This document shows positions 1-64,000 of a stretch of DNA of 64,000 nucleotides, one piece after another (position 1 is the first letter of the stretch; every line of letters starts with the position of its first letter). The stretch comes from Candidatus Heimdallarchaeota archaeon. GTDB taxonomy: Archaea; Asgardarchaeota; Heimdallarchaeia; Hodarchaeales; Hodarchaeaceae. Made by a program: the position numbers and the translations under genes. The stretch spans positions 505,173 through 569,172 of the forward strand of contig CP070695.1 of assembly GCA_020353515.1 (NCBI GenBank), written 5' to 3'. The notes below the pieces were generated by a model, which ran no database searches, was not told the origin of the DNA, and was given only the letters and a program-made list of their open reading frames with translations.

Positions 1-1142
1 TTATCCAGGATTTAAAATCAGGTAATATAAGAGAAGCTTTATCAACAGATTATATCAAGTTCTCAAAGATTGTCGATCATTTACCTAATATTGATGCACA
101 GTCGACGGCTATAGTTTATTCAGATGTCTCTAGTGATGCACAGGATTGGCATCGATTATATCTTGCTCTTCTTAACTGTTCCAAACCAATTGTTACAGGT
201 ACTTTTCGAACAGAAAGTTTTGCGATAATGAGAAACCTTTTGGAATTGACTAGAACATCAAGTGATAAGTTAGCAGAAAAACCACTAGCGATCTTTGATG
301 CCTGTCCAAGTCCTCCACTTATGTGGTCAAACCTCACTACCCAAAGTGTAATTGATGCCTCAATAAGTGGAATCCCTTCTGAGTTTGTTAGCATGCCTCT
401 TGCTGGATCTACTGCTCCTATTACGTTGATCGGATGTGTTACCCAACATACTGCAGAATGTTTAGCAGGTCTTGTTATTGCTCAATTAGCAAAGCGAAAT
501 GCACCTGTCATTTGGGGTGGGTCTCCAGCTGTTTTTGACATGAAATATGGGACAACTCCAATGGGAGCTATTGACACAATGATGATTAATATTGCAGATG
601 TTGAAATGGGAAAGTTCCTCAATCTCCCCACTAATGCTTACATGTCATTATCTGATTCAAAAGTCCCTGACGCTCAAGCTGGTTTTGAGGGAGGTATGGG
701 TGCTTTATTAGCTGGATTAACTGGAGTAAATATGATAGCTGGACCAGGAATGCTTGATTATGAATCAACTCAGAGTTTTGAAAAATTAGTCATTGATAAT
801 GAAATTGTAGGGATGGTTAAACGGTTTGTTCAAGGAATTAGTGATTATGGTGAACCTTTCGCCCAATCTATCCTCAAAGATTATGATAGTAATGTTTCAC
901 TTCTATCTCACCCAACAACTCTGAAGCTCTTTCGAAAAGAGCTCTATCTTCCATTCATTGTTGAAGGGGTTCAAATAATAAATAGAGAAACCCGTGAATT
1001 GTGGAAATTAAGCGGTGAAATGTCCGCACGACAAAGAGCGAAAGAAATCGCCATTAAACTCAGTGAACGATCACCAAAACACTCTATTGATGATTCCCTC
1101 AAAAAAGAGTTAGAAAAAATCGCTGAGAAAAATCTAAATTGA
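1..1142 (+). CDS. mttB: Trimethylamine methyltransferase (MttB) superfamily protein, non-pyrrolysine type; 5' end lies outside the window
   Basis: Frame is open from position 3 (IQDLKSGNIREA...) into the ORF at 228. Motifs SPPL, AGSTAPITL, AECLAGLVIAQL, DMKYG, SDSKVPDAQAG and GMLD. Leu stands at the Pyl-equivalent position (YMS-L-SDSK) and there is no in-frame TAG. Confidence 0.9.
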   Translation, partial: IQDLKSGNIREALSTDYIKFSKIVDHLPNIDAQSTAIVYSDVSSDAQDWHRLYLALLNCSKPIVTGTFRTESFAIMRNLLELTRTSSDKLAEKPLAIFDACPSPPLMWSNLTTQSVIDASISGIPSEFVSMPLAGSTAPITLIGCVTQHTAECLAGLVIAQLAKRNAPVIWGGSPAVFDMKYGTTPMGAIDTMMINIADVEMGKFLNLPTNAYMSLSDSKVPDAQAGFEGGMGALLAGLTGVNMIAGPGMLDYESTQSFEKLVIDNEIVGMVKRFVQGISDYGEPFAQSILKDYDSNVSLLSHPTTLKLFRKELYLPFIVEGVQIINRETRELWKLSGEMSARQRAKEIAIKLSERSPKHSIDDSLKKELEKIAEKNLN

Positions 1143-1203
1143 AGCATAGCGCCTTAACATCTTAATATCTCTCTCGATTAGATGTATGTGAGTTGAAAAG
1201 AGC

Positions 1204-2286
1204 ATGAGTGAAGAAATCATTTACATAGATGTTAAAACTTTGTATAATTTCATGCGAGATGTTTTTATTGGTCTTAAAGTGCCAAAAAAAGATGCTAAAA
1301 TATGTGCTGATGTTCTCATTAGTTCAGATCTACGAGGAATAGAATCACATGGTGTGCAGAGACTAAAAATGTACTATGATCGAATCATTTCTGAGATTCA
1401 AAAACCAATTACGAAATTTGAAATTATCAAGGAGACAGAGACTACTGCTTTGATAGATGCGGGTCATGGTATGGGACACGTCGCCGGTCATCACGCGATG
1501 GAGTTAGCTATTAAAAAAGCTAAGAAATTTGGTACAGGTGCTGTTGCAGTCAGAAATTCGACTCACTATGGTATTGCAGGATATTACGCCTTGATGGCAA
1601 TTCAAGAAGGAATGATTGGCTTAACTTTGACTAACGCTCGGCCTTCTATTGCTCCCACGTTTGGTGTAGATCCAATGCTTGGTACTAATCCTTTAACCAT
1701 TGGATGTCCAACAGATGAAGACTTTCCTTTTCTAATTGATTGCGCTACTTCGATAACACAAAGAGGGAAAATTGAAGTATTGGCAAGAACAGAAACACCA
1801 ACTCCCTCTGGTTGGGTAATAGATACAAATGGAACACTATCAACAGATACAGTTGATATCTTAGACAAATTAATGAAAGGAACTGCAGCATTACTTCCCT
1901 TAGGTGGAGCGGGAGAAACCCTAGGAGGACATAAAGGTTATGGATATGGAACTGCTGTTGAAATTATATCAGCAGCATTAACAGGGGGGCCCTTCATGAA
2001 AGACTTAACACTTGAAAGAGGTTATAAATTAGGTCATTTCTTCCTAGCAATCAACATTGAAAGTTTTCTCCCACTAGAAACATTCAAGAAGATCGCAGGG
2101 AATATTGTGAGGGAGTTAAGAAACTCAAAGAAAGCACCAGGACAATCAAGAATTTATACCGCTGGTGAGAAAGAATACGAGATGGAGACCCAACGACGTA
2201 AAACTGGTATTCCAATCAACTCATCAATTCTAAAAGACCTTTTAGTAATGCGGGAAATGCTAGAATTGTCTGATTACTCATTTTAG
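1204..2286 (+). CDS. Ldh2/MDH2-family oxidoreductase (AllD/ComC/YbiC-like)
   Basis: DLRGIESHG, RNSTHYG, GTNPL and GGHKGYG motifs. Confidence 0.9.
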   Translation: MSEEIIYIDVKTLYNFMRDVFIGLKVPKKDAKICADVLISSDLRGIESHGVQRLKMYYDRIISEIQKPITKFEIIKETETTALIDAGHGMGHVAGHHAMELAIKKAKKFGTGAVAVRNSTHYGIAGYYALMAIQEGMIGLTLTNARPSIAPTFGVDPMLGTNPLTIGCPTDEDFPFLIDCATSITQRGKIEVLARTETPTPSGWVIDTNGTLSTDTVDILDKLMKGTAALLPLGGAGETLGGHKGYGYGTAVEIISAALTGGPFMKDLTLERGYKLGHFFLAINIESFLPLETFKKIAGNIVRELRNSKKAPGQSRIYTAGEKEYEMETQRRKTGIPINSSILKDLLVMREMLELSDYSF

Positions 2287-2307
2287 CGCTTTTAAAGCGC
2301 ATTTTCC

Positions 2308-3324
2308 TTATCCTTTCGAATTATTCCTTTCATTTGAGTATTGGGGAGCTGTTTCTGACAGTCTTCGTGCTCCTAAACAAACGCGACATGTTTTAAACTG
2401 TTTTCTAGCAAATGGAGTATGTCTACCGCAGACTTGACAATGACGATACTCTACGAAGGCTCTTTTCAGTTTTTTTTCCCAAAAATGCGAGACAATCATT
2501 TTCGTTGAACAAACTTGATAGGCTGAATCGATCTGGAGCTCGAAAGAACTTTGACCAAAAAGGATTTCATGAGATACTACAGGGCCAAAAGAAGAAACAT
2601 TAATACATTGCGTTTTTCCAATGAATTCTGAATACCCACCACAGTAATGAACATGCCCAAAGATTGAAAGAATTGGTTGATAAGTTTCAATTAGTTCTCG
2701 TAAATAATATGACCCTATGTGACGGCTCCCTAGACTAGAGAAGTCGAGTACACCCCTAGGTGCGCAATGTGTCATGAAGATTGTATTATGTCTTTCATCT
2801 GGACTGAGATCTTGAAGTAATTTTTCAAAATCTTTTTGAATAGCAGGTTCGTCCCAGCATTTCCCGCTATGATCATCTGTGGTTTTATTAGCATCCGCAT
2901 ATCCTAAAATCGGAATATTCTTGATATAACAGATGTTTTTATGACAATCATGGAAATTCTGGAACTCATCACAAAACCATTCACGTAATTCATCCGTGAT
3001 AGGAGTATCCTGATAGATGTTGTCTTTTTCGAAATCCATTACATCAGTATTTCCCCATACAAAGAATACAGGAACAGAACCATTATTCAGAGCTTTAAGT
3101 ACACCATCATTCTTGATATGACCTTTAATTTGAGTTGAATGATTTTTCTCTACTCCAAGATTCCACATATAGTCTTGAAGATCTCCAGCGATAAGAATAA
3201 CGTCTGGTTTTCGTTGAATGAGATTACGAATTAGCTTTTCTTGAGGTACAACTCTAATATTCCTTGGAAGAGAAACAGGATTGCCTTGATGAAGATCAGA
3301 AATAGCAATCAGCTTAATGGTCAA
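2308..3324 (-). CDS. Calcineurin-like metallophosphoesterase with C-terminal Zn ribbon
   Basis: SDLH, AGD, GNTD, THCAP and GHVH motifs; C-terminal CQVC...CRVC; GAGGT RBS before TTG. Confidence 0.85.
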   Translation of the reverse strand: MTIKLIAISDLHQGNPVSLPRNIRVVPQEKLIRNLIQRKPDVILIAGDLQDYMWNLGVEKNHSTQIKGHIKNDGVLKALNNGSVPVFFVWGNTDVMDFEKDNIYQDTPITDELREWFCDEFQNFHDCHKNICYIKNIPILGYADANKTTDDHSGKCWDEPAIQKDFEKLLQDLSPDERHNTIFMTHCAPRGVLDFSSLGSRHIGSYYLRELIETYQPILSIFGHVHYCGGYSEFIGKTQCINVSSFGPVVSHEILFGQSSFELQIDSAYQVCSTKMIVSHFWEKKLKRAFVEYRHCQVCGRHTPFARKQFKTCRVCLGARRLSETAPQYSNERNNSKG

Positions 3325-3755
3325 ATAGTGAACCTCGCGTTAATCTAGAATAACAGATCCATTATTTGGGTTAAAATTCTGTCGTTAATGTCTATTTCAT
3401 CCAATCTTCTTTATTATAGAAATATTTTTGCGTATTCTTTGATATAACAATAAAGATATATCATCACAAGGAATGAAAAATATTTTTTACTTTTAAATCT
3501 ATAAACAAACTTAATTTTACTAGTAGATCTACGAATACAACTCTGTAATACATTATTGCTACGTCAAAAGAACGTTACCATTTTCAGTTGATTGAAGGGG
3601 GATTTAGGAATAAGTTCAGTTTAAAAGAAAGATCCTTAAAAAATCATCAAAAAGTAATTAAAATATTAATTCATCATTAACGCATAACTCTGAAACTTAT
3701 ACAGAAGTTTATTGGGCATTAAATGGTATATATTTCCTAAAAGCGGTAGACTATA

Positions 3756-4649
3756 ATGAATATCTTTAATAAATCCCCAGGAGCTAGACTTAAAGAAGCC
3801 CTTGATCAAGAACGACCCTTACAAATCGTTGGAACTATCAATGCACTAATGGCTATGATGGCGAAACGTGCTGGATTTCGTACCATCTATCTTTCAGGCG
3901 CAGGAGTAGCAAATGCTTCTTATGGTTTACCTGATCTAGGTATAACGACGCTTGATAACGTTGCAGAGGATTCTCGGCGCATTACTGATGTTGTAGACCT
4001 ACCATTATTAGTTGACATTGACACGGGTTTTGGAGCAACAGCTTTTTCTATAAATCGGACAATCAAGACTTTGGAGAAAGTAGGAGTAGCAGGGGTTCAT
4101 ATAGAGGATCAAGAAGCTCAAAAACGATGTGGCCACCGACCAAGAAAAAAAATTGTTTCCACAGAAGAGATGTGTGACAGAATAAAGGCAGCTGCAGATG
4201 CTTGTAAGAATCCTGACTTTATGATCATGGCTCGGACAGATACTCTAGCTAATGAGGGACTTCAAGGTGCTATAGATCGAATACATCAATATATTGCAGC
4301 TGGCGCGAATGCTATATTTCCTGAAGCGTTCACATCACTTGAGGAATATAAAGCAATAACTAATGTAATTTCAGTACCAGTTCTCGCTAATATAACAGAG
4401 TTTGGGAAAACACCTCTGTTTTCTGTTGAAGAATTAAGCTCAGTAGGAGTTTCTATGGTTTTGTATCCCCTTACAGCATTTAGAGCAATGAATAAAGCAG
4501 CAGAGAAAGTCTATTCAACTCTCCGAAAGCAAGGAACACAAAAATCTTTACTTGATATAATGCAGACCAGAGCCGAACTATACGAATTATTGGATTATTA
4601 TAGATGGGAAAACATTCTTGACCAATTAGGAGAGAGAAATAATGTCTAA
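3756..4649 (+). CDS. prpB: 2-methylisocitrate lyase
   Basis: [26 protein letters not shown] and [10 protein letters not shown] motifs; first gene of the prp cluster. Confidence 0.95.
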
Positions 4650-5784
4650 AAGAAAGCTGAAGGTTAAATACAAAATTGATCCAGGATTAAGGGGTATAAA
4701 TGTGGGCACTACTGAAATTTGCCCTGTAGGAGAAGAAGAGATACATCTATCTTACCGTGGTTACTTGATTGAAGATTTAGCAATGGCTTGCACTTATGAA
4801 GAAGTTTCACACCTCCTAATTCATGGAGAACTTCCCAATAAATATCAATTATCAGAATGGTCATCACAACTTAGTGAAAATCGTTTTTTCCCCAAAAATC
4901 TGCAAAGAATACTAGATACTTTACCAAAGAACACACATCCAATGTCTGTATTACGTACAGCCATATCTACTCTAGGAACAATCGAACCAGAACAAGGCCT
5001 AGAGGGAAAAATGCAAGCTCTCCGAATACTAGGGATTTTACCTAGTATTATAGGTTATTGGGAAAAGAGAAGAGGTTCATATGATAAGGAGGTTCCTTTG
5101 GGTTCTTCAGAAGACACTATTGCTGGTTATCTCTTACATATGATTAATGGTGAGGCTCCATCAACTATTGATACACAAACTATGGACACTTCTTTAATCC
5201 TCTATGCTGAACATGAATATGCAGCATCTACATACGCTGCTCGCGTGTGTGCTTCAACACTTGCTGATTACTATTCATGTATTACAACAGCGATTGGAAC
5301 ACTTTCAGGTCCTCTTAATGGAGGAGCAAACGAAGCAGCGATAAAACTTCTGTTAAGTTTTGATAACAGTGATACAGCTGAAAGCAAGGTACGCCATATG
5401 CTCCGAGATAAAGAATTAGTAATGGGATTTGGCCATGCAGTATATGCTGATCATGATCCCCGTTCATTAATCGTTAAAGAACGAGCTCGTAAACTATCTA
5501 ATGAGAAAAAAGAATTTTCAGAACTTTTTAAAATTGCAGAAGCAGTGGAAAGAGTTATGCGAGAACATAACCTCTTTCCTAATTTGGACTTTTATACTGC
5601 AACAGTTTATCACATATTAGGTATTAACTCTCATTTATTTACACCGATATTCGTTGTTAGTAGATCAAGTGGATGGGCTGCTCATGTTCTTGAACAACGT
5701 CAAAATAATAAGCTTATTCGCCCTACAGCGGAATATATCGGCCCTAAAGAACGTGTTCTTCCTTCACTTTCTGAAAGGAAATAA
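4642..5784 (+). CDS. prpC: 2-methylcitrate synthase / citrate synthase family (catalytic His replaced by Asn)
   Basis: YRGY, HPM, AEHE, GFGHAVY, DPR, FPNLDF and IRP motifs; lies between prpB and prpD; GPLNGGA instead of GPLHGGA. Confidence 0.88.
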
Positions 5785-5837
5785 TTTTCTTGATTTTAAA
5801 CTGATTTCAATCCCAATAGAAAAAGGAGAGTCAAAAG

Positions 5838-7259
5838 ATGTCAGATCTAATAGACAAAGAAATGGTAGATATTGCTGATTATGTATTAAATTATACTCCT
5901 GATTCTGATGAAGCATATAACACAGCACGCTTATGTTTAATGGATAGTATTGGTGGTGCAGTTTTAGCATTACGATTTCCAGAATGTACTAAAATGCTGG
6001 GACCAGTGATACCTGGTACAGTTGTACCCCACGGTTCTCGTGTTCCTGGTACAACCTATGAGCTAGATCCAATCACTGCTGCTTTTAATATTGGAGTTTT
6101 GATCCGTTGGTTAGATTATAATGATACGTGGTTAGCTGCAGAATGGGGGCATCCTAGTGATAATTTGGGTGCGATTTTAAGTCTAGCTGACTACTTATCC
6201 CGAAAGAACATTGTTAACGGATTAGAACCCCTTACTATGCGAGATGTATTTTCTTGGATGATCAAGGCTTATGAGATTCAAGGTGTGATGGCTTTGGAGA
6301 ATAGCTTCAATCAGCGTGGGATCGACCATGTCATTCTGGTTAAATTGGCTAGTGCAGCTATTGCAGCTGGAATACTTGGCTGTAATAAGAAGCAAATAAT
6401 CAATACAATATCCCAGGTTTGGTGTGATGTCGGGCCATTAAGGACATATCGTCATGCCCCAAATACTGGCAGTAGAAAAAGTTGGGCTGCAGGAGATGCC
6501 ACGAGTCGAGGTGTTTTTCTTGCGATACAGTCCCTACGAGGCGAAATGGGATATAATACTTGCCTCAGTGCGTCAAAATGGGGCTTTTACGATCGTATAT
6601 GGGGCGGAGAACGGTTTAAATTCCAACTTCCTTATGGAAGTTATGTCATTGAGAATGTTCTTTTTAAAGTTGGTTATCCTGCGGAATTCCACGGTCAATC
6701 AGCTGTAGAAGCAGCAATTCAACTTCATCCAGAAATTATTGATCGTCTAGAAGAAATCGAAAGAATAGAAATTATAACACACGAAGCTGCAATACGTATT
6801 ATAGATAAAAAGGGTCCTTTACACAATCCGGCGGATCGAGACCATTGCCTTCAATATATGGTCGCTATTGGTTTAATCTCTGGTAATGTTGTCTATGAGG
6901 ATTATGAAGAAGAACGTGCTTCAAATCCGCGCATTGATGAGTTAAGAGAGAAAATGGATGTTAAAGAGAACCCTCAGTATACAAAGGATTATCACGATCC
7001 TGAGAAACGCTCTATAACCAATTCAGTTCAGGTTTTCTTCAAAGATGGAACTAAAACTGAAAAAGTCATGATTGAATACCCATTGGGCCACAGACGAAGA
7101 AGAGCAGAAGCAATCCCTCTGTTAGAGGATAAATTTCTTAATAACATCTCAGCTAGATATCCTGAAAAAAAAGTAGAAGATCTTGAGGCATTATTTAAAG
7201 ATCAACAAAGACTAGAACAGATACCAGTTCATCTTTTCATGGAGTTTCTTCAAGCTTGA
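5838..7259 (+). CDS. prpD: 2-methylcitrate dehydratase (MmgE/PrpD)
   Basis: RWLDYNDTWLAAEWGHPSDN, RHAPNTGSRKSWAAG, PAEFH and ADRDHCLQY motifs. Confidence 0.95.
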   Translation: MSDLIDKEMVDIADYVLNYTPDSDEAYNTARLCLMDSIGGAVLALRFPECTKMLGPVIPGTVVPHGSRVPGTTYELDPITAAFNIGVLIRWLDYNDTWLAAEWGHPSDNLGAILSLADYLSRKNIVNGLEPLTMRDVFSWMIKAYEIQGVMALENSFNQRGIDHVILVKLASAAIAAGILGCNKKQIINTISQVWCDVGPLRTYRHAPNTGSRKSWAAGDATSRGVFLAIQSLRGEMGYNTCLSASKWGFYDRIWGGERFKFQLPYGSYVIENVLFKVGYPAEFHGQSAVEAAIQLHPEIIDRLEEIERIEIITHEAAIRIIDKKGPLHNPADRDHCLQYMVAIGLISGNVVYEDYEEERASNPRIDELREKMDVKENPQYTKDYHDPEKRSITNSVQVFFKDGTKTEKVMIEYPLGHRRRRAEAIPLLEDKFLNNISARYPEKKVEDLEALFKDQQRLEQIPVHLFMEFLQA

Positions 7260-7446
7260 GATCATAAATTATCTTCAATGTCATTTTCTTCTTAGTATCT
7301 AAAAGAAAAATCAGTGTAGTAATTAAATTACAGCTATTTTTCAATATTTAAACCATTTATTTTATAAAATACCTTATAAGGGAAGGAAAAGCATTTCCAT
7401 TAACAACCTATTTATTCTCAGGACTTAATTAGGAAGTCTAATAAAG

Positions 7447-9354
7447 ATGAATTATCATTCATACAAAGAAGCTCATGAGTTATCAATAAAGAATCCCGAA
7501 GAATTTTGGGCTAAGGAAGCAGAGAAATTACATTGGTATACTAAGTGGGAAAAAGTTATTGATGATTTAAATTACCCATTTTTTAGATGGTTTGTTGGAG
7601 GAAAAACCAATATTTGTTATAATGCATTAGATAGACACGCATTAGGATCTAAAAGAGGAACAGCTGCTCTAATTTGGGAATCCCCAGAAACTGATCAATC
7701 TCGTGTCTATACTTATTATCATCTATTTAAAGTAGTAAATAACTTTACTGGTGTTCTGAAAAATCTAGGAGTTGAGAAGGGAGATCGTATTATCATCTAC
7801 ATGCCCATGATTCCTGAAGCAATAATTGCAATGTTGGCTTGTGTACGAATTGGAGCTATTCATTCTGTAGTGTTTGCTGGATTTAGTCGAGAATCTCTTG
7901 CAGGTAGAATTGATGATGCTAAGCCAAAGCTATTACTAACCTGTGATGCAGGAAGTCGAAATGGAAAAGTCGTAAAATTAAAAGAAATTGTTGACGATGC
8001 AATAGAAATTTCGGAATTTGAATTGAAGAATGTAATTATCTACGACCGAGGACTAGATCCTGAATGTCCGAGACAAGAAGGACGGGATCTTGATTGGTAC
8101 GAACTCTTAGAAACTAAAAGTATGAACTATGTAGAACCAGAGAAATTAGATTCCACAGATCCAAGTTATATTCTCTATACTTCAGGAACAACAGGGAGGC
8201 CTAAAGGCGTTGTACGGGATACTGGAGGCTATATGGTCTCATTGTACGCATCAATGAAGCAAATTTATAATTGTGAACCCGATAGAGATGTTTATTTCTC
8301 TACTAGTGATATCGGATGGGTCGTGGGACATTCGTACATTGTATACGCACCTCTTCTCCTAGGAATTCCTACGATCTTATTTGAAGGAACACCAGTATAT
8401 CCCAATCCTGATTCATGGTGGAAGGTAATAGAAAAATATGGGGTCACCTGTGTCTTTTCTGCTCCAACTGCTTTACGAATTCTGAAGAAATTCCCACTAA
8501 AATGGATTAAAGATCACGATTTATCCTCTTTACGGTATTTTTTCCTAGCTGGTGAGCCCTTAGATGAGCCTACTTATTACTGGGCTAAAGAAAATCTTGG
8601 TACGAAAATTGTGGATCATTACTGGCAAACGGAATCGGGGTGGAGTATTTTAACTAGTCGATGTATTGAAGATCTCTCAATAAAACCTGGGGCTGCTGGA
8701 GTGGCAGCAATAGGTTATGACCTATTAGTGGTTGATGAGAAAGGCAATGAAATGCCCCATGGGGAGAAAGGAACCCTTGTTTCACGACCACCCTTACCAC
8801 CAGGGACTTTAATGACTATCTATGGTGATGATGAACGATATAAAAAGACCTACTGGGAGATCTTCCCTGATAAGCAATATTATTATACAGGTGATTATGC
8901 AATTCAAGATGAAGATGGTTATTTCAAAGTATTAGGTCGTGCAGATGAAGTAATTAAGATTGCAGGGCATAGATTAGGCACTCGTGAAATCGAAGAAGCA
9001 GTTTCATCACATGATGCGATAGCAGAAACTTCCTGCATTGGTGTTGAAGATAAGCTAAAGGGTACAGTTGTTATTGCATTTGTTGTTTTAAAAGAAGGTA
9101 TTAAACCGTCAGAAGAACTGAAAAACGAAATAATTCAAATTGTAAGGAGAGATGTTGGCCCAATTGCTGCACCAAAAGGAGTAGAAATTGTTAAGATGTT
9201 ACCCAAAACTCGCAGTGGAAAAATTATGCGTAGAATCATGAAAGGAGTCTATGAAGGGAAGAAATTAGGAGATTTAAGCACAATTGAAGATGATGCAAGC
9301 ATCATCGAGGTAGCTGCAGCCATTGAATTAATGAAAGAAATCAGGAAAAAATAA
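7447..9354 (+). CDS. prpE: Propionate--CoA ligase / acetyl-CoA synthetase family
   Basis: YTSGTTGRPKG, SDIGWVVGHSYIVYAPL, DHYWQTE and PKTRSGK motifs; directly downstream of prpD. Confidence 0.88.
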   Translation: MNYHSYKEAHELSIKNPEEFWAKEAEKLHWYTKWEKVIDDLNYPFFRWFVGGKTNICYNALDRHALGSKRGTAALIWESPETDQSRVYTYYHLFKVVNNFTGVLKNLGVEKGDRIIIYMPMIPEAIIAMLACVRIGAIHSVVFAGFSRESLAGRIDDAKPKLLLTCDAGSRNGKVVKLKEIVDDAIEISEFELKNVIIYDRGLDPECPRQEGRDLDWYELLETKSMNYVEPEKLDSTDPSYILYTSGTTGRPKGVVRDTGGYMVSLYASMKQIYNCEPDRDVYFSTSDIGWVVGHSYIVYAPLLLGIPTILFEGTPVYPNPDSWWKVIEKYGVTCVFSAPTALRILKKFPLKWIKDHDLSSLRYFFLAGEPLDEPTYYWAKENLGTKIVDHYWQTESGWSILTSRCIEDLSIKPGAAGVAAIGYDLLVVDEKGNEMPHGEKGTLVSRPPLPPGTLMTIYGDDERYKKTYWEIFPDKQYYYTGDYAIQDEDGYFKVLGRADEVIKIAGHRLGTREIEEAVSSHDAIAETSCIGVEDKLKGTVVIAFVVLKEGIKPSEELKNEIIQIVRRDVGPIAAPKGVEIVKMLPKTRSGKIMRRIMKGVYEGKKLGDLSTIEDDASIIEVAAAIELMKEIRKK

Positions 9355-9405
9355 GATTAATAGGTTGATTAATCTTTAGAATACAACATTTGAGGGAAAT
9401 TAAAC

Positions 9406-10821
9406 GTGAGTAAGATTAACGAACGATCTCTAACACGAAGAGAAATTTTTCTCTATTCTACGAGTAATTTTGGGATTTCAATCATCAATGCCTCAATCTT
9501 AGGCTTTGTTTTATATTTTTACTTGACAGAGGGAATGACTGGACTTACTCTCGAACCTTTAATAATTGGGGCTTTAGTGGGAACTGCTCTCATGGTTGGT
9601 AGGATTGTAGATGCTTTTGTCAACCCCGTAGTTGGTTGGTTATCTGATAATACACGATGGAAAACATGGGGACGTAGGCGTCCTTTTGTCATTATTGGAA
9701 TTATTCCAATGACTGTAAGTTTTATTCTTTTATTCAATCCCCCCATCTTCGCGTTAACTCTTTTTCCAGGCGGTTTGGGGGAATTGATTCTTATTCTCTT
9801 CCTTTTCCTTATAATATCCATCTTTGATGCTTTATTCACATTTGTATTTGTTCCTATTTATGCTCTTTTACCTGAAATTGCTCCGACATCAGAAGAACGT
9901 ATCACCCTAGCCGTTTGGGGAAACATTTTTGCGATTCTCGCAAATATTATAGGTATTGTAATTGCACCTATTATGTACGATGAATTCGGATTCTCATTGA
10001 CGAGTATCATGTTAGGGATCATTGTTCTTGTTACTATCATTGCTGTTCTCCCTATCAAGGAATTACCAGTTGTTGATATGCAAAAACAACCACGAGTATC
10101 TCTTATTGAATCTTTAAGAACTAGCCTTCAAAACAAATCTTATCAGATATTTTTAGTAAATCAGATCGGTATGCAATTTTCGTTCCGAATATTAAATGCA
10201 GTAATGCCTTTCTTCGCGGTTAGTGTGCTTCTTCTTGAGCTCGATGAGCTTATGATCGTAACTGCACCTTGGGTTGTCGTAGCTATAATCAGTTTCCCAA
10301 TTTGGGGATTATTAGCAAAACCTCGATTTCTTGGGAAAAAAAAAGCCTATATTCTTTCAATGATGATATTTACATTCCCTCTTCTCCTTAATTTCTTATT
10401 TCTTGTCTCACCAGGTAACTTGATCATCGCTCTGGTAATGATCTGCCTCATAGGATTCGGGATGGGGGGATTATGGATTTTTCCACCAACTATTGTGGGT
10501 GATATCGTTGATGATGAAGAAAGACGATTGGGTCTGAGAAGAGAATCAATGTACTATGCCTTTCAAGAGTTCACTGAGAAGTTGGCTATCGCTGTGGCCG
10601 TTCTTCTGGAGGGTATAATACTAGGTTTATTTGTTATGGATAAAATTCTACATCCTGATTACCCTGCAGAATTAGGGGTTTATTACTATATCTACAACCC
10701 TTTGGGACCGATTTTACTTATGGGAATTGTAGCTTTCTTCCCAATGTTGCTTGCTTTACTAATTTTCTTTCAGTTCCCTGATGATTTGATCATTGAAGAT
10801 AAAATAACAGTGGAACCCTAA
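9406..10821 (+). CDS. MFS transporter, GPH (glycoside-pentoside-hexuronide) family
   Basis: About 12 TM segments; DAFVNPVVGWLSD, WGRRRPF and DIVDDEE...RRESMYY motifs. Confidence 0.88.
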   Translation: MSKINERSLTRREIFLYSTSNFGISIINASILGFVLYFYLTEGMTGLTLEPLIIGALVGTALMVGRIVDAFVNPVVGWLSDNTRWKTWGRRRPFVIIGIIPMTVSFILLFNPPIFALTLFPGGLGELILILFLFLIISIFDALFTFVFVPIYALLPEIAPTSEERITLAVWGNIFAILANIIGIVIAPIMYDEFGFSLTSIMLGIIVLVTIIAVLPIKELPVVDMQKQPRVSLIESLRTSLQNKSYQIFLVNQIGMQFSFRILNAVMPFFAVSVLLLELDELMIVTAPWVVVAIISFPIWGLLAKPRFLGKKKAYILSMMIFTFPLLLNFLFLVSPGNLIIALVMICLIGFGMGGLWIFPPTIVGDIVDDEERRLGLRRESMYYAFQEFTEKLAIAVAVLLEGIILGLFVMDKILHPDYPAELGVYYYIYNPLGPILLMGIVAFFPMLLALLIFFQFPDDLIIEDKITVEP

Positions 10822-11006
10822 ATTTTAGAAGTACTCACTCATCGTTTCTTCTCCGCAACAATATCAGCACTAGTAGAATTATTACTATAATAAGCTCTTT
10901 TTCATTAGTCAATCATCCTTCTCATAAAATTCAGGATAGCTTTTGATCTCTACTCATTTATCATTGGTGGTTTAACAATATTTCTTTCTCTCAATTATTA
11001 CAAATA

Positions 11007-11014
11007 CTTATAAG
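11007..11014 (+). promoter_or_regulatory. Putative archaeal TATA box of the small Zn-finger gene
   Basis: CTTATAAG preceded by A-rich CAAATA, about 25 nt upstream of the structured leader. Confidence 0.55.
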
Positions 11015-11032
11015 CAGAAAGCCAGTGTATTA

Positions 11033-11136
11033 TTCTGTGATGACTAGTTAATGTAGTCTCAATTTGATATGTGCTTCCTAACATATATCAAAACAGCTCA
11101 ACTAGCTGTTCTTTCTTAATAGTCATCATACAGGAG
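11033..11136 (+). ncRNA. Putative structured cis-regulatory 5' leader (three-way junction)
   Basis: P1 11036-11046/11120-11130 (11 bp, one GU); P2 11063-11073/11082-11092 (11 bp); P3 11093-11098/11104-11109. The structure abuts the AGGAG RBS at 11132-11136. Confidence 0.55.
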
Positions 11137-11145
11137 TTTATGATC

Positions 11146-11412
11146 ATGAGCGAAAAAGATACACCACCATCAGATGTAGAATTGGCGAAAGGGAAAGAAG
11201 GATTAGAACACGTTGAAACTAAAGCAGCAGTTTCGGAACGTAAGGTAGTACTTGTATGTAATAAATGTGGTGCTGAGCAAGATTTCCCAGTCTGTGAGGA
11301 ATGTGGAGAACCAATGGATTTTGAAGAAAGAAAGTTCAGCTGTGCCTCATGTGGGAAAGACGCAGCAGTTCCAGCGCATTGTGGTGAGCCCATGGCTCCT
11401 AAAATAGTATAA
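11146..11412 (+). CDS. Small Zn-finger protein (CxxC...CxxC...CxxC...HC) with N-terminal beta-thymosin/WH2-like segment
   Basis: AGGAG RBS 9 nt before ATG 11146; 88 aa MSEKDTPPSDVELAKGKEGLEHVETK...CNKC...CEEC...CASC...HCGEPM. Confidence 0.8.
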   Translation: MSEKDTPPSDVELAKGKEGLEHVETKAAVSERKVVLVCNKCGAEQDFPVCEECGEPMDFEERKFSCASCGKDAAVPAHCGEPMAPKIV

Positions 11413-11486
11413 GTCTACTTGAACATACTTCCATTTCATACTTATGGTTCCATCCCCATATCAAACCATTATAACTCCATTCCACC

Positions 11487-11501
11487 CTTTTATTTTTTTT
11501 C
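11487..11501 (+). terminator. Oligo-T archaeal terminator-like tract
   Basis: TTTTATTTTTTTT-type run about 75 nt after the stop at 11412, between convergent genes. Confidence 0.4.
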
Positions 11502-11540
11502 ACAAAGAATGCTTCAATTAAGAGATTTCATTTCACGTTT

Positions 11541-13223
11541 TTAAATTTGTCCTAATAGTAGAGGTAGAATACCTGTTAATTGAAGGATTAACAAATAGAT
11601 AAAACCAAGTACTAACAATACTGCGCTCAAAGGGGCCATTTTTTTTACATAATCCATAAAAGTGACTGGATGCCCTTCTTGTTGAAGTACTTGAACACCT
11701 ATGACTCCTGTAACTGTTCCAAAGGGAGTAAATCCTCCACCAAAGGTAACTGCATATAAAAGAGTAAACCACAGCAATCCTCCTACAGGAAATCCAAAAA
11801 CTGTCTGGCCAGAAAACTCTGGGTTATCTAGAAGAATGCGAATAACTTCTGCTAACGCAATTGTAATGGGAATATTTGCAACAATAGCACTAAGGATTGA
11901 AATAACCGTGATGATTATGATTGCAAGTATAAGAGGATCTCCACCAGATACCTGAAGCATTATTTGAGCTAAAACCTCAAGAACACCTGAGATTTGCAAT
12001 GCACCAACCAAAACAAAAAGACCAATGAAAAATAGGATTGAATCAAGTTCAATCTCATGGATTACACTATCAATGTCAGCTTTCGTGATAATAATAGCAA
12101 GGATTGCTCCCGTGATTGCAACAAATCCCACTGATAAGCCAATATTACTAGATAATACTAATCCAACTACCACAAATCCTAATACAACTGAACCTAGATA
12201 TAGCTTTCTTCTTGAGTCTACTACTGACCATTCATCCAAGAAACTTACTATTGTAGGATCGATTCTCATATCTTCTGTGACAGTAAGTTCTTTTTTAAAG
12301 ATCAAGAAAATATATCCAATTGATATTGCGATTGCAACTCCGATAAAGACAGAATTGACAAGAGAAAATGTCATAAATGGGATGTTACCAGCTTTCTTAC
12401 TAGCAATCAAGATACCAGGCAGAGAACCTATCACAGTTATTATTCCAGCCATTACAGTGGCTGCAACCTCGGCTAATATGTAGGGTTTAGGATTTAGATC
12501 CAGTCCACGTGTTACAGTGATAGTTATACTACTAAGTAAGATGATAGCGGTTGTATTATCCAGTAAAGCTGATAATATCAAGGTGAGGAAGAATACTAGC
12601 ACTAAGAGTCTTTTAGGTGTTCCCTGAGATGCTTTAATTGTCCGAATAGACACCATATCAAAGAGGCCAGTGTCTGAAAGCACTGCAACAAGTAAACTCA
12701 TCCCAAAAACAATAGATATAACTTCCCATTCGATAAATGAACCAAATAGGGCCACTTCAAAAAAGAGATCTGGAGCCTCTGCAAGTTCTACAAGCTGTTC
12801 TAATGTTAATGGCAATTTTCGACCAATTTCTTTTGATAACTGCTCTGCTGTTAAACTGTCCAAATGTTCATGTTCGAGCCCTCTTAAGTACTCTAAAGGT
12901 AATAACTGGTCGAGAAATATGATCATTAACATAACAGAAAGAGCACTACCAAAAAGAATGACCCGAAGCTTTTCTTCCTCCGCTAATGAAAGAAATATAA
13001 AAACGACAACAAAAAAAAGGACAATCAAAATTTGAACTTCAGTATGAGTAAAAACATGAGGAGGAGCAATAAATAACAAACTCAATATCACAGCTATACC
13101 AGTTAGAAAAATGGCAGGTATTGTAAATTTTTCTGAAACCTTTTCACCTTTGTCATCCCAAACCCAGAGAAAAACGCTAATGACAAAACCAATCACTGAA
13201 ACAATGGTTACCCAGGTTAACAA
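11541..13223 (-). CDS. ArsB/NhaD/SLC13-type (P-protein-like) ion transporter permease
   Basis: Polytopic; LSALLDNTTAIIL, LFFIGLFVLVGAL, SAIVANIP and GGGFTPFG motifs. Confidence 0.85.
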   Translation of the reverse strand: MLTWVTIVSVIGFVISVFLWVWDDKGEKVSEKFTIPAIFLTGIAVILSLLFIAPPHVFTHTEVQILIVLFFVVVFIFLSLAEEEKLRVILFGSALSVMLMIIFLDQLLPLEYLRGLEHEHLDSLTAEQLSKEIGRKLPLTLEQLVELAEAPDLFFEVALFGSFIEWEVISIVFGMSLLVAVLSDTGLFDMVSIRTIKASQGTPKRLLVLVFFLTLILSALLDNTTAIILLSSITITVTRGLDLNPKPYILAEVAATVMAGIITVIGSLPGILIASKKAGNIPFMTFSLVNSVFIGVAIAISIGYIFLIFKKELTVTEDMRIDPTIVSFLDEWSVVDSRRKLYLGSVVLGFVVVGLVLSSNIGLSVGFVAITGAILAIIITKADIDSVIHEIELDSILFFIGLFVLVGALQISGVLEVLAQIMLQVSGGDPLILAIIIITVISILSAIVANIPITIALAEVIRILLDNPEFSGQTVFGFPVGGLLWFTLLYAVTFGGGFTPFGTVTGVIGVQVLQQEGHPVTFMDYVKKMAPLSAVLLVLGFIYLLILQLTGILPLLLGQI

Positions 13224-13385
13224 ATCGTTACAAACCTTCTACTATCCTGAATCAAACTCTGTATAGCAATTCTATTATGTTCTTATATAGCAAACGAAAT
13301 ATTATAAGATTTACTGTCATATATTTGAGAAGTATTTTAAAGAAGAATTTCAAACGTACAAAGGTTAATATCAAATTTTGAGCAA

Positions 13386-14411
13386 TTATTTAAGAAAAGG
13401 ATCTATAATAGACTTTGCTGCTGAATAGGGATCAGTTTTTTTTGTTATAATACCATTTAGTATTTCTTCCCATTTTTGTTTATTCATCAAATTATCAAGA
13501 ATATTTTCAAAAAATTCTACCTTTAAAATCTCCAAGATTTCATTCTTTCTGCGGGTCAATTCGCGTTCATGACTAAAAACCTTATTGGTTTTTAAGTGTT
13601 CATTAAACCTTAAAATAGTCTCTGTCAGTTCAGTAATCCCTGTTTTATCCTTGTTTGAAGTAGAGATGACTGGAATATTCCAATGTTCTTCTTCTTTTAC
13701 AGATGGATCAATACTTAATAACAATTTCAGCTCATTAACTATTTCTTGGGCTCCAGGACGATCTGCTTTATTTACGACATATATATCAGCAATTTCCATA
13801 ATCCCCGCTTTTATTGCTTGAACTGCATCACCAGTTCCTGGAATTCCTAAAACACAGCAGCAGTGAGCTGTTTTAACAATTTCTACCTCACTTTGGCCTG
13901 CTCCAACTGTCTCAACTAAAATGATATCGTATCCACTAGCATCTAAAACACGGATTGCATCCATGGTGGCACGAGATAACCCACCTAAGCTCCCACGAGA
14001 CCCCATTGAGCGAATGAAAACTCCTGAATCAGTCTGTACATCATCCATCCGAATTCGATCACCCAGAAGTGCTCCACCACTAAATGGAGATGTTGGATCA
14101 ACAGCAATTATTCCAACTTTCTTGTGATATTTACGGAATTCTATGGCAAGATTGTTAATTAATGTTGACTTTCCAGATCCTGGAGGGCCAGTTATACCTA
14201 CGATGAATGCGTTTCCTGTTGCATGAAAAATATACTTAATAAAATCGGCACATCTGTCTGGTTGATTTTCGACTAGTGAAATTGCCTGTGCAATGGCACG
14301 TCGATTCCCAGCTAGAACTTTATTAACCAGATCTTGCAATTCAGAGGCTCCAAATATCATCATCCTTATAAAAGTTGCATTTTTAAAAAAGGGGAGAAGA
14401 GTCTCTCTCAT
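13386..14411 (-). CDS. meaB: Methylmalonyl-CoA mutase-associated GTPase MeaB/ArgK
   Basis: GITGPPGSGKST, AVDPTSPFSGGALLGDRIRM, ETVGAGQSE and NKAD motifs; the true start may be the internal MM. Confidence 0.93.
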   Translation of the reverse strand: MRETLLPFFKNATFIRMMIFGASELQDLVNKVLAGNRRAIAQAISLVENQPDRCADFIKYIFHATGNAFIVGITGPPGSGKSTLINNLAIEFRKYHKKVGIIAVDPTSPFSGGALLGDRIRMDDVQTDSGVFIRSMGSRGSLGGLSRATMDAIRVLDASGYDIILVETVGAGQSEVEIVKTAHCCCVLGIPGTGDAVQAIKAGIMEIADIYVVNKADRPGAQEIVNELKLLLSIDPSVKEEEHWNIPVISTSNKDKTGITELTETILRFNEHLKTNKVFSHERELTRRKNEILEILKVEFFENILDNLMNKQKWEEILNGIITKKTDPYSAAKSIIDPFLK

Positions 14412-14614
14412 AAGAACCTGTCGATAATTACAAGGAGACCATACAAAATCCCAGAAAATACAATTCCTACAATGATTGCAAAACCTGCTGTCAAGATGTC
14501 AACTACAAATAATGCTTGAAACAATGCAAAAAGGGCAATGACCCAGATAATGATTAAACCTGCAATTAGGAAGAATTTCTTCCAAGTTAATTGCTTTAGA
14601 AAACTCAAATACAC
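14408..14614 (-). CDS. Small 2-TM membrane protein (paralog of 15907..16116)
   Basis: Two hydrophobic helices; aligns end to end with the 69-aa ORF; GGAG RBS upstream. Confidence 0.75.
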   Translation of the reverse strand: MYLSFLKQLTWKKFFLIAGLIIIWVIALFALFQALFVVDILTAGFAIIVGIVFSGILYGLLVIIDRFL

Positions 14615-14639
14615 ATACTCCTTGTGATTTACTTGATAT

Positions 14640-15872
14640 TCAATTCTGTTTCGCTTCTTTATCTTTCCTCCGCTTTAATTTGAGAGAAGTAATTAACCCT
14701 TTTTCTTTCATAACCTTTTTTCTTAAGTTTGATTCGGTCATGGAGAAAAATTTACGCCCAAATTTTTTAACTTTCTTCCAATCGATTGAGCATGCTAGTC
14801 CTGCCTCCTGAGGTAGTTCTAAATACCCTTCTTTTGGTATTATTGGAGACTCTAAAATTCCATCGCGAAATTCTGGTATCCATGAACCTGGTTCATGCGG
14901 AAACTCTAATGGAAATTCACGATCGGTTAGAGCAGATGTATGGAGATTAATCCATAATCCAACACCATTTGTCCATGTATGTGGACTGAACCCGAGATTT
15001 CTATTTTTGACACTATTTATGACTTTTAATGTATCATGAAAACCAAAGACTGTTACATCTGGTTGATATAGATCTAGACTGTCAAAATGTAAAAACATCC
15101 GAGTTTCATGCCACCCAGCGTTTAATTCCGCACCTGCAATTTTAATAACGCTAGCTTTACGCAGCTCAGCATACTCTTCATATTTATGCATTTCTAATGG
15201 TTCTTCCAACCACCAAATATTTTGATCCTCAATTAATTCGACAAATCGTTGAGCACGATCAAGATCCCACGCAGGTATTCGATCTACAATAGTAACTAAC
15301 CACCCTTGATTAGCATCGATCATTAAAGGAAATTCTTGATCCACCTTGGATCGTGTTTCTTTGATAACCTGTACATCGTCATCTAAAGTTTTCGCTTTGA
15401 CCCGAAGTTTAACACCTTTGTAATCAGCCTCTTGTGCTTGTTTGATTACCTTCGCATGCTGTTTTACCTGACATGTCGCTCCAGTAGACCAATAAACAGG
15501 GATGGGGGCATCTTTCCCGCCTAACATTTTCCATACTGGAACATCCTCCACTTGGGCTTTAATATCATAAAACGCTGCTTCCATCCAATAATTACGCCAA
15601 CCCAAGAACGAAGCTTCAGTTACTCGTTGATGAGCAAGATCAAGATCACAGGGATCCAAACCTAAAATATAAGGGGCTAAAAGACCCCCCAAACCCTCAC
15701 GCTCTTCCCCAAATGCCACCCCTGCTGCAATTCCAGTAATATCAGCATCTGTTGATAATCGAAGAAGAGTGAACCGATTGTGAGTCTGAGGATAGCCTGG
15801 AATCCACGAGGGATAGAATGTAGATTTTAATGGGATTGAAATATGAAACAGTTCAACTTTAGTTATTTTCAA
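14640..15872 (-). CDS. Mandelate racemase/muconate lactonizing enzyme (enolase superfamily)
   Basis: DANQG, LEEP, GAE, QPD and PHTW motifs; N-terminal capping domain. Confidence 0.9.
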   Translation of the reverse strand: MKITKVELFHISIPLKSTFYPSWIPGYPQTHNRFTLLRLSTDADITGIAAGVAFGEEREGLGGLLAPYILGLDPCDLDLAHQRVTEASFLGWRNYWMEAAFYDIKAQVEDVPVWKMLGGKDAPIPVYWSTGATCQVKQHAKVIKQAQEADYKGVKLRVKAKTLDDDVQVIKETRSKVDQEFPLMIDANQGWLVTIVDRIPAWDLDRAQRFVELIEDQNIWWLEEPLEMHKYEEYAELRKASVIKIAGAELNAGWHETRMFLHFDSLDLYQPDVTVFGFHDTLKVINSVKNRNLGFSPHTWTNGVGLWINLHTSALTDREFPLEFPHEPGSWIPEFRDGILESPIIPKEGYLELPQEAGLACSIDWKKVKKFGRKFFSMTESNLRKKVMKEKGLITSLKLKRRKDKEAKQN

Positions 15873-15906
15873 AGCTTATCACTTGAAATTGAAAGGGGTC
15901 TAGAGT

Positions 15907-16116
15907 TTAGAATATTCTTTCAACGATCGCAATGAGAATCAAAAGCACTCCAGTTGCAATGACTCCAATAAACAAGGCGAAGCCTATAGTATTCATGTCA
16001 TTATTTCCGAAAGCATTAAAAGAAACAAATGCGACAGATGCCCAAATAATCAATAATCCTCCAATGAGGAAGTACTCTCTCCACGTGAATCTGCTCAAAA
16101 ATCCTTTATCACTCAA
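15907..16116 (-). CDS. Small 2-TM membrane protein (paralog of 14408..14614)
   Basis: GAGGT RBS before TTG; shared pattern FL...TW...FLI.GL.IIW...GFA...G...G.L.......RF/IF. Confidence 0.75.
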   Translation of the reverse strand: MSDKGFLSRFTWREYFLIGGLLIIWASVAFVSFNAFGNNDMNTIGFALFIGVIATGVLLILIAIVERIF

Positions 16117-16283
16117 ATAAACTACCTCACACTAAATATTCCAAATGAGAAGTTTTTCTATCTTTATTTTATGGATGTATATAAAACTAGGTATTAATCT
16201 GTTGTATTCCTTTTATTCCATGAAAAAAATCTAGATTCAGGTATTGAACTCAACTAGAAATTCTTACACCACAACATATCTTA

Positions 16284-17005
16284 CTAATCTATTGTATCTG
16301 TGATGGTATCCTCAGTAATTGGAAAATCAAAATGATAAATTTTATTCAGGAAAGCCAAGATCCCTGCAATAATTATCGTATAATACCCCACATTCATCAC
16401 TAAGTTAATAAAGCTGGAAATAACCACTGTCTGCCAAATATCCTGATTAAAAACTGGAGTTAGGACAAAAAGGGAGAACGAAGTAATCTGGGAAAAAACG
16501 ACAGCACAAACAAAACTTACTAAAAGAATTTTTACATGTGGCGTAAATATAGATAAACTCCTCCTAGGTTTATAAGTGCTGGAATTCCCTTCATTCTAAA
16601 ATTACAGCAATATTTATCGTAATAGAGGTATAAAAAACTCGATGCAATTCCTAATCCTAGATCTCTGACAAAATTTGACAAAGAAATCTGAATCCACTCT
16701 CCTGTGATGAGCGGAATATCTATCCAAAAGTAACTGCCCTCAGGAAAAGGAATTATGCCTGTAAAATAATATTCTACTAACCAAAGACTTTCTATAAAAA
16801 TCAGGAATTGAGAAACTCATAAAATCACAAATAGGATTAAGAAGCGGCCATAAAGTAGCTGAGTAGAGATTCTCTGTTTGGAAGCTTGCATTAGCCTTAG
16901 TTGCTTAACCTTTTCCCGCTGTATAATTAGAAAAAACACTATTATGGCAAAAAACCTAGTAATCTGGATAAATGAATAAATTATTACTTCTGGTGGAATT
17001 TCCAT
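16284..17005 (-). pseudogene. Degraded multi-TM membrane protein gene
   Basis: The 62-aa ORF ends at TGA 16817-16819, but the frame continues (VSQFLIFIESLWLVEYYFTGIIPFPEGSYFW...). After frameshift(s) near 16560-16640 a hydrophobic C-terminal part (KILLVSFVCAVVFSQ...TDTID*) ends at 16284. Confidence 0.65.
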
Positions 17006-17150
17006 ATTTATTTAATTCTAGTTGGAAATAAAAACCCTTTCATCAATTGAATTGAGGAAAATAAAGAGGCTTCCCTAAAATCTTCATACTTGTTTCCATT
17101 CTCAGGCTCATTAAAAAAGTAGTATGTATATTCTTGCTAAGTAAATATTA

Positions 17151-17963
17151 TCATCGTTTTAGAAAATTCAAGGACTTTTTAACCGTTGGATCTCCTTGGC
17201 CATCAAATAGAAGAGTGATCGGAGTGATGCTAGTAACTTTCTTCTTTAAAACGGCATAAGCGTCAGTATTCTTAGGAATATCAAGCGTTTCACCCCAAAT
17301 CCAATAATAAGGAACTCCTCTAGGATCTTCTCGGCGGATTGTATTATCTCTATACTTTGTTTTTGCCATTGGACAAATCTCAATTGGTGTATCCTTGGAG
17401 ATGGTGTTAGGGAAGTTAACATTAAGAAAACCCACCCCTTCAGGGAGACCATGGTCTAGAACCTTCTCTATGATTTCACAAGCTGTTTCTGCAGCAATTT
17501 TCATACCTGGGGGATCAGCAAAGTCATCAAAAAAGAGATGTTCATCCACATCCATAGAAAATGCGATAGCAGGAAAACCAAGAAGTGCTGCTTCGAATGA
17601 TACCGCACATGTTCCAGAAGTTAGAATAGAATGAACACTGGTGTTTTCTCCTGCATTAATTCCTGAAACAATGAGATCAAAAGGAGACTTTCCACCATTA
17701 GCACGTTGATAGACTCCATGAATCACAGCATCCGCTGGAGTTCCAGTAGTTCGCCACCCAACTTCACCATCAAGATATGACAGAGGAACCTCTTGCATTC
17801 TAACAGGCTGATCGAAAGTAATTGCTTTCCCCTCTGCAGAGCGTTGAGACCGAGGAGCAATAATAGTTATGTCCCATTTACGTCGATGTATCGCACTAGC
17901 CAGAGAACGAATTCCAGTAGAGTAAATTCCATCATCATTGGATAGAAGTATATCAGGGGTCAT
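17151..17963 (-). CDS. surE: 5'/3'-nucleotidase SurE
   Basis: ILLSNDDG, GTPAD, SGINAGEN, SGT, NVNFP and DPRGVPYYW motifs; ATG at 17963. Confidence 0.93.
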   Translation of the reverse strand: MTPDILLSNDDGIYSTGIRSLASAIHRRKWDITIIAPRSQRSAEGKAITFDQPVRMQEVPLSYLDGEVGWRTTGTPADAVIHGVYQRANGGKSPFDLIVSGINAGENTSVHSILTSGTCAVSFEAALLGFPAIAFSMDVDEHLFFDDFADPPGMKIAAETACEIIEKVLDHGLPEGVGFLNVNFPNTISKDTPIEICPMAKTKYRDNTIRREDPRGVPYYWIWGETLDIPKNTDAYAVLKKKVTSITPITLLFDGQGDPTVKKSLNFLKR

Positions 17964-18142
17964 TGTCTGTCGCCATATAGAAGTTTGTTTCCACAAAATC
18001 AATTTTATTGATACATAATAACACTATTGATAGAATTATTTCTTCCAATAGCAGAAAACAGCGAAAGAAGGGTGATATTCAAGAGGCATATAAAGCCTGG
18101 ATTCTATGTCAGGGTGGAAATTATATTCGTAATTAGCCAAGA

Positions 18143-19846
18143 TTATGAATCCCATTTTCCTTCGGATCTCAGTTTTTGTGCAATCTCTTCTCCCTGCTTT
18201 TTCAAAATCATATAATCAGTTTTACCAACTCGGGTAAGAGGAATTTTTCCTGTTTTCAGTATCTCAAAATGGCTTGGTCGTTTGTATGCTGCGATATTTT
18301 TTACAGCTTCATCTAATTCTGCTATTGAGAGCTCCTGTCCTTCAATTTTCTCAACAAAAGCCATTATTCCTTCAGTGAAAACTTCATGAGGAACACCAAC
18401 ACAAGCGACTGTACCAACCTTCCCTTTAAACGACTGTTCAACAAAATCTTCAACCTCAGTTGGAAACACATTATAACCCTTAGGTTTTATGATAAACTTG
18501 GCCCGTCCAGCGAACTGAAGCCCTTTCTCCCCATAGGAACCTAAATCACCAGAATAACAGTAACCATCTGTTGATATAGTCTTTTGTGTGTTTTCTTCAT
18601 CCCCTAAATACCCCAGAAACACTTGAGGTCCTGAAAAACAGATCTCTCCGACTTCTCCTGGGGCTTTTTCATCACCGGCAGATCCATCTTGCTTCATAGG
18701 ATCTCTAATTGAAATTGGGCTAATAAGCATATCATAACCAATACTAGCTAAAATATCATCAACTGTACCCCCATGGGGAGTATAAGTCAAGAAACCAGCA
18801 CTTTCCGTTAAACCAAAGCCACTACCCATTTCTGGAGCCATTGTTGACAATTTCTCAAGGAATGGGCGAGTAACAGCCTGACCCCCATAAATAGCGAATC
18901 TAAGCGAAGAAATATCATAATCATTATAGTTAGGAAGTCTCCATTGCATTGCAAAGAGTGCAGGAATCTGACCAAGTACTGTTACATTATATTTCTGCAC
19001 CGCATCTAGAGTTTTTTCAGCATCGAAAATATGGAGGATCACACTAATACCACCTCCATAAATTGTGGTCGCTAATTGTTCAGTAGTGCAACCAACATGG
19101 CTTGGGGGAAGATTAACACACATAATGTCTTTCTCATCCATTGCAAAACCTACAAGAAGGCCTATGTTCTGGACCAAGATATTTTCATGAGAAAGGAGTG
19201 CAGGTTTAGGAAAACCTGTGGAACCAGTTGTAAAGATGATTAAGCATGGATCATCTTTTTCTACCTGCTTTTGAGCTTTCTTCACCTTCCTAGTGATCAG
19301 TGATTTAATGTAGGTTCCTTTAATTCCTTTGATAAAATCTGATATCCCTATAGCTCCCTCCATAATAAGATCAGCTTCTTTTTGAAACTGTACCCAGTAT
19401 TGACAGACATATTTATGATCCTTCATCACTTCAGCAATCATTGGTCGAAAGTCTGCTCGCTCAGTCATCCCTAAAAAGAAATAAACCTTAGGTTTTATCT
19501 TCGCAAAATTTCTACTTATTTCCTGAGCTTTTAACCTTAGATCTAATGGGGCTATTATTACTCCGATACGATAGCACGCGTACATTAAATAAACATGTTC
19601 TTTTAAGAGTGGTAGTGAAGTAGCTACAATATCCCCTTTCCTTAATCCAATGGAAAGTAATTTTGCGGCAAATGCTTTGGATTTAGTGGCAAAATCTTTC
19701 CAAGTAACTTCCTCCCCAGTGTCATATTCAATTAGGGCAATTTCAGAACCCTTTACTTTTGAGAAGTGATCTACATAATCAAACATCCGTGGAAGTAGTT
19801 CATTATATCTTTTCTTACATTCTTCATCCATGGCTGGGTTTTTCAT
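18143..19846 (-). CDS. Class I adenylate-forming enzyme (acyl-CoA synthetase)
   Basis: FTTGSTGFPK, FGLTE, SGDLG and VGK motifs. Confidence 0.9.
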   Translation of the reverse strand: MKNPAMDEECKKRYNELLPRMFDYVDHFSKVKGSEIALIEYDTGEEVTWKDFATKSKAFAAKLLSIGLRKGDIVATSLPLLKEHVYLMYACYRIGVIIAPLDLRLKAQEISRNFAKIKPKVYFFLGMTERADFRPMIAEVMKDHKYVCQYWVQFQKEADLIMEGAIGISDFIKGIKGTYIKSLITRKVKKAQKQVEKDDPCLIIFTTGSTGFPKPALLSHENILVQNIGLLVGFAMDEKDIMCVNLPPSHVGCTTEQLATTIYGGGISVILHIFDAEKTLDAVQKYNVTVLGQIPALFAMQWRLPNYNDYDISSLRFAIYGGQAVTRPFLEKLSTMAPEMGSGFGLTESAGFLTYTPHGGTVDDILASIGYDMLISPISIRDPMKQDGSAGDEKAPGEVGEICFSGPQVFLGYLGDEENTQKTISTDGYCYSGDLGSYGEKGLQFAGRAKFIIKPKGYNVFPTEVEDFVEQSFKGKVGTVACVGVPHEVFTEGIMAFVEKIEGQELSIAELDEAVKNIAAYKRPSHFEILKTGKIPLTRVGKTDYMILKKQGEEIAQKLRSEGKWDS

Positions 19847-19945
19847 TTAAGTAACCTCATCTTGTAATTATTTGTTCAAAATTCTTTCATAAAGAAATAA
19901 TCAAATCATCTAGTAATATCAATATTTCTAAGTAATGTAGCTTTA

Positions 19946-21811
19946 TTATACCTCTCCCCATTTTTCGAGTAATTCCTTAGCTTTAGTGGCATAATCTAGA
20001 ATTTCCTCTTCTTTACGATATATCCTTTTATTTATCATTCGATTAATCAAATCTCCCAGCTGGGTCAATTCAAAAACCTCTTCCACAGAAGGTTTCTGTT
20101 CAATAATTTGTTCCCATCTGTTTATTTGCTCAATAAATACAATTTGCTCTCTGGAGATCTCCATAGCTAATCTCCGCAAACCTTTTTCCTCAGTAAAGGC
20201 TAGTGCTTGCTTTAAAAGTTGTTGTGAACGCTCTATATCAAACTCTAACAGAGCTAATCTTGATTCAAGCCAATAAATATGAGCAAGCCAAAAATGAGAG
20301 TACTGTTTCTCAGTAATGTGACTAAATCGTCTCAATACCGATTTAATATCCTGAATAATCTCTTCATTCCCTGTCGCTTTGAATTCAATCAGAAGTGACT
20401 CACATAGATATAGCATCGAAAAACCAGTAAAACTGATATAAAGAACCTCTTCTTGGGTTATTTTTCTAAAAATCTGTTGAGCTTCAGCCATATCAACAAT
20501 TCTTCCACTTGATTTTAATGCAATGGCTCTACCTAGTCTATAAATTTGATTAATCACTTTATTTTCTTCTTTGGAATGAATTTTCTGTAATTTTTCTAGA
20601 TAGAATGTTTGGTCAGTATCCTTATCATGTGCTTGGATAAGAGTAACAAGTAATCTGCTTGTATTGATATCGTTCCCGATTTCTTCAAAAAGTGCTAAAC
20701 TTTTTTTGTAATAACTCACAGCTTTCTCATTTTCTCCTTGATACTGGAAAATATCTCCGATATTCCCTAATCCAGTAGCTATTTCCTGTTTATCTCCTAA
20801 CTCTTCAGCTATATCCAAGCTTCTATGATAATATTCCGACGCTTCATCCAACTCCCCCTTAATTTGAAAAATGACTCCAACATTGTTATAGAAAGCCGCT
20901 AATTCACTTTTTAGCTCTAATCCCTCGTAAATTCTCAATCCTTTTTGGGAATATTCCAAAGCTGGATCTAAATCGCCTTTATTGCGATAGATCAAACCAA
21001 TATTGATTAATGACTCCGCTTGTCTTTTCTTATCTCCTTCTTTTTCACTTAAAGCTAAACTTTTTTGAAAACATCCTAGAGCTTGTTCTAATTCACCCTT
21101 TAACTGATAAATCATCCCGATATTATTGGTCAGTTTAAGGATCTGAGACCTATTTTCGAGTTCTTCAAATATTTCGAGACCTTGCTTGAAAAAACCTAGT
21201 GCTGAATCATTTTCACTTTTAGATGCATTTACGATCCCAAGCATATTTAGGATTTCAGCTTTCTCATATTGATCTCCATACTCTTGAATAGTAAAGAAAC
21301 ATTCTTGTAGATAATTTAAAGCTAGATCTAATTCCCCCTTTTTACGATAGATCTTCCCTTTAAGGAACTTCAGCTTAGAATCTCTTTTTACATAGTCAGG
21401 TTGATCTTTAGCCTTAATGGATATCAGAATGTTTTCAGCAGTCTTGATGACTTCAAGACATGTATTTAATTCACCTAGCTCAAATAACGCATTAGATTTT
21501 GCGATCATTGCATCAAATAGAATAACTAGCTCCCCAATTTGCTGACCTTCTTCAATAATTTGGTCAGCAAGATTTAAACCACCTGTTTCATCGCCCATTT
21601 GAGTAAAAATAAGACTCTTTTGAATCTTACTTCTCAATATATCAAGTTTATCACTACTTCTTCCTTCTAACTCAACCAGTTTCTTCAGAGCTAAATCAAG
21701 ATTACCTCTATAGATGAAAAACTCCACCTGCTTAAGATCTATATTTCTTAACTGTGAATTCTTCGATTTTCCTTTGCTAGAGGACGATTTAGAAGGTTTT
21801 AGACGAGGCAA
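19946..21811 (-). CDS. Tetratricopeptide repeat protein
   Basis: Several ~40-aa repeats N.IG.IY..KGE.D.AL....KSL. Confidence 0.9.
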   Translation of the reverse strand: MPRLKPSKSSSSKGKSKNSQLRNIDLKQVEFFIYRGNLDLALKKLVELEGRSSDKLDILRSKIQKSLIFTQMGDETGGLNLADQIIEEGQQIGELVILFDAMIAKSNALFELGELNTCLEVIKTAENILISIKAKDQPDYVKRDSKLKFLKGKIYRKKGELDLALNYLQECFFTIQEYGDQYEKAEILNMLGIVNASKSENDSALGFFKQGLEIFEELENRSQILKLTNNIGMIYQLKGELEQALGCFQKSLALSEKEGDKKRQAESLINIGLIYRNKGDLDPALEYSQKGLRIYEGLELKSELAAFYNNVGVIFQIKGELDEASEYYHRSLDIAEELGDKQEIATGLGNIGDIFQYQGENEKAVSYYKKSLALFEEIGNDINTSRLLVTLIQAHDKDTDQTFYLEKLQKIHSKEENKVINQIYRLGRAIALKSSGRIVDMAEAQQIFRKITQEEVLYISFTGFSMLYLCESLLIEFKATGNEEIIQDIKSVLRRFSHITEKQYSHFWLAHIYWLESRLALLEFDIERSQQLLKQALAFTEEKGLRRLAMEISREQIVFIEQINRWEQIIEQKPSVEEVFELTQLGDLINRMINKRIYRKEEEILDYATKAKELLEKWGEV

Positions 21812-21926
21812 TGATATAATCCACCATGGTTACTAAAAATCTGAACTTCTGTATTTTTAAATCTAATTAGGAATCAAGAAGAAAGATGCACGGTAAATGT
21901 TCAGGAAGGAAGAGTATCAAGGTTAA

Positions 21927-24593
21927 TTAAAGAGATTTTTCTCTAAAACGCTGTTTAATTGTTATTAAAACCGAAACTGCAAATAGAAACAGTAACAAGC
22001 TTGGTGCAGACACTTCTTCCTTTGTTGAACTGGTAGTTTCTTTGGATGATTCAGTTCGTGTTTCCTCTGGTTGTTTATCATTTTCTATGGTGAATGTTGA
22101 ATCAGATATATCTTCGACTTGTAAACCTTCGGAGCAAATAGCAACGACTTTGACTAGGTAGTCGGAACCATCAATAATTTCAGTAGTATCCCATCTACAA
22201 TAAAGATTTGAAATATCTGATTCAATTGAATTCCAGGATTCTCCATTATCTCCACTATAATAAACGTTATAGCTAATTATATGCCCCCAATAATCAGTTG
22301 CTTTTGCCCATCGAATAGTGATAACCTCACTGACCGTTTCGCCACCATTTGGATTTTTAACTCTGGGCCGTGAGATTAGATGTATATCCAAGGTCTCGGG
22401 ATTATGAGGATAAGTTAAGGGAGAATTATCAAAATTACCAACGTAACCATCTATGCTATATGGATCATCTACAATTCCATCTCCTTCACCCTCATCGTCA
22501 TCGGGAGATGTCCACTCATCCCAATAATTATATCTGAAAGAGCTTTCAATCCCTTCATCAAAAGCCTGTGAAGTCCCTTCGAGATTATTTCCTACCATAT
22601 CATTCCAATATATTTGATTTGAAGCCCCAGAGTTGATGTAAATCCCATATAAACTATTATGAATCACTAGATTATCATATATAGAAGTTTCATCTGAATC
22701 AATCAGAAGAATACCATGATGATTATTCTCTTGAATAGTATTTCTAGAAATAGTATTTCCGTCCGATGGGTCCATGAATATACCATTTCCTCCACCTAAT
22801 TGCATAATTGAAGAAGTTATCTCGGAAGTGCCTTCTGATGATCCTCCTCCTCCTCCGTTACCGTTCCCATATATATCATTATCCTCAATAATATTGAAAC
22901 TCGAATTTATTACTGTAATTCCATCACCAGAATTATTATGAATCTCATTTCCTGTAATGTTATTGTGATCTGATGGATCCATGAAAACACCATTTCCCCC
23001 CCCAAATTGTTGAATCAAAAAAGAGATATCAGAGATCGTTCGTGAAGATCCCCCACCATTATTGCCATTGCCATAAATATCATTGCCATCAATGAGATTA
23101 TGGCTAGAATTATCCAATCTAATACCATTTTCACTATTATTAAAGATATTATTACCCGTTATTTTATTATAATCAGATGGATCCATAAAAATACCATTCC
23201 CTCCACCAAATTGTTGAATCGAAAAAGAGATATCAGAGATCCCTCGTGAAGATCCCCCACCATTGTTGCCATTGCCATAAATATCATTGCCATCAATGAG
23301 ATTGTAGTTGGAATCCACCAATTCAATGCCATCATCTGTATTATTGAAAATGTCATTATTTGTGATATTGTTATAATTCGATGGATCCATGAAAATACCA
23401 TTCCCTCCGCCAAATTGTTGAATTTTCATCGAAAGCTCAGATATCCCGTGAGAACAGGCAGTAGTGTTCCCATTACAGAAAATATAATTGTTATCAATCG
23501 TATTATTGTGGGAATTAACTAATGTGTTGCCATTTTCAGCATTACTATAAAATGAATTAAGTGTAATGTTATTTTTAATGGAATACCGCGAGAAAAGACC
23601 ACTTTCAGAGTTTTGATAAGCATCATTATCTACTATAGTATTTATGTCACTAGAATCCAGATAAACGCCATCTTCTGAGTTTTGATAAGCTGAATTCCTG
23701 AATAAATCATTATTAGTAGAATTAATAAGCTTAATACCAGCTAGGGCATTATAATACGCTTTATTATCAGATATATTGTTATCTCGCGAAACTTGAAGCC
23801 CTATACCATCCCAACCATTACTGTAGACCTTATTAAGAATGATTTTACTATTATTGGACATGGTGAACCAGATACCAGCCCATGTGTTATTATAAGCTGT
23901 ATTATTGAAACAAGTATTATTAAGTGAGTATTGATAATAAATTCCGCTATTTGTGCTATTATAGACAGTATTAATAGTTAATGTGTTATTATCCGAGTAA
24001 CTTAATCTTATTCCGTTAGTACTATAAGAAAGAACATTTTCTGTCACAGTGTTATTATAGGAATTTTCTAAATTTACAGCACCAACACAATTAGTAATAG
24101 AATTATTAAAAACAATACCATACGTAACATTCTTAAGAAAAACACCATTATAATTTCTAGATATCCCGTTCAACAAGTTAGAAGAAATTTTAAAGAAAGC
24201 TGTGGTGTTCTCAATGTGTATGAGGTGAAAACTGTTATTGGTGATCTGATATCCTTCAATTAAGTATGGTTTGTTGAATGTCCCGTCTCCAGTAAAATTG
24301 TAACCTGCTGGGCCAAAATCCGCATTATCATCAATATAAAACGGATCATGCATCTCATAAGCCATTACACTAGAGCTTGAGGATATTTTAGGTGAGATAC
24401 GAGAGATTTTTTGGTTATTTACCTCTTCTTGAATTTGGATGTTACAGTGGGATTCTTGGAGAAGAGGGACTGAACTATTATATATTAGATGTTGTTCTAG
24501 TTTATATTGAATATGGAGATTAATATTAAACAAAGTAAGCCCAAAAAAAACGATAATTAACAACAAAACCTTTCTAATTTTCATAGATTTCAA
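21927..24593 (-). CDS. Secreted right-handed parallel beta-helix (NosD/CASH) surface protein with Ig/FN3-like domain and C-terminal membrane anchor
   Basis: Signal peptide; many N..GI.L..S.NN.I..N repeats; NYWD.W..PD motif; Ser/Thr linker, hydrophobic segment and basic tail. Confidence 0.88.
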   Translation of the reverse strand: MKSMKIRKVLLLIIVFFGLTLFNINLHIQYKLEQHLIYNSSVPLLQESHCNIQIQEEVNNQKISRISPKISSSSSVMAYEMHDPFYIDDNADFGPAGYNFTGDGTFNKPYLIEGYQITNNSFHLIHIENTTAFFKISSNLLNGISRNYNGVFLKNVTYGIVFNNSITNCVGAVNLENSYNNTVTENVLSYSTNGIRLSYSDNNTLTINTVYNSTNSGIYYQYSLNNTCFNNTAYNNTWAGIWFTMSNNSKIILNKVYSNGWDGIGLQVSRDNNISDNKAYYNALAGIKLINSTNNDLFRNSAYQNSEDGVYLDSSDINTIVDNDAYQNSESGLFSRYSIKNNITLNSFYSNAENGNTLVNSHNNTIDNNYIFCNGNTTACSHGISELSMKIQQFGGGNGIFMDPSNYNNITNNDIFNNTDDGIELVDSNYNLIDGNDIYGNGNNGGGSSRGISDISFSIQQFGGGNGIFMDPSDYNKITGNNIFNNSENGIRLDNSSHNLIDGNDIYGNGNNGGGSSRTISDISFLIQQFGGGNGVFMDPSDHNNITGNEIHNNSGDGITVINSSFNIIEDNDIYGNGNGGGGGSSEGTSEITSSIMQLGGGNGIFMDPSDGNTISRNTIQENNHHGILLIDSDETSIYDNLVIHNSLYGIYINSGASNQIYWNDMVGNNLEGTSQAFDEGIESSFRYNYWDEWTSPDDDEGEGDGIVDDPYSIDGYVGNFDNSPLTYPHNPETLDIHLISRPRVKNPNGGETVSEVITIRWAKATDYWGHIISYNVYYSGDNGESWNSIESDISNLYCRWDTTEIIDGSDYLVKVVAICSEGLQVEDISDSTFTIENDKQPEETRTESSKETTSSTKEEVSAPSLLLFLFAVSVLITIKQRFREKSL
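22740..23500 (-). repeat. Intragenic tandem repeat, about 4 units of 204 nt (68 aa)
   Basis: CCAAATTGTTGAAT anchors at about 23410, 23206 and 23002 (period 204); a fourth unit is 207 nt away. Unit: QQFGGGNGIFMDPS...GNGNNGGGSSR.ISDISF. Confidence 0.9.
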
Positions 24594-24697
24594 CTTCCAC
24601 CTAGATTACTCATGCTTATTGGATTGTTAGAATAAGGATTTTTTGTTTTAGGTAACGGTTATTTTTAAGCTTTGCGAATTATTTGATTTTCTTTGTT

Positions 24698-25306
24698 TCA
24701 AGGATACCCATAATATTCCCGAAAGGTTGTAAAAATTTCATCGTAAGGAAGGTCAGCATACGTTCCTCTATCACTAATATATTCAACAAAAAGGTTCCCC
24801 GCATTATCATACGGTTTAAATGTTGCATCATTCACTCCATCGAAAGTACATACTGGAAAATTATGGCGGTCACAAAGAGGGGTTTGGAACGATGGGGTCA
24901 GCTTTATCCATTTCCCCAAATAAACCTCAGCATATCCATGGAAAACCATGACATTAGTTTGGAGAATCTCATAAATATGTGGTGGAATCCTATGGTTAAT
25001 AATATCGGCAAAATGAAGGCGTGCTGGGATTTGATTTGCTCTATATAATGCTACTAATGCAACTGATTTGGGGATACAAAATCCGACCTTTTTCTCAATT
25101 GTTGTGCTACCTTTCATATCATCTGGTGTTTCATACCTTGTCACATCAATAGTATATTTGATATTATCTCGTACATAATTGAAAGTAGCTATTGCTAGGT
25201 CAACCTTCTTATTATGTTCTGAGGAGAGCTCGTTTGCTAAATTTACTACAATATCTGATTCTGAGTCAATGAAAAATGTTGGATCAAGGTATTCATTTAA
25301 AACCAT
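24698..25306 (-). CDS. Transglutaminase-like family protein
   Basis: FNYVRDNIKY, GFCIPKS (Cys), FHGYAEVYL (His) and W.KLTP motifs. Confidence 0.85.
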   Translation of the reverse strand: MVLNEYLDPTFFIDSESDIVVNLANELSSEHNKKVDLAIATFNYVRDNIKYTIDVTRYETPDDMKGSTTIEKKVGFCIPKSVALVALYRANQIPARLHFADIINHRIPPHIYEILQTNVMVFHGYAEVYLGKWIKLTPSFQTPLCDRHNFPVCTFDGVNDATFKPYDNAGNLFVEYISDRGTYADLPYDEIFTTFREYYGYP

Positions 25307-25338
25307 ATTTTTAACCTGCCATATTTTAGAGATACTCT

Positions 25339-25530
25339 CTACATTCCAATCTTTGGAATAATCGGAAGATATCTCTGGATTTTAGATCCCTGATAGAAAT
25401 GTTTTACTCTTTCAATCTTATCATGAGGTAGTTCAAGCTCTTCAGCTATTTTATTTTGTTACCAACCAGCTATTAATAGAACCAAAACTTTATCAACATC
25501 GTCAGATTCGAGTTCGTACGTTTTACTCAA
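25339..25530 (-). pseudogene. Gene remnant resembling the C-terminus of NH3-dependent NAD+ synthetase (NadE), with internal TAA
   Basis: Reads SKTYELESDDVDKVLVLLIAGW*QNKIAEELELPHDKIERVKHFYQGSKIQRYLPIIPKIGM*; similarity judged by eye. Confidence 0.5.
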
Positions 25531-25554
25531 GGAGTTAAGCCTTTAACTTACTTT

Positions 25555-26994
25555 TTATTGTTTATATAGGCTTTTGTAGTATTCAATTGGAGGTTTTGCA
25601 CCTTCTGGTAGTGGGCTTTCAAAGGGAGTTGTCTTAATCTTCTCCTCAAATTCCTTTTGTGCTTTTTCAACTAACCCCGGATTCTGAAGTAATTCAATAA
25701 CTGCAAGCCCAAGGATCTTGGCAGCAGTTATCATTCCTTTGTGGCCAATACTCATTCCTGCTTGTGCGACTTGTTGCCAAGAATGGCCTGGAGTTCCAAT
25801 AGTACCACAAACGGTCGCAAATTGTGCTAAAGGAGTCACCCAACTCACATCTCCTACATCGGTCGATCCACCTAAAGTGGTTCCACGACCAAAGATCGGG
25901 CTAATTGTATCACAAAATTCTTTCTCCCTAAATCGCTCGAAAAACGGTCTAGCATCTTGTGGAAGGCCAGCTAAGTAATTATCAAAGTAATTTTCTGGAA
26001 AGGATTTACGGAGTTCACAAGCAAATTCGTATTCCTCTTCTGTGAATTGGGGAGGCCCTACCACTTCCATTTTCTCATGTAATAAATCCTCTAAAGTTTG
26101 ATTAGGTAACAAATTCGCTGAACCACCGAGAAGAATCGATTCGAATTCTGTTTCGGTCATCAATGAAGCTCCTTCTGCTACCTTAAGCACTCTAGGATAA
26201 AGTGATTTGACTTCATTAAGACTGGGGGCTCTAACATAATACCATACTTCTGCTTCATCAGGGACAATATTAGGTGCTTGACCTCCGTTCGTAATTACAT
26301 AATGAATACGGGCATCTGGGATAATATGCTCCCGAAGATAGTTGCTTCCAACATTCATGAGTTCAACAGCGTCAAGTGCTGACCGACCATTAAAAGGATC
26401 ACCAGCTGCATGAGCAGTTTGCCCTCTAAAGCGAAAAACAACGTTATACATAGCTTGAAAATTCGTAGCAATGACAAAGTTCACATCCCAAGGATGCCAA
26501 GTCAGAGAAATATCAACATCATCGAAAACTCCTGCATTAATCATCCATCCTTTTCCGTCAGCATTTTCCTCTGCTGGAGTACCATAATATCGGATAGTTC
26601 CATGTACTTCTCCAGATTCTATTGCCTTCTTAACTGCTAAACAAGCTGCCAAGCATGCTGTGCCAAAAAGATTGTGTCCACATCCATGTCCAGGCGCTCT
26701 TTCTTCAAGGGGTTTTTTAATTGGGGTTGTATCTTGACTAAGTCCTGGTAACGCATCATATTCCCCTAAGATTGCAATTATTGGACTTTCAGTCCCATAG
26801 CTCGCTATAAACGCTGTAGGCATGTCCGCTACCCCCAACTCTATTGTAAACCCTGCTTCATTAAGTGTATCCGCTAATAATCTTGAAGACTTTTTTTCAA
26901 ATAAACCTAACTCTGCGTAGTTCCAAATTCTATCACTGATCTGAATAAACTTCTTTTGATTATTTTCAATCCATTCTAATATCTTTACTGACAA
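25555..26994 (-). CDS. M20 amidohydrolase, AbgB-like
   Basis: GEYDALPGL, GHGCGHN, PAEE, WHP, GRSALDA, GSTDVGDVSW and GHSWQ motifs. Confidence 0.92.
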   Translation of the reverse strand: MSVKILEWIENNQKKFIQISDRIWNYAELGLFEKKSSRLLADTLNEAGFTIELGVADMPTAFIASYGTESPIIAILGEYDALPGLSQDTTPIKKPLEERAPGHGCGHNLFGTACLAACLAVKKAIESGEVHGTIRYYGTPAEENADGKGWMINAGVFDDVDISLTWHPWDVNFVIATNFQAMYNVVFRFRGQTAHAAGDPFNGRSALDAVELMNVGSNYLREHIIPDARIHYVITNGGQAPNIVPDEAEVWYYVRAPSLNEVKSLYPRVLKVAEGASLMTETEFESILLGGSANLLPNQTLEDLLHEKMEVVGPPQFTEEEYEFACELRKSFPENYFDNYLAGLPQDARPFFERFREKEFCDTISPIFGRGTTLGGSTDVGDVSWVTPLAQFATVCGTIGTPGHSWQQVAQAGMSIGHKGMITAAKILGLAVIELLQNPGLVEKAQKEFEEKIKTTPFESPLPEGAKPPIEYYKSLYKQ

Positions 26995-27072
26995 TTTTGA
27001 ACACCTAGATTAGATATTCTTATTCGTGTACTTTTTATTCTCATTTCTTAATATCGTTCAAAAAATGTATAG

Positions 27073-27939
27073 GTGAAACAATTGAAAGAAAGTGGGCTTG
27101 ATCCTAATATCGTGGGTAGAATTTACGAAGGAGTAACAACAACAGTTGATCCAGAGAAAACAATGACTTATGCCAAAGCAACAAATGAAACAAACCCACG
27201 ATATTATGAAACAGATGAAAATATGTTTGCTATTCCACCCCTTTTCCCCGTAACCATGTTTATCGATCCGATGATCCAGATAGTTAGTGATGAGACGCTT
27301 AATCTTGATATTCTCCGAATGGTTCATGGTGAACAGGAAATTCTGTACCATCGATCATTAAGACCAAGAGAAAAGATAAAGACTAAAGTTGAATTAGATT
27401 CTATCGATTCCAAAAAAGCAGGAGATATTTTATGGGCAAAGATGATGGGTTATACAGGAGAAGAGCTTGTTTTCGAAATGCGAGCTGGATTGTTCTTTAA
27501 AAAACCAACAAAAGGAAAAAAATTGTCTGAACCAAAAATTAAAGAGTCTTCAACTGAAAGAGAGATTGTAGTCAAACAACAGATGAAAGTAACATCAGAT
27601 CAATCGGTTCGTTATGCAGCTGCATCTGGTGACGAGAATCCTATTCACGTTGACAAAGAGATAGCTATAGCTGCTGGACTACCTGATATTATTCTTCATG
27701 GTTTGTGTACTTTAGCTTTTGCGACACAGGCTATTGTGGATAATCTAGCAGATGGTGATCCAACAAGAGTCAAAAGAATAAAAACAAGGTTTTCAAAGCC
27801 TGTTTTCATGAATGACACTCTTACCACGGAGGGGTGGATATTAGAAGAAAATAAAGCGAAGAAGATTGTTGGTTTTGAAACCAAAAATGAAGCTGGAGAA
27901 GCTGTACTTAAACTTGGATTTATAGAACTCTTAAAGTGA
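27073..27939 (+). CDS. MaoC-type double hot-dog (R)-enoyl-CoA hydratase
   Basis: MVHGEQ and YAAASGDENPIH...ILHGLCT motifs; the start may be TTG 27082 after AGGTGA. Confidence 0.9.
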   Translation: MKQLKESGLDPNIVGRIYEGVTTTVDPEKTMTYAKATNETNPRYYETDENMFAIPPLFPVTMFIDPMIQIVSDETLNLDILRMVHGEQEILYHRSLRPREKIKTKVELDSIDSKKAGDILWAKMMGYTGEELVFEMRAGLFFKKPTKGKKLSEPKIKESSTEREIVVKQQMKVTSDQSVRYAAASGDENPIHVDKEIAIAAGLPDIILHGLCTLAFATQAIVDNLADGDPTRVKRIKTRFSKPVFMNDTLTTEGWILEENKAKKIVGFETKNEAGEAVLKLGFIELLK

Positions 27940-28003
27940 AGTCAATTCAAGCGTACTAATTATTTCTTCATTTGAACAGTCTGGATCAAAGAAAAAATAG
28001 AAT

Positions 28004-29392
28004 TCAAAGTGGGGTGAGGAACCTTCCATATCCTTGGTCTACATGAAAGCTACCAGTATCGTATACTAAATTTCCCCTCACAAATGTTTTCTCGATCGCT
28101 CCTTTTAATTTCATCCCATCAAAAACTGTTACTTTCGGTTTAGTGAATAATTCCTCACTTTTTAGGGTGTATTCTTTTCGCATGTCTACAATTACTAGAT
28201 CTGCATCGGCACCTAATGCAATAGTTCCTTTACGAGGATATAACCCAAATCGCTTTGAAGGAGTTATAGATGTTGATTCGACAACCCTCTGTAATGTAAT
28301 CTTCTTTTTATTGACTGCATCAATCATTAGAGGCAGAATTGTTTCCAAACCAGTTGTTCCTGACCCAACCTCAAAGAAATTATCATCTTTTTGGCTTACA
28401 TCCTTCTCATCATCAGAATAAGGAGAATGGTCTGAAGCTATCATATCTATGGTTCTATCATTCAATGCTTCCCACGCTGCAATAACATGATCCCTTGATC
28501 TCAGAGGTGGGTCAACCTTAGCCCATGATCCTATTTTTTCGCCATCCTCAGATGTAAGGAAAAGGTGGTGGGGTGTTATTTCACACGTTACATCCCATTT
28601 ATTCTGTTTCGCTCTTCTAATATAGTCAAAAGCATTTTTTGAACTCATGTGGACGAGATTGAGCTTTACATTCGCATGATGTGCTAGTAAGAGAGCCCTC
28701 ATACATGCTTCATCTTCAGAAATAGCAGGTCTAGAAGCTGTATGCGCTTTAAAATCTTTTCTCCCCTTAGAAATTAACTTATCAATCTCATTGGAGATTA
28801 TAACATCATTTTCAGCATGAACACTACTAACAAGTCCAGTTTTTGCGATCTCCGAAAAAATTTTCATCAGAAAATAATCATCTTTGGCAGCAAGATCCTT
28901 TAATTCAGCTTCCTCCTCCGAGGGGTTAATCATAAATGTTTTAAAAGCAACGGCTCCTCTTTGAGCTGATTCAGCGATAGTGTCAATGCTCGAATAGCCA
29001 GCTGACCCTATTATCCCAAAATCTACCAAACATCTCTTCTTCATGATATCCAATTGCATATCAAATACTTCAAGTACAGATTTTCCCTCAATACCGAGAG
29101 GCATCTCTAATACAGTTGTTATCCCTCCTGCAGCAGCAGATCTAGTTCCTGTAACAAAAGTTTCCCTATAATCAAAAATTAAATCTAAAATATGAGTGTG
29201 TACATCAATCCCACCAGGGATAACTATTTTTCCTGAAGCATCAATTGTTTCTTGAGCTTTTGGTATGGCATTCTCTTTCCCGATTACTACTATTCTTCCC
29301 TGATCAATACCTAAACTTGCATCAACGAGATCATCTTCTAGGAAAATCTTAGCGTTAACAATATTTAGATCTAGTATTATAATAACCTCCAA
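28004..29392 (-). CDS. Cyclic amidohydrolase (allantoinase/dihydroorotase/hydantoinase family)
   Basis: PGGIDVHTH, AAAGGITT, FKTF, HAEN, HMS, CEITPHHL and SDHSP motifs; probable true start is ATA 29377. Confidence 0.9.
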   Translation of the reverse strand: MEVIIILDLNIVNAKIFLEDDLVDASLGIDQGRIVVIGKENAIPKAQETIDASGKIVIPGGIDVHTHILDLIFDYRETFVTGTRSAAAGGITTVLEMPLGIEGKSVLEVFDMQLDIMKKRCLVDFGIIGSAGYSSIDTIAESAQRGAVAFKTFMINPSEEEAELKDLAAKDDYFLMKIFSEIAKTGLVSSVHAENDVIISNEIDKLISKGRKDFKAHTASRPAISEDEACMRALLLAHHANVKLNLVHMSSKNAFDYIRRAKQNKWDVTCEITPHHLFLTSEDGEKIGSWAKVDPPLRSRDHVIAAWEALNDRTIDMIASDHSPYSDDEKDVSQKDDNFFEVGSGTTGLETILPLMIDAVNKKKITLQRVVESTSITPSKRFGLYPRKGTIALGADADLVIVDMRKEYTLKSEELFTKPKVTVFDGMKLKGAIEKTFVRGNLVYDTGSFHVDQGYGRFLTPL

Positions 29393-29420
29393 AAGATGTG
29401 AAATCAGATATTAAGATGAA
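29291..29420 (+). repeat. Left copy of diverged direct repeat (amidohydrolase 5' end plus upstream region)
   Basis: Ungapped match to 35511-35640, 102/130 identical by hand count, offset 6220. Confidence 0.9.
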
Positions 29421-29440
29421 AAATTTATACATTACCCACA

Positions 29441-29530
29441 ACGAAGGGTCAAGGTGACTTCTGGTTGGTGAAAATAAATGCCTCTGGGCAAGTAGAATGG
29501 GATCAAACCTATTGAGGTGATGAAGGTCAT
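29441..29530 (+). pseudogene. Fragment of a beta-propeller-type repeat protein paralogous to 34174..35475
   Basis: TKGQGDFWLVKINASGQVEWDQTY*GDEG versus DIWLVKTDATGQQEWNTTLGD and GDFWGLKASSTGQYVWNFTYG in the 34174 protein. Confidence 0.65.
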
Positions 29531-29714
29531 GTCTTTGAATTCCATCTTTTCCCGGAAACGAAGATTATAGATCTTCCATTTTCCTTTTTTATTTGTAAAT
29601 ATTCAGATTTAGGAATTTTTCAGATTTAAGGATCTGTTTTATTACTTTATAGCTGTATTATCCCGATCTAGTAAAGTTTTTCCCACGTAATTCCAGTTTT
29701 GGGTGAAATAATGT

Positions 29715-29754
29715 TTGTTGCACCCTGTTACAACAATAATCCTTTTTTATTGTT
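29715..29754 (+). promoter_or_regulatory. Palindromic operator plus TATA-like box upstream of the beta-helix surface protein
   Basis: TTGTTGCA-CCCTGT-TACAACAA followed by TAATCCTTTTTTATTGTT; conserved with 34073-34110. Confidence 0.7.
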
Positions 29755-29806
29755 CCAACAATATACTCATATACCCTTAAGTTGTTTCAAACTGGAAGAG
29801 ATACCT

Positions 29807-32443
29807 ATGAATAGAAAATTCGTTTTCAGAACAGGATTGTTCCTTGTACTGGTTCTTATATTATCCACTTCGAATGTTATGTATATTACCCCTTCTATGG
29901 AGATAACTTCACAGAAGAAGACATTTATGAGAGCAAATCTTCAAACAATTCAACCTCTTGTTAAGGATATGCGTAAATCTTCCTCTGATATTGATCCATT
30001 ATCTTCTCGTGCTTTTAACTCATTCTCCACTCAAGAGGATTATAATAGAATCTATATTAATGGCAACACAGATTTCCATACTCAAGCCAGCGAGAAGAAT
30101 TGGCTAGGTAATGGTTCTCAGGTTGCTCCTTATATAATCGAGGATCAGGTTTTTACCACGAACTGTTTTATTTATAATACCAGTCTGTTTTTTCACCTCC
30201 GTAATTGTTTTTTCAACTGGAGCTATAGGGGGGAATTGGGGTTTTTCTTAACCAATGTAACAAATGCACAACTAGTAAACAATACACTGATAAGGATAAA
30301 TTCCCTTAATACTATACATTTTCTCCTCTCGAACTCTTCTCACAATTCTGTAATTAATAATACTCTTAACGATGGAAGGATTGTCCTCCGGAACTCTCCT
30401 CATAATTCTCTAATTAATAATACTCTTATCAATTCCGATATCAAAATTTCAGGATCGACACTTGGGGATGTTTTACAATTTGAGGTAAGTAATAACTCAA
30501 TCGACTCTTATCCTCTAGTTTTTAAACAGAATATTACTGGAGGTACTCTTCAAGCTAATGGAACTGCCCTCATTCTGATTAATTGCATTGATGTTGAAAT
30601 TTACGGACAGTTTTTGTTGGACCTTCAACTAGTTTTTTGCACAAATCTGTTACTCCATGGTAATAGGCTCAATAGGCTTCAATTAACCTATTGTTCAGAT
30701 TCTAATATCCAAGACAATACAATTACTATGGAGATTTTCTATTCCTCTTGTATTTCGCTTGAAAATTCTCCAAATAACCAAATTACGAATAATACTATTA
30801 TTGATACTACTATATCGTTATCCTCTGGTATAGCGTTATCCTCTTCAGATAATAATTTTCTAGTTAACAATACAATTTTGAATTGCTCAAAAGGAATTGT
30901 TCTTTCGGAATCGAGCCATACTGCGCTCATTAATAATTTTATTGATCTTGAATCCTATATGGGTGACCCCTCTATCGGTATAGAACTCGATAATTCAAAA
31001 AATACGACTATCTTAGATAACCAGTTATTTGGTTGTTATCTTTCCTTCCTTGGGATTGATACTGATGATTGTTTGCAGGTAGAAGCTAATAATAACTTTA
31101 TTGACGACAAGCCTTTGATTTTTTGGAAGAATATTTTTAATAATTCGGTTCCAGCGGATGTGAAACAGATTTTTTTGGTTAATTGCTCCTTTATTGAAGT
31201 TTCTCATCAAAATTTGTCTAATTTACTCAGTTTCTACGGGATTTCTTGTTCCAATTTATTTATTCATGACAACGATATTGACCCCGATATTACAGGATTT
31301 GGTAGAATTAATTTAGATTCTACGAATGATAGTATTGTAACGCATAATACTCTTACCTATGTAAGATTAGATTGGTGTTCTTCTAATATTATCTCTTATA
31401 ATACTCTTAGTAGATTAGACATAGTGGAAGGGGGGAATAACACTGTTTTGGCAAACAATTTTGTTCGTATGGGGTTTATTAGTACGGATCTCCGGATTTA
31501 TGAATCTTATCAAAATAATATCTCTTCTAATTCTGTTTTCAACGAAGCAATAATTATTAATGGGGGAAGTGAGAATCTCCTCTGCAATAACAGTGTATCG
31601 ATAACCTCTGAATATTATGGTGGAGGAGGAATAATTATCTGGGATACTGGACAGCTTAGAATAGTTGGTAACCATATTTCCAATAGCCTCGGGCATGGAA
31701 TTTTTGTTGGATCCACAAGTGGTCTTAAAGTGCATATTATGGGTAATAAATTAGTACTTAATGCGGGATATGGGATTTTCCTTGATCATTTTTCTTCTGA
31801 GATGATTGTTGGTTATAATGATTTCATTGGAAATCATGAAGGGGGAAGACAGGCCTGTGACAATGGTTCGGATAATTACTTCTTTTTCAACTACTGGGAT
31901 GATTGGCTAACCCCTGATGAGAATAATGATGAGATTGTTGATATTGCCTATCCCATTGACGGATCCAGCTCTAATTCTGATTCTTACCCGCGTCTTGTTC
32001 CATTTGAAGATACTTCAGGTCATCTTCTTGTTCCCCCCAAGATCATCTTCCCCCGTTCCGCTGAAACTTATTCTAGTCCTATTCTAATCTCCTGGATTCC
32101 AGCTATGGATTCAATGGGTCATACTATTACCTATTCGATTTTTTATTCCATTGATGATGGTGATTCCTGGATTTCTATAATTTCTGACGAATATTATTAT
32201 GAATATTCTTGGAACATCTCATCTCAACTCAAATCAGGGACTGCTTTTAAACTAAAAGTAGTAGCTATTTGTTCCGAAGGTTATTCTGCTTTTGATATTA
32301 CTGATGAATCGATAATATTTAAGTTAGACAATCAAACTTCTGAACCATCCAGTTTTCTGGATGCTTTTAGCATGGGCATTATATTTATACTATTCACCTA
32401 TCGTAAGAAAAAACAATGTAAAAGTAAAGAGGTAAAAAAGTAA
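29807..32443 (+). CDS. Secreted parallel beta-helix (NosD-like) surface protein with Ig/FN3-like domain and C-terminal anchor
   Basis: ATG 29807 gives a signal peptide (MNRKFVFRTGLFLVLVLIL). GNGSQVAPYIIE, beta-helix repeats and NYWDDWLTPD present. C-terminal module shared with 21927..24593 (KVVAICSEG), then TM and RKKK. Confidence 0.88.
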   Translation: MNRKFVFRTGLFLVLVLILSTSNVMYITPSMEITSQKKTFMRANLQTIQPLVKDMRKSSSDIDPLSSRAFNSFSTQEDYNRIYINGNTDFHTQASEKNWLGNGSQVAPYIIEDQVFTTNCFIYNTSLFFHLRNCFFNWSYRGELGFFLTNVTNAQLVNNTLIRINSLNTIHFLLSNSSHNSVINNTLNDGRIVLRNSPHNSLINNTLINSDIKISGSTLGDVLQFEVSNNSIDSYPLVFKQNITGGTLQANGTALILINCIDVEIYGQFLLDLQLVFCTNLLLHGNRLNRLQLTYCSDSNIQDNTITMEIFYSSCISLENSPNNQITNNTIIDTTISLSSGIALSSSDNNFLVNNTILNCSKGIVLSESSHTALINNFIDLESYMGDPSIGIELDNSKNTTILDNQLFGCYLSFLGIDTDDCLQVEANNNFIDDKPLIFWKNIFNNSVPADVKQIFLVNCSFIEVSHQNLSNLLSFYGISCSNLFIHDNDIDPDITGFGRINLDSTNDSIVTHNTLTYVRLDWCSSNIISYNTLSRLDIVEGGNNTVLANNFVRMGFISTDLRIYESYQNNISSNSVFNEAIIINGGSENLLCNNSVSITSEYYGGGGIIIWDTGQLRIVGNHISNSLGHGIFVGSTSGLKVHIMGNKLVLNAGYGIFLDHFSSEMIVGYNDFIGNHEGGRQACDNGSDNYFFFNYWDDWLTPDENNDEIVDIAYPIDGSSSNSDSYPRLVPFEDTSGHLLVPPKIIFPRSAETYSSPILISWIPAMDSMGHTITYSIFYSIDDGDSWISIISDEYYYEYSWNISSQLKSGTAFKLKVVAICSEGYSAFDITDESIIFKLDNQTSEPSSFLDAFSMGIIFILFTYRKKKQCKSKEVKK

Positions 32444-32521
32444 AAAGTAAAATATATGTTCTACACCAATATTGTGGGAATTTAATTGCAAATTTGTCAT
32501 ATTAATGATTAGTGAGGAATC

Positions 32522-33961
32522 ATGACTACCCGTTTAGTCTATTCATGGGTATTTTTTCTTTGTTTTTCCTTTCTCTTTTCCAGTCTATCTGCTGTGACTT
32601 CCTCAGTGACTCATTCTCCTGCTCATTGTCGGGTTCATCAATCAGAAACCAATTTAGATATTAATATCGCTCAATTGAATTTTCGAATCAAACCTGACGG
32701 AGGTTATTATTGTACCTATTCACTCGAAGTGAGGGGTACTCAAACCACGGCTATTGGTTTAGGAGAAGGATTTTTTTCAATACCTTCACTGAACATTTCA
32801 TATTTCTCCCTTACACATTATTCGACTGCAATCCCTTTCTCTAAGTTTGAGGCAAATGGTAGTTCGTTCTATCACTTTTTTTTCAACCACTCCTTGCCTG
32901 AGGGATCTCAGACTACTTTAGAAGGTAGATTTGAGGGTTATTTTTGGAGTAATACCTCTTCATCAACTACCTACCATCTGGGAATTGATTGGGGTACTTT
33001 TGTTTCACTCCAAAATGCTCGTGTTTGGGTTGATCGAGAGAGGTTCAAAATTAACTCTATTTCACCTGAAGGTTCTATAAATACTACCCTTGGTTCACAA
33101 ATTTTCTTTGAATGGAATGATTATTCCGTTCGGGAATTTATCTGTACCTTAGCTCTTGACCCTCAAATTTTTCCTTTTACAAATCTTCTTGTTGATATAT
33201 CGTCCTGGAATGGGACTCCGGGTCAAAAAATTGAGGTTTTAATTACTAATGTCGGTTTTTTTGAGATTGAAGGTTATATCATTACTACTCCTTCTAGCTG
33301 GCTTTCTGTAAATGTTTCTAAATTTCTTCTAGCTCCTTCTGAAACGATTCCTATCTTATTTTCCATCAGTGATACGGTGTCTTCTGGAGTGAATGGATCG
33401 GTTGAAATTATCCCCCTTAAATGCATAGATAGAGAAGAAAATATTTTTCTACAATTAAATTCCATCATTATCCCCGTTTTCGTCAATCATAATTCTTTTT
33501 CCTCTTCCCTTTTCTCTGAATTTTTATTCCCCCTAACCTTTCTTTGTATTGTGTTTGGATCTTCTTATCTCGTAATTCAGCAAAAAAGCGAAATTTCGAA
33601 ATTTATTCAATCCAAAGCTGGATTTATTAGGGGTATTCATGACTTTTCAAATTCTAATGCTTCTTTGGATGATACTAAGCCCGAATTGGATGAGGAAATC
33701 CCAGAGTCTGATGTGATCAATTCTATTTCTTGGGATACTGTTGTAACAAGATGGCAAGCGATTCTTTCCAGCCGTGAAATCCATGTTCTCGAGATTTTGT
33801 TTAAAAAGGGTAGTATAAATCAACAAACTCTTGCTGATGAAATGGGACTTTCTAAAGGGACGATGTCGCGGATTATCTCTCGGTTAGAGATGAAAAATTT
33901 ACTTCTTCGCGAACGTTTAGGAGTAAGTAAGATGATTCGAATCAATAAAGATCGATTGTAA
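32522..33961 (+). CDS. Membrane-anchored transcriptional regulator: signal peptide, extracellular beta-rich domain, TM helix, C-terminal winged HTH
   Basis: N-terminal hydrophobic signal; TM FLFPLTFLCIVFGSSYLVI; C-terminus LSSREIHVLEIL...INQQTLADEMGLSKGTMSRIISRLEMKNLLLRERLG. Confidence 0.85.
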   Translation: MTTRLVYSWVFFLCFSFLFSSLSAVTSSVTHSPAHCRVHQSETNLDINIAQLNFRIKPDGGYYCTYSLEVRGTQTTAIGLGEGFFSIPSLNISYFSLTHYSTAIPFSKFEANGSSFYHFFFNHSLPEGSQTTLEGRFEGYFWSNTSSSTTYHLGIDWGTFVSLQNARVWVDRERFKINSISPEGSINTTLGSQIFFEWNDYSVREFICTLALDPQIFPFTNLLVDISSWNGTPGQKIEVLITNVGFFEIEGYIITTPSSWLSVNVSKFLLAPSETIPILFSISDTVSSGVNGSVEIIPLKCIDREENIFLQLNSIIIPVFVNHNSFSSSLFSEFLFPLTFLCIVFGSSYLVIQQKSEISKFIQSKAGFIRGIHDFSNSNASLDDTKPELDEEIPESDVINSISWDTVVTRWQAILSSREIHVLEILFKKGSINQQTLADEMGLSKGTMSRIISRLEMKNLLLRERLGVSKMIRINKDRL

Positions 33962-34072
33962 TTCTGATTCTTTGGGCTTTTCAGTCTCTTTTTCTCGAAA
34001 AATTGGATTTTATTTTCTAAACTTTCATTTAATTTTCGATTTTTTCTATAGCTTTCGGATCGTCTAATATTA

Positions 34073-34110
34073 GTTGTACGGATTTACAACAAATAATCTT
34101 TTGTATTGTT
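34073..34110 (+). promoter_or_regulatory. Palindromic operator plus TATA-like box upstream of the repeat surface protein
   Basis: Perfect GTTGTA-CGGATT-TACAAC followed by AAATAATCTTTTGTATTGTT. Confidence 0.7.
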
Positions 34111-34173
34111 TCATTGTAACCTTTCTGTGCAACTGGATATTTCTCAATAGAGAACTTACTGGAGTTTGCTTAT

Positions 34174-35475
<1,302 letters not shown>

Positions 35476-35510
35476 GTCTTCTTTCTTTTCTTGTTGTACG
35501 ATAGTATTCC

Positions 35511-35640
35511 TATCTTTCCTTGATCAATCCCTAAACATGCTTCGACGAGTTCATCTTCAAGAAGGACTTTAGAGTTGACTATGTTTAGATCTATTATAAT
35601 AAGAGCCTACAGAAGATGTGAAATCTGATGCTTAGATGAA
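35511..35640 (-). pseudogene. Orphan diverged 5' fragment of the cyclic amidohydrolase gene (right repeat)
   Basis: Minus strand reads IIDLNIVNSKVLLEDELVEACLGIDQGKI versus ILDLNIVNAKIFLEDDLVDASLGIDQGRI in the intact gene. Confidence 0.9.
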
Positions 35641-35649
35641 AATTAATGC

Positions 35650-35696
35650 TTGTCACGCATCGAAAAATATATATAGCTTTGTCATACTTGTCATAC
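35650..35696 (+). promoter_or_regulatory. BRE/TATA promoter flanked by TTGTCA direct repeats
   Basis: TTGTCAC 35650-35656; CGAAAAATATATATA 35661-35675; TTGTCATAC twice in tandem at 35679-35696. Confidence 0.6.
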
Positions 35697-35729
35697 ATGC
35701 ATTACAAATATAGCGCGTTAACAAACTAG

Positions 35730-36338
35730 ATGAGTATTGAGGTATTTGACATGAGCGAACATGAATCTGAAAAAGATCGTGAAGATGAAAACGAAGATGT
35801 GCAAAAAGAATCAGAAACTGATTATGAAAGCTGGAAAGAAGGGAAATCTAAATTAAAGAATGTTACTATTCGAGGAATTGATAGTGAAATCTATGATCAA
35901 TTTTCACATAAGATTAGAAGTCTCCGAATGAATTTGGGAGAAGCTATTACCAAAATGATGAATGACATCCTTGTAGATTTAAATGATTCTTTAGATCATC
36001 TTCCTGCTTTACGTGCGAGAACTACATTTGATAAATATGCACTCGACAGATTATCCATTAACCATTATGATCGACTTAAGATTGGTCGTGCTGATCTTGA
36101 GGAAGCAAATGCAAAAATTACGTTTACACACATTGATAGACTCACTTTTCTTCCTGATGTAACACAAGAAGTTTTTTCGCGTTATGTCAGGAGTGTTAGT
36201 CATTGTGGGACAGTTAGAATGCCATCGATCTTTCCTAAACTTATTGCGTATTCCAAACTCCAGTTTTGCGATAGAATTGAAATTTATGACGTAAAAGATG
36301 AAGAAGCTGGTTCAACGAATTCCTTGGTCAAAGATTGA
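35730..36338 (+). CDS. Hypothetical protein with ribbon-helix-helix-like segment; paralog of the next gene
   Basis: KNVTIRGIDSEIYDQF...NLGEAITKMM; shared C-terminal domain SINH.D.L.I...DL...VSHC..VR.P...PKL. Confidence 0.75.
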   Translation: MSIEVFDMSEHESEKDREDENEDVQKESETDYESWKEGKSKLKNVTIRGIDSEIYDQFSHKIRSLRMNLGEAITKMMNDILVDLNDSLDHLPALRARTTFDKYALDRLSINHYDRLKIGRADLEEANAKITFTHIDRLTFLPDVTQEVFSRYVRSVSHCGTVRMPSIFPKLIAYSKLQFCDRIEIYDVKDEEAGSTNSLVKD

Positions 36339-36376
36339 TTGAGTTCTTTTTCCTACTAAAAGATGGTTGTGATTTA

Positions 36377-37120
36377 ATGAGTATCAAAGCGTTTAATCCT
36401 ACTCAGTTAAGAACAGAGATATCAAAAGAAATTGAAGAGTACTGGAATCAAGTTCAGAAGAAAGAAATAACTAAGGAGGATATGGAAGTCTTAATAGCGA
36501 AAGTTCTTTTTGAACGTGAGATTCTTTTCAATGAAATTGATATCCTTAAAGAGGCACACAACAAATGTACCCGAAAATACGACTTAAATGAACACACATT
36601 AAACCTATTAATCAAAGAAATCGATGAAATGCTCTACAACGATTTTTATAACTTATCAAAGAAGTTGAATTATAATCCAGGAGAAGTTCTGACCTCCCTG
36701 ATGGAAGATTTTGTCTTAAAATTTGATGGGGTATTTCCTGAATTCTCTGCAGACAGTTTAAGAAAGTTAATGAAAAGACAACCAGAAATCTCAATCAATC
36801 ATCAGGATCAGCTTACAATCACGAACAAAGACCTCTTAGATCTTACAGAAACGAACCTAAAGATTAATTTCAATAACATTGATACACTTGAGTTCGTTAA
36901 TGTAGATTTAAAAACTTTTAAAGATTTTGTTAGCTCTATTAATCATTGTCATCTTGTACGTGTGCCCCAAACAATACCTAAATTATTACTTTACACCAAA
37001 TGTCATCAGTGTTCATATTTCGAATTTTTTGAGGACGACCAACTGAAACTTGATAAGAAGAAAATAGAATATGCGATTGAGGCGAATAGAGTTGTTGAAG
37101 ATTGGAAAAATGGTTCTTGA
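36377..37120 (+). CDS. Hypothetical protein with RHH-like segment; paralog of the previous gene
   Basis: NLLIKEIDEMLYNDF...NPGEVLTSLM; SINHQDQLTI...SINHCHLVRVPQTIPKL; ATG at 36377. Confidence 0.75.
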   Translation: MSIKAFNPTQLRTEISKEIEEYWNQVQKKEITKEDMEVLIAKVLFEREILFNEIDILKEAHNKCTRKYDLNEHTLNLLIKEIDEMLYNDFYNLSKKLNYNPGEVLTSLMEDFVLKFDGVFPEFSADSLRKLMKRQPEISINHQDQLTITNKDLLDLTETNLKINFNNIDTLEFVNVDLKTFKDFVSSINHCHLVRVPQTIPKLLLYTKCHQCSYFEFFEDDQLKLDKKKIEYAIEANRVVEDWKNGS

Positions 37121-37315
37121 GCCTGAATTCCTTTCCTATAGCTCTATTAACTCATTCAACAATGAAATTGTAATATCTACAATTCAAGCTAAAAAACGGT
37201 AACTATGCTTTATTGGGAGGGTTAGCTTTTTTATTAGTTTTATAACAATAAAAAATTAAGTAGGTTTATCCACATTATTCATGCAGTAAGATCTGATCTA
37301 ATCTAATTCAAGAAA

Positions 37316-37957
37316 ATGGTGCACATTATGGAAATTCTTATGGATGGATTACAGGACTATTTGCTAGATTTACTAGGAAAAAAAAGAAATTCTGTCATTT
37401 TAGAAATGGAAAAATATGCGAATAAACATGAATTTCCAATAGTTGGACCTCTCGTGGGTCAATTATTAAGTCAATATACACAATTAATCAGTGCAAACAG
37501 AATACTCGAGCTGGGATCGGGTTATGGTTACTCGGCCATATATTTTGCCAAAGCTGCCTCTGATGAAACTGAAATAATATGTACTGATACGTCAGAAGAG
37601 AATAAAAATCTGGCATTCTCTTATTTTAAAAGATTGGCTATTACAAACATTAAGTTTATCGTTGGAGACGCACTTAAGGTAATCAATCAGCTCCAAGGGA
37701 AATTTGATATAATCTTTAATGATGTTGATAAGCAAAGATATCCACAGGCTTTCAACCTAGCTGTACCCAAATTACGAAAAGGTGGTCTTCTTATCACAGA
37801 CAATGCTTTGTGGTATGGTCAAGTCTTAGAATCAAAACCGAAAAGGGAAAGTACTGTAGGGGTGAAAGAATACAACACGCTTGCATTTTCAGATCCAAGA
37901 GTACTTTCAACCATCATTCCAATTGGTGATGGTATTTGCGTTTCAATTAAACAATGA
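37316..37957 (+). CDS. SAM-dependent O-methyltransferase (COMT/CCoAOMT-like)
   Basis: ILELGSGYGYS, FDIIFNDVDK and GGLLITDN motifs. Confidence 0.9.
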   Translation: MVHIMEILMDGLQDYLLDLLGKKRNSVILEMEKYANKHEFPIVGPLVGQLLSQYTQLISANRILELGSGYGYSAIYFAKAASDETEIICTDTSEENKNLAFSYFKRLAITNIKFIVGDALKVINQLQGKFDIIFNDVDKQRYPQAFNLAVPKLRKGGLLITDNALWYGQVLESKPKRESTVGVKEYNTLAFSDPRVLSTIIPIGDGICVSIKQ

Positions 37958-39348
37958 ATTTTCTGGCGATAAGGATGAAAAAACCTTTGAATATGCCTAT
38001 CTATTCTGGTGCTTCCCCTGAAAAGGTTATGTCAGATTTAAAGCCATTGGTTGAGTTTCAAAATCATGGTATATCCCTAGAAGCACTACAACATTTGATT
38101 GAAGAACGATTAATACCTCACTTGATACAATATGATCGTCCTGAGTTTCAATCATTGTTTAACTTCTTTCCAGAGCATGGTGCTGAATTTGGTGGAAAAA
38201 TAGCTCTAAAATATAATCAAGGAGTAACGAATTGGCAAGTTTCTCCTGGAGCAGTCATGATGGAGGAACTATGCTGTAGAGCATTATGTGAATTGTTTAA
38301 TCTCTCTCCAAATTCTGATGCAACATTCATGTATTGTGGAACCTATTCTAACCAATCAGCTCTATATTTAGCACTTCACTGGTCTGCGGAACAACGAGGA
38401 TTTGATTTCGCTAAGAAAGGGGTACAAGGATTTAAAGATCCTTCTCGTTTAGTTGCAGTAACGTCACAAGAAGCTCATTTTTCTTTGAAACATGCTTTAC
38501 GAATAATGGGGCTTGGTGAACAAAGTCTTGTGACTTTACCAGTTGATACTGAATTTAAGATTGATATAAAAACAATGCAAGAATATTTATCTGAATTACA
38601 TGATAAGAAGGATATTTTTTGTGTAGTGGCTACCGCAGGAACAACCTCAACGGGTTCTGTTGATCCAATTTTACCCATAGCTGAAATATGCAATGAATAC
38701 GGAATTTGGTTGCATGTTGACGGAGCCTATGGATTAGCTTATTTTCTAGTTCCAGAATGGAAACACTTGTTTGTTGGATTAGAACTTGCAGATTCAATTA
38801 CTTGGGATCCTCACAAACAATTTGGGGTTCCTATACCCAATTCCCTACTTTTTTTACGTCGCAAGGAGGATTTTGACCGAATGGCAATGTATGGGGATTA
38901 TTGGAATCGTAAAGGAGATCCTGAACCAAATCCTGGGTTAAAATCACCTCCATCAACACGACCTTTCTCTGCTCTTCCTCTCATCACATCTATTCGTCAT
39001 CTTGGTTTACAGAAATTGATTCAAAATCTTCGTACTCCCCTCTCTGCGGTTGAAACTGTGTATGAAAATCTCATGAATAATCCTGAAATTGAATTGTGTC
39101 ATAAACCAGATTTAGGAATTCTTTGTATTCGTGTCACGCCTGAAGGATTTCCTGAGAAGCACCTTGATCAACTCCAAAAATATGTTTATGATAGAACTAA
39201 AACAGAAGGAAAACGTTCTATTTCTTTAACAAAAATTCAAAACAAAACTGTTTTACGTTTAGTTATTATTAATGAACTTATTACTCCAAGTACAATAATG
39301 GAAACAATCAAGTATATTAAAGCTCTAGCCAAAGAATATCATTATTAA
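37954..39348 (+). CDS. Group II PLP-dependent amino acid decarboxylase
   Basis: AHFS, ATAGTTSTGSVDP, LHVDGAYG and DSITWDPHK motifs. Confidence 0.9.
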   Translation: MNFLAIRMKKPLNMPIYSGASPEKVMSDLKPLVEFQNHGISLEALQHLIEERLIPHLIQYDRPEFQSLFNFFPEHGAEFGGKIALKYNQGVTNWQVSPGAVMMEELCCRALCELFNLSPNSDATFMYCGTYSNQSALYLALHWSAEQRGFDFAKKGVQGFKDPSRLVAVTSQEAHFSLKHALRIMGLGEQSLVTLPVDTEFKIDIKTMQEYLSELHDKKDIFCVVATAGTTSTGSVDPILPIAEICNEYGIWLHVDGAYGLAYFLVPEWKHLFVGLELADSITWDPHKQFGVPIPNSLLFLRRKEDFDRMAMYGDYWNRKGDPEPNPGLKSPPSTRPFSALPLITSIRHLGLQKLIQNLRTPLSAVETVYENLMNNPEIELCHKPDLGILCIRVTPEGFPEKHLDQLQKYVYDRTKTEGKRSISLTKIQNKTVLRLVIINELITPSTIMETIKYIKALAKEYHY

Positions 39349-39387
39349 TCAAAATAATAAAGATAGTATTGGTTTAGATGTGTTATT

Positions 39388-40062
39388 ATGAAAATACTAA
39401 TTATCAATCCAAATAGCGATCCATCAATGACCGAGGCCATCCAAAAAACTGCAGCGAATTTTATTTTTGGGAATTTCGAGGTGATTTGTAAACTTACCCC
39501 AGGAGCTCCTAAATTCATTGAGACGTATGAAGATGAACTCAAAGCAGCTCCAGGTATGATTCAATTGGTGAGAGAAAATATTGACTATGATGCCTATATT
39601 ATAGCCTGCCATGATGATCCTAACCTTGACACTATTAAGGAAATCACCAATAAGCCAGTTATTGGAATTGGAGAAGCCTCAATGAAAATAGCTTCAATGC
39701 TTGGTCACAGATTTTCAGTGGTGTCAACTTCTAAACATTCAATCCCAATTAAAGAGGAGTTAGTGAGAAAATATCATCTTCAGGAGGTTTTGGCTTCAGT
39801 AAAAGCGCCTGATGAGGATATGAACAAACTTAGTGAAAAAGAAAAATATCTAAATGTATCAAAACTGGCCATTGAGGAAGACATGGCAGAAGTGATCGTC
39901 TTAGGTTGTGCAGGAATGACAGGATTAGACAAGTATCTACAGGAGAAACTTGATGTTCCAGTCCTAGATGGTGTCATATGCGCTTTGCTGATTACAATGG
40001 GCCTTGTAAAATATGGAGTATCAACAAGTAAGATTAGAAGATTCAATCCTAATTGGGAATAA
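39388..40062 (+). CDS. Asp/Glu/hydantoin (allantoin) racemase family
   Basis: IINPN, IACHDDP, IGIGEAS, LGCAGM and PVLDGV motifs. Confidence 0.9.
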   Translation: MKILIINPNSDPSMTEAIQKTAANFIFGNFEVICKLTPGAPKFIETYEDELKAAPGMIQLVRENIDYDAYIIACHDDPNLDTIKEITNKPVIGIGEASMKIASMLGHRFSVVSTSKHSIPIKEELVRKYHLQEVLASVKAPDEDMNKLSEKEKYLNVSKLAIEEDMAEVIVLGCAGMTGLDKYLQEKLDVPVLDGVICALLITMGLVKYGVSTSKIRRFNPNWE

Positions 40063-40092
40063 AGTAATGAAATTATAAGAAAAAGATAATGA

Positions 40093-40836
40093 TCAATTTT
40101 TTCGATCAGGAATTTCAGTTCCCCCCCTTTTACGTAAAAATGTTGCGGGAACACCGATCCAGATCTCATTTGATGGAATTTTCTGTCCCTTAAGCATTCC
40201 ACTCATTCCTCCTAAAGTACTACCGTCTCCAAGTTCACAACCACAAGCAACTATTGAGTAAGTTCCCACCAGACAATTTTTGCCGATTTTAGTTGGATCA
40301 ATAACGATTGCTCGATCTTCATTGGCATGTCCTGTTACAACACTATTATATCCGATGAACGAATTATCACCAATTTCAACTAAACCTCCAGTTTCGATAT
40401 AGGTTCTTGTAGCAATATGGACGTTCTTTCCACATTTAAGCCCATATAATCTTAACCCATAGGGAAAGAGAAAGATACCCCAAATGAAAGGAATAAAGGT
40501 AAAGATTTTCAGCATAGATTTGAAAATACCATCTGCTGTAATCCTTACAGCTACCAATCGTCCCATTGAAGAGTGGTGTGGATATTTACCTGGTTTGATT
40601 CGATAGGGAAGGAGGGATCGCACAACGACTTGAGAATGAACAACACCAAAGAACAGTACCGTTCCACAGTATGCTACAAAGAGGTATAATGGAGACATAA
40701 GATAGTGTATTACATCGAGGCCAGGCGTAGTTACTAAATAATAAATTAACCATCCTTCTGGGAAGAAGGATAAAACAAGAAGGAAAAAAGTAAGGATGAA
40801 ATATGTTAGAATGCGGATATGAGTGAATAATGACAT
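40093..40836 (-). CDS. Membrane-associated hexapeptide-repeat (LbH) acyltransferase-like protein
   Basis: N-terminal TM helices; LYGLKCGKNV, IGDNSFIG, IGKNCLVG and WIGVPA motifs. Confidence 0.8.
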   Translation of the reverse strand: MSLFTHIRILTYFILTFFLLVLSFFPEGWLIYYLVTTPGLDVIHYLMSPLYLFVAYCGTVLFFGVVHSQVVVRSLLPYRIKPGKYPHHSSMGRLVAVRITADGIFKSMLKIFTFIPFIWGIFLFPYGLRLYGLKCGKNVHIATRTYIETGGLVEIGDNSFIGYNSVVTGHANEDRAIVIDPTKIGKNCLVGTYSIVACGCELGDGSTLGGMSGMLKGQKIPSNEIWIGVPATFLRKRGGTEIPDRKN

Positions 40837-40997
40837 AAGTGCCCAAAAAAGAAGACTAAATATAATACTTCGTTTCGAGGAGAATATTAAACTACATTCA
40901 TGGATAAGGATATGACTGATTGTAATAAAGAATTAAAAAGGGAAAACAATTCTAGATTTGATGATGCTTCCTCAATCTGAGGATCGGGTAAGTTTAG

Positions 40998-41681
40998 ATG
41001 CACGAAAAAAAATTCAAACTTAGGAATATCGAAGAAGAAATAATGGAAACACTATTTGATATAACTATTAACAAAGAGTCGGGACAACGCACAAAGATGG
41101 GAGAAATTTTAGATAGATTAGGACAAGACATCACAAAAACACAGTTAACTAACATCGTTCGACGTAAATTAGAACCCCTTGGTTATGTAGACTATACTCC
41201 TTATGACGGTATCATTCTAACCAACAAGGGTTTTCAAGAGGCCCGGCGAATCGCACGAAATCACCGACTTGCAGAAGCGATGCTCCATCAAATATTTAAC
41301 GTGCCATTTAATGAGCTTCATGAACAAGCCTGTTACTTAGAACATGGTATAACAGAGCGTCTTGCTGAATTAATCTTTAAAAAACTAAAAGAAAAAAAGA
41401 CTCCATTTGGAGATATAATTCCGATGAGGGATATTGAAGATATTGGGTGTGATGACAAAAGGTTAACTGAGATCCCAAATGGAACAGCAGTTATATTGAC
41501 CAGAATTATAAGTCATTCAACAGAAACAGCAAGAGAACTAGAATCTTATCAAATTAGAGGTGTAGGCACGAAAATGGTTGTTAAAGATAAGGATACAAAA
41601 GGAGTCACTGTGGAATTAAATAGTAAAGAATACAATATTCCTATCGGAATTTCTAAAATCCTCTGTGTTAAACCTGAATAA
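40998..41681 (+). CDS. DtxR/MntR-family metal-dependent regulator with FeoA-like C-terminal domain
   Basis: YTPYDGIILT, HRLAE, ACYLEH and TPFG.IIP motifs. Confidence 0.88.
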   Translation: MHEKKFKLRNIEEEIMETLFDITINKESGQRTKMGEILDRLGQDITKTQLTNIVRRKLEPLGYVDYTPYDGIILTNKGFQEARRIARNHRLAEAMLHQIFNVPFNELHEQACYLEHGITERLAELIFKKLKEKKTPFGDIIPMRDIEDIGCDDKRLTEIPNGTAVILTRIISHSTETARELESYQIRGVGTKMVVKDKDTKGVTVELNSKEYNIPIGISKILCVKPE

Positions 41682-41702
41682 TTGAATTAAATATAGATCA
41701 AG

Positions 41703-42386
41703 TTAAATCGTTTCAAGAATAGAGTTTAATGTTGGAATATAATCATCTAGAGTATATTTATAACTCCTTGACAAAGAATAATCAACGAAATCATCTGGAT
41801 GAATATCAGGCACTAAGTCTAAGATGTTATCAGAGATTTTTATGTTTTCAGAGAGTTCTTTTAGCTGAAGAATCCAACTAGCTTTCAAATTTGATTTAGG
41901 TGTTAATATCCCAATTCGAGGATAATCAACTGGAACAAGGAAGGGAGTTTCTTTAGTACTAGACTTCCTTCTTTTTTTTGTTAACGAAGTGATCCGTTTT
42001 TCTTGGAAGATTCGATTTAATCTCTTGATCGAATATATCAGATGGACTCTATTATAACCCTCGAACGTAAGAAGGTTCATTCCATGTAAATAAGAGTACT
42101 TATCATCGTACTTCGGACCATGGGGCGAATAAAAGTGTTGAGCGACTCCAAATCGTTGTAGATAGCTTAAAGTAATAATATGAATACTTACATCGAATCC
42201 ACCGATTTGTGAAGTTTTCAGCAGATCAGTGGACCAGCCAAATGCTTCTTTTACTCTACTTTCAATGTATTGATTGAAATAATACCCATAAAAAGTAGAG
42301 TATGGAGGTAACGGTTCCCCTTCCCCTTCTATTCTCCTTTCTCGGTCATCAACAGCATCAATGAAGACGCATTTTAGTTTTTTCAT
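41703..42386 (-). CDS. Hypothetical protein
   Basis: 227-aa ORF with GAGG RBS; no family recognised. Confidence 0.6.
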   Translation of the reverse strand: MKKLKCVFIDAVDDRERRIEGEGEPLPPYSTFYGYYFNQYIESRVKEAFGWSTDLLKTSQIGGFDVSIHIITLSYLQRFGVAQHFYSPHGPKYDDKYSYLHGMNLLTFEGYNRVHLIYSIKRLNRIFQEKRITSLTKKRRKSSTKETPFLVPVDYPRIGILTPKSNLKASWILQLKELSENIKISDNILDLVPDIHPDDFVDYSLSRSYKYTLDDYIPTLNSILETI

Positions 42387-42674
42387 GAAGACCCTCTAAT
42401 GGAATGGAAAAACAACCGATAGTACCTATAATTATCATTCTACAGGAATGAATTCTTAAAATTCCTTCTATTTCCTCAGGTAAAGTGTACAAATTAGTAG
42501 TGATTTTTAAAAAATGTTAAATGTTATTTATACAGATAAACTACAAACTTCATCAGAAGAACCTAGCCAAGAAAAAAAATCTGAATTGTCATTTATCATT
42601 CTTCTTCCAACTCTGATAATGACAAGTTTTTTAATCCGAAGAAGAAGGATTTTTCAATCATAAAGATCTCGTAA

Positions 42675-44057
42675 TTAACCTAAAAAAATCTTCGCTAGAT
42701 TATAATAGACCCTTTGGGAAAACTCTATTGTCTTTATGCTTATCCGTTCATCAGTTCCATGTGCAAGACTTGCTAGATGACTCATTGGAGTTTCTGGATC
42801 AAAGAGAGAGAAACCATATGCTCCCACTCCTCGTTCACGGAAGAACCTACAATCAGAAACTCCAGGCATGATGAAAGGAACTAACACACTATCTGGTTGT
42901 TCTTGTTGGACAGCTTTTTCCATTGCAGTAACAAATTCTGAAGAAGCAAGACTTGCATTACCATAAGAAGTAAACCCTCCTGCTTCAACTGATAAGGATT
43001 CAATTTTCGCTTCTTCAGATAAATCTCCTAATGCCTTTTTCAGATGTATACCAACATATTTATCATCTTGACCTGGTAATGTTCGAATATCTACATCAAT
43101 ATAGCTAGTTGCAGGAATTACGTTAACTTTAGTTCCTCCTTGTACAATATTTGGAGATAAAGTCATTCTAGTAAGACTATGAACTACTCTAGCCATTTGT
43201 GGATCTCTTTTCTTCAAGTTTCTTAGAGTAAACGGTAGTAATCTCTTATTTGTGAGCATCAAGCGTTGAATAAAACCTAAATCTAGACCCTTGGCTAAAT
43301 AATTCAGGTATTCAGTTGTTAAAGGAATTTTAGAATCACAATATTCCCGAATCATTATCATTGCTCGAGCAGCTTTGTGTGCAGCATTGTCTGAATCAAA
43401 TGGCATAGATCCATGGCCAGGTGTTCCCTTAAACGATATTCGTTTCCATGCACCTCCTTTTTCACCGATCATAAAGGCCAATTTACCTGGTGCAATAGAA
43501 AGACCACCAGCTTCTGTAACGAGAAAATCGGTTTTTACTTGCTCAGGATGATTTTTTAACATCCATTCAGCACCGTATATCCCTCCTGCTTCTTCATCGC
43601 TTACAACTAGTAATGTCAAGTCTCCTTTAGGTTGGAAATTCTCTTTTTGGAGTTTTATAAAGGCTTGAACCTGAGTTACAACAATATAGAGCATATCTAA
43701 AGCCCCGCGTCCCCAGACATACCCATCTTTTACAGTTCCGGAAAAAGGATCTACTTCCCAATCATTTGGATTTTCTACAGGAACCACATCTACATGAGCT
43801 GGGCCAAACATTAGTCTGGGCCCCTTTTCCTTTCCAGGAATTCGTGCAACTAGATTCCCCCTATTCGGAGCAGATTCAAAAATCTGACTCTCCACATCAT
43901 GTTCTAGCAAAAAACGATGAATAGTTTGAATTGATTTCATCTCATTACCTGGAGGGTTCACACACTTGTTTTGAATCAGCTCTGAAAGCAATACTATTGA
44001 TTCTTTTACGGAATTTTCCATTATAAACACCATTCTTAGAATTATTTGCAGTAACAA
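42675..44057 (-). CDS. M20/M25/M40 metallo-hydrolase (ArgE/DapE-like)
   Basis: HVDVVP, GRGALDM, DEEAGG, GHGSMP and HGTDER motifs; the true start is probably an internal Met. Confidence 0.92.
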   Translation of the reverse strand: MLLQIILRMVFIMENSVKESIVLLSELIQNKCVNPPGNEMKSIQTIHRFLLEHDVESQIFESAPNRGNLVARIPGKEKGPRLMFGPAHVDVVPVENPNDWEVDPFSGTVKDGYVWGRGALDMLYIVVTQVQAFIKLQKENFQPKGDLTLLVVSDEEAGGIYGAEWMLKNHPEQVKTDFLVTEAGGLSIAPGKLAFMIGEKGGAWKRISFKGTPGHGSMPFDSDNAAHKAARAMIMIREYCDSKIPLTTEYLNYLAKGLDLGFIQRLMLTNKRLLPFTLRNLKKRDPQMARVVHSLTRMTLSPNIVQGGTKVNVIPATSYIDVDIRTLPGQDDKYVGIHLKKALGDLSEEAKIESLSVEAGGFTSYGNASLASSEFVTAMEKAVQQEQPDSVLVPFIMPGVSDCRFFRERGVGAYGFSLFDPETPMSHLASLAHGTDERISIKTIEFSQRVYYNLAKIFLG

Positions 44058-44133
44058 TAATTTTTTTTATTTAACATTTATCTTTTTATTCTTAACCATT
44101 ATTTACGGGTAGTGATGAATTATTAGACATAAA

Positions 44134-44829
44134 TTGAGTATTAAAACCATCTCAATTCTTTTAATTGCTATTTTTTCTATTGTTATTCAACTAGATCATC
44201 CTTATACATTTTCAATACCATTAAATGATCCGCTTGGATATAAAGTTAACGTCGGAGATTTTCGAGAATTTAAATACACGAAATTCTATGATTCTCGATT
44301 ACCTGACCCATCAAAGGACCGACGTTATGCAAGAAATGTTGATGGCGAACTTCAAAACTTTACAATAGAAGAAGGGGTTAAGTTAAAAATAACAATTACA
44401 GATGTGGGGGAGAGTTATATTTCTGGAACCAGAACTATTGAGGATGCAGTGACCATTGAAGAAGACTGGATGGATTTATTTGTTAGGCCTATGACAGATA
44501 ATATATCATTGTTAGCTAAATCTTTTAATGAGAGTGGGAACTTCAAAATTCAGAATAATCACATTATTGAAGAAGTAGATGAACCCTATTCTCCAGAAAT
44601 ATACTATGATTTAAATCGTTCTAGAACCTCGATTTGGGAGAAAACAGGATGGGTTAGTTATTTTCTCATTCGTGTTTATGACGCAGAAACCGTTTATTAT
44701 GAACTGGAGGTCGTGGAGCAACCTTCTCATAGTGAAATTGTGAAATCTAATGAAATATCGGGGGTTTTTTTGCTTAGTATCATTCTAATTGTAGTTGTGT
44801 ATCTCCAATTTGCTTCCAAGAGGAAATGA
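44134..44829 (+). CDS. Hypothetical secreted protein with C-terminal membrane anchor
   Basis: N-terminal signal; C-terminal TM and SKRK. Confidence 0.7.
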   Translation: MSIKTISILLIAIFSIVIQLDHPYTFSIPLNDPLGYKVNVGDFREFKYTKFYDSRLPDPSKDRRYARNVDGELQNFTIEEGVKLKITITDVGESYISGTRTIEDAVTIEEDWMDLFVRPMTDNISLLAKSFNESGNFKIQNNHIIEEVDEPYSPEIYYDLNRSRTSIWEKTGWVSYFLIRVYDAETVYYELEVVEQPSHSEIVKSNEISGVFLLSIILIVVVYLQFASKRK

Positions 44830-44932
44830 GTCTTAATTTTTTTCCTATCTCTCATGTGATCAATAGTGCATTAGATATCTTAATTAAAAACTATGAAATT
44901 TTCAGTTTCTTAGCAATGTCTGGTGATAAATC

Positions 44933-46123
44933 TTGTCAAATGCTCTAAAGCACGTAAAATATCTTGCAGAGGAAATTGGTCCGCGTGGTTCAACGAGTAA
45001 TGAAGAAAAACTAGCTGCAGAATATGTAGAAAATAATCTTCGGTCTTTAGATAATGTAGATGTTTTCATCCAAACTTTTCGCGGCCTTTCAACATGGACA
45101 TGGACAGTCGTTATGTCAATGCTCTTTGTATTAATAGCAATAGTAATTTATCCGATTTTTCCTCTACTAGCCGCTCTCCTCGTAGTATGTGGTCTATTTT
45201 TCTATATAATGGAAGTTGATAATAGGCCAATCTTATCTAGACTGATGCCTAAAAGAGAAAGCAGAAATGTGATAAGCAGAATAAAAACGGAAAGTATAAG
45301 CTCAGAAAAGGTTGTATTAGTTGCTCATGTTGATACATCAAGAGCTGACTATTCTCACCACCCAAAGAGAGTTACTAGCTTTAGAAAGTTAGCTGTTATG
45401 AATTTGATGCTTGTAGTCTTGGTTAGTATCATCTATTCTCTAGGAGCACTGTTTGATTTTGTCAAAATTGAGATTTTTCCCAATAATGTTGAGTGGTTAT
45501 TCACCCTTCTTCTTGCTATTCCAATACTATTTAGCTGTATTCTAATAATACTGCGAGAATTCTTTTATGATATTTCTCCAGGTGCCAATGATAATGCCTC
45601 TGGAGTTGGTGTTGTCCTAGAATTAATGGATTATTATAGTAAGAATTCATTGAAGAATACAGAAATCTTAGCTGTATTTACAGGCTGTGAGGAAGCTTGG
45701 TGTTATGGAATGATTGAATTTCTCAACCAATATGGTAAGGATCTACAGGAAGCCTATTTCATCAACATTGATAATGTTGGAGCAGGCACTCCAGCATTCT
45801 TACAGATTGAGGGAATGTTTTTTTCTCATAAGGCCGACCCTATACTTCTTAAACTCGCTCGGAAATTACAAAAAAACCATTCAGAGTTACAAGTTGAAGA
45901 ACGCTCTTTTCGTGCTGGGTATCAAGATGGAACAGTAGCAATGGTTAAGGGGTATAAAGCAATAACCTTCTTGGCGCTTGACCAAAACAATTTTCCACCA
46001 AATTGGCATTGGGAAACAGATGTAGTGGAAAATATCGAAGAAAATGTGGTAAGAACGACAGAAGAATTTGTTAAATTGCTTATTACAGCAATTGATCAGA
46101 GAAGTAATACTACTACAATATGA
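44933..46123 (+). CDS. Membrane-embedded M28 family peptidase
   Basis: IGPRGS, AHVD, GANDNASG, GCEE, NIDNVG and WHWETD motifs, with internal TM hairpins. Confidence 0.9.
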   Translation: MSNALKHVKYLAEEIGPRGSTSNEEKLAAEYVENNLRSLDNVDVFIQTFRGLSTWTWTVVMSMLFVLIAIVIYPIFPLLAALLVVCGLFFYIMEVDNRPILSRLMPKRESRNVISRIKTESISSEKVVLVAHVDTSRADYSHHPKRVTSFRKLAVMNLMLVVLVSIIYSLGALFDFVKIEIFPNNVEWLFTLLLAIPILFSCILIILREFFYDISPGANDNASGVGVVLELMDYYSKNSLKNTEILAVFTGCEEAWCYGMIEFLNQYGKDLQEAYFINIDNVGAGTPAFLQIEGMFFSHKADPILLKLARKLQKNHSELQVEERSFRAGYQDGTVAMVKGYKAITFLALDQNNFPPNWHWETDVVENIEENVVRTTEEFVKLLITAIDQRSNTTTI

Positions 46124-46267
46124 AATCTGAAAAAGCTAATTTTGGCAGGAATCTATCAATAATCTTATTATCAGCTAATCTTCGTCTCCCGAATAGTAAA
46201 TGTTATAATATAGTTTTTCTGAATATCACTCGAGATACTACAATTTTAAACTCTCTAGGAAAAAAAG

Positions 46268-46435
46268 ATGAAAATACCCGTTGAATTATCTTACCAAGAA
46301 TTCCGAGAGCTTCCGACCCACGAAAAGAAAAGAGAATTATTGAAATATTTAACTGAGAAAACTCTACAAATTGAAGTAAATAGAATTATTGAAAATAAAA
46401 GAGCACCAAAGTTTAGTAGGGAGGTAAATAGTTAA
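46268..46435 (+). CDS. Small hypothetical protein (55 aa), absent from the ORF track
   Basis: AGGA upstream; MKIPVELSYQEFRELPTHEKKRELLKYLTEKTLQIEVNRIIENKRAPKFSREVNS*. Confidence 0.5.
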   Translation: MKIPVELSYQEFRELPTHEKKRELLKYLTEKTLQIEVNRIIENKRAPKFSREVNS

Positions 46436-46450
46436 GGTTTATGTTATTTA

Positions 46451-46879
46451 TTGATCGCAGAGGACATTTTCGAGTTCGAGGGTATACTAATATGCATATT
46501 TTGTGGAAATAAACTCACAGAAAACCGAAAATGGGTAACTCGTCCCAATAAATCGATTTTATGCTCTGAAATTTGTTTAAGGAAACACAAAGCAAAGAGA
46601 GTTTCTGAGCTAAATCATAGAACTGGTGTGACGCTCCAAAAAACAAGAGAAATAGATAAGGAATGGGGTAGTAGAGACCCTTTTCGTGGCGTTGCTCCTC
46701 CAGAAATAACATTCAATCATAGCGAAGACACAAATGATATATCTTTTGAATGGAAAATTGCTATTCCTGATATCCTCGACGTCTTTTATTGGCCTCTTCA
46801 GAAAAAGATGATGATTGAATTGCTTCTTAACTACTCGAAGCTGAATAATGAAAATAATAAGGGTAAGGAAGCGAGTTAG
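46451..46879 (+). CDS. Hypothetical protein with treble-clef (TRASH/FCS-like) Zn motif
   Basis: CIFCG...LCSEIC. Confidence 0.55.
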   Translation: MIAEDIFEFEGILICIFCGNKLTENRKWVTRPNKSILCSEICLRKHKAKRVSELNHRTGVTLQKTREIDKEWGSRDPFRGVAPPEITFNHSEDTNDISFEWKIAIPDILDVFYWPLQKKMMIELLLNYSKLNNENNKGKEAS

Positions 46880-46918
46880 AGAATATAAATTCTCTAACGA
46901 TTTTATTAAAGGAAAGAT

Positions 46919-49900
46919 TTAATAATATTTCCCTCTCACTCTATTAACCCATTTACTTGTTTCAAGGACGACGAGAGGTATCAGAGCAGCCACAATGCAC
47001 AAAAACCAATCGCCAATGTCAAGTGCAACAATATCAACATATAAACCAAACCCCTTGATTAAATTCTGGGAGAGATCAGGGAGATACATTAAGAAAAGAT
47101 GGATAAGTAGAATTGAAAAAGCAAGAACATAGGTATACCAGTAAGAATCCTCTTTAACAGCTTTCAAGAGAGATTTATCAATACGTCTAATAGATAGAAT
47201 AATCAATGGGATGGCTATATATAAGATTGTATGCATGTAAGTCCGTGCTTTGGCATGATTCCAGCTTTGGGGTCTTAAATTAGGGGAAGCCACTTCATCC
47301 TGAAAAATAGGGATATAAAATTCTTGGTTGATGTTATTTAAAGGAATGAAACTGAAGTAAGTTCCGAAATAGACTACATAGATGACTGTTGCTAATGTAA
47401 TCGATGTCAATAATAATGTAAGAGCTAATCTTCTATTGAATATCCCCGCTGTATCTATTGGATCACGATCCATGATATCTTTGGGGATTCCGTCAATAAT
47501 TAAAGCCAGTGGAGGGAATGTATGTGCAATACCAAATATGTAGGCACGCTGAAGATGATCCATTAATTCAAAACCTGGAATAAACCCAGAGATAAACGAG
47601 GCACCAATGTAGCACCCTGCTTCAGCTAAATTTGCACATATATAAAAGAATATAATAACTCGAATCCTTTGAAAAAGAGCACGGCCTTCTCTGATTCCTG
47701 TCACAATAGAATTAAAGGAATCATCCGCAATGACGAGATCAGCAGCTTGTTTACTCACCTCAGTTCCAGCAATTCCCATTGCTATGCCTGCATCAGCCAT
47801 ACTTAGTGCAAGAGCATCATTGACTCCATCACCTGTCATCGCAACAACACGGTTTTGTTGCTGATACCGTGCAACAATAATTTGTTTATCCTGAGGCGCA
47901 ACACGGGCAAAAACTCTCGTATTAACAAAGTCTTGGTCAGCGAGCTCAGAAGCCATCTTTCCTTCATGTGTTTGATGTTGCTTCTGATAAACCATCCCAA
48001 TGCTATTTGCGATAGAAGATGCTGTAACAGGACTATCACCAGTAATCATAATAGGTACGATTCCTGCTTGAATTGTCTCATTTACAGATTCATCAACAAG
48101 GTCTCTTGGAGGATCCAAGACTGTAACAAATCCAAGATAAGATAGGTTGGTTTCAACTTCCTCTCGTTCTTCCTCACCCTTCTGTGGGAGCTTATCGATA
48201 TTTTTATATGCAAGAGACAATATTCTGTAACCTTGGCCTGCAAATTGCTCCGTATATTCCATTATCTTCTTTTTATCAGCATTAGTTAGAGCTTTACTCT
48301 TTTCTTTGTAACCAATCGAGTTACATCTGGGTAAAAGAACTTCCGTGGCACCTTTGCAAAAAATAACTAACTCAGAGTCTTTTGTGTTGAATACTTTACT
48401 CATGCGTTTTAAAGAAGAATCAAATGGATATTCTCTCTCCAGTTCATAGATTTGTTTAACCTTCTCTTTTTCAATATTAGTCTTGTTAAAAACTGCTAGT
48501 AGGGCACTTTCGGTCGGACTGCCTGTTCCAGTATATACATTCTGCTTCGTTGCCTCAATATATTCTTCAATGATTTCACTATCGTTGTTCAACATCCCAG
48601 ATGTAATTAGTGTTCCTAGAGAGGAGTTAAGTACAACGGGTTCCGATTTAAGGGATTTTGCTTCTTTTTCACCTATCTTTTCCATATCCTTGTCTAATTT
48701 CACAATTTTACCTTCAGGAGAATACCCCAAACCAGTAACATAATAGTGTGTGTCTGTAGTGGCATCCCAAATTCTTTTCACAGTCATTTGACCTGCAGTA
48801 ATAGTACCAGTCTTGTCAGAACATAAAATAGAAATCCTGCCCAAGCTTTCAATTGAAGCCAAGTTTCTAATGATCACTCGGTGTTTAGCCATAGCAAGGA
48901 CACCAGTAATTAAGATAATCGTAGTTAACAGGGGAATATTGATCGGAACTACACTCATGGCCTTGATGATAATGTTGCTAACGTCAAAAATTATTACACC
49001 AATGAGTTCTGTGGGCTTTTTTAAACTGAGTATTCCTTCTTCTAATTGATCAAGAATCCTCGCTCCTTGATAGATAATCAACATACTAAAGACAATAAGC
49101 ATTCCAAATGCTAGATAATTGCCGATAACATTGACTTTTTGACGTATAGGAATGTCTCCTGTGTTCAATTCTTCTAATTCTAGACTAATTTTTCCAAATT
49201 CCGTATTTCCACCTGTATTCACAACCATTGCTAAACCAGATCCCATTGTAGCAAAGGTTCCGTTGAAAAGCATGTTCTTTCTGTCACCAATTGGAGTTTC
49301 AAGTGCAAAAGGTGCTTCCCCTGTTTCCACTTTCGTAGTAGGGACGCTTTCTCCAGTTAATGATGATTCGTTAACCTGGAGAGAGCTTGATTTAATCACT
49401 CTAGCATCAGCAGGAATTTTATCTCCTTGAGCGATTTTTATGATATCACCTGGAACAACTTCCTCAGTAGGAATTTCCACCTCATTACTATCACGGATGA
49501 CACGAGCCTCTGGAGCTGCAAGTTTGTGAAGAGCCTCTATCTTTTTTTGCGCACGTGCTTGTTGAATGATCGCAATAAGGAAATTTACACCAACAATGAC
49601 TACCCATTGTGCCGCTGTAAACCAAATAGAGGTATCCGCAGGATCGATAAATAGATAAAAAAATGCTAAGAGAAAAATGAAAGATGTCATTATGAGATAA
49701 ATAACTATTAGTGTGTTTAACAACGGAGCTAAATATACCTGCCAGAAACTCTGTTTTGGTTTAGGAATTAAATTGACACCATATTTCGCCAATCTCCTTG
49801 ATGCATCGTCTTGTGATAATCCTTTTTCAAGATCCGAATCTAATTGCGAAACAAGTTCATTTAGCTCAAGTGAATGTCCACTAATAGCAGTGGGTTTCTG

Positions 49901-49921
49901 TTCTATGTCAATTATTGCCAT
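46919..49921 (-). CDS. P-type ATPase, P2-like scaffold with atypical membrane motifs
   Basis: TGES, CSDKTGT, KGA, DPPR, MITGD and TGDGVND motifs; about 10 TM segments; TM4 reads VVPINIP. Confidence 0.95.
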   Translation of the reverse strand: MAIIDIEQKPTAISGHSLELNELVSQLDSDLEKGLSQDDASRRLAKYGVNLIPKPKQSFWQVYLAPLLNTLIVIYLIMTSFIFLLAFFYLFIDPADTSIWFTAAQWVVIVGVNFLIAIIQQARAQKKIEALHKLAAPEARVIRDSNEVEIPTEEVVPGDIIKIAQGDKIPADARVIKSSSLQVNESSLTGESVPTTKVETGEAPFALETPIGDRKNMLFNGTFATMGSGLAMVVNTGGNTEFGKISLELEELNTGDIPIRQKVNVIGNYLAFGMLIVFSMLIIYQGARILDQLEEGILSLKKPTELIGVIIFDVSNIIIKAMSVVPINIPLLTTIILITGVLAMAKHRVIIRNLASIESLGRISILCSDKTGTITAGQMTVKRIWDATTDTHYYVTGLGYSPEGKIVKLDKDMEKIGEKEAKSLKSEPVVLNSSLGTLITSGMLNNDSEIIEEYIEATKQNVYTGTGSPTESALLAVFNKTNIEKEKVKQIYELEREYPFDSSLKRMSKVFNTKDSELVIFCKGATEVLLPRCNSIGYKEKSKALTNADKKKIMEYTEQFAGQGYRILSLAYKNIDKLPQKGEEEREEVETNLSYLGFVTVLDPPRDLVDESVNETIQAGIVPIMITGDSPVTASSIANSIGMVYQKQHQTHEGKMASELADQDFVNTRVFARVAPQDKQIIVARYQQQNRVVAMTGDGVNDALALSMADAGIAMGIAGTEVSKQAADLVIADDSFNSIVTGIREGRALFQRIRVIIFFYICANLAEAGCYIGASFISGFIPGFELMDHLQRAYIFGIAHTFPPLALIIDGIPKDIMDRDPIDTAGIFNRRLALTLLLTSITLATVIYVVYFGTYFSFIPLNNINQEFYIPIFQDEVASPNLRPQSWNHAKARTYMHTILYIAIPLIILSIRRIDKSLLKAVKEDSYWYTYVLAFSILLIHLFLMYLPDLSQNLIKGFGLYVDIVALDIGDWFLCIVAALIPLVVLETSKWVNRVRGKYY

Positions 49922-50294
49922 AAAGATCCTTCCTGCATGGTAAAATCCTTTTATAATATGGATATTGAATACTCTTATTTAATGATATTCACTTTTTCAA
50001 AAAACTCTGCTTACATATTCAGGTAGTTTCCAATAGTGGTAGTTCCCCCTGATTCTATTGTGTACAATATCTATGGAGAAGCGCTCTTCTTCAGTGTTTT
50101 AGGAACATACATTCCAGTAAGATCACTGAAAAACAAAGAACCAACTCTATTGTTAAGGAGTCTTTGAGTTATCTTTTTTTTATCTCAATTCATTTTTCTG
50201 AAAAGAAAAGTTCTTCTGTTAACCAGAATTCAACGCATAAAAATCAAAATATATGAACCTGAATTACTAGCCAGTACCAACGGATGAGATTTAA

Positions 50295-51005
50295 ATGGAT
50301 AACGACCATAAAAGTAATATTATTCTAAAAAACATACAAAAAACCTATTTGTTAGGAAAACAAAGTGTCCCAGCTCTGCGTGGGATAGATATCGAAATTA
50401 AAAGGGGGGAGTTTATTGGTGTCACAGGACCTTCGGGTTGCGGGAAAACTACACTTCTAAACTTAATTGGAGCAATTGACAAAGCAACTAGAGGGACAAT
50501 TATTGTCAATAATATTAATCTCACCACAGCATCTGATAATACTCTTGCAGATATTAGATTAAAACATATAGGTTTTATTTTTCAATTTTACAACCTTTTG
50601 AGCTATTTCACGGCACGAGAGAATGTTGAAATGCCTATGACATTTTTAGGGGTTCCTAAGAAAAAAAGAAGAACTAGAGCAAAAGAACTGCTATCTTCTT
50701 TAGGGATTGGAGATCGTGCTGATCATCTACCAAGTGAATTGAGTGGAGGCGAGCAACAGCGTGTCGCTATTGCACGTGCTTTAGCGAATAACCCTTCCAT
50801 CATTTTAGCAGATGAACCAACAGGAGATCTCGACTCTGTAACTGGAGAAGAGATTATGAATATACTTGTTGACTTAAATAAAGAACGAGGGGTAATAATT
50901 GTACTTGTAACACATGACCCCCCTACTGCGCAATATGCAGATCGTATTCTTTCAATGCATGATGGGAAAATCGTCAAGGACATTATTAGTCCACTAAAAA
51001 CCTAG
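50295..51005 (+). CDS. ABC transporter ATP-binding protein (MacB/LolD type)
   Basis: GPSGCGKT, GFIFQFYNL, LSGGEQQR, ADEPTGDLD and VTHD motifs. Confidence 0.95.
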   Translation: MDNDHKSNIILKNIQKTYLLGKQSVPALRGIDIEIKRGEFIGVTGPSGCGKTTLLNLIGAIDKATRGTIIVNNINLTTASDNTLADIRLKHIGFIFQFYNLLSYFTARENVEMPMTFLGVPKKKRRTRAKELLSSLGIGDRADHLPSELSGGEQQRVAIARALANNPSIILADEPTGDLDSVTGEEIMNILVDLNKERGVIIVLVTHDPPTAQYADRILSMHDGKIVKDIISPLKT

Positions 51006-51021
51006 GAATGGAGGTGATTAT

Positions 51022-54000
51022 ACGCCAATTCGTGTCCCTTGGTTTTATGCAGAATTTATTCTCAGAACTATTCGTAAGAAAAAAGCACGGGCTATTTTGG
51101 GTTTTCTTGGAATGATGGTAAGCGTGTCTTTGATTGTTTCTATGAATGTTTTGATTGACTCTCTCGCAGCTGACTCACTAGCGATAGCAACCGCCTCAGC
51201 AGGAGAAGTAGATGTTGAATTTGAACTAGTGAGTGCAGATAATCACAATGTTTTTACATGGGCAATAGATGTGAATATTACCGATCAACTTGAAATCAAT
51301 GATGTTTTCGACGATGGGTCTTGGGATGGATCTTCATTAACTAAATTGGGGTTTTTTCGACCTTGGTTCAATGCCACAGAATTAGTGCAGATCTATAACA
51401 AACAACCAGAATTAAGAGGTGTAAGTCCACGGTTAATAATAGATTCTGATTATGTACGGACCTCCTCAGAACGATCTGAACCATTTCCCACATCACTAAT
51501 TTTCATAAATACAACGAGAGAGGATCAACTAGATATAGGATCGCTTGTGAGTTATCAGAAAAATACTCCAGTTCCAAAACTTGAAGCAAACCAAGTTTAT
51601 ATTCTACCTTCTGCTGCTAGATCTTTAAACGTCACGACAGGAGATTTAATTGAGATTGAGCTTTATCCCTTTGGCCTCAATGATAATAAAAATCGATCTG
51701 AGATCCTAGGACTTAATGGAACCATTAATTTGAGTATTGCATCAATCGTTAAAAATCAAGAACGATTCGAGTCGGGACTTTCTAATGCTATCCTATTGGA
51801 TTATGATATGCTCTTTACAATCTTTCAAAATTATAACATAACAACAAAAGAGATTGCCAATCAAATAGTAGGAGCTTTTCCAGATGTAGACGGCATCCAG
51901 GGAGGTGGAACTTACAATTATAGAGATTTAGAAGGTATGAAGGCAAAAACCCTGAAGATAGGAGAAAAATTAACTAGCTTACTCCCTTATGACACAGTAT
52001 TCCCATCCGAAGATCAGCAGTATCATATTATGTTCTCAATCTCTTTTCCAAGAGTTCAAGCCATTCTATTCATTGCTGAGATTTCAACAATTGCACGGGT
52101 GCTTTTAGATTTCATGGCTGCTATCGCATTAATAATTGGAGGCGTTTTAATCTATTCGCTACAGACAGTAAGTGTAGAAGAACGTATAAGAGATTTTGCA
52201 ATAATGAGGACAGTTGGAGGAAAACGAAGACAAATTTGGATTATGGTAGCTATTGAGGGCCTCTCTATTGTAACTTTAGGTAGTATTACTGGAATATTTG
52301 CATCTTTAGGGCTAGCTCCAATCTTTATGCGAATCATGAGATTTGGAGACATAGCTTTGGTCATCTCTGAAGTTTCAGTTTTGACTGGACTAGTAGCAGG
52401 ATTAGGGATTGGAATCGTTTCATCTTTTTTACCAGCTTATAGGGCAACCGCAACCAATATCGTGAAAGGATTAGACCCATTACGTCAATCTATACCTGAA
52501 GCAAAATTCTCTAGAGAGAGAGGAATTAACCTGACTTTGTTAGGAGTAGGGATAGTGTTAACCATAACCTCAGCTATTGTAGTTGTTGCAATTCCTCAAG
52601 TATTAGTGGGTGGTGGATTCATATGGTTAGCTTTTCTAATTTTTGGATTGCTTTTAGTATTATTAATAGGATTAGACCTTATTTCAGTGGCATTGCTGAT
52701 TCCCGTTATGGAATTTCTTTTTTCTTTGCCTTTAGAACTTTTCAGAAAAACTAGGAAAGTCAAAGATATTGTTGTTCGTTCTTTGAGGAGAAACAGAAGA
52801 CGAACAACAGCTACAGCAGTCATGTTTAGTCTTAGCTTTGCCTTTGTCTTCTTTGTAGGAGTTACTATGGAAGTGGATGCCGCAACAGCAGAGTATAATG
52901 CAATTATGTCAAATGGTAGTGATGTTGTTCTCACAAGTCAGCGTACAGGTTTTTTCTTTTTCTTTTTTGGTAGTAGAGACAAAGTTTACTACCCTATAAA
53001 TTATGGTGAACAGATCAAAAACAGATTTCTTGAACAAGAACGCCACCGATTAGGGAATGATTCTCTAGAACTTAAACGCTATAACCGTTCCTTGAGCTTT
53101 ACAGAAGTGACACCAGATTTGTCATATGCTAGAACTATGTTTAGTTTAACCGAGGGAAATGAAACCAAAGAATATGATGCAAGCGTAAGAATTGGAGACG
53201 CCTCATTCTTTGATTCACTTTCAGCAAATATTTATGGAATCGCTCCCAATTTCCTAGATATCTTATATAACAGAATCACTTTTTCTCAAGGATCTCTTAC
53301 CGATATAACAGCTGTAGCAGAAGGTGAGTTAAATACAGCGGTAATATCAACTGGATTAGCTTCAGAGTTTAACTTAAAGAGAGGTGATCCTTTCAGGTTA
53401 CGTATTTCGACATTTAATGCCACTTATGACATATTAAACCTAACTGTAAAAGCTGTACTGGATGCAGCTCCAGGATTCTCTGGATTCAGCACAGGAACAG
53501 GATTTGGTGGATCAGACGTCTGGGTCAGTCAAGAAACTTGGCAATCATTACGTCAGATAATTCACTCAGAGAAATTACTTGCTCCATTTGGATATCTCCC
53601 AATCGAAAAGATATTCTTCAAAATTGAAGACCCTGAAGCTGGACACGATCCTGATTTTAAGCTTGAACTCGGAAAGAAACTTGGTGAGTTCCTGTCGATT
53701 TATTATCCTGATGCAGCCAATGAGGTCACCGTAGAAGAAGTTGAGAATGCAAAGGAATCCGCAGCATCAGGTCAGGCATTATTCAGTACTATAATGAGTT
53801 TAGCTGTTATAATTTCATTTTTTGGATTAATGAGTTCAATGTATAGTTCGGTTCAGGAAAGTCAATTCGAGATCGGTGTTTTAAAGTCAATGGGATTGAG
53901 AAATGGTGATGTTCGTAATTACCTTATATTTGAAAGTACTATTCTCACGTTGAGTTCAGGAGCCTGTGGAGCTCTAATCGGGTATATTTTGGCGTATACC

Positions 54001-54171
54001 TTTGAATTTCAATCAGCGAGCTTCTCAGAGTCACCTATAATTTTTGTCGTACCATGGTTCCTTTTAACATTCCTTTTTGTCACATCTATTATTGTTGGTA
54101 TACTTGGAGCTGTGATACCTGGTCGGATTGTAGTGAGTAAAAGTCCTGTAGAGATTCTTCGAAGAGGATGA
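51022..54171 (+). CDS. FtsX/MacB-like ABC permease with two FtsX domains
   Basis: ER.RDFAIMRTVGG and EIGVLKSMG motifs. The conserved N-terminal ILRTIRKKKARAILG lies upstream of the track's TTG 51097; probable start is ACG 51022 after GGAGGTGA. Confidence 0.9.
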   Translation, partial: TPIRVPWFYAEFILRTIRKKKARAILGFLGMMVSVSLIVSMNVLIDSLAADSLAIATASAGEVDVEFELVSADNHNVFTWAIDVNITDQLEINDVFDDGSWDGSSLTKLGFFRPWFNATELVQIYNKQPELRGVSPRLIIDSDYVRTSSERSEPFPTSLIFINTTREDQLDIGSLVSYQKNTPVPKLEANQVYILPSAARSLNVTTGDLIEIELYPFGLNDNKNRSEILGLNGTINLSIASIVKNQERFESGLSNAILLDYDMLFTIFQNYNITTKEIANQIVGAFPDVDGIQGGGTYNYRDLEGMKAKTLKIGEKLTSLLPYDTVFPSEDQQYHIMFSISFPRVQAILFIAEISTIARVLLDFMAAIALIIGGVLIYSLQTVSVEERIRDFAIMRTVGGKRRQIWIMVAIEGLSIVTLGSITGIFASLGLAPIFMRIMRFGDIALVISEVSVLTGLVAGLGIGIVSSFLPAYRATATNIVKGLDPLRQSIPEAKFSRERGINLTLLGVGIVLTITSAIVVVAIPQVLVGGGFIWLAFLIFGLLLVLLIGLDLISVALLIPVMEFLFSLPLELFRKTRKVKDIVVRSLRRNRRRTTATAVMFSLSFAFVFFVGVTMEVDAATAEYNAIMSNGSDVVLTSQRTGFFFFFFGSRDKVYYPINYGEQIKNRFLEQERHRLGNDSLELKRYNRSLSFTEVTPDLSYARTMFSLTEGNETKEYDASVRIGDASFFDSLSANIYGIAPNFLDILYNRITFSQGSLTDITAVAEGELNTAVISTGLASEFNLKRGDPFRLRISTFNATYDILNLTVKAVLDAAPGFSGFSTGTGFGGSDVWVSQETWQSLRQIIHSEKLLAPFGYLPIEKIFFKIEDPEAGHDPDFKLELGKKLGEFLSIYYPDAANEVTVEEVENAKESAASGQALFSTIMSLAVIISFFGLMSSMYSSVQESQFEIGVLKSMGLRNGDVRNYLIFESTILTLSSGACGALIGYILAYTFEFQSASFSESPIIFVVPWFLLTFLFVTSIIVGILGAVIPGRIVVSKSPVEILRRG

Positions 54172-54201
54172 ACTCAAATATTTCTCCTAGAGTGGGCACA
54201 A

Positions 54202-55368
54202 ATGAAAAATGAATTTGACTTACTTATAATTGGAGCAGGCCCAGCAGGTCTTGCAACAGCACTAGGCGCGAGAAGAGGCGGTGTTGAAAAAATTCTGGTT
54301 GTAGATCAACAACCAGCAGTTGGCACTCAATTAAAAGGGCAATCAATTCATTATCGTCCAGATAAATTAACAAAGATCTTTCTAGGGGATCTTCCTCGAA
54401 AAGCATTTGTGAGTGAAGTAAAATCATTTGGAAGGAATTACTATTCTCCGTCAGGAAAAAAAACATTTCACCTAGAAGATAATGTTGAAAGGGTCTGGAT
54501 TGATTTTCGCCTGTTTCTGAATGAACTTGTTAAGGAAGCAGTATTGGAAGATATTTTTTTAAGAGTAAATTCTAAGGCAATTAACTTGAAAGCGTTATCA
54601 GACAGTCAATTACAAGTATCTATCAAAGATCTATTAAAAAATCAATCAGAAACTGTAACTACACAAGTAATTGTTGGTGCTGAAGGAGCGAATAGTATAA
54701 CAGCTCAACATCAACACTTACCTCATCCATCCCCTCTTTGTCCAATTATTAGAGGACATTTTTTTGGGGAATATAATGAAAATGATATGGAATTTCTATT
54801 TTTTTCTGATGAAAACTTAGATGTAGCAGGTACAAGCTTTATTTTTCCTCACGGACATCAAAATGCAGAATTCGGATTTATCATTTTTCCAGAGGTTTCT
54901 AGTGATCCTCTTCCTGATCATTGGAAAATCTGGAAGAAGGTGTTAAATAGTCCTATGGTTAGAGAAAAGATAAGAATCTCAAGATTCTATGAAACAACCA
55001 AGTCAACAATACCTATGGGTGGCCCAGTCTTAAAAATTTACAAAAACAATTGTTTTATTATCGGAGAAGCCGCAGGGCATGTCACCCCTTCGGGAGGCTC
55101 TGGAATTCTAACGGGACTGGAACTAGGTTTGTTTTTAGGAGAACAGCTAGGAAAATCTTTTCCAAAATGGGATGAAGAAACCCTTAGGAACATTGAACAT
55201 CAAATCCTAAATCACCCAACCCATGAAAAGCTTTCACTAATGGCTCAAATCATTCTTCCATTCCGAAGGAGGCTTTTTCAGGAACTACGAACATGGGAAA
55301 AAATTGATCAAGATTGGGAAAACATTACTGAAATCCTTTCACTTGCCTTTGCCCCTAAAAATGAATGA
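54202..55368 (+). CDS. Geranylgeranyl-reductase-like FAD-dependent oxidoreductase
   Basis: IIGAGPAG, GAEGANS, FIFP, IPMGG and GEAAG...GSGI motifs. Confidence 0.85.
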   Translation: MKNEFDLLIIGAGPAGLATALGARRGGVEKILVVDQQPAVGTQLKGQSIHYRPDKLTKIFLGDLPRKAFVSEVKSFGRNYYSPSGKKTFHLEDNVERVWIDFRLFLNELVKEAVLEDIFLRVNSKAINLKALSDSQLQVSIKDLLKNQSETVTTQVIVGAEGANSITAQHQHLPHPSPLCPIIRGHFFGEYNENDMEFLFFSDENLDVAGTSFIFPHGHQNAEFGFIIFPEVSSDPLPDHWKIWKKVLNSPMVREKIRISRFYETTKSTIPMGGPVLKIYKNNCFIIGEAAGHVTPSGGSGILTGLELGLFLGEQLGKSFPKWDEETLRNIEHQILNHPTHEKLSLMAQIILPFRRRLFQELRTWEKIDQDWENITEILSLAFAPKNE

Positions 55369-55388
55369 AATTCATTAAGGATAATCAC

Positions 55389-56099
55389 TTAGATTACTAG
55401 AACACTTAGAGAAAGGAGGAAGATCGCAATATAATAAGTTACCATCACCTTCAAGACGTTTTTTGAAATTTTGTGATGAAACTCATGAATTCCAATCAGG
55501 GAATCAGAAACAATGAATATTAAAGCCCCAAAAACTACTACTATAGATTCTAATTTCCCTATAGCTATCCAGAGGAGAAAAGAAGAAACAAACATTAGAC
55601 TAATGACTACACAATATGCAATCACAGGAATTTTAAATTCTCCAAGACCAGTTTCCGACGAGTCGAGATATCGAAGGAACATGAACATGTATAATACTAC
55701 AACAAATACTACCACAGTAGATAGAATCAAATTATTAATTGTTAGGCCAATTGCAACCGCTTGACCCAGAAAAGCGATGCTTAGTAAAAATTGAGCTATT
55801 AAAAAAAGTGGTAAGCCAATCAAAATACCCTTTTCCAAACCAATGTCACCTGCAAAACAGAAAAAGAATGCTCCAAATAATATGAGATAGAAGAAGGAGT
55901 CATTAAGTCGCATAATTAAAACAAAAAAAGCTGCAAAAATTGCAGGTAATCCTTTAATGAAAGTACTGGTTGTATTAGCTAATCTCTGAATTGTTTGGTT
56001 CTCCACACGAATTTCTTTTACTTTAATACTCTTAAAAATTACGTAGATAGAAGCTAAAAGCAAAAAGATCAGAAAATAGATGAATAAAAATTCCCACAT
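55389..56099 (-). CDS. YhhN/lysoplasmalogenase-like membrane protein
   Basis: IKGLP, GDIGL, PVIAY, GALIFIVSDSLI and VMVTYY motifs. Confidence 0.85.
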   Translation of the reverse strand: MWEFLFIYFLIFLLLASIYVIFKSIKVKEIRVENQTIQRLANTTSTFIKGLPAIFAAFFVLIMRLNDSFFYLILFGAFFFCFAGDIGLEKGILIGLPLFLIAQFLLSIAFLGQAVAIGLTINNLILSTVVVFVVVLYMFMFLRYLDSSETGLGEFKIPVIAYCVVISLMFVSSFLLWIAIGKLESIVVVFGALIFIVSDSLIGIHEFHHKISKNVLKVMVTYYIAIFLLSLSVLVI

Positions 56100-56198
56100 G
56101 AAAATAAAAGGATAAAATTCTGTTTAAAAGGATTAAGTTATTATGTTTTTTGTGAGCTTATCAACTCTGATATAAGGACATTTGGTGTCACTTCGAAC

Positions 56199-56807
56199 AT
56201 GATTACCTGTATAGTGCTAGCTGCTGGCGAATCCAGACGTTTCCCAGGAAACAAACTACTTTTTGAGATCAAACCAAACCTAACAATTATCGAATATCTT
56301 CTGATGTCAATACTGGCTTCTAAGGTGGATCGGATATTTATTGTATTGGGGCATGAGGTAGAATTAGTCAATGAGAAAGTCCAAAGTTTAGATGCAGACA
56401 TACACACTATTATCAATCCACATTATAAGCAGGGAGGAATGTCCTCCTCTATACGACGGGGGATGGAAGAAGCGTTGGATAGTCACGCAGTTATGATCAC
56501 CCCAGCAGATATTCCCTTTATCCCCTCTGAAGTCTTTAACCAATTGATCGATCATTATCGTTCAATGTCACCTCTAATAATCATCCCTACTTACCAAGCA
56601 AGAAAAGGCCACCCTATTCTTATTAGCTCACAAGTTTTTAAACACGTCTTGAATATATCTGAGGAGAAAAGGGGTTTGAAGGAAATTATAGAACTGTTCA
56701 AAGAAAATATTACTTACCTTCCGACAAATTTTCAGGGAATACTTCACGATATTGATGATGTCTCTGATATAACTATAGTAAAATCCAAGATGGATATCGA
56801 TCAATGA
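56199..56807 (+). CDS. mocA: Molybdenum cofactor cytidylyltransferase (MocA-like nucleotidyltransferase)
   Basis: LAAGESRRF..NKL, GMSSSI, ADIP, GHP and DID motifs; adjacent to XDH genes. Confidence 0.8.
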   Translation: MITCIVLAAGESRRFPGNKLLFEIKPNLTIIEYLLMSILASKVDRIFIVLGHEVELVNEKVQSLDADIHTIINPHYKQGGMSSSIRRGMEEALDSHAVMITPADIPFIPSEVFNQLIDHYRSMSPLIIIPTYQARKGHPILISSQVFKHVLNISEEKRGLKEIIELFKENITYLPTNFQGILHDIDDVSDITIVKSKMDIDQ

Positions 56808-56947
56808 GAGAAACTTGAGAATGATGTTTTTCTCACAGACTATACTTATATAGAGAGATTGGCAGAGTGATAAAGATGCAAAGGAATTGAAAAAATTCTT
56901 TTTAAGCAAAGTATCTCCTCACCTAATTGCTATAAAAACGATGTCCC

Positions 56948-57196
56948 ATGATTTCAATAACCATAGAATTGATGGCAGCAGTTCGAAACCCTTTCCCAAG
57001 TAAAAAACGAAAAATTAAACTCATTAATCTTAATGATGGATTATCAATCAGAAGTTTGTTAATAGAAAGTGGTTTCCTTAAGAAGGAATTAGGCCATTTA
57101 ATTCCTATTGTAAATGGAACAAGAACATCAATGAATTATGAACTAAAAGATGGCGATCATCTATGGATTACTTTTCCGCTAGGCGGAGGTATATAG
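56948..57196 (+). CDS. moaD: MoaD/ThiS-family ubiquitin-like sulfur carrier
   Basis: IVNG...LKDGD...FPLGGG(I) C-terminus. Confidence 0.8.
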   Translation: MISITIELMAAVRNPFPSKKRKIKLINLNDGLSIRSLLIESGFLKKELGHLIPIVNGTRTSMNYELKDGDHLWITFPLGGGI

Positions 57197-57199
57197 GAT

Positions 57200-58021
57200 A
57201 TGAATCAAGAATACTATTATCCATCTAACCTAGAAGAGGCACTTAATTTACTCACAAAAGAATCCACGGTAATTATTGCTGGTGGTACTCATCTTACTAC
57301 ATCAAAAAATCGAGCTATCTCGAATTTCGTTGATATTACTCGATTAGGATTGAGTTATATAAAGAAAGACCAGCAATTAGCACGAGTGGGAAGTACTACA
57401 ACAATCACTGAAATGATAGAATCTCCTATCATAAAGCAGATTGGTAATGGGATTTTAACAAAAGCTTGTCAGCTGATTGGTGATACTCCCTTACGAAATG
57501 TTATCACCATAGGGGGTAATATTGCAGGGATTTACCCATGGGTGGGTTTACCAGTCGTTTTACTTGTGCTAGACGCGGAAATTGAAATAAAAACTCTGAA
57601 TGGGACTAAAAAAGTCCTAGCGAATGATTATTACAAGGGAAAAAAACTACAAAAGGGTGCAATCATAACAGAAGTAGCTTTCCCTTTCCGAGATGATTAT
57701 TTTTGTCAGTATGAGAAGTTTTCATTAACTACAGTAGATTACTCATGGCTTACTATGGCTTTTGCAACAAAAAATGAGAATGGTACAATTGTTGATCCCC
57801 ACCTTGCAGTTTCACGTGTATCAAAAACTCAACGAGTAAGTCAGGTAGAAGAATTTCTAGAGGGAAAATCATTAACTGATTTAGACTTGAATACAGCTGT
57901 ATCAATTCTAAAGAACTCAATCAAGGTAGTTGCTGATTACAGGTCTTCAAAAACGTATCGGGAGCATCTTTTAGGAGTATTATTTCGAAGAATGCTAATT
58001 GGAATGACAGGAGGTTTATGA
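57200..58021 (+). CDS. Xanthine dehydrogenase family FAD-binding subunit
   Basis: YYYPSNLEEA, AGGT, RNVITIGGN and DYRSS..YR motifs. Confidence 0.9.
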   Translation: MNQEYYYPSNLEEALNLLTKESTVIIAGGTHLTTSKNRAISNFVDITRLGLSYIKKDQQLARVGSTTTITEMIESPIIKQIGNGILTKACQLIGDTPLRNVITIGGNIAGIYPWVGLPVVLLVLDAEIEIKTLNGTKKVLANDYYKGKKLQKGAIITEVAFPFRDDYFCQYEKFSLTTVDYSWLTMAFATKNENGTIVDPHLAVSRVSKTQRVSQVEEFLEGKSLTDLDLNTAVSILKNSIKVVADYRSSKTYREHLLGVLFRRMLIGMTGGL

Positions 58022-58491
58022 TGATAAAAATTAATCTTACAATTAATGGAAAAGCAAAAACTTTCACAATAAAACCTGATGAACTCCTGATCGATGTCTT
58101 ACGAAAGGAGGGGTATAAAGGGGTGAAGAGGGGTTGCGACGAAGGTACCTGCGGGGCGTGTACGATTATTCTTAACGGTAGAGCCGTTAAATCATGTATA
58201 TTATTTGCTGCTCAAGCCCATGAAGGTTCAATAACTACTATTGAAGGAATTGGGACTCGTGATCATCCCCACCCAATTCAACAAGCCTTTGTTGATGAAG
58301 GTGTTGTGCAATGTGGGTTTTGTATTCCCGGCCTAATTATTAGTGCTAAAACACTCCTGGACCAGAATCCTGCACCTACTAAAGAAGAAGTAAAAAAGGC
58401 TCTTGATGGAAATCTATGTCGATGTACTGGCTACTCTGGTCAAATCAAAGCAGTACTTGACGCTGCTGCAGTTATGAGAGGTGAAAAATAG
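58018..58491 (+). CDS. Xanthine dehydrogenase family 2Fe-2S subunit
   Basis: GCDEGTCGAC, QCGFC and GNLCRCTGY motifs. Confidence 0.95.
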   Translation: MMIKINLTINGKAKTFTIKPDELLIDVLRKEGYKGVKRGCDEGTCGACTIILNGRAVKSCILFAAQAHEGSITTIEGIGTRDHPHPIQQAFVDEGVVQCGFCIPGLIISAKTLLDQNPAPTKEEVKKALDGNLCRCTGYSGQIKAVLDAAAVMRGEK

Positions 58492-60827
58492 TGAGTCCAA
58501 AGATTTTTGAGGGAAAAGTGGTTGGAAAAAGCATTGCTAAGGTCGACGCACTAAGTTTAGCAATGGGAAAACCTTTATATACAGATGATATGGATTTCAA
58601 GGATTTAGTTCATGTTAAACTACTGACGAGTCCCCATGCTCACGCTATAATCACTGATATTGACACTAGTGCTGCAGAAGAATACCCTGGAGTATTGGGA
58701 ATATTAACTCATAAGAATTGCTCCCGAGTTCTTCATACAACGGCAGGACAAGGATATCCCGAGCCAAGTCCTTATGATACTCGCTTATTTAATAAAAAGG
58801 TGAAATTTGTAGGAGATCAAGTAGCTGCAGTTGCAGCTGAAACATTAGAAATCGCTAAAGAAGCTGTAAAACTCATTAAGGTGAAATATAAGCCTTTAAA
58901 ACCTATTTTTAATTGGGATCATGCCATAGGCAATGAAACTGTTATTCATGATGAAGGTGATACCAAATACCTTATCCCTGTATTTTATGATCCAGCTAAG
59001 AATCATGTAGCCCACATAGACGCAGAGGTTGGAGATATTGACAAAGGAATTGCTGAAGCCGATCACATTGTAGATCGTACAGTGAGGAACCATTATGGGC
59101 AACATTGTCCTTTAGAGCCTCACATCTCAATTGCTTACTTAGACGAACATGATCGGTTAGTAGTACGGTCAGCAACTCAGGTTCCATTCCACGCAAGAAG
59201 AATAATAGCCCAAGTGTTGGGTCTACCAATTGCTAGAGTCAGGGTAATAAAACCACGGATTGGTGGAGGGTTTGGTGCAAAGCAGGAAATAATTACAGAG
59301 ATAATTGCTGCTTCCTTTACTCTCCAATTAAAAAGACCAGTAAAATTAGAGTATACAAGGAAGGAAGAGTTTATTTCTGCACGGACCCGTCACCCAATGA
59401 CAACGAGATTGAAAGCTGGAGTTAAGAAAGATGGGACAATAACTGCTATAGATATGAAAGTCCTAAGCAACACTGGTGCATACGGAACTCATGGTTTAAC
59501 CGTATTAAGTAATACTGGGAGTAAAACCTTACCATTGTACCATTGTGACAATATCCGCTTTGTTGGCGACACTGTTTACACAAATCTTCCTGTTGCAGGA
59601 GCATACAGGGGATATGGTGGTACACAAGCTGCACTAGCCATGGAAATCGTGATGGATGAACTGGCGAGAAAAATCGATATGGATCCTGCAGAATTTAGAT
59701 TGATAAATCATATCAAACCTGGTGAGACTTCCCCAATTTTCAAAGCTCTTGGAGAAGGCACTGAAGGACATGAACAAACAATAGACTCCTGTGGCCTTTC
59801 AGATTGTATAAAACAAGGAGCGGATGCCATTGGATGGTGGTCTAGGGAAGATCATAAGAAAAAATTCAATACTGAAACGAAAAAGAGAGGTTTTGGTTTA
59901 ATATGCATCATGCAAGGTTCAGCAATACCATATATTGACATGGCAGGGGCTTATGCGAAAATGAATGATGATGGATCATTCAATCTCCTAGTGGGAGCAA
60001 CTGATATTGGAACTGGGAGTGACACAATTTTAGCTCAAATATTCGCGGAAGTCTTAAACCTTAATGTTGGGACTGATGTTATTGTATTTTCCTCTGATAC
60101 CGATATTACACCTTTCGATAAAGGAGCTTACGCCTCATCTACAACTTATCTCTCTGGAATGGCGGTAAAAAACTTAGCTGAAAAAATAAAGAAACAGCTT
60201 CTAGATTATGCTGCAGTTCTAATGAATCTTCCTGCCAACGAACTTGAACTAAGAGAAAAGGCTGTATTTCACCCTAAAACCAAGAAATCCTTGAGTTTTA
60301 CTGAAATAGGCACAAAAGCTCTTTATACTGAGAATCAGCAACAGATAGGGCAGGTCGCATCAGAATTGGCCCGGAAATCACCTCCTCCATTCTGTGCTCA
60401 CTTTGCTGAGGTGGAGGTAGACATAGAAACTGGGAGAGTTAAAATCCTGAGATATGTTGCAGCAGTGGATTGTGGAACTCCAATAAATCCTAAATTAGTC
60501 ATTGGCCAAACGGAAGGTGCATTAGTAAACGGATTGGGTTATGCATTAAGCGAAAGTTATCATTTCAATGCCCAAGGAAGGATGATGAACCCATCATTCA
60601 GGAATTACAAGATAATGACAACCATTGATCTACCAGAAATAAAAACCATTATTGTCAAAACTTACGAACCATCAGGCCCATTCGGTGCAAAATCAATAGC
60701 TGAACCCAACATAAGTGGACCTATGCCTTGCCTTTCAAATGCCATTTATGACGCGATTGGTATTCGTATCACTGAACCTCCATATACCCCTGACAGAGTG
60801 TTGAAAGCAATCCAAGATCATAAATAA
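58491..60827 (+). CDS. Xanthine dehydrogenase family molybdopterin-binding subunit (XdhD/YgfN-like)
   Basis: HTTAGQG.PEPSP, GGGFGAK, AYRGYG, AYASSTT and GPFGAK motifs. Confidence 0.93.
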   Translation: MSPKIFEGKVVGKSIAKVDALSLAMGKPLYTDDMDFKDLVHVKLLTSPHAHAIITDIDTSAAEEYPGVLGILTHKNCSRVLHTTAGQGYPEPSPYDTRLFNKKVKFVGDQVAAVAAETLEIAKEAVKLIKVKYKPLKPIFNWDHAIGNETVIHDEGDTKYLIPVFYDPAKNHVAHIDAEVGDIDKGIAEADHIVDRTVRNHYGQHCPLEPHISIAYLDEHDRLVVRSATQVPFHARRIIAQVLGLPIARVRVIKPRIGGGFGAKQEIITEIIAASFTLQLKRPVKLEYTRKEEFISARTRHPMTTRLKAGVKKDGTITAIDMKVLSNTGAYGTHGLTVLSNTGSKTLPLYHCDNIRFVGDTVYTNLPVAGAYRGYGGTQAALAMEIVMDELARKIDMDPAEFRLINHIKPGETSPIFKALGEGTEGHEQTIDSCGLSDCIKQGADAIGWWSREDHKKKFNTETKKRGFGLICIMQGSAIPYIDMAGAYAKMNDDGSFNLLVGATDIGTGSDTILAQIFAEVLNLNVGTDVIVFSSDTDITPFDKGAYASSTTYLSGMAVKNLAEKIKKQLLDYAAVLMNLPANELELREKAVFHPKTKKSLSFTEIGTKALYTENQQQIGQVASELARKSPPPFCAHFAEVEVDIETGRVKILRYVAAVDCGTPINPKLVIGQTEGALVNGLGYALSESYHFNAQGRMMNPSFRNYKIMTTIDLPEIKTIIVKTYEPSGPFGAKSIAEPNISGPMPCLSNAIYDAIGIRITEPPYTPDRVLKAIQDHK

Positions 60828-61017
60828 AGCTGTAGTCATTAATTAGTTTTGAGTTGAATAGAAATTTTTATGTTATTATCTGAAGTAAGGAGAAAAATAG
60901 CAATTTAGATTGAAGATAAATGCTAATGCATATGATTAAAAATCTTGAACATCGTCTAATTCTTGAAAGCTACTACCAATTACTAAGCCTGAAGATTTTC
61001 AAGAGGCGATATTTGAA

Positions 61018-62847
61018 ATGCCCTACGAATTTACACCTTTTGGGGTCGTAATGGGGGCAGTAACTATTTTAGCTTTTGGAATTGCAGTTTATCCACTTAT
61101 ATTTCGTCCAAAATCACGCTTGATAGCTCATTTTGTCTTACTTATCAGTAGTAGTGTGATCTGGTGCCTTGGATACACTCTAGAGATCTTCGCTACTGAC
61201 CAGGTAACAAAATTGTTATGGGTTAGATTTGAATATATCGGAATAATGTTAATATCTCCCCTCTTTCTATTTTTTGTCTTAGTGTTCACACAACGCACTA
61301 AAATTGCTTCTAAACCGATTATGGGATTACTATTCTTCCCTCCACTTCTTCATTGGTTACTTCTTGCAACGAATGAATTTCACGGTCTATTTTATAATTC
61401 CATTACCCTAAATACGGAAGGACCACTTATAACATTAAACCTGGAATATGGACTTGCATTCTACAGTCACACTATCTATTCTTATCTCTTATTGGTATTT
61501 GCATTTTTCTTGCTTATTCGAACCTATCTAGATATCAAAGCTACTCTAGAGGGAAATACTCTTTTTCAAAAACAAATTTTAATTGTAGGTATTGGGACAA
61601 TTTTTCCCATTATAGGAAATATTATCCGGATCTTAAAAATCCCCCCCTTTACATTTATAGATCTTACCTCTGTTGCTTTTGTGATCTGTTATATTCTGTA
61701 TTTCTATGCACTATTTGAAATCGGGTTTTTGGATATTGTACCGTTCGCCCATCAGTATATTATTCGAAATTTAGCAGATATTGGGATAATAGCCACGACT
61801 ACAGATAATTTAATTGTAGATATCAACAAACCTGCTTGTCAATATATATTTGAAGCAGATTGCCCAAATATTATTGGAAGTAATCTCTTTTCAATACTGT
61901 ATTCTTTAAACAGGTTGAAACCATATCACGAAGGTATACACCGAATTGAGAACACATTACACGAAATGTCAGGTGAAATAATAGACTTTGAAATGGAATT
62001 CCTTGATTCCCCAGATCCTCGCGCCCAATCTTTTAAAATTACCCTCCAAGCATTACGAGATAAAGGGGAGATAATTGGTTACATCTACATCGTCCACAAT
62101 ATTTCCTTAGAGAAAGAAATGGAAATGTTACTCCGAAAAAATATCGATTTCAAAACCTCACTTTTAAGTGTCATCTCACATGATTTAAAAAATCAATTAA
62201 CGATAATCCAAGGTTTTACTGATATCTTAAGAAAAGAACTAGCTCCCATTCAGAACTTTGATGAATTGGTAGAATCGTTAGATGGGATCGAAGCTAAAGC
62301 AGTGCAAATGCAGGAAATTATTACTGATGTGAGAAGTTACTTAAAGACAATGGGATCCTTTGAAGAGGCTCAGTTAACATTTATTAACATCAAAGAGATA
62401 ATTAGTGAGGTCATTTCAGTCTTAGAACAAGCATCAACTGAAAAAAATCTAACAATCAACGTTACCTGGCCTTCAGAACCCAATATTTATACATTCGCGG
62501 ATATGCGCCTTCGTAGCGTCTTTAACAATATGATAGATAATGCGATTAAATGGAGTCCTCCAAATGATGTAATTGAAATTGTTGTGGCCAAAGAGAACCA
62601 GTTTTGGGTTTGTAGCATTAGTGATCATGGCCCGGGAGTCCCAGATGGCATTAAAGAGGAGATATTCAAACCATTTGTCAGTATTGGACCAGAAGGCAAA
62701 ATAGGTAGTGGTTTGGGTTTATCTATTAGCCGAGAAATACTACAATCTTACAAAAGCAAGATCTGGATAGAGGATGTCGAACCTCAAGGAGCAAGATTTG
62801 CATTCAAATTACTAATTGTGGAAAAAAAAGCGGTATTTGAGGATTAA
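61018..62847 (+). CDS. Sensor histidine kinase (7TM N-terminus, PAS-like, HisKA, HATPase)
   Basis: 7 TM segments; SHDLKNQL, NMIDNAIKW, DHGPG and GSGLGL motifs. Confidence 0.92.
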   Translation: MPYEFTPFGVVMGAVTILAFGIAVYPLIFRPKSRLIAHFVLLISSSVIWCLGYTLEIFATDQVTKLLWVRFEYIGIMLISPLFLFFVLVFTQRTKIASKPIMGLLFFPPLLHWLLLATNEFHGLFYNSITLNTEGPLITLNLEYGLAFYSHTIYSYLLLVFAFFLLIRTYLDIKATLEGNTLFQKQILIVGIGTIFPIIGNIIRILKIPPFTFIDLTSVAFVICYILYFYALFEIGFLDIVPFAHQYIIRNLADIGIIATTTDNLIVDINKPACQYIFEADCPNIIGSNLFSILYSLNRLKPYHEGIHRIENTLHEMSGEIIDFEMEFLDSPDPRAQSFKITLQALRDKGEIIGYIYIVHNISLEKEMEMLLRKNIDFKTSLLSVISHDLKNQLTIIQGFTDILRKELAPIQNFDELVESLDGIEAKAVQMQEIITDVRSYLKTMGSFEEAQLTFINIKEIISEVISVLEQASTEKNLTINVTWPSEPNIYTFADMRLRSVFNNMIDNAIKWSPPNDVIEIVVAKENQFWVCSISDHGPGVPDGIKEEIFKPFVSIGPEGKIGSGLGLSISREILQSYKSKIWIEDVEPQGARFAFKLLIVEKKAVFED

Positions 62848-62850
62848 AGA

Positions 62851-63711
62851 TCACACATTGTTAATTAAAAATCGAGATAATAAAACCCCAGTCATAGCTT
62901 GACGATAGTTTTTATTAGATCTAACGTCATCTATAGGAACACATTCCGTTTGAATTAGGTCGTGAGCTTCATCAATCAATTTTTGTGTAAGTATCTTGTT
63001 TTTGAGTAGATTCTCTGTCTTTTTTCCACGAACAACGGTAGGGGAAACAGCCCCGAGTGCTATTCGGATTTCTTCTATTTCATTTCCTTTATTTGGTTGT
63101 AGCATTTCAACTCCAACTGATACAACATTACATGATAAAGCTTGACGTTGACGAAGTGTAAGATAATCACCTACAAAATTTGGAAGTTTAGGTACACTAA
63201 TTTTTGTCACGATTCCCGAAGAATCCAATCCAATGAAACCTGGTCCTGTTATAAATTCTTCAATTGGTACTGTTGTGGTTTGATCCTGTGTTTGAATCTC
63301 TATTATTGCATTCCGACAATAAAGAATGGGGAGTGAATCCGCAGCAGGGCTTGCATGACACATATTACCAGCAATTGTCCCCGTATTTCGGATCTGGGGT
63401 GATCCGATATATGATACCGCTTTAGCTAGAGCAGGAATATGTGATTGTATAAGTGGATGATTAGATATTTCAGAATGAGTCATTAAGGGGCCTATCTCAA
63501 TTGTATCAGGTGTTTCTCTAACAAAATGAAGTGCTTGGATTTTATTAAGGTCTAGAAGCGATGGTTGTTCTCCCCAATCAACTCGATTATTCCGAATACT
63601 CACGAGAACATCAGTTCCTCCAGCAAGAGGATGTATATTTGCTCCAAAGGTGGCTTTTAATTCTAACGCTTCTTCTAAACTCACGGGTGAATGAACATTA
63701 AATTTGTACAT
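62851..63711 (-). CDS. Second xanthine dehydrogenase family FAD-binding subunit
   Basis: AGGTD, GSPQIRNTGTIAGN, ASPAAD and PIDDVRS..YR motifs; ATG at 63711. Confidence 0.92.
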   Translation of the reverse strand: MYKFNVHSPVSLEEALELKATFGANIHPLAGGTDVLVSIRNNRVDWGEQPSLLDLNKIQALHFVRETPDTIEIGPLMTHSEISNHPLIQSHIPALAKAVSYIGSPQIRNTGTIAGNMCHASPAADSLPILYCRNAIIEIQTQDQTTTVPIEEFITGPGFIGLDSSGIVTKISVPKLPNFVGDYLTLRQRQALSCNVVSVGVEMLQPNKGNEIEEIRIALGAVSPTVVRGKKTENLLKNKILTQKLIDEAHDLIQTECVPIDDVRSNKNYRQAMTGVLLSRFLINNV

Positions 63712-63718
63712 AGTTTCT

Positions 63719-64000
63719 TTACCTGTCCTTATTCTGAACATCAATTATTTCGGCTGCTATAGAAATTGCAATTTCTTCTGGAGTTTGACTCCTTATTGGG
63801 ACTCCAATAGGTGCATGCACCCTTTCTAAAAGGCTGGGATCAATCCCTTGTGATTCTAAGCGATTAAAGATCTCTTTAACCTTTCTTTTACTCCCAATCA
63901 TCCCTAGATATTTCCAAGTTTGTAATTCCTGTTGGCGTGTTGATAAAAGGTATTTCAAAATTCGTTCATCTAATTCATGAGAATAAGTGATAATAATAAT
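63719..64000 (-). CDS. xdhC: XdhC/CoxI molybdenum-hydroxylase accessory protein, C-terminal part; 5' end lies outside the window
   Basis: TYSHELD, YLGMIGSKRK and HAPIG...TPEEIAISIAAEII motifs. Confidence 0.9.
   Translation of the reverse strand: MIIITYSHELDERILKYLLSTRQQELQTWKYLGMIGSKRKVKEIFNRLESQGIDPSLLERVHAPIGVPIRSQTPEEIAISIAAEIIDVQNKDR

Follow-up and report, generated by a model that had tools for sequence, protein, structure and literature searches.

Several classes of structured RNA resemble, in one respect or another, the ~110-nt leader described here, which precedes a small gene of an Asgard archaeon. Autoregulatory leaders bound by protein include the k-turn in the 5' UTR of archaeal L7Ae, the Methanococcus L1 operator and the thrS and rpsO operators of E. 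coli. The Asgard leader shares with them a conserved folded element on the mRNA encoding a small protein, directly next to its ribosome-binding site, a fixed distance to the Shine-Dalgarno (SD) sequence and a helix, P1, whose invariant sequence suggests specific recognition; it differs from them in having no recognised k-turn and no rRNA or tRNA mimic, in encoding a product of no known RNA-binding family, and in being confined to part of one genus. Stabilising stem-loops at the 5' terminus are known from the ompA 5' UTR and from Bacillus leader hairpins that block the entry of RNase J or RNase E. Here, too, the first nucleotides of the predicted transcript are paired in 11/11 leaders, and the genome encodes three beta-CASP homologs as candidate 5'-to-3' RNases, but the 5' end pairs with a segment ~85 nt away, next to the SD, and does not form a simple terminal hairpin. 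A helix at the mRNA 5' end also presupposes that transcription starts at the R of RUGAUGAC, as a TATA spacing of 28-29 nt predicts. With three-way-junction riboswitches (TPP, purine) the leader has in common its location in a 5' UTR, a P1 beside expression signals and, in the window, a fold of several helices, yet it has neither an Rfam match nor a link to a metabolic gene, and there is no conservation of its third helix, of its junction bases or of any alternative expression platform. The heptamer RUGAUGA at the 5' end recalls archaeal C/D-box sRNAs, whereas its pairing with the partner GUCAUCAU is fully Watson-Crick and lacks a conserved CUGA, unlike both these sRNAs and the L7Ae k-turn; box D, C'/D' boxes and a k-turn are likewise missing. 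Full-text literature searches found no cis-acting mRNA structure in Asgard archaea, and to our knowledge such structures are almost undescribed in this group.

The locus lies in a window of 64,000 nt, by which we mean the whole stretch of DNA analysed, and comprises the following features.

11001-11014, + strand: archaeal promoter core, a BRE-like CAAA followed by the TATA box CTTATAAG (11007-14), from the orthologous alignment
11037, + strand: predicted transcription start, the G of GUGAUGAC, placed by its spacing from the TATA box
11036-46 with 11120-30, + strand: helix P1, read from the sequence and present in the RNAfold minimum-energy fold
11037-11046, + strand: 5' arm of P1, family core GUGAUGAC (11037-44) to which the window adds UA, from minimum-energy folds
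11040-11051, + strand: possible mini upstream ORF, AUG ACU AGU UAA, preceded by an in-frame GUG at 11037; its function is speculative
11063-11092, + strand: P2 hairpin, arms 11063-73 and 11082-92, loop CUUCCUAA (11074-81), from RNAfold and an inverted-repeat search (I8)
11075-11079, + strand: SD-complementary pyrimidines UUCCU in the P2 loop, a possible, unproven pseudoknot partner
11093-11109, + strand: P3 hairpin ACAGCU/AGCUGU (11093-98 with 11104-09), lineage-specific
11120-11130, + strand: 3' arm of P1, family core GUCAUCAU (11122-29), from minimum-energy folds and alignment
11132-11136, + strand: SD sequence AGGAG, recognised by its spacing and invariant except in L048
11146-11412, + strand: gene for an 88-aa protein, ATG at 11146, with an N-terminal helix motif and then a nested double zinc ribbon (AlphaFold2)
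11488-11500, + strand: T-run TTTTATTTTTTTT, likely transcript end, read from the sequence

An earlier, sequence-only reading of this DNA had drawn a switch-like leader folding into a three-way junction of P1, P2 and P3. All the helices it named, as well as the TATA box, lie where it had placed them, and the junction is exactly the minimum-energy structure that RNAfold returns for 11033-11148 (-30.7 kcal/mol). This structure is more stable than expected from dinucleotide shuffles, none of which was equally stable (z = -4.12; 0/200). The window sequence further allows UUAA/UUAA to extend P1 across a G bulge, an outer register of UUCUG (11033-37) with CAGGA (11131-35), and a local hairpin of GACUA (11042-46) with UAGUC (11054-58). 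Folding from the predicted start at 11037 gives -28.2 kcal/mol (z = -3.30). The opposite strand of the leader folds as well (z = -3.2), because the structure consists of inverted repeats. For a region hand-picked out of 64 kb, z values near -3 to -4 are on their own borderline, and the independent support for the fold lies, as judged from the alignment, in the conservation of P1 and P2 across 12 orthologous leaders. In 6/10 leaders, P1 drops out of the minimum-energy structure when the folded segment is lengthened by 60 nt of coding sequence. In the window, a pyrimidine tract UUCUUUCUU (11110-11118) is complementary to GGGAAAGAAGG in codons 16-19 (11192-11204), and this long-range pairing takes the place of P1 in the minimum-energy structure of the extended sequence; the tract is not kept in the other leaders.

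Whole-genome, metagenome and protein-cluster searches recovered 10 distinct full-length leaders (the window, L003, L004, L005, L006, L007, L040, L042, L048 and L049), two that are 5'-truncated by contig ends (L050 and L051) and one variant leader (L044), every homolog coming from a single genus. The structural conservation that the sequence-only reading called for is found in P1 and P2, both of which are kept in the 12 orthologous leaders. In P1, 98.8% of cells are paired (columns 8-15 of the alignment with 99-106), and the changes are limited to G-U to A-U or G-C, U-A to U-G, and G-C to G-U. P2 is a hairpin of 8-11 bp present in 12/12 leaders, that of L042 being one column off in the alignment yet fully paired, and it carries two-sided changes at three pairs (U-A to C-G, U-A to A-U, and G-U to C-G or U-A). 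Taken together, P1 and P2 are paired in 92% of cells, a share that falls to 27-55% once the partners are displaced by 1-3 columns. For covariation, the score amounts to 0.216 versus 0.146 +/- 0.02 in shuffles, a value that 1/500 shuffles reaches, while the number of pairs with two-sided changes does not exceed that in shuffles (288/500), and the covariation rests on few independent events in 12 related sequences. The covariation asked for was accordingly obtained in part: P2 shows compensatory changes and the score exceeds that of 499/500 shuffles, whereas P1 shows no two-sided change in any of the 12 leaders. RNAalifold with RIBOSUM scoring recovered P1 and P2 from the 10 full leaders, which are about 70% identical; the structure conservation index was 0.88-0.97. 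G-U or U-G cells outnumber A-C or C-A cells by 24 to 1, an asymmetry that points to selected pairing in the RNA of the + strand and not to a DNA palindrome. Identity to the window is 62-95% in the leader, 40-74% at third codon positions and 42-61% in the spacer upstream of the TATA box; L006 matches the window at 95% of leader positions and 85% of coding positions.

The distance from the 3' arm of P1 through the SD to the AUG is equally constrained, with 0 insertions or deletions in 12/12 leaders, and the conserved structure directly adjoins the translation initiation region, the SD starting 2 nt past P1 in all of them. Individual orthologous leaders fold with z values of -0.9 to -3.3, three of them near -1. 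When folded from the predicted start, 8/10 leaders contain both P1 and P2 in their minimum-energy structure, and the SD and AUG are unpaired in 8/10. The 5' terminus is base-paired in 11/11 leaders, either through long-range P1 or, in L044, through a local hairpin, and given the predicted start this paired terminus is, in the computed folds, the single feature common to all 11.

The promoter adds a second fixed distance. The block CAAA-N-ACTTATAA is nearly invariant in 6 orthologous upstream regions, which become unalignable further upstream, and TTATAA is followed by the first base of P1 (RUGAUGAC) after a fixed 28-29 nt in 10/10 leaders. In the window, G11037 lies 26.5 nt downstream of the TATA box centre, which is the usual archaeal spacing between TATA centre and start. 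From this usual geometry and the invariant TATA spacing, the transcript is predicted to begin at, or within ~2 nt of, the first base of P1, so that transcription probably begins at G11037 or no more than about 2 nt away from it. With a start near 11037, bases 11033-36 would probably lie outside the transcript, and the outer register, which the sequence-only reading had let cover the ribosome-binding site, would probably be absent from the RNA. Genome-wide, TATA boxes show no peak ~27-32 nt before ATGs and hence no sign of leaderless genes; a calibration of the TATA-to-start distance on leaderless genes was given up for this reason. An internal promoter TTAATA at 11116-21, which would produce a leaderless mRNA at 11146, was rejected because TTAATA is present only in the window and L006.

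Comparison of the orthologs places the true start of the 88-aa protein at ATG 11146 and not at ATG 11140, since the upstream codon reads ATA or ATT in five of them (L007, L042, L049, L050 and L051) and the SD spacing fits: GGAG starts at -13 from ATG 11146, and the genome-wide peak over 2316 long ORFs is at -13/-12. An in-frame N-terminal extension from GTG 11071 was dismissed as non-coding, as it meets a stop in L003. The assembly (4.94 Mb, 35.8% GC) is a 'single contig' of scaffolds joined by 100-N spacers, with 11,231 N in total, and contains no detectable 16S rRNA gene, so that its own anti-SD sequence is not readable. The gene is predicted to be monocistronic. Its upstream neighbour encodes an MFS transporter and stops 185 nt short of the TATA box, and the downstream one, which is convergent, encodes a CitMHS transporter (11541-13223, - strand). 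A convergent transporter of the CitMHS/ArsB type also lies downstream of the orthologs in several genomes (loci L041 and L044-L046), and the upstream neighbours vary between genomes (MFS transporter, alkaline phosphatase, others). Oligo-T tracts, such as the T-run between the two convergent genes, are archaeal terminators.

Sequence searches against Pfam, NCBIfam and PDB returned no family above cut-off for the 88-aa protein. AlphaFold2 (mean pLDDT 82) models a short N-terminal helix followed by nested zinc ribbons, for which Foldseek found generic zinc-ribbon similarity only (best match the Cys-rich region of PriA, E above 0.1), and neither sequence nor structure searches revealed resemblance to a known RNA-binding family. 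The N-terminus, PPSD-ELAKGK-GLEHVETK, is conserved across orthologs (residues 1-32, window 11146-11240), and distant Heimdall-type orthologs carry DLKG-LKETQTK, reminiscent of the LKKTET motifs of WH2/thymosin proteins. The modelled helix covers residues 10-17 and precedes the LKKTET-like motif; Pfam gave no WH2 or thymosin match in the 88-aa protein at E <= 0.1.

Beyond P1 and P2, the leaders diverge. P3 as drawn is present in the window and L006 only, with a different small hairpin at this place in L003, and the UUAA/UUAA extension is likewise limited to the window and L006. In 7/10 members, the GAACU region 3' of P2 pairs with an AGUU-type sequence 5' of P2 to form a helix, P1b, which encloses P2 and turns the leader into one long bent stem instead of a three-way junction. 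The structured leader of the sequence-only reading thus stands as far as P1 and P2 are concerned, while its three-way junction is specific to the window and its closest relatives. Its local hairpin, put forward as mutually exclusive with P1, did not hold up, as L003 lacks the segment and L004 and L005 leave it unpaired. An alternative helix between the 3' arm of P1 and the AUGAU spacer was discarded, being paired in 76% of cells against 78% in the slid control. The P2 loop (UUCCU or CUCCU, columns 47-51) could pair with the SD (columns 109-113) in 90% of cells; two-sided covariation is absent here, given an SD without variation, and other stretches of pyrimidines are about equally good partners for the SD, which makes a pseudoknot between P2 loop and SD only a possibility. 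Insertions and deletions occur in the junctions, and the 12 leaders share few invariant bases outside the helices.

These observations bear directly on the translational riboswitch or thermometer that the sequence-only reading had suggested, in which a metabolite, an ion (for instance Zn2+) or temperature would shift the RNA between alternative pairings and so expose or hide the ribosome-binding site. The window does offer material for such a switch, namely its three-way-junction-like fold, the GACUA/UAGUC hairpin, which enters the minimum-energy fold with coding sequence added, the UUCUG/CAGGA register, which folds if 11033-36 are transcribed, and a P2 loop whose UUCCU is widely pairable with the SD. 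We nevertheless consider it unlikely: the segment of the local hairpin is lost or unpaired in three leaders, the alternative helix that the P1 3' arm could form with the spacer does not exceed its slid control, and junction and loop bases are poorly conserved. The hoped-for match to a known RNA family failed to appear, cmscan of 10700-11700 against Rfam (E up to 10) giving no match at gathering threshold and, as sub-threshold noise, 7 matches with E 2.4-9.1 and 10-24 bits against thresholds of 38-90 bits, 6/7 of them on the minus strand. The element is also found before one non-metabolic gene only, in part of one genus, whereas known riboswitch classes are more widely spread. Since the SD and AUG are unpaired in 8/10 leaders folded from the predicted start, a thermometer or a default-off SD trap is unlikely; the SD would be covered only if 11033-36 were transcribed.

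The invariance of P1, set against a P2 that covaries, invites further readings. A tandem in-frame RUG-AUG stands at the predicted 5' end of 11/11 leaders, exactly 28-29 nt past TTATAA in all of them including the variant L044, and could start a very short ORF that is masked by P1, so that ribosomes translating it would open P1 and change how accessible the main start is. The sequence constancy of P1 would suit this, but the leaders agree neither in its length (4-31 codons) nor in its stop position or peptide, the AUG has no SD before it, the genome gives no sign of leaderless initiation from TATA positions, and a chance AUG inside a conserved helix of 8 nt is not improbable; we hold such an upstream ORF to be very unlikely. 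At the level of DNA, TGATGAC and GTCATCA could serve a transcription factor as half-sites of an operator or as motifs near the promoter, with the RNA fold incidental. The 5' copy overlaps the predicted start site, a common position for archaeal repressors, P1 is conserved in sequence without two-sided covariation, the reverse strand folds well too, and the copies in L044 and L007 lie near each other as a palindrome, ATGACT-N6-AGTCAT. The 24:1 excess of G-U over A-C cells is, however, unexpected for a DNA palindrome, the half-sites are ~75 bp apart in most members with a spacer that varies by insertions and deletions, P2 covaries as RNA, and the motif pair is unique in the genome, which leaves no regulon, making a DNA element quite unlikely. 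An independent or processed small RNA, its ends paired by P1 and perhaps guide-like (C/D-box or H/ACA), would account for the match of the 5' RUGAUGA to the box C consensus, the ACA after P1 in the window, the closing helix that joins both ends of a ~95-nt unit and the weak sub-threshold matches to C/D snoRNAs in Rfam. We regard it as very improbable, given that a conserved CUGA box D, C'/D' boxes and a tandem G-A k-turn are all absent, P1 is fully Watson-Crick, and the Rfam matches (E 2-9) fall far under gathering scores and on the opposite strand. The ACA, moreover, is restricted to the window, L003, L006 and L040 (elsewhere UCA, CUA, UUA, UAA or AUA), and the interval between P1 and SD contains neither a T-run terminator nor a conserved second promoter, the TTAATA at 11116-21 occurring in two leaders only. 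A bulge-helix-bulge reading was set aside, its defining motifs being absent or not conserved.

The distribution of the element is narrow. A family covariance model (R1), run on 27 loci and 22 genomes of the genus, matched only the training leaders among the loci and found one copy per genome in 6/22 genomes, always preceding the ortholog; BLAST and regular-expression scans of the 4.94-Mb assembly revealed no extra copy and no regulon. In distant orthologs (L047 and L009-L016, 35-70% protein identity) the upstream regions are unrelated and the covariance model detects no element, from which it would follow that the gene does not need it. On these comparisons the structured 5' UTR is classed as lineage-specific and not in Rfam.

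The variant leader L044 (505-603; also L045 and L046) shares the promoter and the 5' AUGAUGACU with the other leaders and has no 3' arm; AUGAUGACU is still paired, in a local 7-bp hairpin at the 5' end formed with an AGUCAU partner 6 nt downstream. In the same three loci, a second AAGUCAU overlaps the start codon, so that the 5' end could pair across the SD with the AUG. In three of the distant orthologs the unrelated upstream region is strongly structured too: that of L009 contains a perfect 10-bp hairpin, CUAGGCAGAU/AUCUGUCUAG, that of L010 a long-range helix of about 20 bp, and that of L012 a 9-bp helix bracketing the SD. A structured initiation region may be a recurring trait of the 88-aa protein's gene family.

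Weighing these lines of evidence, we consider it very likely that the leader is a real cis-acting RNA element, and on balance favour its reading as a conserved, structured 5' UTR of a monocistronic mRNA, restricted to a subclade of one Hodarchaeales-type Asgard genus, that acts in cis at the post-transcriptional level. The fact that the leader ends right at the ribosome-binding site makes such a role likely. In the proposed model, the first eight bases of the transcript (GUGAUGAC) would pair with GUCAUCAU, ending 2 nt before the SD, and would thereby close the leader into a compact domain made of P1, the long P2 hairpin and a variable third element. With this domain formed, the 5' end would be paired, and the SD and AUG would remain single-stranded immediately next to a rigid helix. 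Such an arrangement could shield the 5' end from 5'-to-3' decay and insulate the ribosome-binding site from the pyrimidine-rich leader. Alternatively, a protein acting in trans, perhaps the gene's own zinc-ribbon product, could dock on the leader and, sitting 2 nt from the SD, would obstruct or trap the small ribosomal subunit; both modes may act singly or together. The invariance of P1 next to a covarying P2 hints at sequence-specific recognition, and a protein-binding role is possible on the pattern of conservation, although constraints from the start site, an upstream ORF or the DNA level could partly explain the invariance. Within a real element, a protein-binding operator is therefore a tentative reading, and a stability or insulator element an equally tentative one; control coupled to an upstream ORF is very doubtful, as is a small-molecule or ion riboswitch, a thermometer is more doubtful still, and the remainder falls to other functions.

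Combining two of the candidate interactions, the leader might even represent a new Asgard translational regulator in which P1 masks the RUG-AUG mini upstream ORF and the P2 loop docks on the SD. We rate this combination as a very long shot; if true, output of the WH2/thymosin-like protein would depend on whether ribosomes initiate at the 5' end or are led by the SD. The reach of the finding is limited by its narrow distribution. Within that range, the element and its 12 homologs, with their comparative support and fixed geometry, provide a concrete entry into post-transcriptional control in Hodarchaeales, and a testable one, because the comparative support comes with a fixed promoter and ribosome-binding-site geometry and a defined set of homologs.

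Follow-up and report, generated by a model that had tools for sequence, protein, structure and literature searches.

A conserved Asgard microprotein that joins a copper-pump-type metal module to a predicted flexible tail with a possible affinity for actin

Introduction

The known regulators of actin in Asgard archaea are profilins and gelsolin-type proteins. Peptides of the WH2 family are defined by a short amphiphilic helix, followed by an extended LKKT strip (PMC5792643), and an insect thymosin that sequesters actin has the motif LKHTET (PMC3284464). Asgard archaea possess a strip of this kind inside their gelsolins: in crystal structures the linker between domains D1 and D2 makes a WH2-like contact with actin (PMC9433394). 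Across the two-domain gelsolins of these organisms it reads LKHV, LRRV, LVDV or LKDV, the last a variant reported separately (PMC13716822 and a preprint), and in the LVDV strip of a Loki gelsolin the aspartate bridges a calcium ion to Asp25 of actin (PMC9433394). The literature that we searched mentions WH2-like strips solely as parts of gelsolins, and reports no Asgard protein that would be a free WH2 or resemble a thymosin.

Another set of comparable systems is built from small cysteine-rich metal-binding modules. The CopA-type P1B ATPases of Asgard archaea carry such a module, which also exists as free forms of 57–72 residues encoded beside the pumps, so that this family, too, has a soluble small-protein version; its likeness to the CopZ/CopA pair is a functional analogy. 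The Cys-rich region of the PriA helicase comprises four knuckles paired in a nested manner. Finally, the Loki 2DGel proteins end in a zinc domain, small, Cys-rich and also found free (PMC9433394).

Here we describe a gene of Candidatus Heimdallarchaeota archaeon (Hodarchaeaceae) which brings features of these two worlds together. The window, i.e. the whole stretch of DNA analysed, covers 64,000 nucleotides (positions 505,173 to 569,172 of the forward strand of contig CP070695.1, assembly GCA_020353515.1). The host genome is made of one 4.94-Mb contig.

The gene and its family

The open reading frame at 11146–11412 of the forward strand, stop codon included, translates directly into an 88-residue protein, hereafter P0001, and the product is identical to the residues quoted in the first-pass annotation of this DNA. 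Its N-terminus, MSEKDTPPSDVELAKGKEGLEHVETK, is followed by CNKC, CEEC, CASC and HCGEPM, in that order. The gene is laid out as follows:

11132..11136, + strand: putative Shine-Dalgarno-like AGGAG, 9 nt 5′ of the ATG at 11146, as read from the sequence
11146..11412, + strand: coding sequence of the 88-residue microprotein P0001, from its translation and conserved orthologues
11488..11500, + strand: T-rich tract (a T8 run), 76 nt past the stop codon, noted from the sequence only

When orthologues are compared, the ATG at 11146 is the true start of the protein: an in-frame ATG at 11140 is an unlikely one, because one orthologue has I-I-M at this place. Downstream, the T8 run could act as a putative archaeal oligo-T terminator. 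G+C content around the gene is about 36%, the same as in the remaining genome. The neighbours, named by reading their translations, are an acetyl-CoA-synthetase-like protein, an MFS-type transporter, a convergent permease and a MeaB-like GTPase, and this neighbourhood contains no actin, copper or other metal genes. The neighbourhoods of three relatives are mutually unrelated, again without actin or copper genes.

Close homologues number 13, with 58–91% identity, the close ones being labelled Hodarchaeales. A search of 1.84 billion representatives with the family profile returned 53 proteins at E ≤ 1e-3, a set in which representatives share less than 50% identity; at the level of genomes, the profile finds matches in 222 of 400 Asgard genomes. 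Full-length small orthologues are present in 9 of the 21 genomes of the genus; several further families of the class have them too, and in one of these they occur in 12 genomes out of 12. Named family members are labelled Asgard throughout, except for a single record labelled Zixibacteria, probably the result of a binning error. The alignment used below, A2, comprises 42 sequences with identities down to 31%. Judging from this distribution, P0001 is a real gene, coding for a conserved Asgard microprotein, and we found no description of its family in the literature searched. JGI annotates two of the members as 'primosomal protein N''.

A nested two-site metal module

The C-terminal part of the protein makes a metal-binding module, with four knuckles (K1 to K4):

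11245..11409, + strand: metal-binding module, residues 34–88, two sites (AF2 pLDDT 84–91; hhalign match to the CopA N-terminal module)
11257..11268, + strand: knuckle K1, C38-x2-C41, outer site (conservation and ligand co-loss)
11293..11304, + strand: knuckle K2, C50-x2-C53, inner site (ligand co-loss; most relatives have H-C or C-C)
11341..11352, + strand: knuckle K3, C66-x2-C69, inner site (ligand co-loss)
11377..11382, + strand: knuckle K4, H78-C79, outer site, followed by G-E-P-M83 (ligand co-loss; M83 95% conserved)

Besides the ligands, M57 and M83 are conserved at 81–95%. P0001 has two Cys/His ligands in each of the four knuckles, as do most of the 81 members compared, and it is the departures from this rule that reveal the pairing. 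Over the 81 members, ligand counts correlate between K1 and K4 (0.53) and between K2 and K3 (0.48), as against −0.06 for K1–K2 and −0.04 for K3–K4. One member lacks both K1 and K4, several keep a single Cys in each of these two, while some have a loop instead of K2 and K3 and retain K1 and K4 (P0049, P0052, P0057 and P0061 are examples of such co-loss). Where K3 and K4 are His-His, as in two orthologues, only nested pairing would yield two Cys2His2 sites. The pattern of loss thus supports a nested two-site Cys/His ribbon, with C38/C41 and H78/C79 as the outer site and C50/C53 and C66/C69 as the inner one. The repeated P-x-H-C-G-E-P-M had suggested two tandem desulforedoxin-like units (CxxC...HCGxPM twice), an arrangement given up for the nested one once ligand co-loss had been counted; the Desulfoferrodoxin N-terminal family is absent from the best 25 of 51 Pfam matches.

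Structural comparison goes in the same direction. With the predicted structure as query, Foldseek puts the Cys-rich region of PriA, itself nested, at the top (probability 0.96, E 0.12, TMq 0.36–0.38), and this, together with the joint loss of ligands by K1/K4 and by K2/K3, supports the 'nested double Zn-finger' proposed in the first-pass annotation. The kinship with PriA is a weak likeness of fold only, P0001 being devoid of a helicase. VIA comparisons are weak as well, with Z ≤ 3.6 to Rpb9-type ribbons, PriA (Z 3.5) and desulforedoxin (1cfw_A, Z 3.0, rmsd 2.7 over 33 residues). Pfam and NCBIfam models gave sub-threshold zinc-ribbon matches only (for Pfam, among the best 25 of 51). The zinc domain of the Loki 2DGel proteins was considered as a candidate relative, as it shares with the module of P0001 its small size, its richness in cysteine, its place at protein ends and its free forms; it differs in having just one ribbon, CxxC...CxxC, which bears a Tyr loop (PMC9433394). 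It was rejected, four 2DGel proteins scoring 0.6–8.5 bits against the A2 profile with filters off.

Kinship with copper pumps

A much closer relative of the module is found in the host itself. Residues 1–70 of the host CopA align with A2 by hhalign at 96.9% probability (E 1.8e-10). This pump is of the CopA type, has both an HMA domain and a CPC motif, and carries the module at its N-terminus; it belongs to a cop-like locus where, 20 nt upstream of the pump, a free copy of 65 residues consists of the module without a tail, and where a divergent regulator of the Lrp/AsnC type ends in a TRASH-like Cys motif. BLASTP aligns P0001 with the free copy at 35% identity over 55 residues, and at least seven genomes of the genus show the same pairing of free copy and pump. 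In another Asgard family, the profile matches the C-terminal ends of P-type ATPases of about 960–1070 residues, in which E1-E2 ATPase and HAD domains are followed by YHS/TRASH, then by the module.

Taken together, these alignments show that residues 34–88 are paralogous, though diverged, to the module which opens the host CopA-type pump and to the 65-residue 'CopZ-like' protein, and we regard this identity of the module as very likely. Pump-type modules and P0001 share the four knuckles and the G-x-P-M signature; unlike the former, P0001 has a conserved tail, lacks the W-M-G insert and uses CxxC rather than H-C at K2. Its gene does not adjoin the pump: it lies some 4.2 Mb from copA on the contig. 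The CopZ-like place beside copA is filled by the tail-less copy; P0001 is a diverged, unlinked paralogue. The idea of a 'metal-sensing module', put forward when the DNA was first annotated, is in keeping with this homology to a domain with which copper-type P-type ATPases bind metal.

A conserved N-terminal tail

Ahead of the module, the polypeptide is of a different nature:

11146..11241, + strand: N-terminal tail, residues 1–32, predicted flexible (AF2 pLDDT 55–61 over residues 1–30)
11173..11199, + strand: short predicted helix, residues 10–18, SDVELAKGK (AF2; E12 and L13 conserved in at least 70% of the family)
11203..11223, + strand: core motif L20-E-H-V-E-T-K26 (family conservation)

AF2 confidence rises from 55–61 over residues 1–30 to 84–91 over residues 31–88, the chain reaching the first strand of the module seven residues past the core motif. 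In A2, L20 and T25 are conserved at 90% or more, on par with the Cys ligands. The mean frequency of the majority residue is 0.80 over L20–K26 and 0.81 over the eight ligands, against 0.52 for the other columns of the module and 0.43 for residues 1–19. As measured by these frequencies, the tail is under selection as strong as that which maintains the metal ligands. Conservation of the N-terminal segment in orthologues, with its L-x-H-V-E-T, was the point on which the first-pass annotation had agreed beforehand to be judged, and the segment is conserved, even in distant families. In P0048, P0057, P0060 and P0061 the tail is intact while the module shrinks to one site.

Over 47 instances of the motif, the residues seen most often at its successive positions are L (41), E (25), H (36), V (37), E (39), T (40) and K (29). 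The second position is E in 25 of them and K in 7; at the third, many members have K, E, R, S, Q or P instead of His. Divergent members display LKETQTK, LAKTETK, LTHVETK, LKHVET, LKHTET and LKKTTT. Upstream of the motif, most members outside the genus have a helix with three to four hydrophobic residues, L-L-x-x-V-like, then a linker of three to six residues, often with G, P or D. The helix of P0001 is the weakest of the set, with V11 and L13 as its only hydrophobic residues, and two Gly. A WH2-type layout, with three or four hydrophobic residues in the helix and low pLDDT, is thus visible at the level of the family, while P0001 itself has a poor helix and a strip that is not basic. From sequence and predicted structure, residues 1–33 very probably form a flexible docking peptide, made of a short helix, a Gly-rich linker and the L-E-H-V-E-T-K strip.

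Longer relatives tell us more about the motif. Seven of them (180–250 residues) carry one or two copies of helix plus motif N-terminal to the module, two copies being present in P0024, P0028 and possibly P0051. The copies lie where model confidence is low, after an N-terminal domain and ahead of the module, and in proteins of the P0024 type a predicted helix ends just ahead of each of them. The N-terminal domain, three helices and a beta-hairpin predicted at pLDDT around 70–78, has weak matches to HTH_24 and HTH_28 and may, on this weak evidence, be winged-helix-like. The extreme case is P0039, a Heimdallarchaeaceae protein of 329 residues with six motif copies, 26–54 residues apart, followed by a single module; it is known from a single contig, and no relatives of it were found in 83 genomes. 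As far as sequences tell, the motif is a unit of its own that can be repeated, and it is absent upstream of pump-borne and free modules. In 83 genomes of the class it was not found outside the module family, and in the family members examined the tail is always directly N-terminal to the module.

Comparison with thymosin and WH2

At first sight, the tail looks much like a thymosin. As in WH2 peptides and beta-thymosins, it is a peptide of some 25–30 residues, predicted to be disordered, with a short N-terminal helix, a short linker, then L-x-x-[VT]-E-T. Some relatives of P0001 have exactly LKHTET or LKKTTT, and some have tandem copies, as WH2 and thymosin proteins do. Differences are no less visible. 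P0001 has Glu-His where the LKKT strip has Lys-Lys (L, [VT], E and T being kept), the helix of its subfamily is weakly hydrophobic, with no more than one or two hydrophobic residues, and a metal module, fused to the peptide, takes the place of the second, C-terminal helix of thymosin.

Statistics do not follow the eye. The Pfam Thymosin and WH2 models, with which the first-pass annotation proposed to search, were run on ten N-terminal pieces from the family, that of P0001 among them, and gave no match at E ≤ 10. Scanning the whole genome with Thymosin (PF01290) gave nothing at the P0001 gene at E ≤ 10, and nothing above cut-off anywhere; WH2 (PF02205) likewise had no match at this gene. A 31-column profile built from 45 motif instances, run against 177,635 PDB sequences, produced four matches. 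The unrelated N-terminus of RAD17 came with E 0.67, and a thymosin beta-4 construct (4pl8_H) came second, with E 0.91, aligned on LKKTETQEK. Against a vertebrate thymosin alignment, hhalign gave weak matches, of 31.8% probability for alignment A4 (P 4.9e-4, 13 columns) and of 15.4% for A2 (25 columns from Met1). With silent Pfam models, a PDB match at E 0.91 and weak hhalign values, membership of the thymosin/WH2 family is not established. The likeness is visible by eye, and suggestive, without reaching statistical significance; it is also in part a matter of selection bias, since resemblance to thymosin was the very reason why this site was picked.

Actin and gelsolin in the host

The proposal of a thymosin-like tail had been made to depend on the presence of actin in the host. 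The genome indeed encodes a single actin, of 380 residues, matching PF00022 with 442 bits; yeast, cytoplasmic and muscle actins are among the PDB entries which it matches best (E about 1e-160), and the solved 'HC1 actin' gives 718 bits. We take Y143, I341, I345, L349, D24/D25 and E334 of rabbit actin to be residues in contact with WH2 and gelsolin. The host positions aligned to them are invariant in 45 Asgard actins (alignment A3), and this includes E28, D29 and E340, aligned to D24/D25 and E334. Because of this invariance, the candidate binding site on the host actin appears to be intact. Yet the intact patch that would face the Glu of the motif is acidic, which argues against a classic contact mediated by Lys. 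The first-pass annotation had itself noted that Glu replaces the first Lys of LKKT, which could weaken binding; in P0001 Glu and His stand for the two Lys, while the aligned residues of the host actin stay acidic. This disfavours the classic contact unless a cation forms a bridge, as with the LVDV of the Loki gelsolin (PMC9433394), a precedent for an acidic residue inside the motif.

The host has its own two-domain gelsolin, with GFLKHVEVNKED as the D1–D2 linker, which reads G-F-L-K-H-V-E-V-N-K-E-D. The strip LKHVEV of gelsolin thus compares with LEHVET of P0001, Gly preceding both. Searching all six frames (2.29 million ORF residues of the genome) for L[KE]HVE[VT] gives exactly two matches, the tail of P0001 and this linker, and the looser [LF][KERQ]H[VT]E[VT] finds the same two. 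The LTHVDT of another Heimdall-group gelsolin is also the tail of two orthologues of P0001. Across five other genomes, by contrast, there is no co-variation of the tail motif with the linker motif. The resemblance is restricted to the linker hexapeptide. Unlike gelsolin, P0001 has no gelsolin domain (PF00626 is not among the best 25 of 51 Pfam matches), and the actin cleft is filled in gelsolin by the long helix of D1, not by the helix of a free peptide.

What might the tail bind?

The family looks like a module of the copper-chaperone type which gained a partner-binding tail. That the partner is actin is a tentative proposal, built on analogy and on sequence, for which we see rather less than even support. 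The WH2-like architecture, the exact variants of thymosin type, the repeat forms and the unique match to the gelsolin linker point to it. Against it stand the membership searches which returned nothing significant, the acidic-His core, the weak helix of the subfamily, the lack of co-variation with gelsolin and of any genomic link, the confinement of the motif to the module family in the 83 genomes of the class, the single contig behind P0039 and the kinship of the module, which leads to metal handling. The thymosin-like actin binder of the first-pass annotation therefore survives in part: conservation of the tail and presence of actin speak for it, family membership by models or profiles and a basic core do not. 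If actin is nevertheless the partner, the tail would dock on its barbed face, with the L-x-H-V-E-T strip running up subdomain 1 in the manner of the LKHVEV linker of the host gelsolin and of the LKKT of WH2 and beta-thymosins; P0001 would then act as a small binder of actin monomers or filament ends, and the metal module would provide metal-dependent control or a second contact.

About equally likely, in our opinion, and just as doubtful when taken alone, is a role in metal homeostasis, P0001 being an accessory, soluble carrier or sensor, whose tail docks on the pump, on the Lrp-TRASH regulator or on some other metalloprotein. This explains the homology of the module to the N-terminal module of the host CopA-type pump and to the C-terminal modules of YHS/TRASH ATPases in another family, the retention in P0001 of all eight ligand positions and the conservation of M57 and M83. 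The forms which associate a winged-helix-like domain with the module are, moreover, presumably reminiscent of archaeal HTH-plus-TRASH copper regulators. It accounts for the module, however, and not for the tail: known copper chaperones dock via a folded domain, a tail-less free module already sits upstream of copA in the seven or more genomes of the genus mentioned above, the P0001 gene is not linked to metal genes, and the decay of the module to one site leaves the tail intact in four members. The tail might also dispense with any other protein, as an intramolecular lid or autoinhibitory strand packing on the module according to metal load. Its constant position directly N-terminal to the module, the conserved Glu21, His22 and Glu24 which could approach a metal site, and the S-E-R-K-V-V-L segment continuing straight into the first strand of the module would suit such a lid. 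AF2 leaves the tail unpacked, though, the His is replaced by six other residues in many members, pump-borne and free modules work without a tail, and two or six motif copies for a single module cannot all be lids. We consider this intramolecular role less likely than the previous two, and indeed quite improbable.

Somewhat less improbable than a lid, though still unlikely, is a conserved signal of another kind (a degradation tag, a site of modification at T25, a contact with nucleic acid or the ribosome), likeness to actin binders being then coincidental. Short peptides made of a helix and a strand are commonplace, and the unrelated RAD17 N-terminus fits the motif profile as well as thymosin does; but nothing positive speaks for any specific alternative of this type, and the coincidence with the gelsolin linker, as well as the exact LKHTET and LKKTTT variants, would be left unexplained. 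Finally, the tail might be a true homologue of eukaryotic beta-thymosin/WH2 by common descent, an archaeal ancestor of the fold. An MS[DE]K start, the helix and L-x-x-[VT]-E-T-[KQ] do align with thymosin beta-4 over 25 columns, and the named members are restricted to Asgard archaea. Yet hhalign stays at 15–32% and the Pfam models are silent, the second helix of thymosin is replaced by a metal module, so short a motif can converge, and some 13 aligned columns cannot show descent, even if binding were granted. To us this is very improbable, the least credible of all these explanations.

A further reading, which we keep as a speculative one, extends the proposal of actin as partner: the tail would be a working actin-binding peptide, the first free-standing WH2/thymosin-like monomer binder of archaea, with an acidic-His version of LKKT, perhaps bridged by a cation, coupled to a copper/zinc module and linking metal status with actin dynamics. 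It is possible and no better than doubtful. If it were true, the winged-helix relatives with two motifs could be regulators that sense actin, as MRTF does, and the protein with six motifs could act as a nucleator like Spire or Cobl.

Significance

Strains of Hodarchaeales have been brought into culture (bioRxiv 10.1101/2025.02.26.640444), and the structure of a Hodarchaeales actin is in the PDB (9wc4). Were the tail not to bind actin, P0001 would still reveal an undescribed Asgard family, associating a two-site module of the copper-pump type with a docking peptide. If the tail binds actin, it would represent a third class of actin regulators in the closest archaeal relatives of eukaryotes, and the acquisition of a docking tail by a small module that binds metal would be a plausible route for the origin of such peptides. 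The cytoskeleton of these organisms would, in that case, be tied to the handling of metals.

Metal-module genes and P-type ATPases in the host genome

Outside the window, the host genome carries a three-gene cop-like locus (G000:C1:4712438-4716551, partly covered by locus L049), where the metal module predicted at residues 34-88 of the 88-residue microprotein appears both free and fused to a pump. It comprises:

Free copy of the metal module, 65 residues, 20 nt upstream of the gene for the CopA-type pump
CopA-type ATPase, 937 residues, with the same metal module at its N-terminus, followed by an HMA domain
Lrp/AsnC-type regulator, 200 residues, divergently transcribed, with a TRASH-like Cys motif at its C-terminus

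Across the genus, at least seven genomes pair the free module with the pump. Within the window itself, some 36 kb from the microprotein gene, lies another frame of the E1-E2 family:

46922-49978, minus strand, 1019-residue open frame bearing an E1-E2 ATPase domain

No CPC-type motif is present in this frame, so the P-type ATPase it encodes belongs to a non-copper class.

Actin and gelsolin of the host

The host actin (380 residues), candidate partner of the microprotein's tail, matches the solved 'HC1 actin' (PDB 9wc4_A) at 718 bits; hence, a near-identical Hodarchaeales actin is already purified and imaged. A two-domain gelsolin is also encoded outside the window:

G000:C1:2119826-2121082, plus strand (locus L055), gelsolin open frame of 419 residues

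Its linker reads LKHVEV, and the two gelsolin domains are followed by a long proline-rich stretch, then by some 100 further residues that make up the C-terminal region.

Relatives of the microprotein

One 88-residue family member, P0189 (cluster of P0052), was deposited under the label 'candidate division Zixibacteria'. As it shares a 90% cluster with a Heimdallarchaeota record, this label probably reflects a mistake made in binning or labelling.

The metagenomic protein P0031 (1045 residues, with a weak match to PGAP1-like alpha/beta-hydrolases) ends in two copies of the metal module, which shows that the module is a mobile end-domain. The tail motif, of the L-E-H-V-E-T-K type, may also be repeated. 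P0039, a Heimdallarchaeaceae protein known from a single contig, has six copies (for example L-I-S-T-E-T-R-D-P-T) ahead of one module:

L037:8001-8990, P0039, 329 residues

No relatives of P0039 were found in 83 genomes of the class. Finally, metagenome proteins of 180-250 residues (P0024, P0028, P0034, P0036, P0037, P0050 and P0051; loci L035 and L036) share a P0024-type order, in which a winged-helix-like N-terminal domain precedes one or two copies of the motif with its upstream helix, set in a disordered stretch, and then the metal module. These winged-helix-like proteins could be regulators.

Follow-up and report, generated by a model that had tools for sequence, protein, structure and literature searches.

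The minus strand of the window (the whole stretch of DNA analysed, 64,000 nucleotides of a Candidatus Heimdallarchaeota genome) carries at 46919..49921 a complete P-type ATPase gene, called from the list of open reading frames and the translation, from Pfam and from an AF2 model. Its product, P0001, is 1000 amino acids long and is read from a single open reading frame with no internal stops; 10 transmembrane (TM) helices are predicted, and the Pfam domains are Cation_ATPase_N, E1-E2_ATPase, Cation_ATPase, Hydrolase and Cation_ATPase_C. Neither the translation nor Pfam reveals a metal-binding domain at the N- or the C-terminus. The catalytic motifs, all on the minus strand, are the A-domain dephosphorylation loop TGES (aa 189-192; 49346..49357; within LTGES, 188-192), the phosphorylation motif DKTGT with its aspartate D369 (aa 369-373; 48803..48817), KGA (aa 523-525), DPPR (aa 603-606) and the hinge motif TGDGVND (aa 696-702; 47816..47836). 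DKTGT and the loop residues G190, E191 and S192 are invariant in an alignment of 22 diverse family members (alignment A1). The hinge motif, located by translation, by alignment A1 and by comparing the family with canonical pumps, is followed by a family-specific ALAL (L704) where canonical pumps read APAL. These five motifs, together with a match to TIGR01494 (253.8 bits against a cut-off of 62.3), place P0001 in the P-type ATPase superfamily (HAD-IC). An earlier note on this DNA had described the core as intact and P2-like, and every motif lies where it had been placed; so does the spacing it had counted from the TM4 proline to the phosphorylated aspartate (P326 to D369, 43 residues).

The ion site has been rebuilt around this core. 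Positions were mapped through HMMER alignments of P0001 to Listeria LMCA1 and human SPCA1, the columns of which we take to correspond to the SERCA residue numbers used here. TM4 reads PINIP (aa 326-330; 48932..48946; PINI at 48935-48946) in place of PEGLP, with I327 at SERCA E309 and N328 at G310, in agreement with the earlier note in both coordinates and alignment. TM5 retains NLAE (aa 764-767; 47621..47632; ANLAE, 763-767): N764 and E767, the N..E pair that the note had regarded as kept, align with the site I residues N768 and E771 of SERCA. TM6, QRAYIFGIAHTFPPLAL (aa 791-807; 47501..47551; from the translation and family rows), has F796, A799 and H800 for N796, T799 and D800; H800 (47522-47524) stands where P2 and P3 pumps carry Asp. 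The Ca2+ ligands that the note had reported lost, E309, N796, T799 and D800, are thus indeed replaced, by I327, F796, A799 and H800. In TM8, I904 (47210..47212) occupies the column of the SPCA1 TM8 Asp (SERCA E908, site I). (This last alignment needed the family profile: the C-terminal TM region of P0001 alone, searched with phmmer against PDB sequences, gave no match.)

Site residues were counted in 57 family rows, the TM8 column in 137 family sequences. E767 is present in all 57 rows, Q791 in 56, H800 in 55 and N764 in 53; position 327 is Ile in 47, Val in 3, Phe in 3 and Trp in 2, the variants across the family being V, F, W or L. Alignment A1 shows no exception at P326 or N328, and Asn rather than Gly at 328 discriminates the family from canonical pumps. 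The sharpest difference from the canonical pumps, however, is the TM6 His in place of Asp; Asgard P3A pumps and E. coli MgtA have Asp there as well. The TM8 column divides the family: among the 36 sequences of P0001's own subclade (at least 64% identity) 34 have Ile there, whereas 100 of the other 101 have Glu, a replacement that seems to be a new detail. The family-wide TM6 His and the loss of the TM8 Glu, as I904 in this lineage, were both absent from the earlier note.

As aligned, these residues demonstrate that P0001 has lost the site II (E309, N796, D800) at which SERCA-type pumps bind Ca2+; what remains, N328, N764, E767 and H800, maps to site I. In P0001's subclade no conserved carboxylate other than E767 was identified at the aligned site. 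SERCA-style Ca2+ binding would be impossible at a site so altered, and the earlier note's expectation of non-standard Ca2+ handling stands to that extent. The AF2 model (pLDDT 80.7, pTM 0.71) is unwound in TM4 at 323-328 and in TM6 at 800-801, and N328 and H800 are accordingly predicted to sit in the unwound stretches, where P-type pumps bind ions.

Is the altered site merely an accident of one genome? The family comprises at least 137 sequences, in which P326, N328, E767, Q791 and H800 are invariant or nearly so, and because the pattern is conserved across all of these the altered site is not a product of chance or of local decay. The evidence supports a changed ion site that is conserved and kept by selection. 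Close orthologs carrying PEGL, which the earlier note had named as a sign of lineage-specific decay, were looked for and never seen, and decay of that kind is ruled out.

Of 301 Asgard genomes sampled, the group in which the earlier note had proposed to survey the TM4 motif, about 200 have a match at family level, and many of these have two copies. Outliers beyond the Asgard archaea occur in Korarchaeota, Bathyarchaeia and Dehalogenimonas; the homolog in D. etheniformans, a cultured bacterium, is 43% identical and keeps the TM8 Glu. None of 351 sampled Chloroflexota genomes matched the Dehalogenimonas protein at family level, in a search run without a positive control, and the bacterial copy therefore looks sporadic; in a second sample, meant for Thermoproteota but probably of another group since its genomes are about 1 Mb in size, and also searched without a positive control, none of 301 genomes matched. 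(A genome scan with alignment A1 carries nothing on family distribution: its patterns, DKTGT and TGDGVND, are universal, and all the loci that it brought up were canonical P2A-like ones, 29-35% identical.) The family is large, mostly Asgard-archaeal and apparently undescribed. No description of a PxNxP/His-TM6 family was found in the literature searched; the Saier laboratory's Asgard transportome paper goes no further than to mention, for all Asgard proteomes, a "putative Ca2+ ATPase".

The phylogeny that the earlier note had called for was built on prokaryotic references only. On that footing the family members group in a single clade (SH-aLRT 100) beside the canonical prokaryotic P2A clade (93), with joint support of 94 for the two, apart from P3A and MgtA. 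P0001 is thus a neighbour of the P2A pumps and is not nested among them; it lies outside their clade, and the deeper order has support of 35. Scores against class models tell of a similar distance, all of them falling far below their own cut-offs on P0001: the P2A equivalog models TIGR01522 (420 bits against 798) and TIGR01116 (380 against 703), the P2D model TIGR01523 for fungal Na+/K+ efflux pumps of the ENA kind (405 against 645, the second-best class model, in a single full-length stretch), the P3A model TIGR01647 (310 against 615), the P5 model TIGR01657 (255 against 618; TM4 is VPINIP here and PP(E/D/A)LP in P5) and the P4 model TIGR01652 (110 against 431), the lowest-scoring of the models for 10-TM classes and far exceeded by every P2 class model. 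P0001 itself matches LMCA1 at 362 bits; with the family profile the scores rise to 654 bits for LMCA1 and about 600 for SPCA1 and SERCA. Identity to the P2A paralogs of the same genome is about 31-32%.

The fold comparison, another check that the earlier note had suggested, ranks P2A pumps best (SERCA E2, TM-score 0.81; LMCA1, Z 30.3), followed by the Na+ pump PfATP4 (Z 29.5; 23% identity; rmsd 4.2 Å, the lowest among the top full-length structural matches), with AHA2 at Z 27.6. It separates the classes barely, P2A scoring Z 27-30 and P4 only slightly lower at 24-27, within a range of 24-30 for all 10-TM P-type pumps; the class call consequently rests on sequence models and motifs.

By those standards the P2A pumps (LMCA1, SPCA1/PMR1, SERCA) are the nearest relatives in kind, sharing the domain set, the 10 TM helices, TGES, DKTGT, TGDGVND and the TM5 NxxE as well as the sister position in the tree; what sets P0001 apart from them is the loss of site II, the invariant Asn for G310, ALAL for APAL and a separate clade with 100% support. 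The P3A pumps (plant AHA2, fungal Pma1 and archaeal homologs) offer a different resemblance: a TM4 with Pro-hydrophobic-x-x-Pro and a charge-poor site suited to H+. They differ in having in TM6 an Asp, as proton acceptor, rather than His, in their length of about 815 aa and in forming their own clade with MgtA. P3A pumps and members of this family occur together in several Asgard genomes.

If P0001 is built much as a P2A pump is and its Ca2+ site II is gone, what does it move? The explanation that we prefer, with a confidence little better than even for the whole of it, is that P0001 is a working P-type ATPase with a standard E1/E2 phosphoenzyme cycle, and that it pumps some small inorganic cation that is not Ca2+, our best guess being a monovalent ion: either Na+/K+ or H+, the latter with the Glu-His pair as its carrier. 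A clade branching beside the prokaryotic P2A Ca2+-ATPases would have kept that cycle; the ion would be bound and moved by a carboxylate, an imidazole and a pair of amides; and moving a monovalent ion would serve ion or pH homeostasis. The same genome encodes three canonical PEGLP/NxxE/NLVTD paralogs and two CPC-type P1B pumps. In the presence of the three canonical paralogs P0001 should therefore have a role of its own, and they and the two metal pumps would cover other ions. The frequency of the family in Asgard genomes, often in two copies, suits a housekeeping role. On the side of a monovalent ion are the second places of P2D among class models and of PfATP4 among structures. The specific ion is nonetheless a guess: a set of Glu, His and Asn can also bind divalent transition metals, and neither a conserved neighbour nor a regulator nor a riboswitch hints at a particular ion. 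No partner gene is conserved across lineages in 21 Asgard loci (±8 kb) and 19 metagenome loci, synteny around homologs being confined to within families, and Rfam finds no riboswitch at gathering score in the 150 kb around 19 homologs.

That same set of ligands is the basis of a rather unlikely, though by no means negligible, alternative, a divalent metal pump (Mn2+, Fe2+, Zn2+, Ni2+, Co2+ or Mg2+) in which H800, E767 and the Asn amides would bind the metal and which would be a P2-built counterpart of the P1B pumps. The invariant His and Glu, joined in most family members by another Glu, are a typical transition-metal ligand set, and P1B-4 pumps have a His-Glu motif in TM6. It is precisely the second carboxylate, however, that P0001's lineage has lost, leaving one negative charge; the terminal metal-binding domains are missing, the two CPC-type pumps are already at hand, and no metal regulator or riboswitch adjoins any of about 60 loci. 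Ca2+ itself, bound at an unusual site or moved in the reverse direction, is a very unlikely substrate, argued by analogy with mycobacterial CtpE, for which the family "P6" has been proposed (Palmgren 2023). By the account of PMC10654040 and PMC5615198, CtpE is a prokaryotic P2-like pump that has lost an otherwise omnipresent TM6 Asp yet imports Ca2+, and it has been set up as a separate family; N764 and E767 of site I are, moreover, kept in P0001. As described there (PMC10654040), CtpE retains PEGL and has Ile in TM6, where P0001 has PINIP and H800, and its homologs are reported from bacteria, whereas the present family is mostly Asgard. The single carboxylate that this lineage conserves at the aligned site and the three Ca2+-type paralogs in the genome also weigh against Ca2+.

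The earlier note had gone further and suggested an intermediate to, or convergence with, the P4 lipid flippases; a flippase or other organic transporter (of polyamine, for example), convergent with or ancestral to P4 or P5, is the least probable of the readings weighed here. The sole link to lipid flippases is one isoleucine, I327, after the TM4 Pro. P4 pumps (ATP8A1/2, Drs2, Neo1) have it in their PISL motif, share the 10 TM helices and the want of an acidic TM4 residue, and trail P2 only slightly in fold Z; most of the charged site residues are lost from P0001 too. PISL, however, has no second Pro, which TM4 of P0001 retains (PxxxP), as P2 and P3 pumps do, and P4 pumps carry DGET in the A domain where P0001, as the note had itself remarked, has TGES; TGDGVND is a further mark against. 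Flippases are not alone in having a hydrophobic residue next after the TM4 Pro: the bona fide P3A pumps of Asgard archaea have Val in that place (IPVALP). The P4 and P5 model scores given above, the clade's place beside the prokaryotic P2A pumps, structural-alignment identities of 28-29% to P2A against 16-20% to P4, and an invariant polar core of Glu, His, Asn and Gln, the signature of an ion site, all argue the same way. The CDC50-like partner that the note would have had sought does not appear in the 4.94-Mb closed genome (best match to PF03381, 12.7 bits, E 0.15). The P4 model matched none of 101 Asgard genomes at E<=1e-45, in a search whose own control also matched no genome, which makes this null result a weak one. 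P4 pumps are regarded, in PMC10654040, as unique to eukaryotes. A special link of P0001 to the P4 flippases is not supported, and a tempting false lead, a prokaryotic precursor of the eukaryotic lipid flippases, is thereby removed; a lipid or organic substrate would be compatible with the sequence and is favoured by nothing tested. One can also entertain, with considerable doubt, the notion that the PxNxP/His-TM6 clade is a new, largely Asgard P-type class on a par with P6, with a substrate outside the P2 range (NH4+, a transition metal, a polyamine or a lipid head group, for example), and that the Hodarchaeales-type lineage has gone a step further by losing the TM8 Glu.

P-type ATPases are among the best-understood of pumps, and the TM6 Asp is near universal in P2 and P3: a large, conserved clade that has His in its place and no Glu in TM4 amounts to a natural experiment on the encoding of ion specificity. 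Found in about two thirds of the sampled Asgard genomes, often twice over, the family probably belongs to their basic ion economy. Asgard archaea are the closest relatives of eukaryotes, and their ion economy, which is poorly known, matters to attempts at modelling the archaeal host of eukaryotes. The Dehalogenimonas etheniformans homolog provides a practical route to experiments.

P0001, the P-type ATPase at 46919-49921 (-), is encoded by one unbroken ORF for 1000 residues, as read from the ORF list and its translation, and has the complete P2-type domain set (Pfam Cation_ATPase_N, E1-E2_ATPase, Cation_ATPase, Hydrolase and Cation_ATPase_C). Translation confirms that its catalytic motifs are intact, as the earlier note had read them: TGES at residues 189-192, DKTGT at 369-373, KGA at 523-525, DPPR at 603-606 and TGDGVND at 696-702. 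In the membrane, TM4 reads VVPINIP (P326 lies 43 residues from D369), TM5 reads ANLAE and TM6 reads QRAYIFGIAHTFPPLAL. Equivalent sites were assigned by HMMER alignment of P0001 to Listeria LMCA1 and of the family profile to SPCA1; SERCA numbering was put on these alignments by way of the known motifs. In these alignments I327 replaces SERCA E309, N328 replaces G310, and F796, A799 and H800 replace N796, T799 and D800; N768 and E771 are retained as N764 and E767. The proposal that TM4 and TM6 are changed with the N..E of TM5 kept is thus borne out.

Is this merely a canonical site in decay? That explanation was rejected, because the same site is kept throughout a long series of homologs: full-length proteins from 90% down to ~35% identity, found by word-indexed and exhaustive HMMER searches, all retain it. 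The close orthologs with PEGL that the earlier note had weighed against its own reading did not appear; canonical PEGLP proteins enter the homolog list only under ~460 bits. A maximum-likelihood tree of 114 sequences was built from 57 provisional family rows (chosen by TM4 motif), 48 canonical P2A-like rows (including the three from the window's genome), 6 Asgard P3A pumps, E. coli MgtA and, as outgroup, 2 P1B pumps; the reference set left out eukaryotic P2A-D, P4 and P5 pumps and bacterial CtpE. A single clade (SH-aLRT 100) holds 56 of the 57 provisional rows; the exception, P0194, has SEGLP in TM4 and is a motif misassignment. The family clade has the canonical clade (93) as its neighbour, and the pair (94) is separate from P3A and MgtA, with a basal branching order of low support (35).

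Across 22 diverse members of this PxNxP/His family, P326, N328, E767, Q791 and H800 are invariant and P803 nearly so; among 57 rows, H800 is found in 55, E767 in all and N764 in 53. Discriminating positions, that is, those conserved within the family and within the canonical group yet different between the two, include His800 (Asp in canonical pumps, and also in Asgard P3A and MgtA), N328 (Gly), ALAL instead of APAL after TGDGVND, and a few others. P0001 belongs to an apparently undescribed P2-like subfamily: a literature search found no description of it, and a 2023 review (PMC10654040) expects further undescribed prokaryotic P-type families.

The suggested affinity to P4 flippases, which the same review holds, with P5 pumps, to be unique to eukaryotes (PMC10654040), was not found. 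P0001 scores 420 bits with the PMR1 (P2A) class model, 405 with P2D, 380 with SERCA (P2A), 352 with PMCA (P2B) and 342 with Na,K (P2C); P3A (310), P3B (296) and P5 (255) follow, and P4, at 110 bits against a cut-off of 431, is by far the weakest of the curated models. At E<=1e-45 the P4 model matched 0 of 101 sampled Asgard genomes, in a search run without a positive control. P4 flippases have DGET in the A domain, P0001 has TGES; P0001, unlike them, retains the second TM4 Pro. All that it shares with them is that the first TM4 Pro is followed by a hydrophobic residue, which differs between family members (I, V, F, W or L) and occurs in Asgard P3A pumps as well (IPVALP). The proposed CDC50 partner was not found in the genome (best match 12.7 bits, E 0.15). 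The best Foldseek matches of the AF2 model (pLDDT 80.7, pTM 0.71) are SERCA E2 states (TM-score 0.81), with no P4 or P5 entries among the top 50; a Foldseek-independent fold search gave Z 24-27 for P4 (16-20% identity), against 27-30 for pumps of classes P2 and P3 (28-29% for P2A). Because the classes are not told apart by fold alone, the case rests on class models, motifs and tree.

Nor can the family be taken for just an Asgard version of the Ca2+ pump or the P3A proton pump, because it occurs alongside canonical paralogs in the window's genome and alongside P3A in some others. The window's genome, one 4.94-Mb contig, encodes six P-type ATPases: P0001, two CPC-type P1B pumps and three canonical P2A paralogs (31-32% identical to P0001) with PEGLP or PEGLA in TM4, NxxE in TM5 and N(L)xTD in TM6. 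A TIGR01647 search found no P3A gene there; of 151 sampled Asgard genomes, 25 have bona fide P3A genes above that model's curated cut-off, with IPVALP in TM4 (for example, G041:C7:257992-260217, locus L138). Some genomes have up to four copies, and some have the family as well. Six P-type ATPases from the homolog searches (P0168, P0169, P0186, P0228, P0239 and P0257) have 1400-1700 residues, with the pump in the C-terminal half. In several of them TM4 has an unusual motif, for instance CPAA or APAS, and the six are similar to the CtpH/CtpI type, which PMC10654040 mentions and which is uncharacterised. Another non-canonical pump, L159:1-2286 (-), with PEELP in TM4 and LLEMFMD in TM6, shares a metagenome contig with a family member ~4 kb away.

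What might P0001 carry? The alignments show Ca2+-pump site II dismantled, its residues replaced across the family, which supports the earlier view that the site is not of the standard Ca2+/Na+ kind. The remaining conserved polar residues map to site I: N764 and E767 in TM5, H800 in TM6 in place of D800, and a family TM8 Glu, matched to the TM8 Asp of SPCA1 by the family-profile alignment; N328 is an addition in the unwound part of TM4. In the AF2 model N328 and H800 lie in helix breaks of TM4 (323-328) and TM6 (800-801). Outside P0001's own subclade (at least 64% identity) 100 of 101 family sequences have the TM8 Glu; within it 34 of 36 have Ile, a loss that seems to have had no earlier notice. 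No subclade-discriminating position shows a conserved acidic substitution, which leaves Glu767 as the sole conserved carboxylate at the aligned site of P0001.

From sequence we infer that a site with a single carboxylate, an imidazole and a pair of amides would favour a monovalent cation, either H+, relayed by Glu and His, or Na+/K+. Such a substrate agrees with three features: the family is widespread and often duplicated, as a housekeeping pump might be; its similarity to P2D pumps and to PfATP4 is comparatively high; and the genome has separate pumps of Ca2+ type and for heavy metals. A transition-metal site is unlikely. A Ca2+ role like that of CtpE, for which 'P6' has been proposed, is quite improbable: CtpE has lost the TM6 Asp and kept PEGL, according to PMC10654040, and P0001 has PINIP and a TM6 His. 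Transport of an organic substrate, to which the hydrophobic TM4 residue had pointed and the P2-like class scores do not, is very unlikely.

A sample of 301 genomes of the window's phylum, counted by eye, includes ~200 with a match at family level (E below about 1e-170) and ~60 with canonical-level matches only; in 36 nothing reaches E<=1e-100. Several Asgard genomes have two copies, some in tandem (C86:1223-4126 and 4592-7489 in genome G025; C13:22237-25110 and 25394-28297 in G181), several others unlinked. By source name the closest homologs are from Hodarchaeales, Hodarchaeota, Promethearchaeota and Heimdall-, Thor-, Odin-, Hel- and Njordarchaeota; named members outside Asgard come from Korarchaeota (P0127), Bathyarchaeia (P0113) and the cultured bacterium Dehalogenimonas etheniformans (P0117). 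The bacterial copy looks sporadic, because 0 of 351 sampled Chloroflexota genomes gave a family-level match (a search without a positive control).

Divergent from the P0001 gene lie an ABC ATPase (PF00005; 50295-51005 (+)) and then a 1024-residue double FtsX permease (51097-54171 (+)), a MacB-like exporter pair that is not a conserved P-type ATPase neighbour in other lineages. Downstream are an M20/M25/M40 peptidase (42675-44057 (-)) and a membrane-anchored M28 peptidase (44933-46123 (+)); Pfam gave no match for ORFs 44134-44829 and 46451-46879, and the ORF for 142 residues converging on the 3' end of the P0001 gene falls outside every neighbour cluster common to at least three loci. In 21 Asgard loci (±8 kb) and 19 from metagenomes, conservation of neighbours does not extend past close relatives, and no Rfam element was found around 19 homologs. 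In 7 of 69 loci (L122:7329-7913 (+), L121, L135, L136, L153:152-733, L163 and L166), from at least two genome families (f17 and f18) and one set of metagenome contigs, a family ATPase is adjoined by a cytoplasmic, molybdopterin-binding PF00174 protein of sulfite-oxidase/MsrP fold (~190-200 residues; Cys ligand motif FHCVEGWS), whose gene is directly upstream on the same strand in four of the seven; its homologs in the window's genome lie far from the P0001 gene, at 2.52 and 4.37 Mb.
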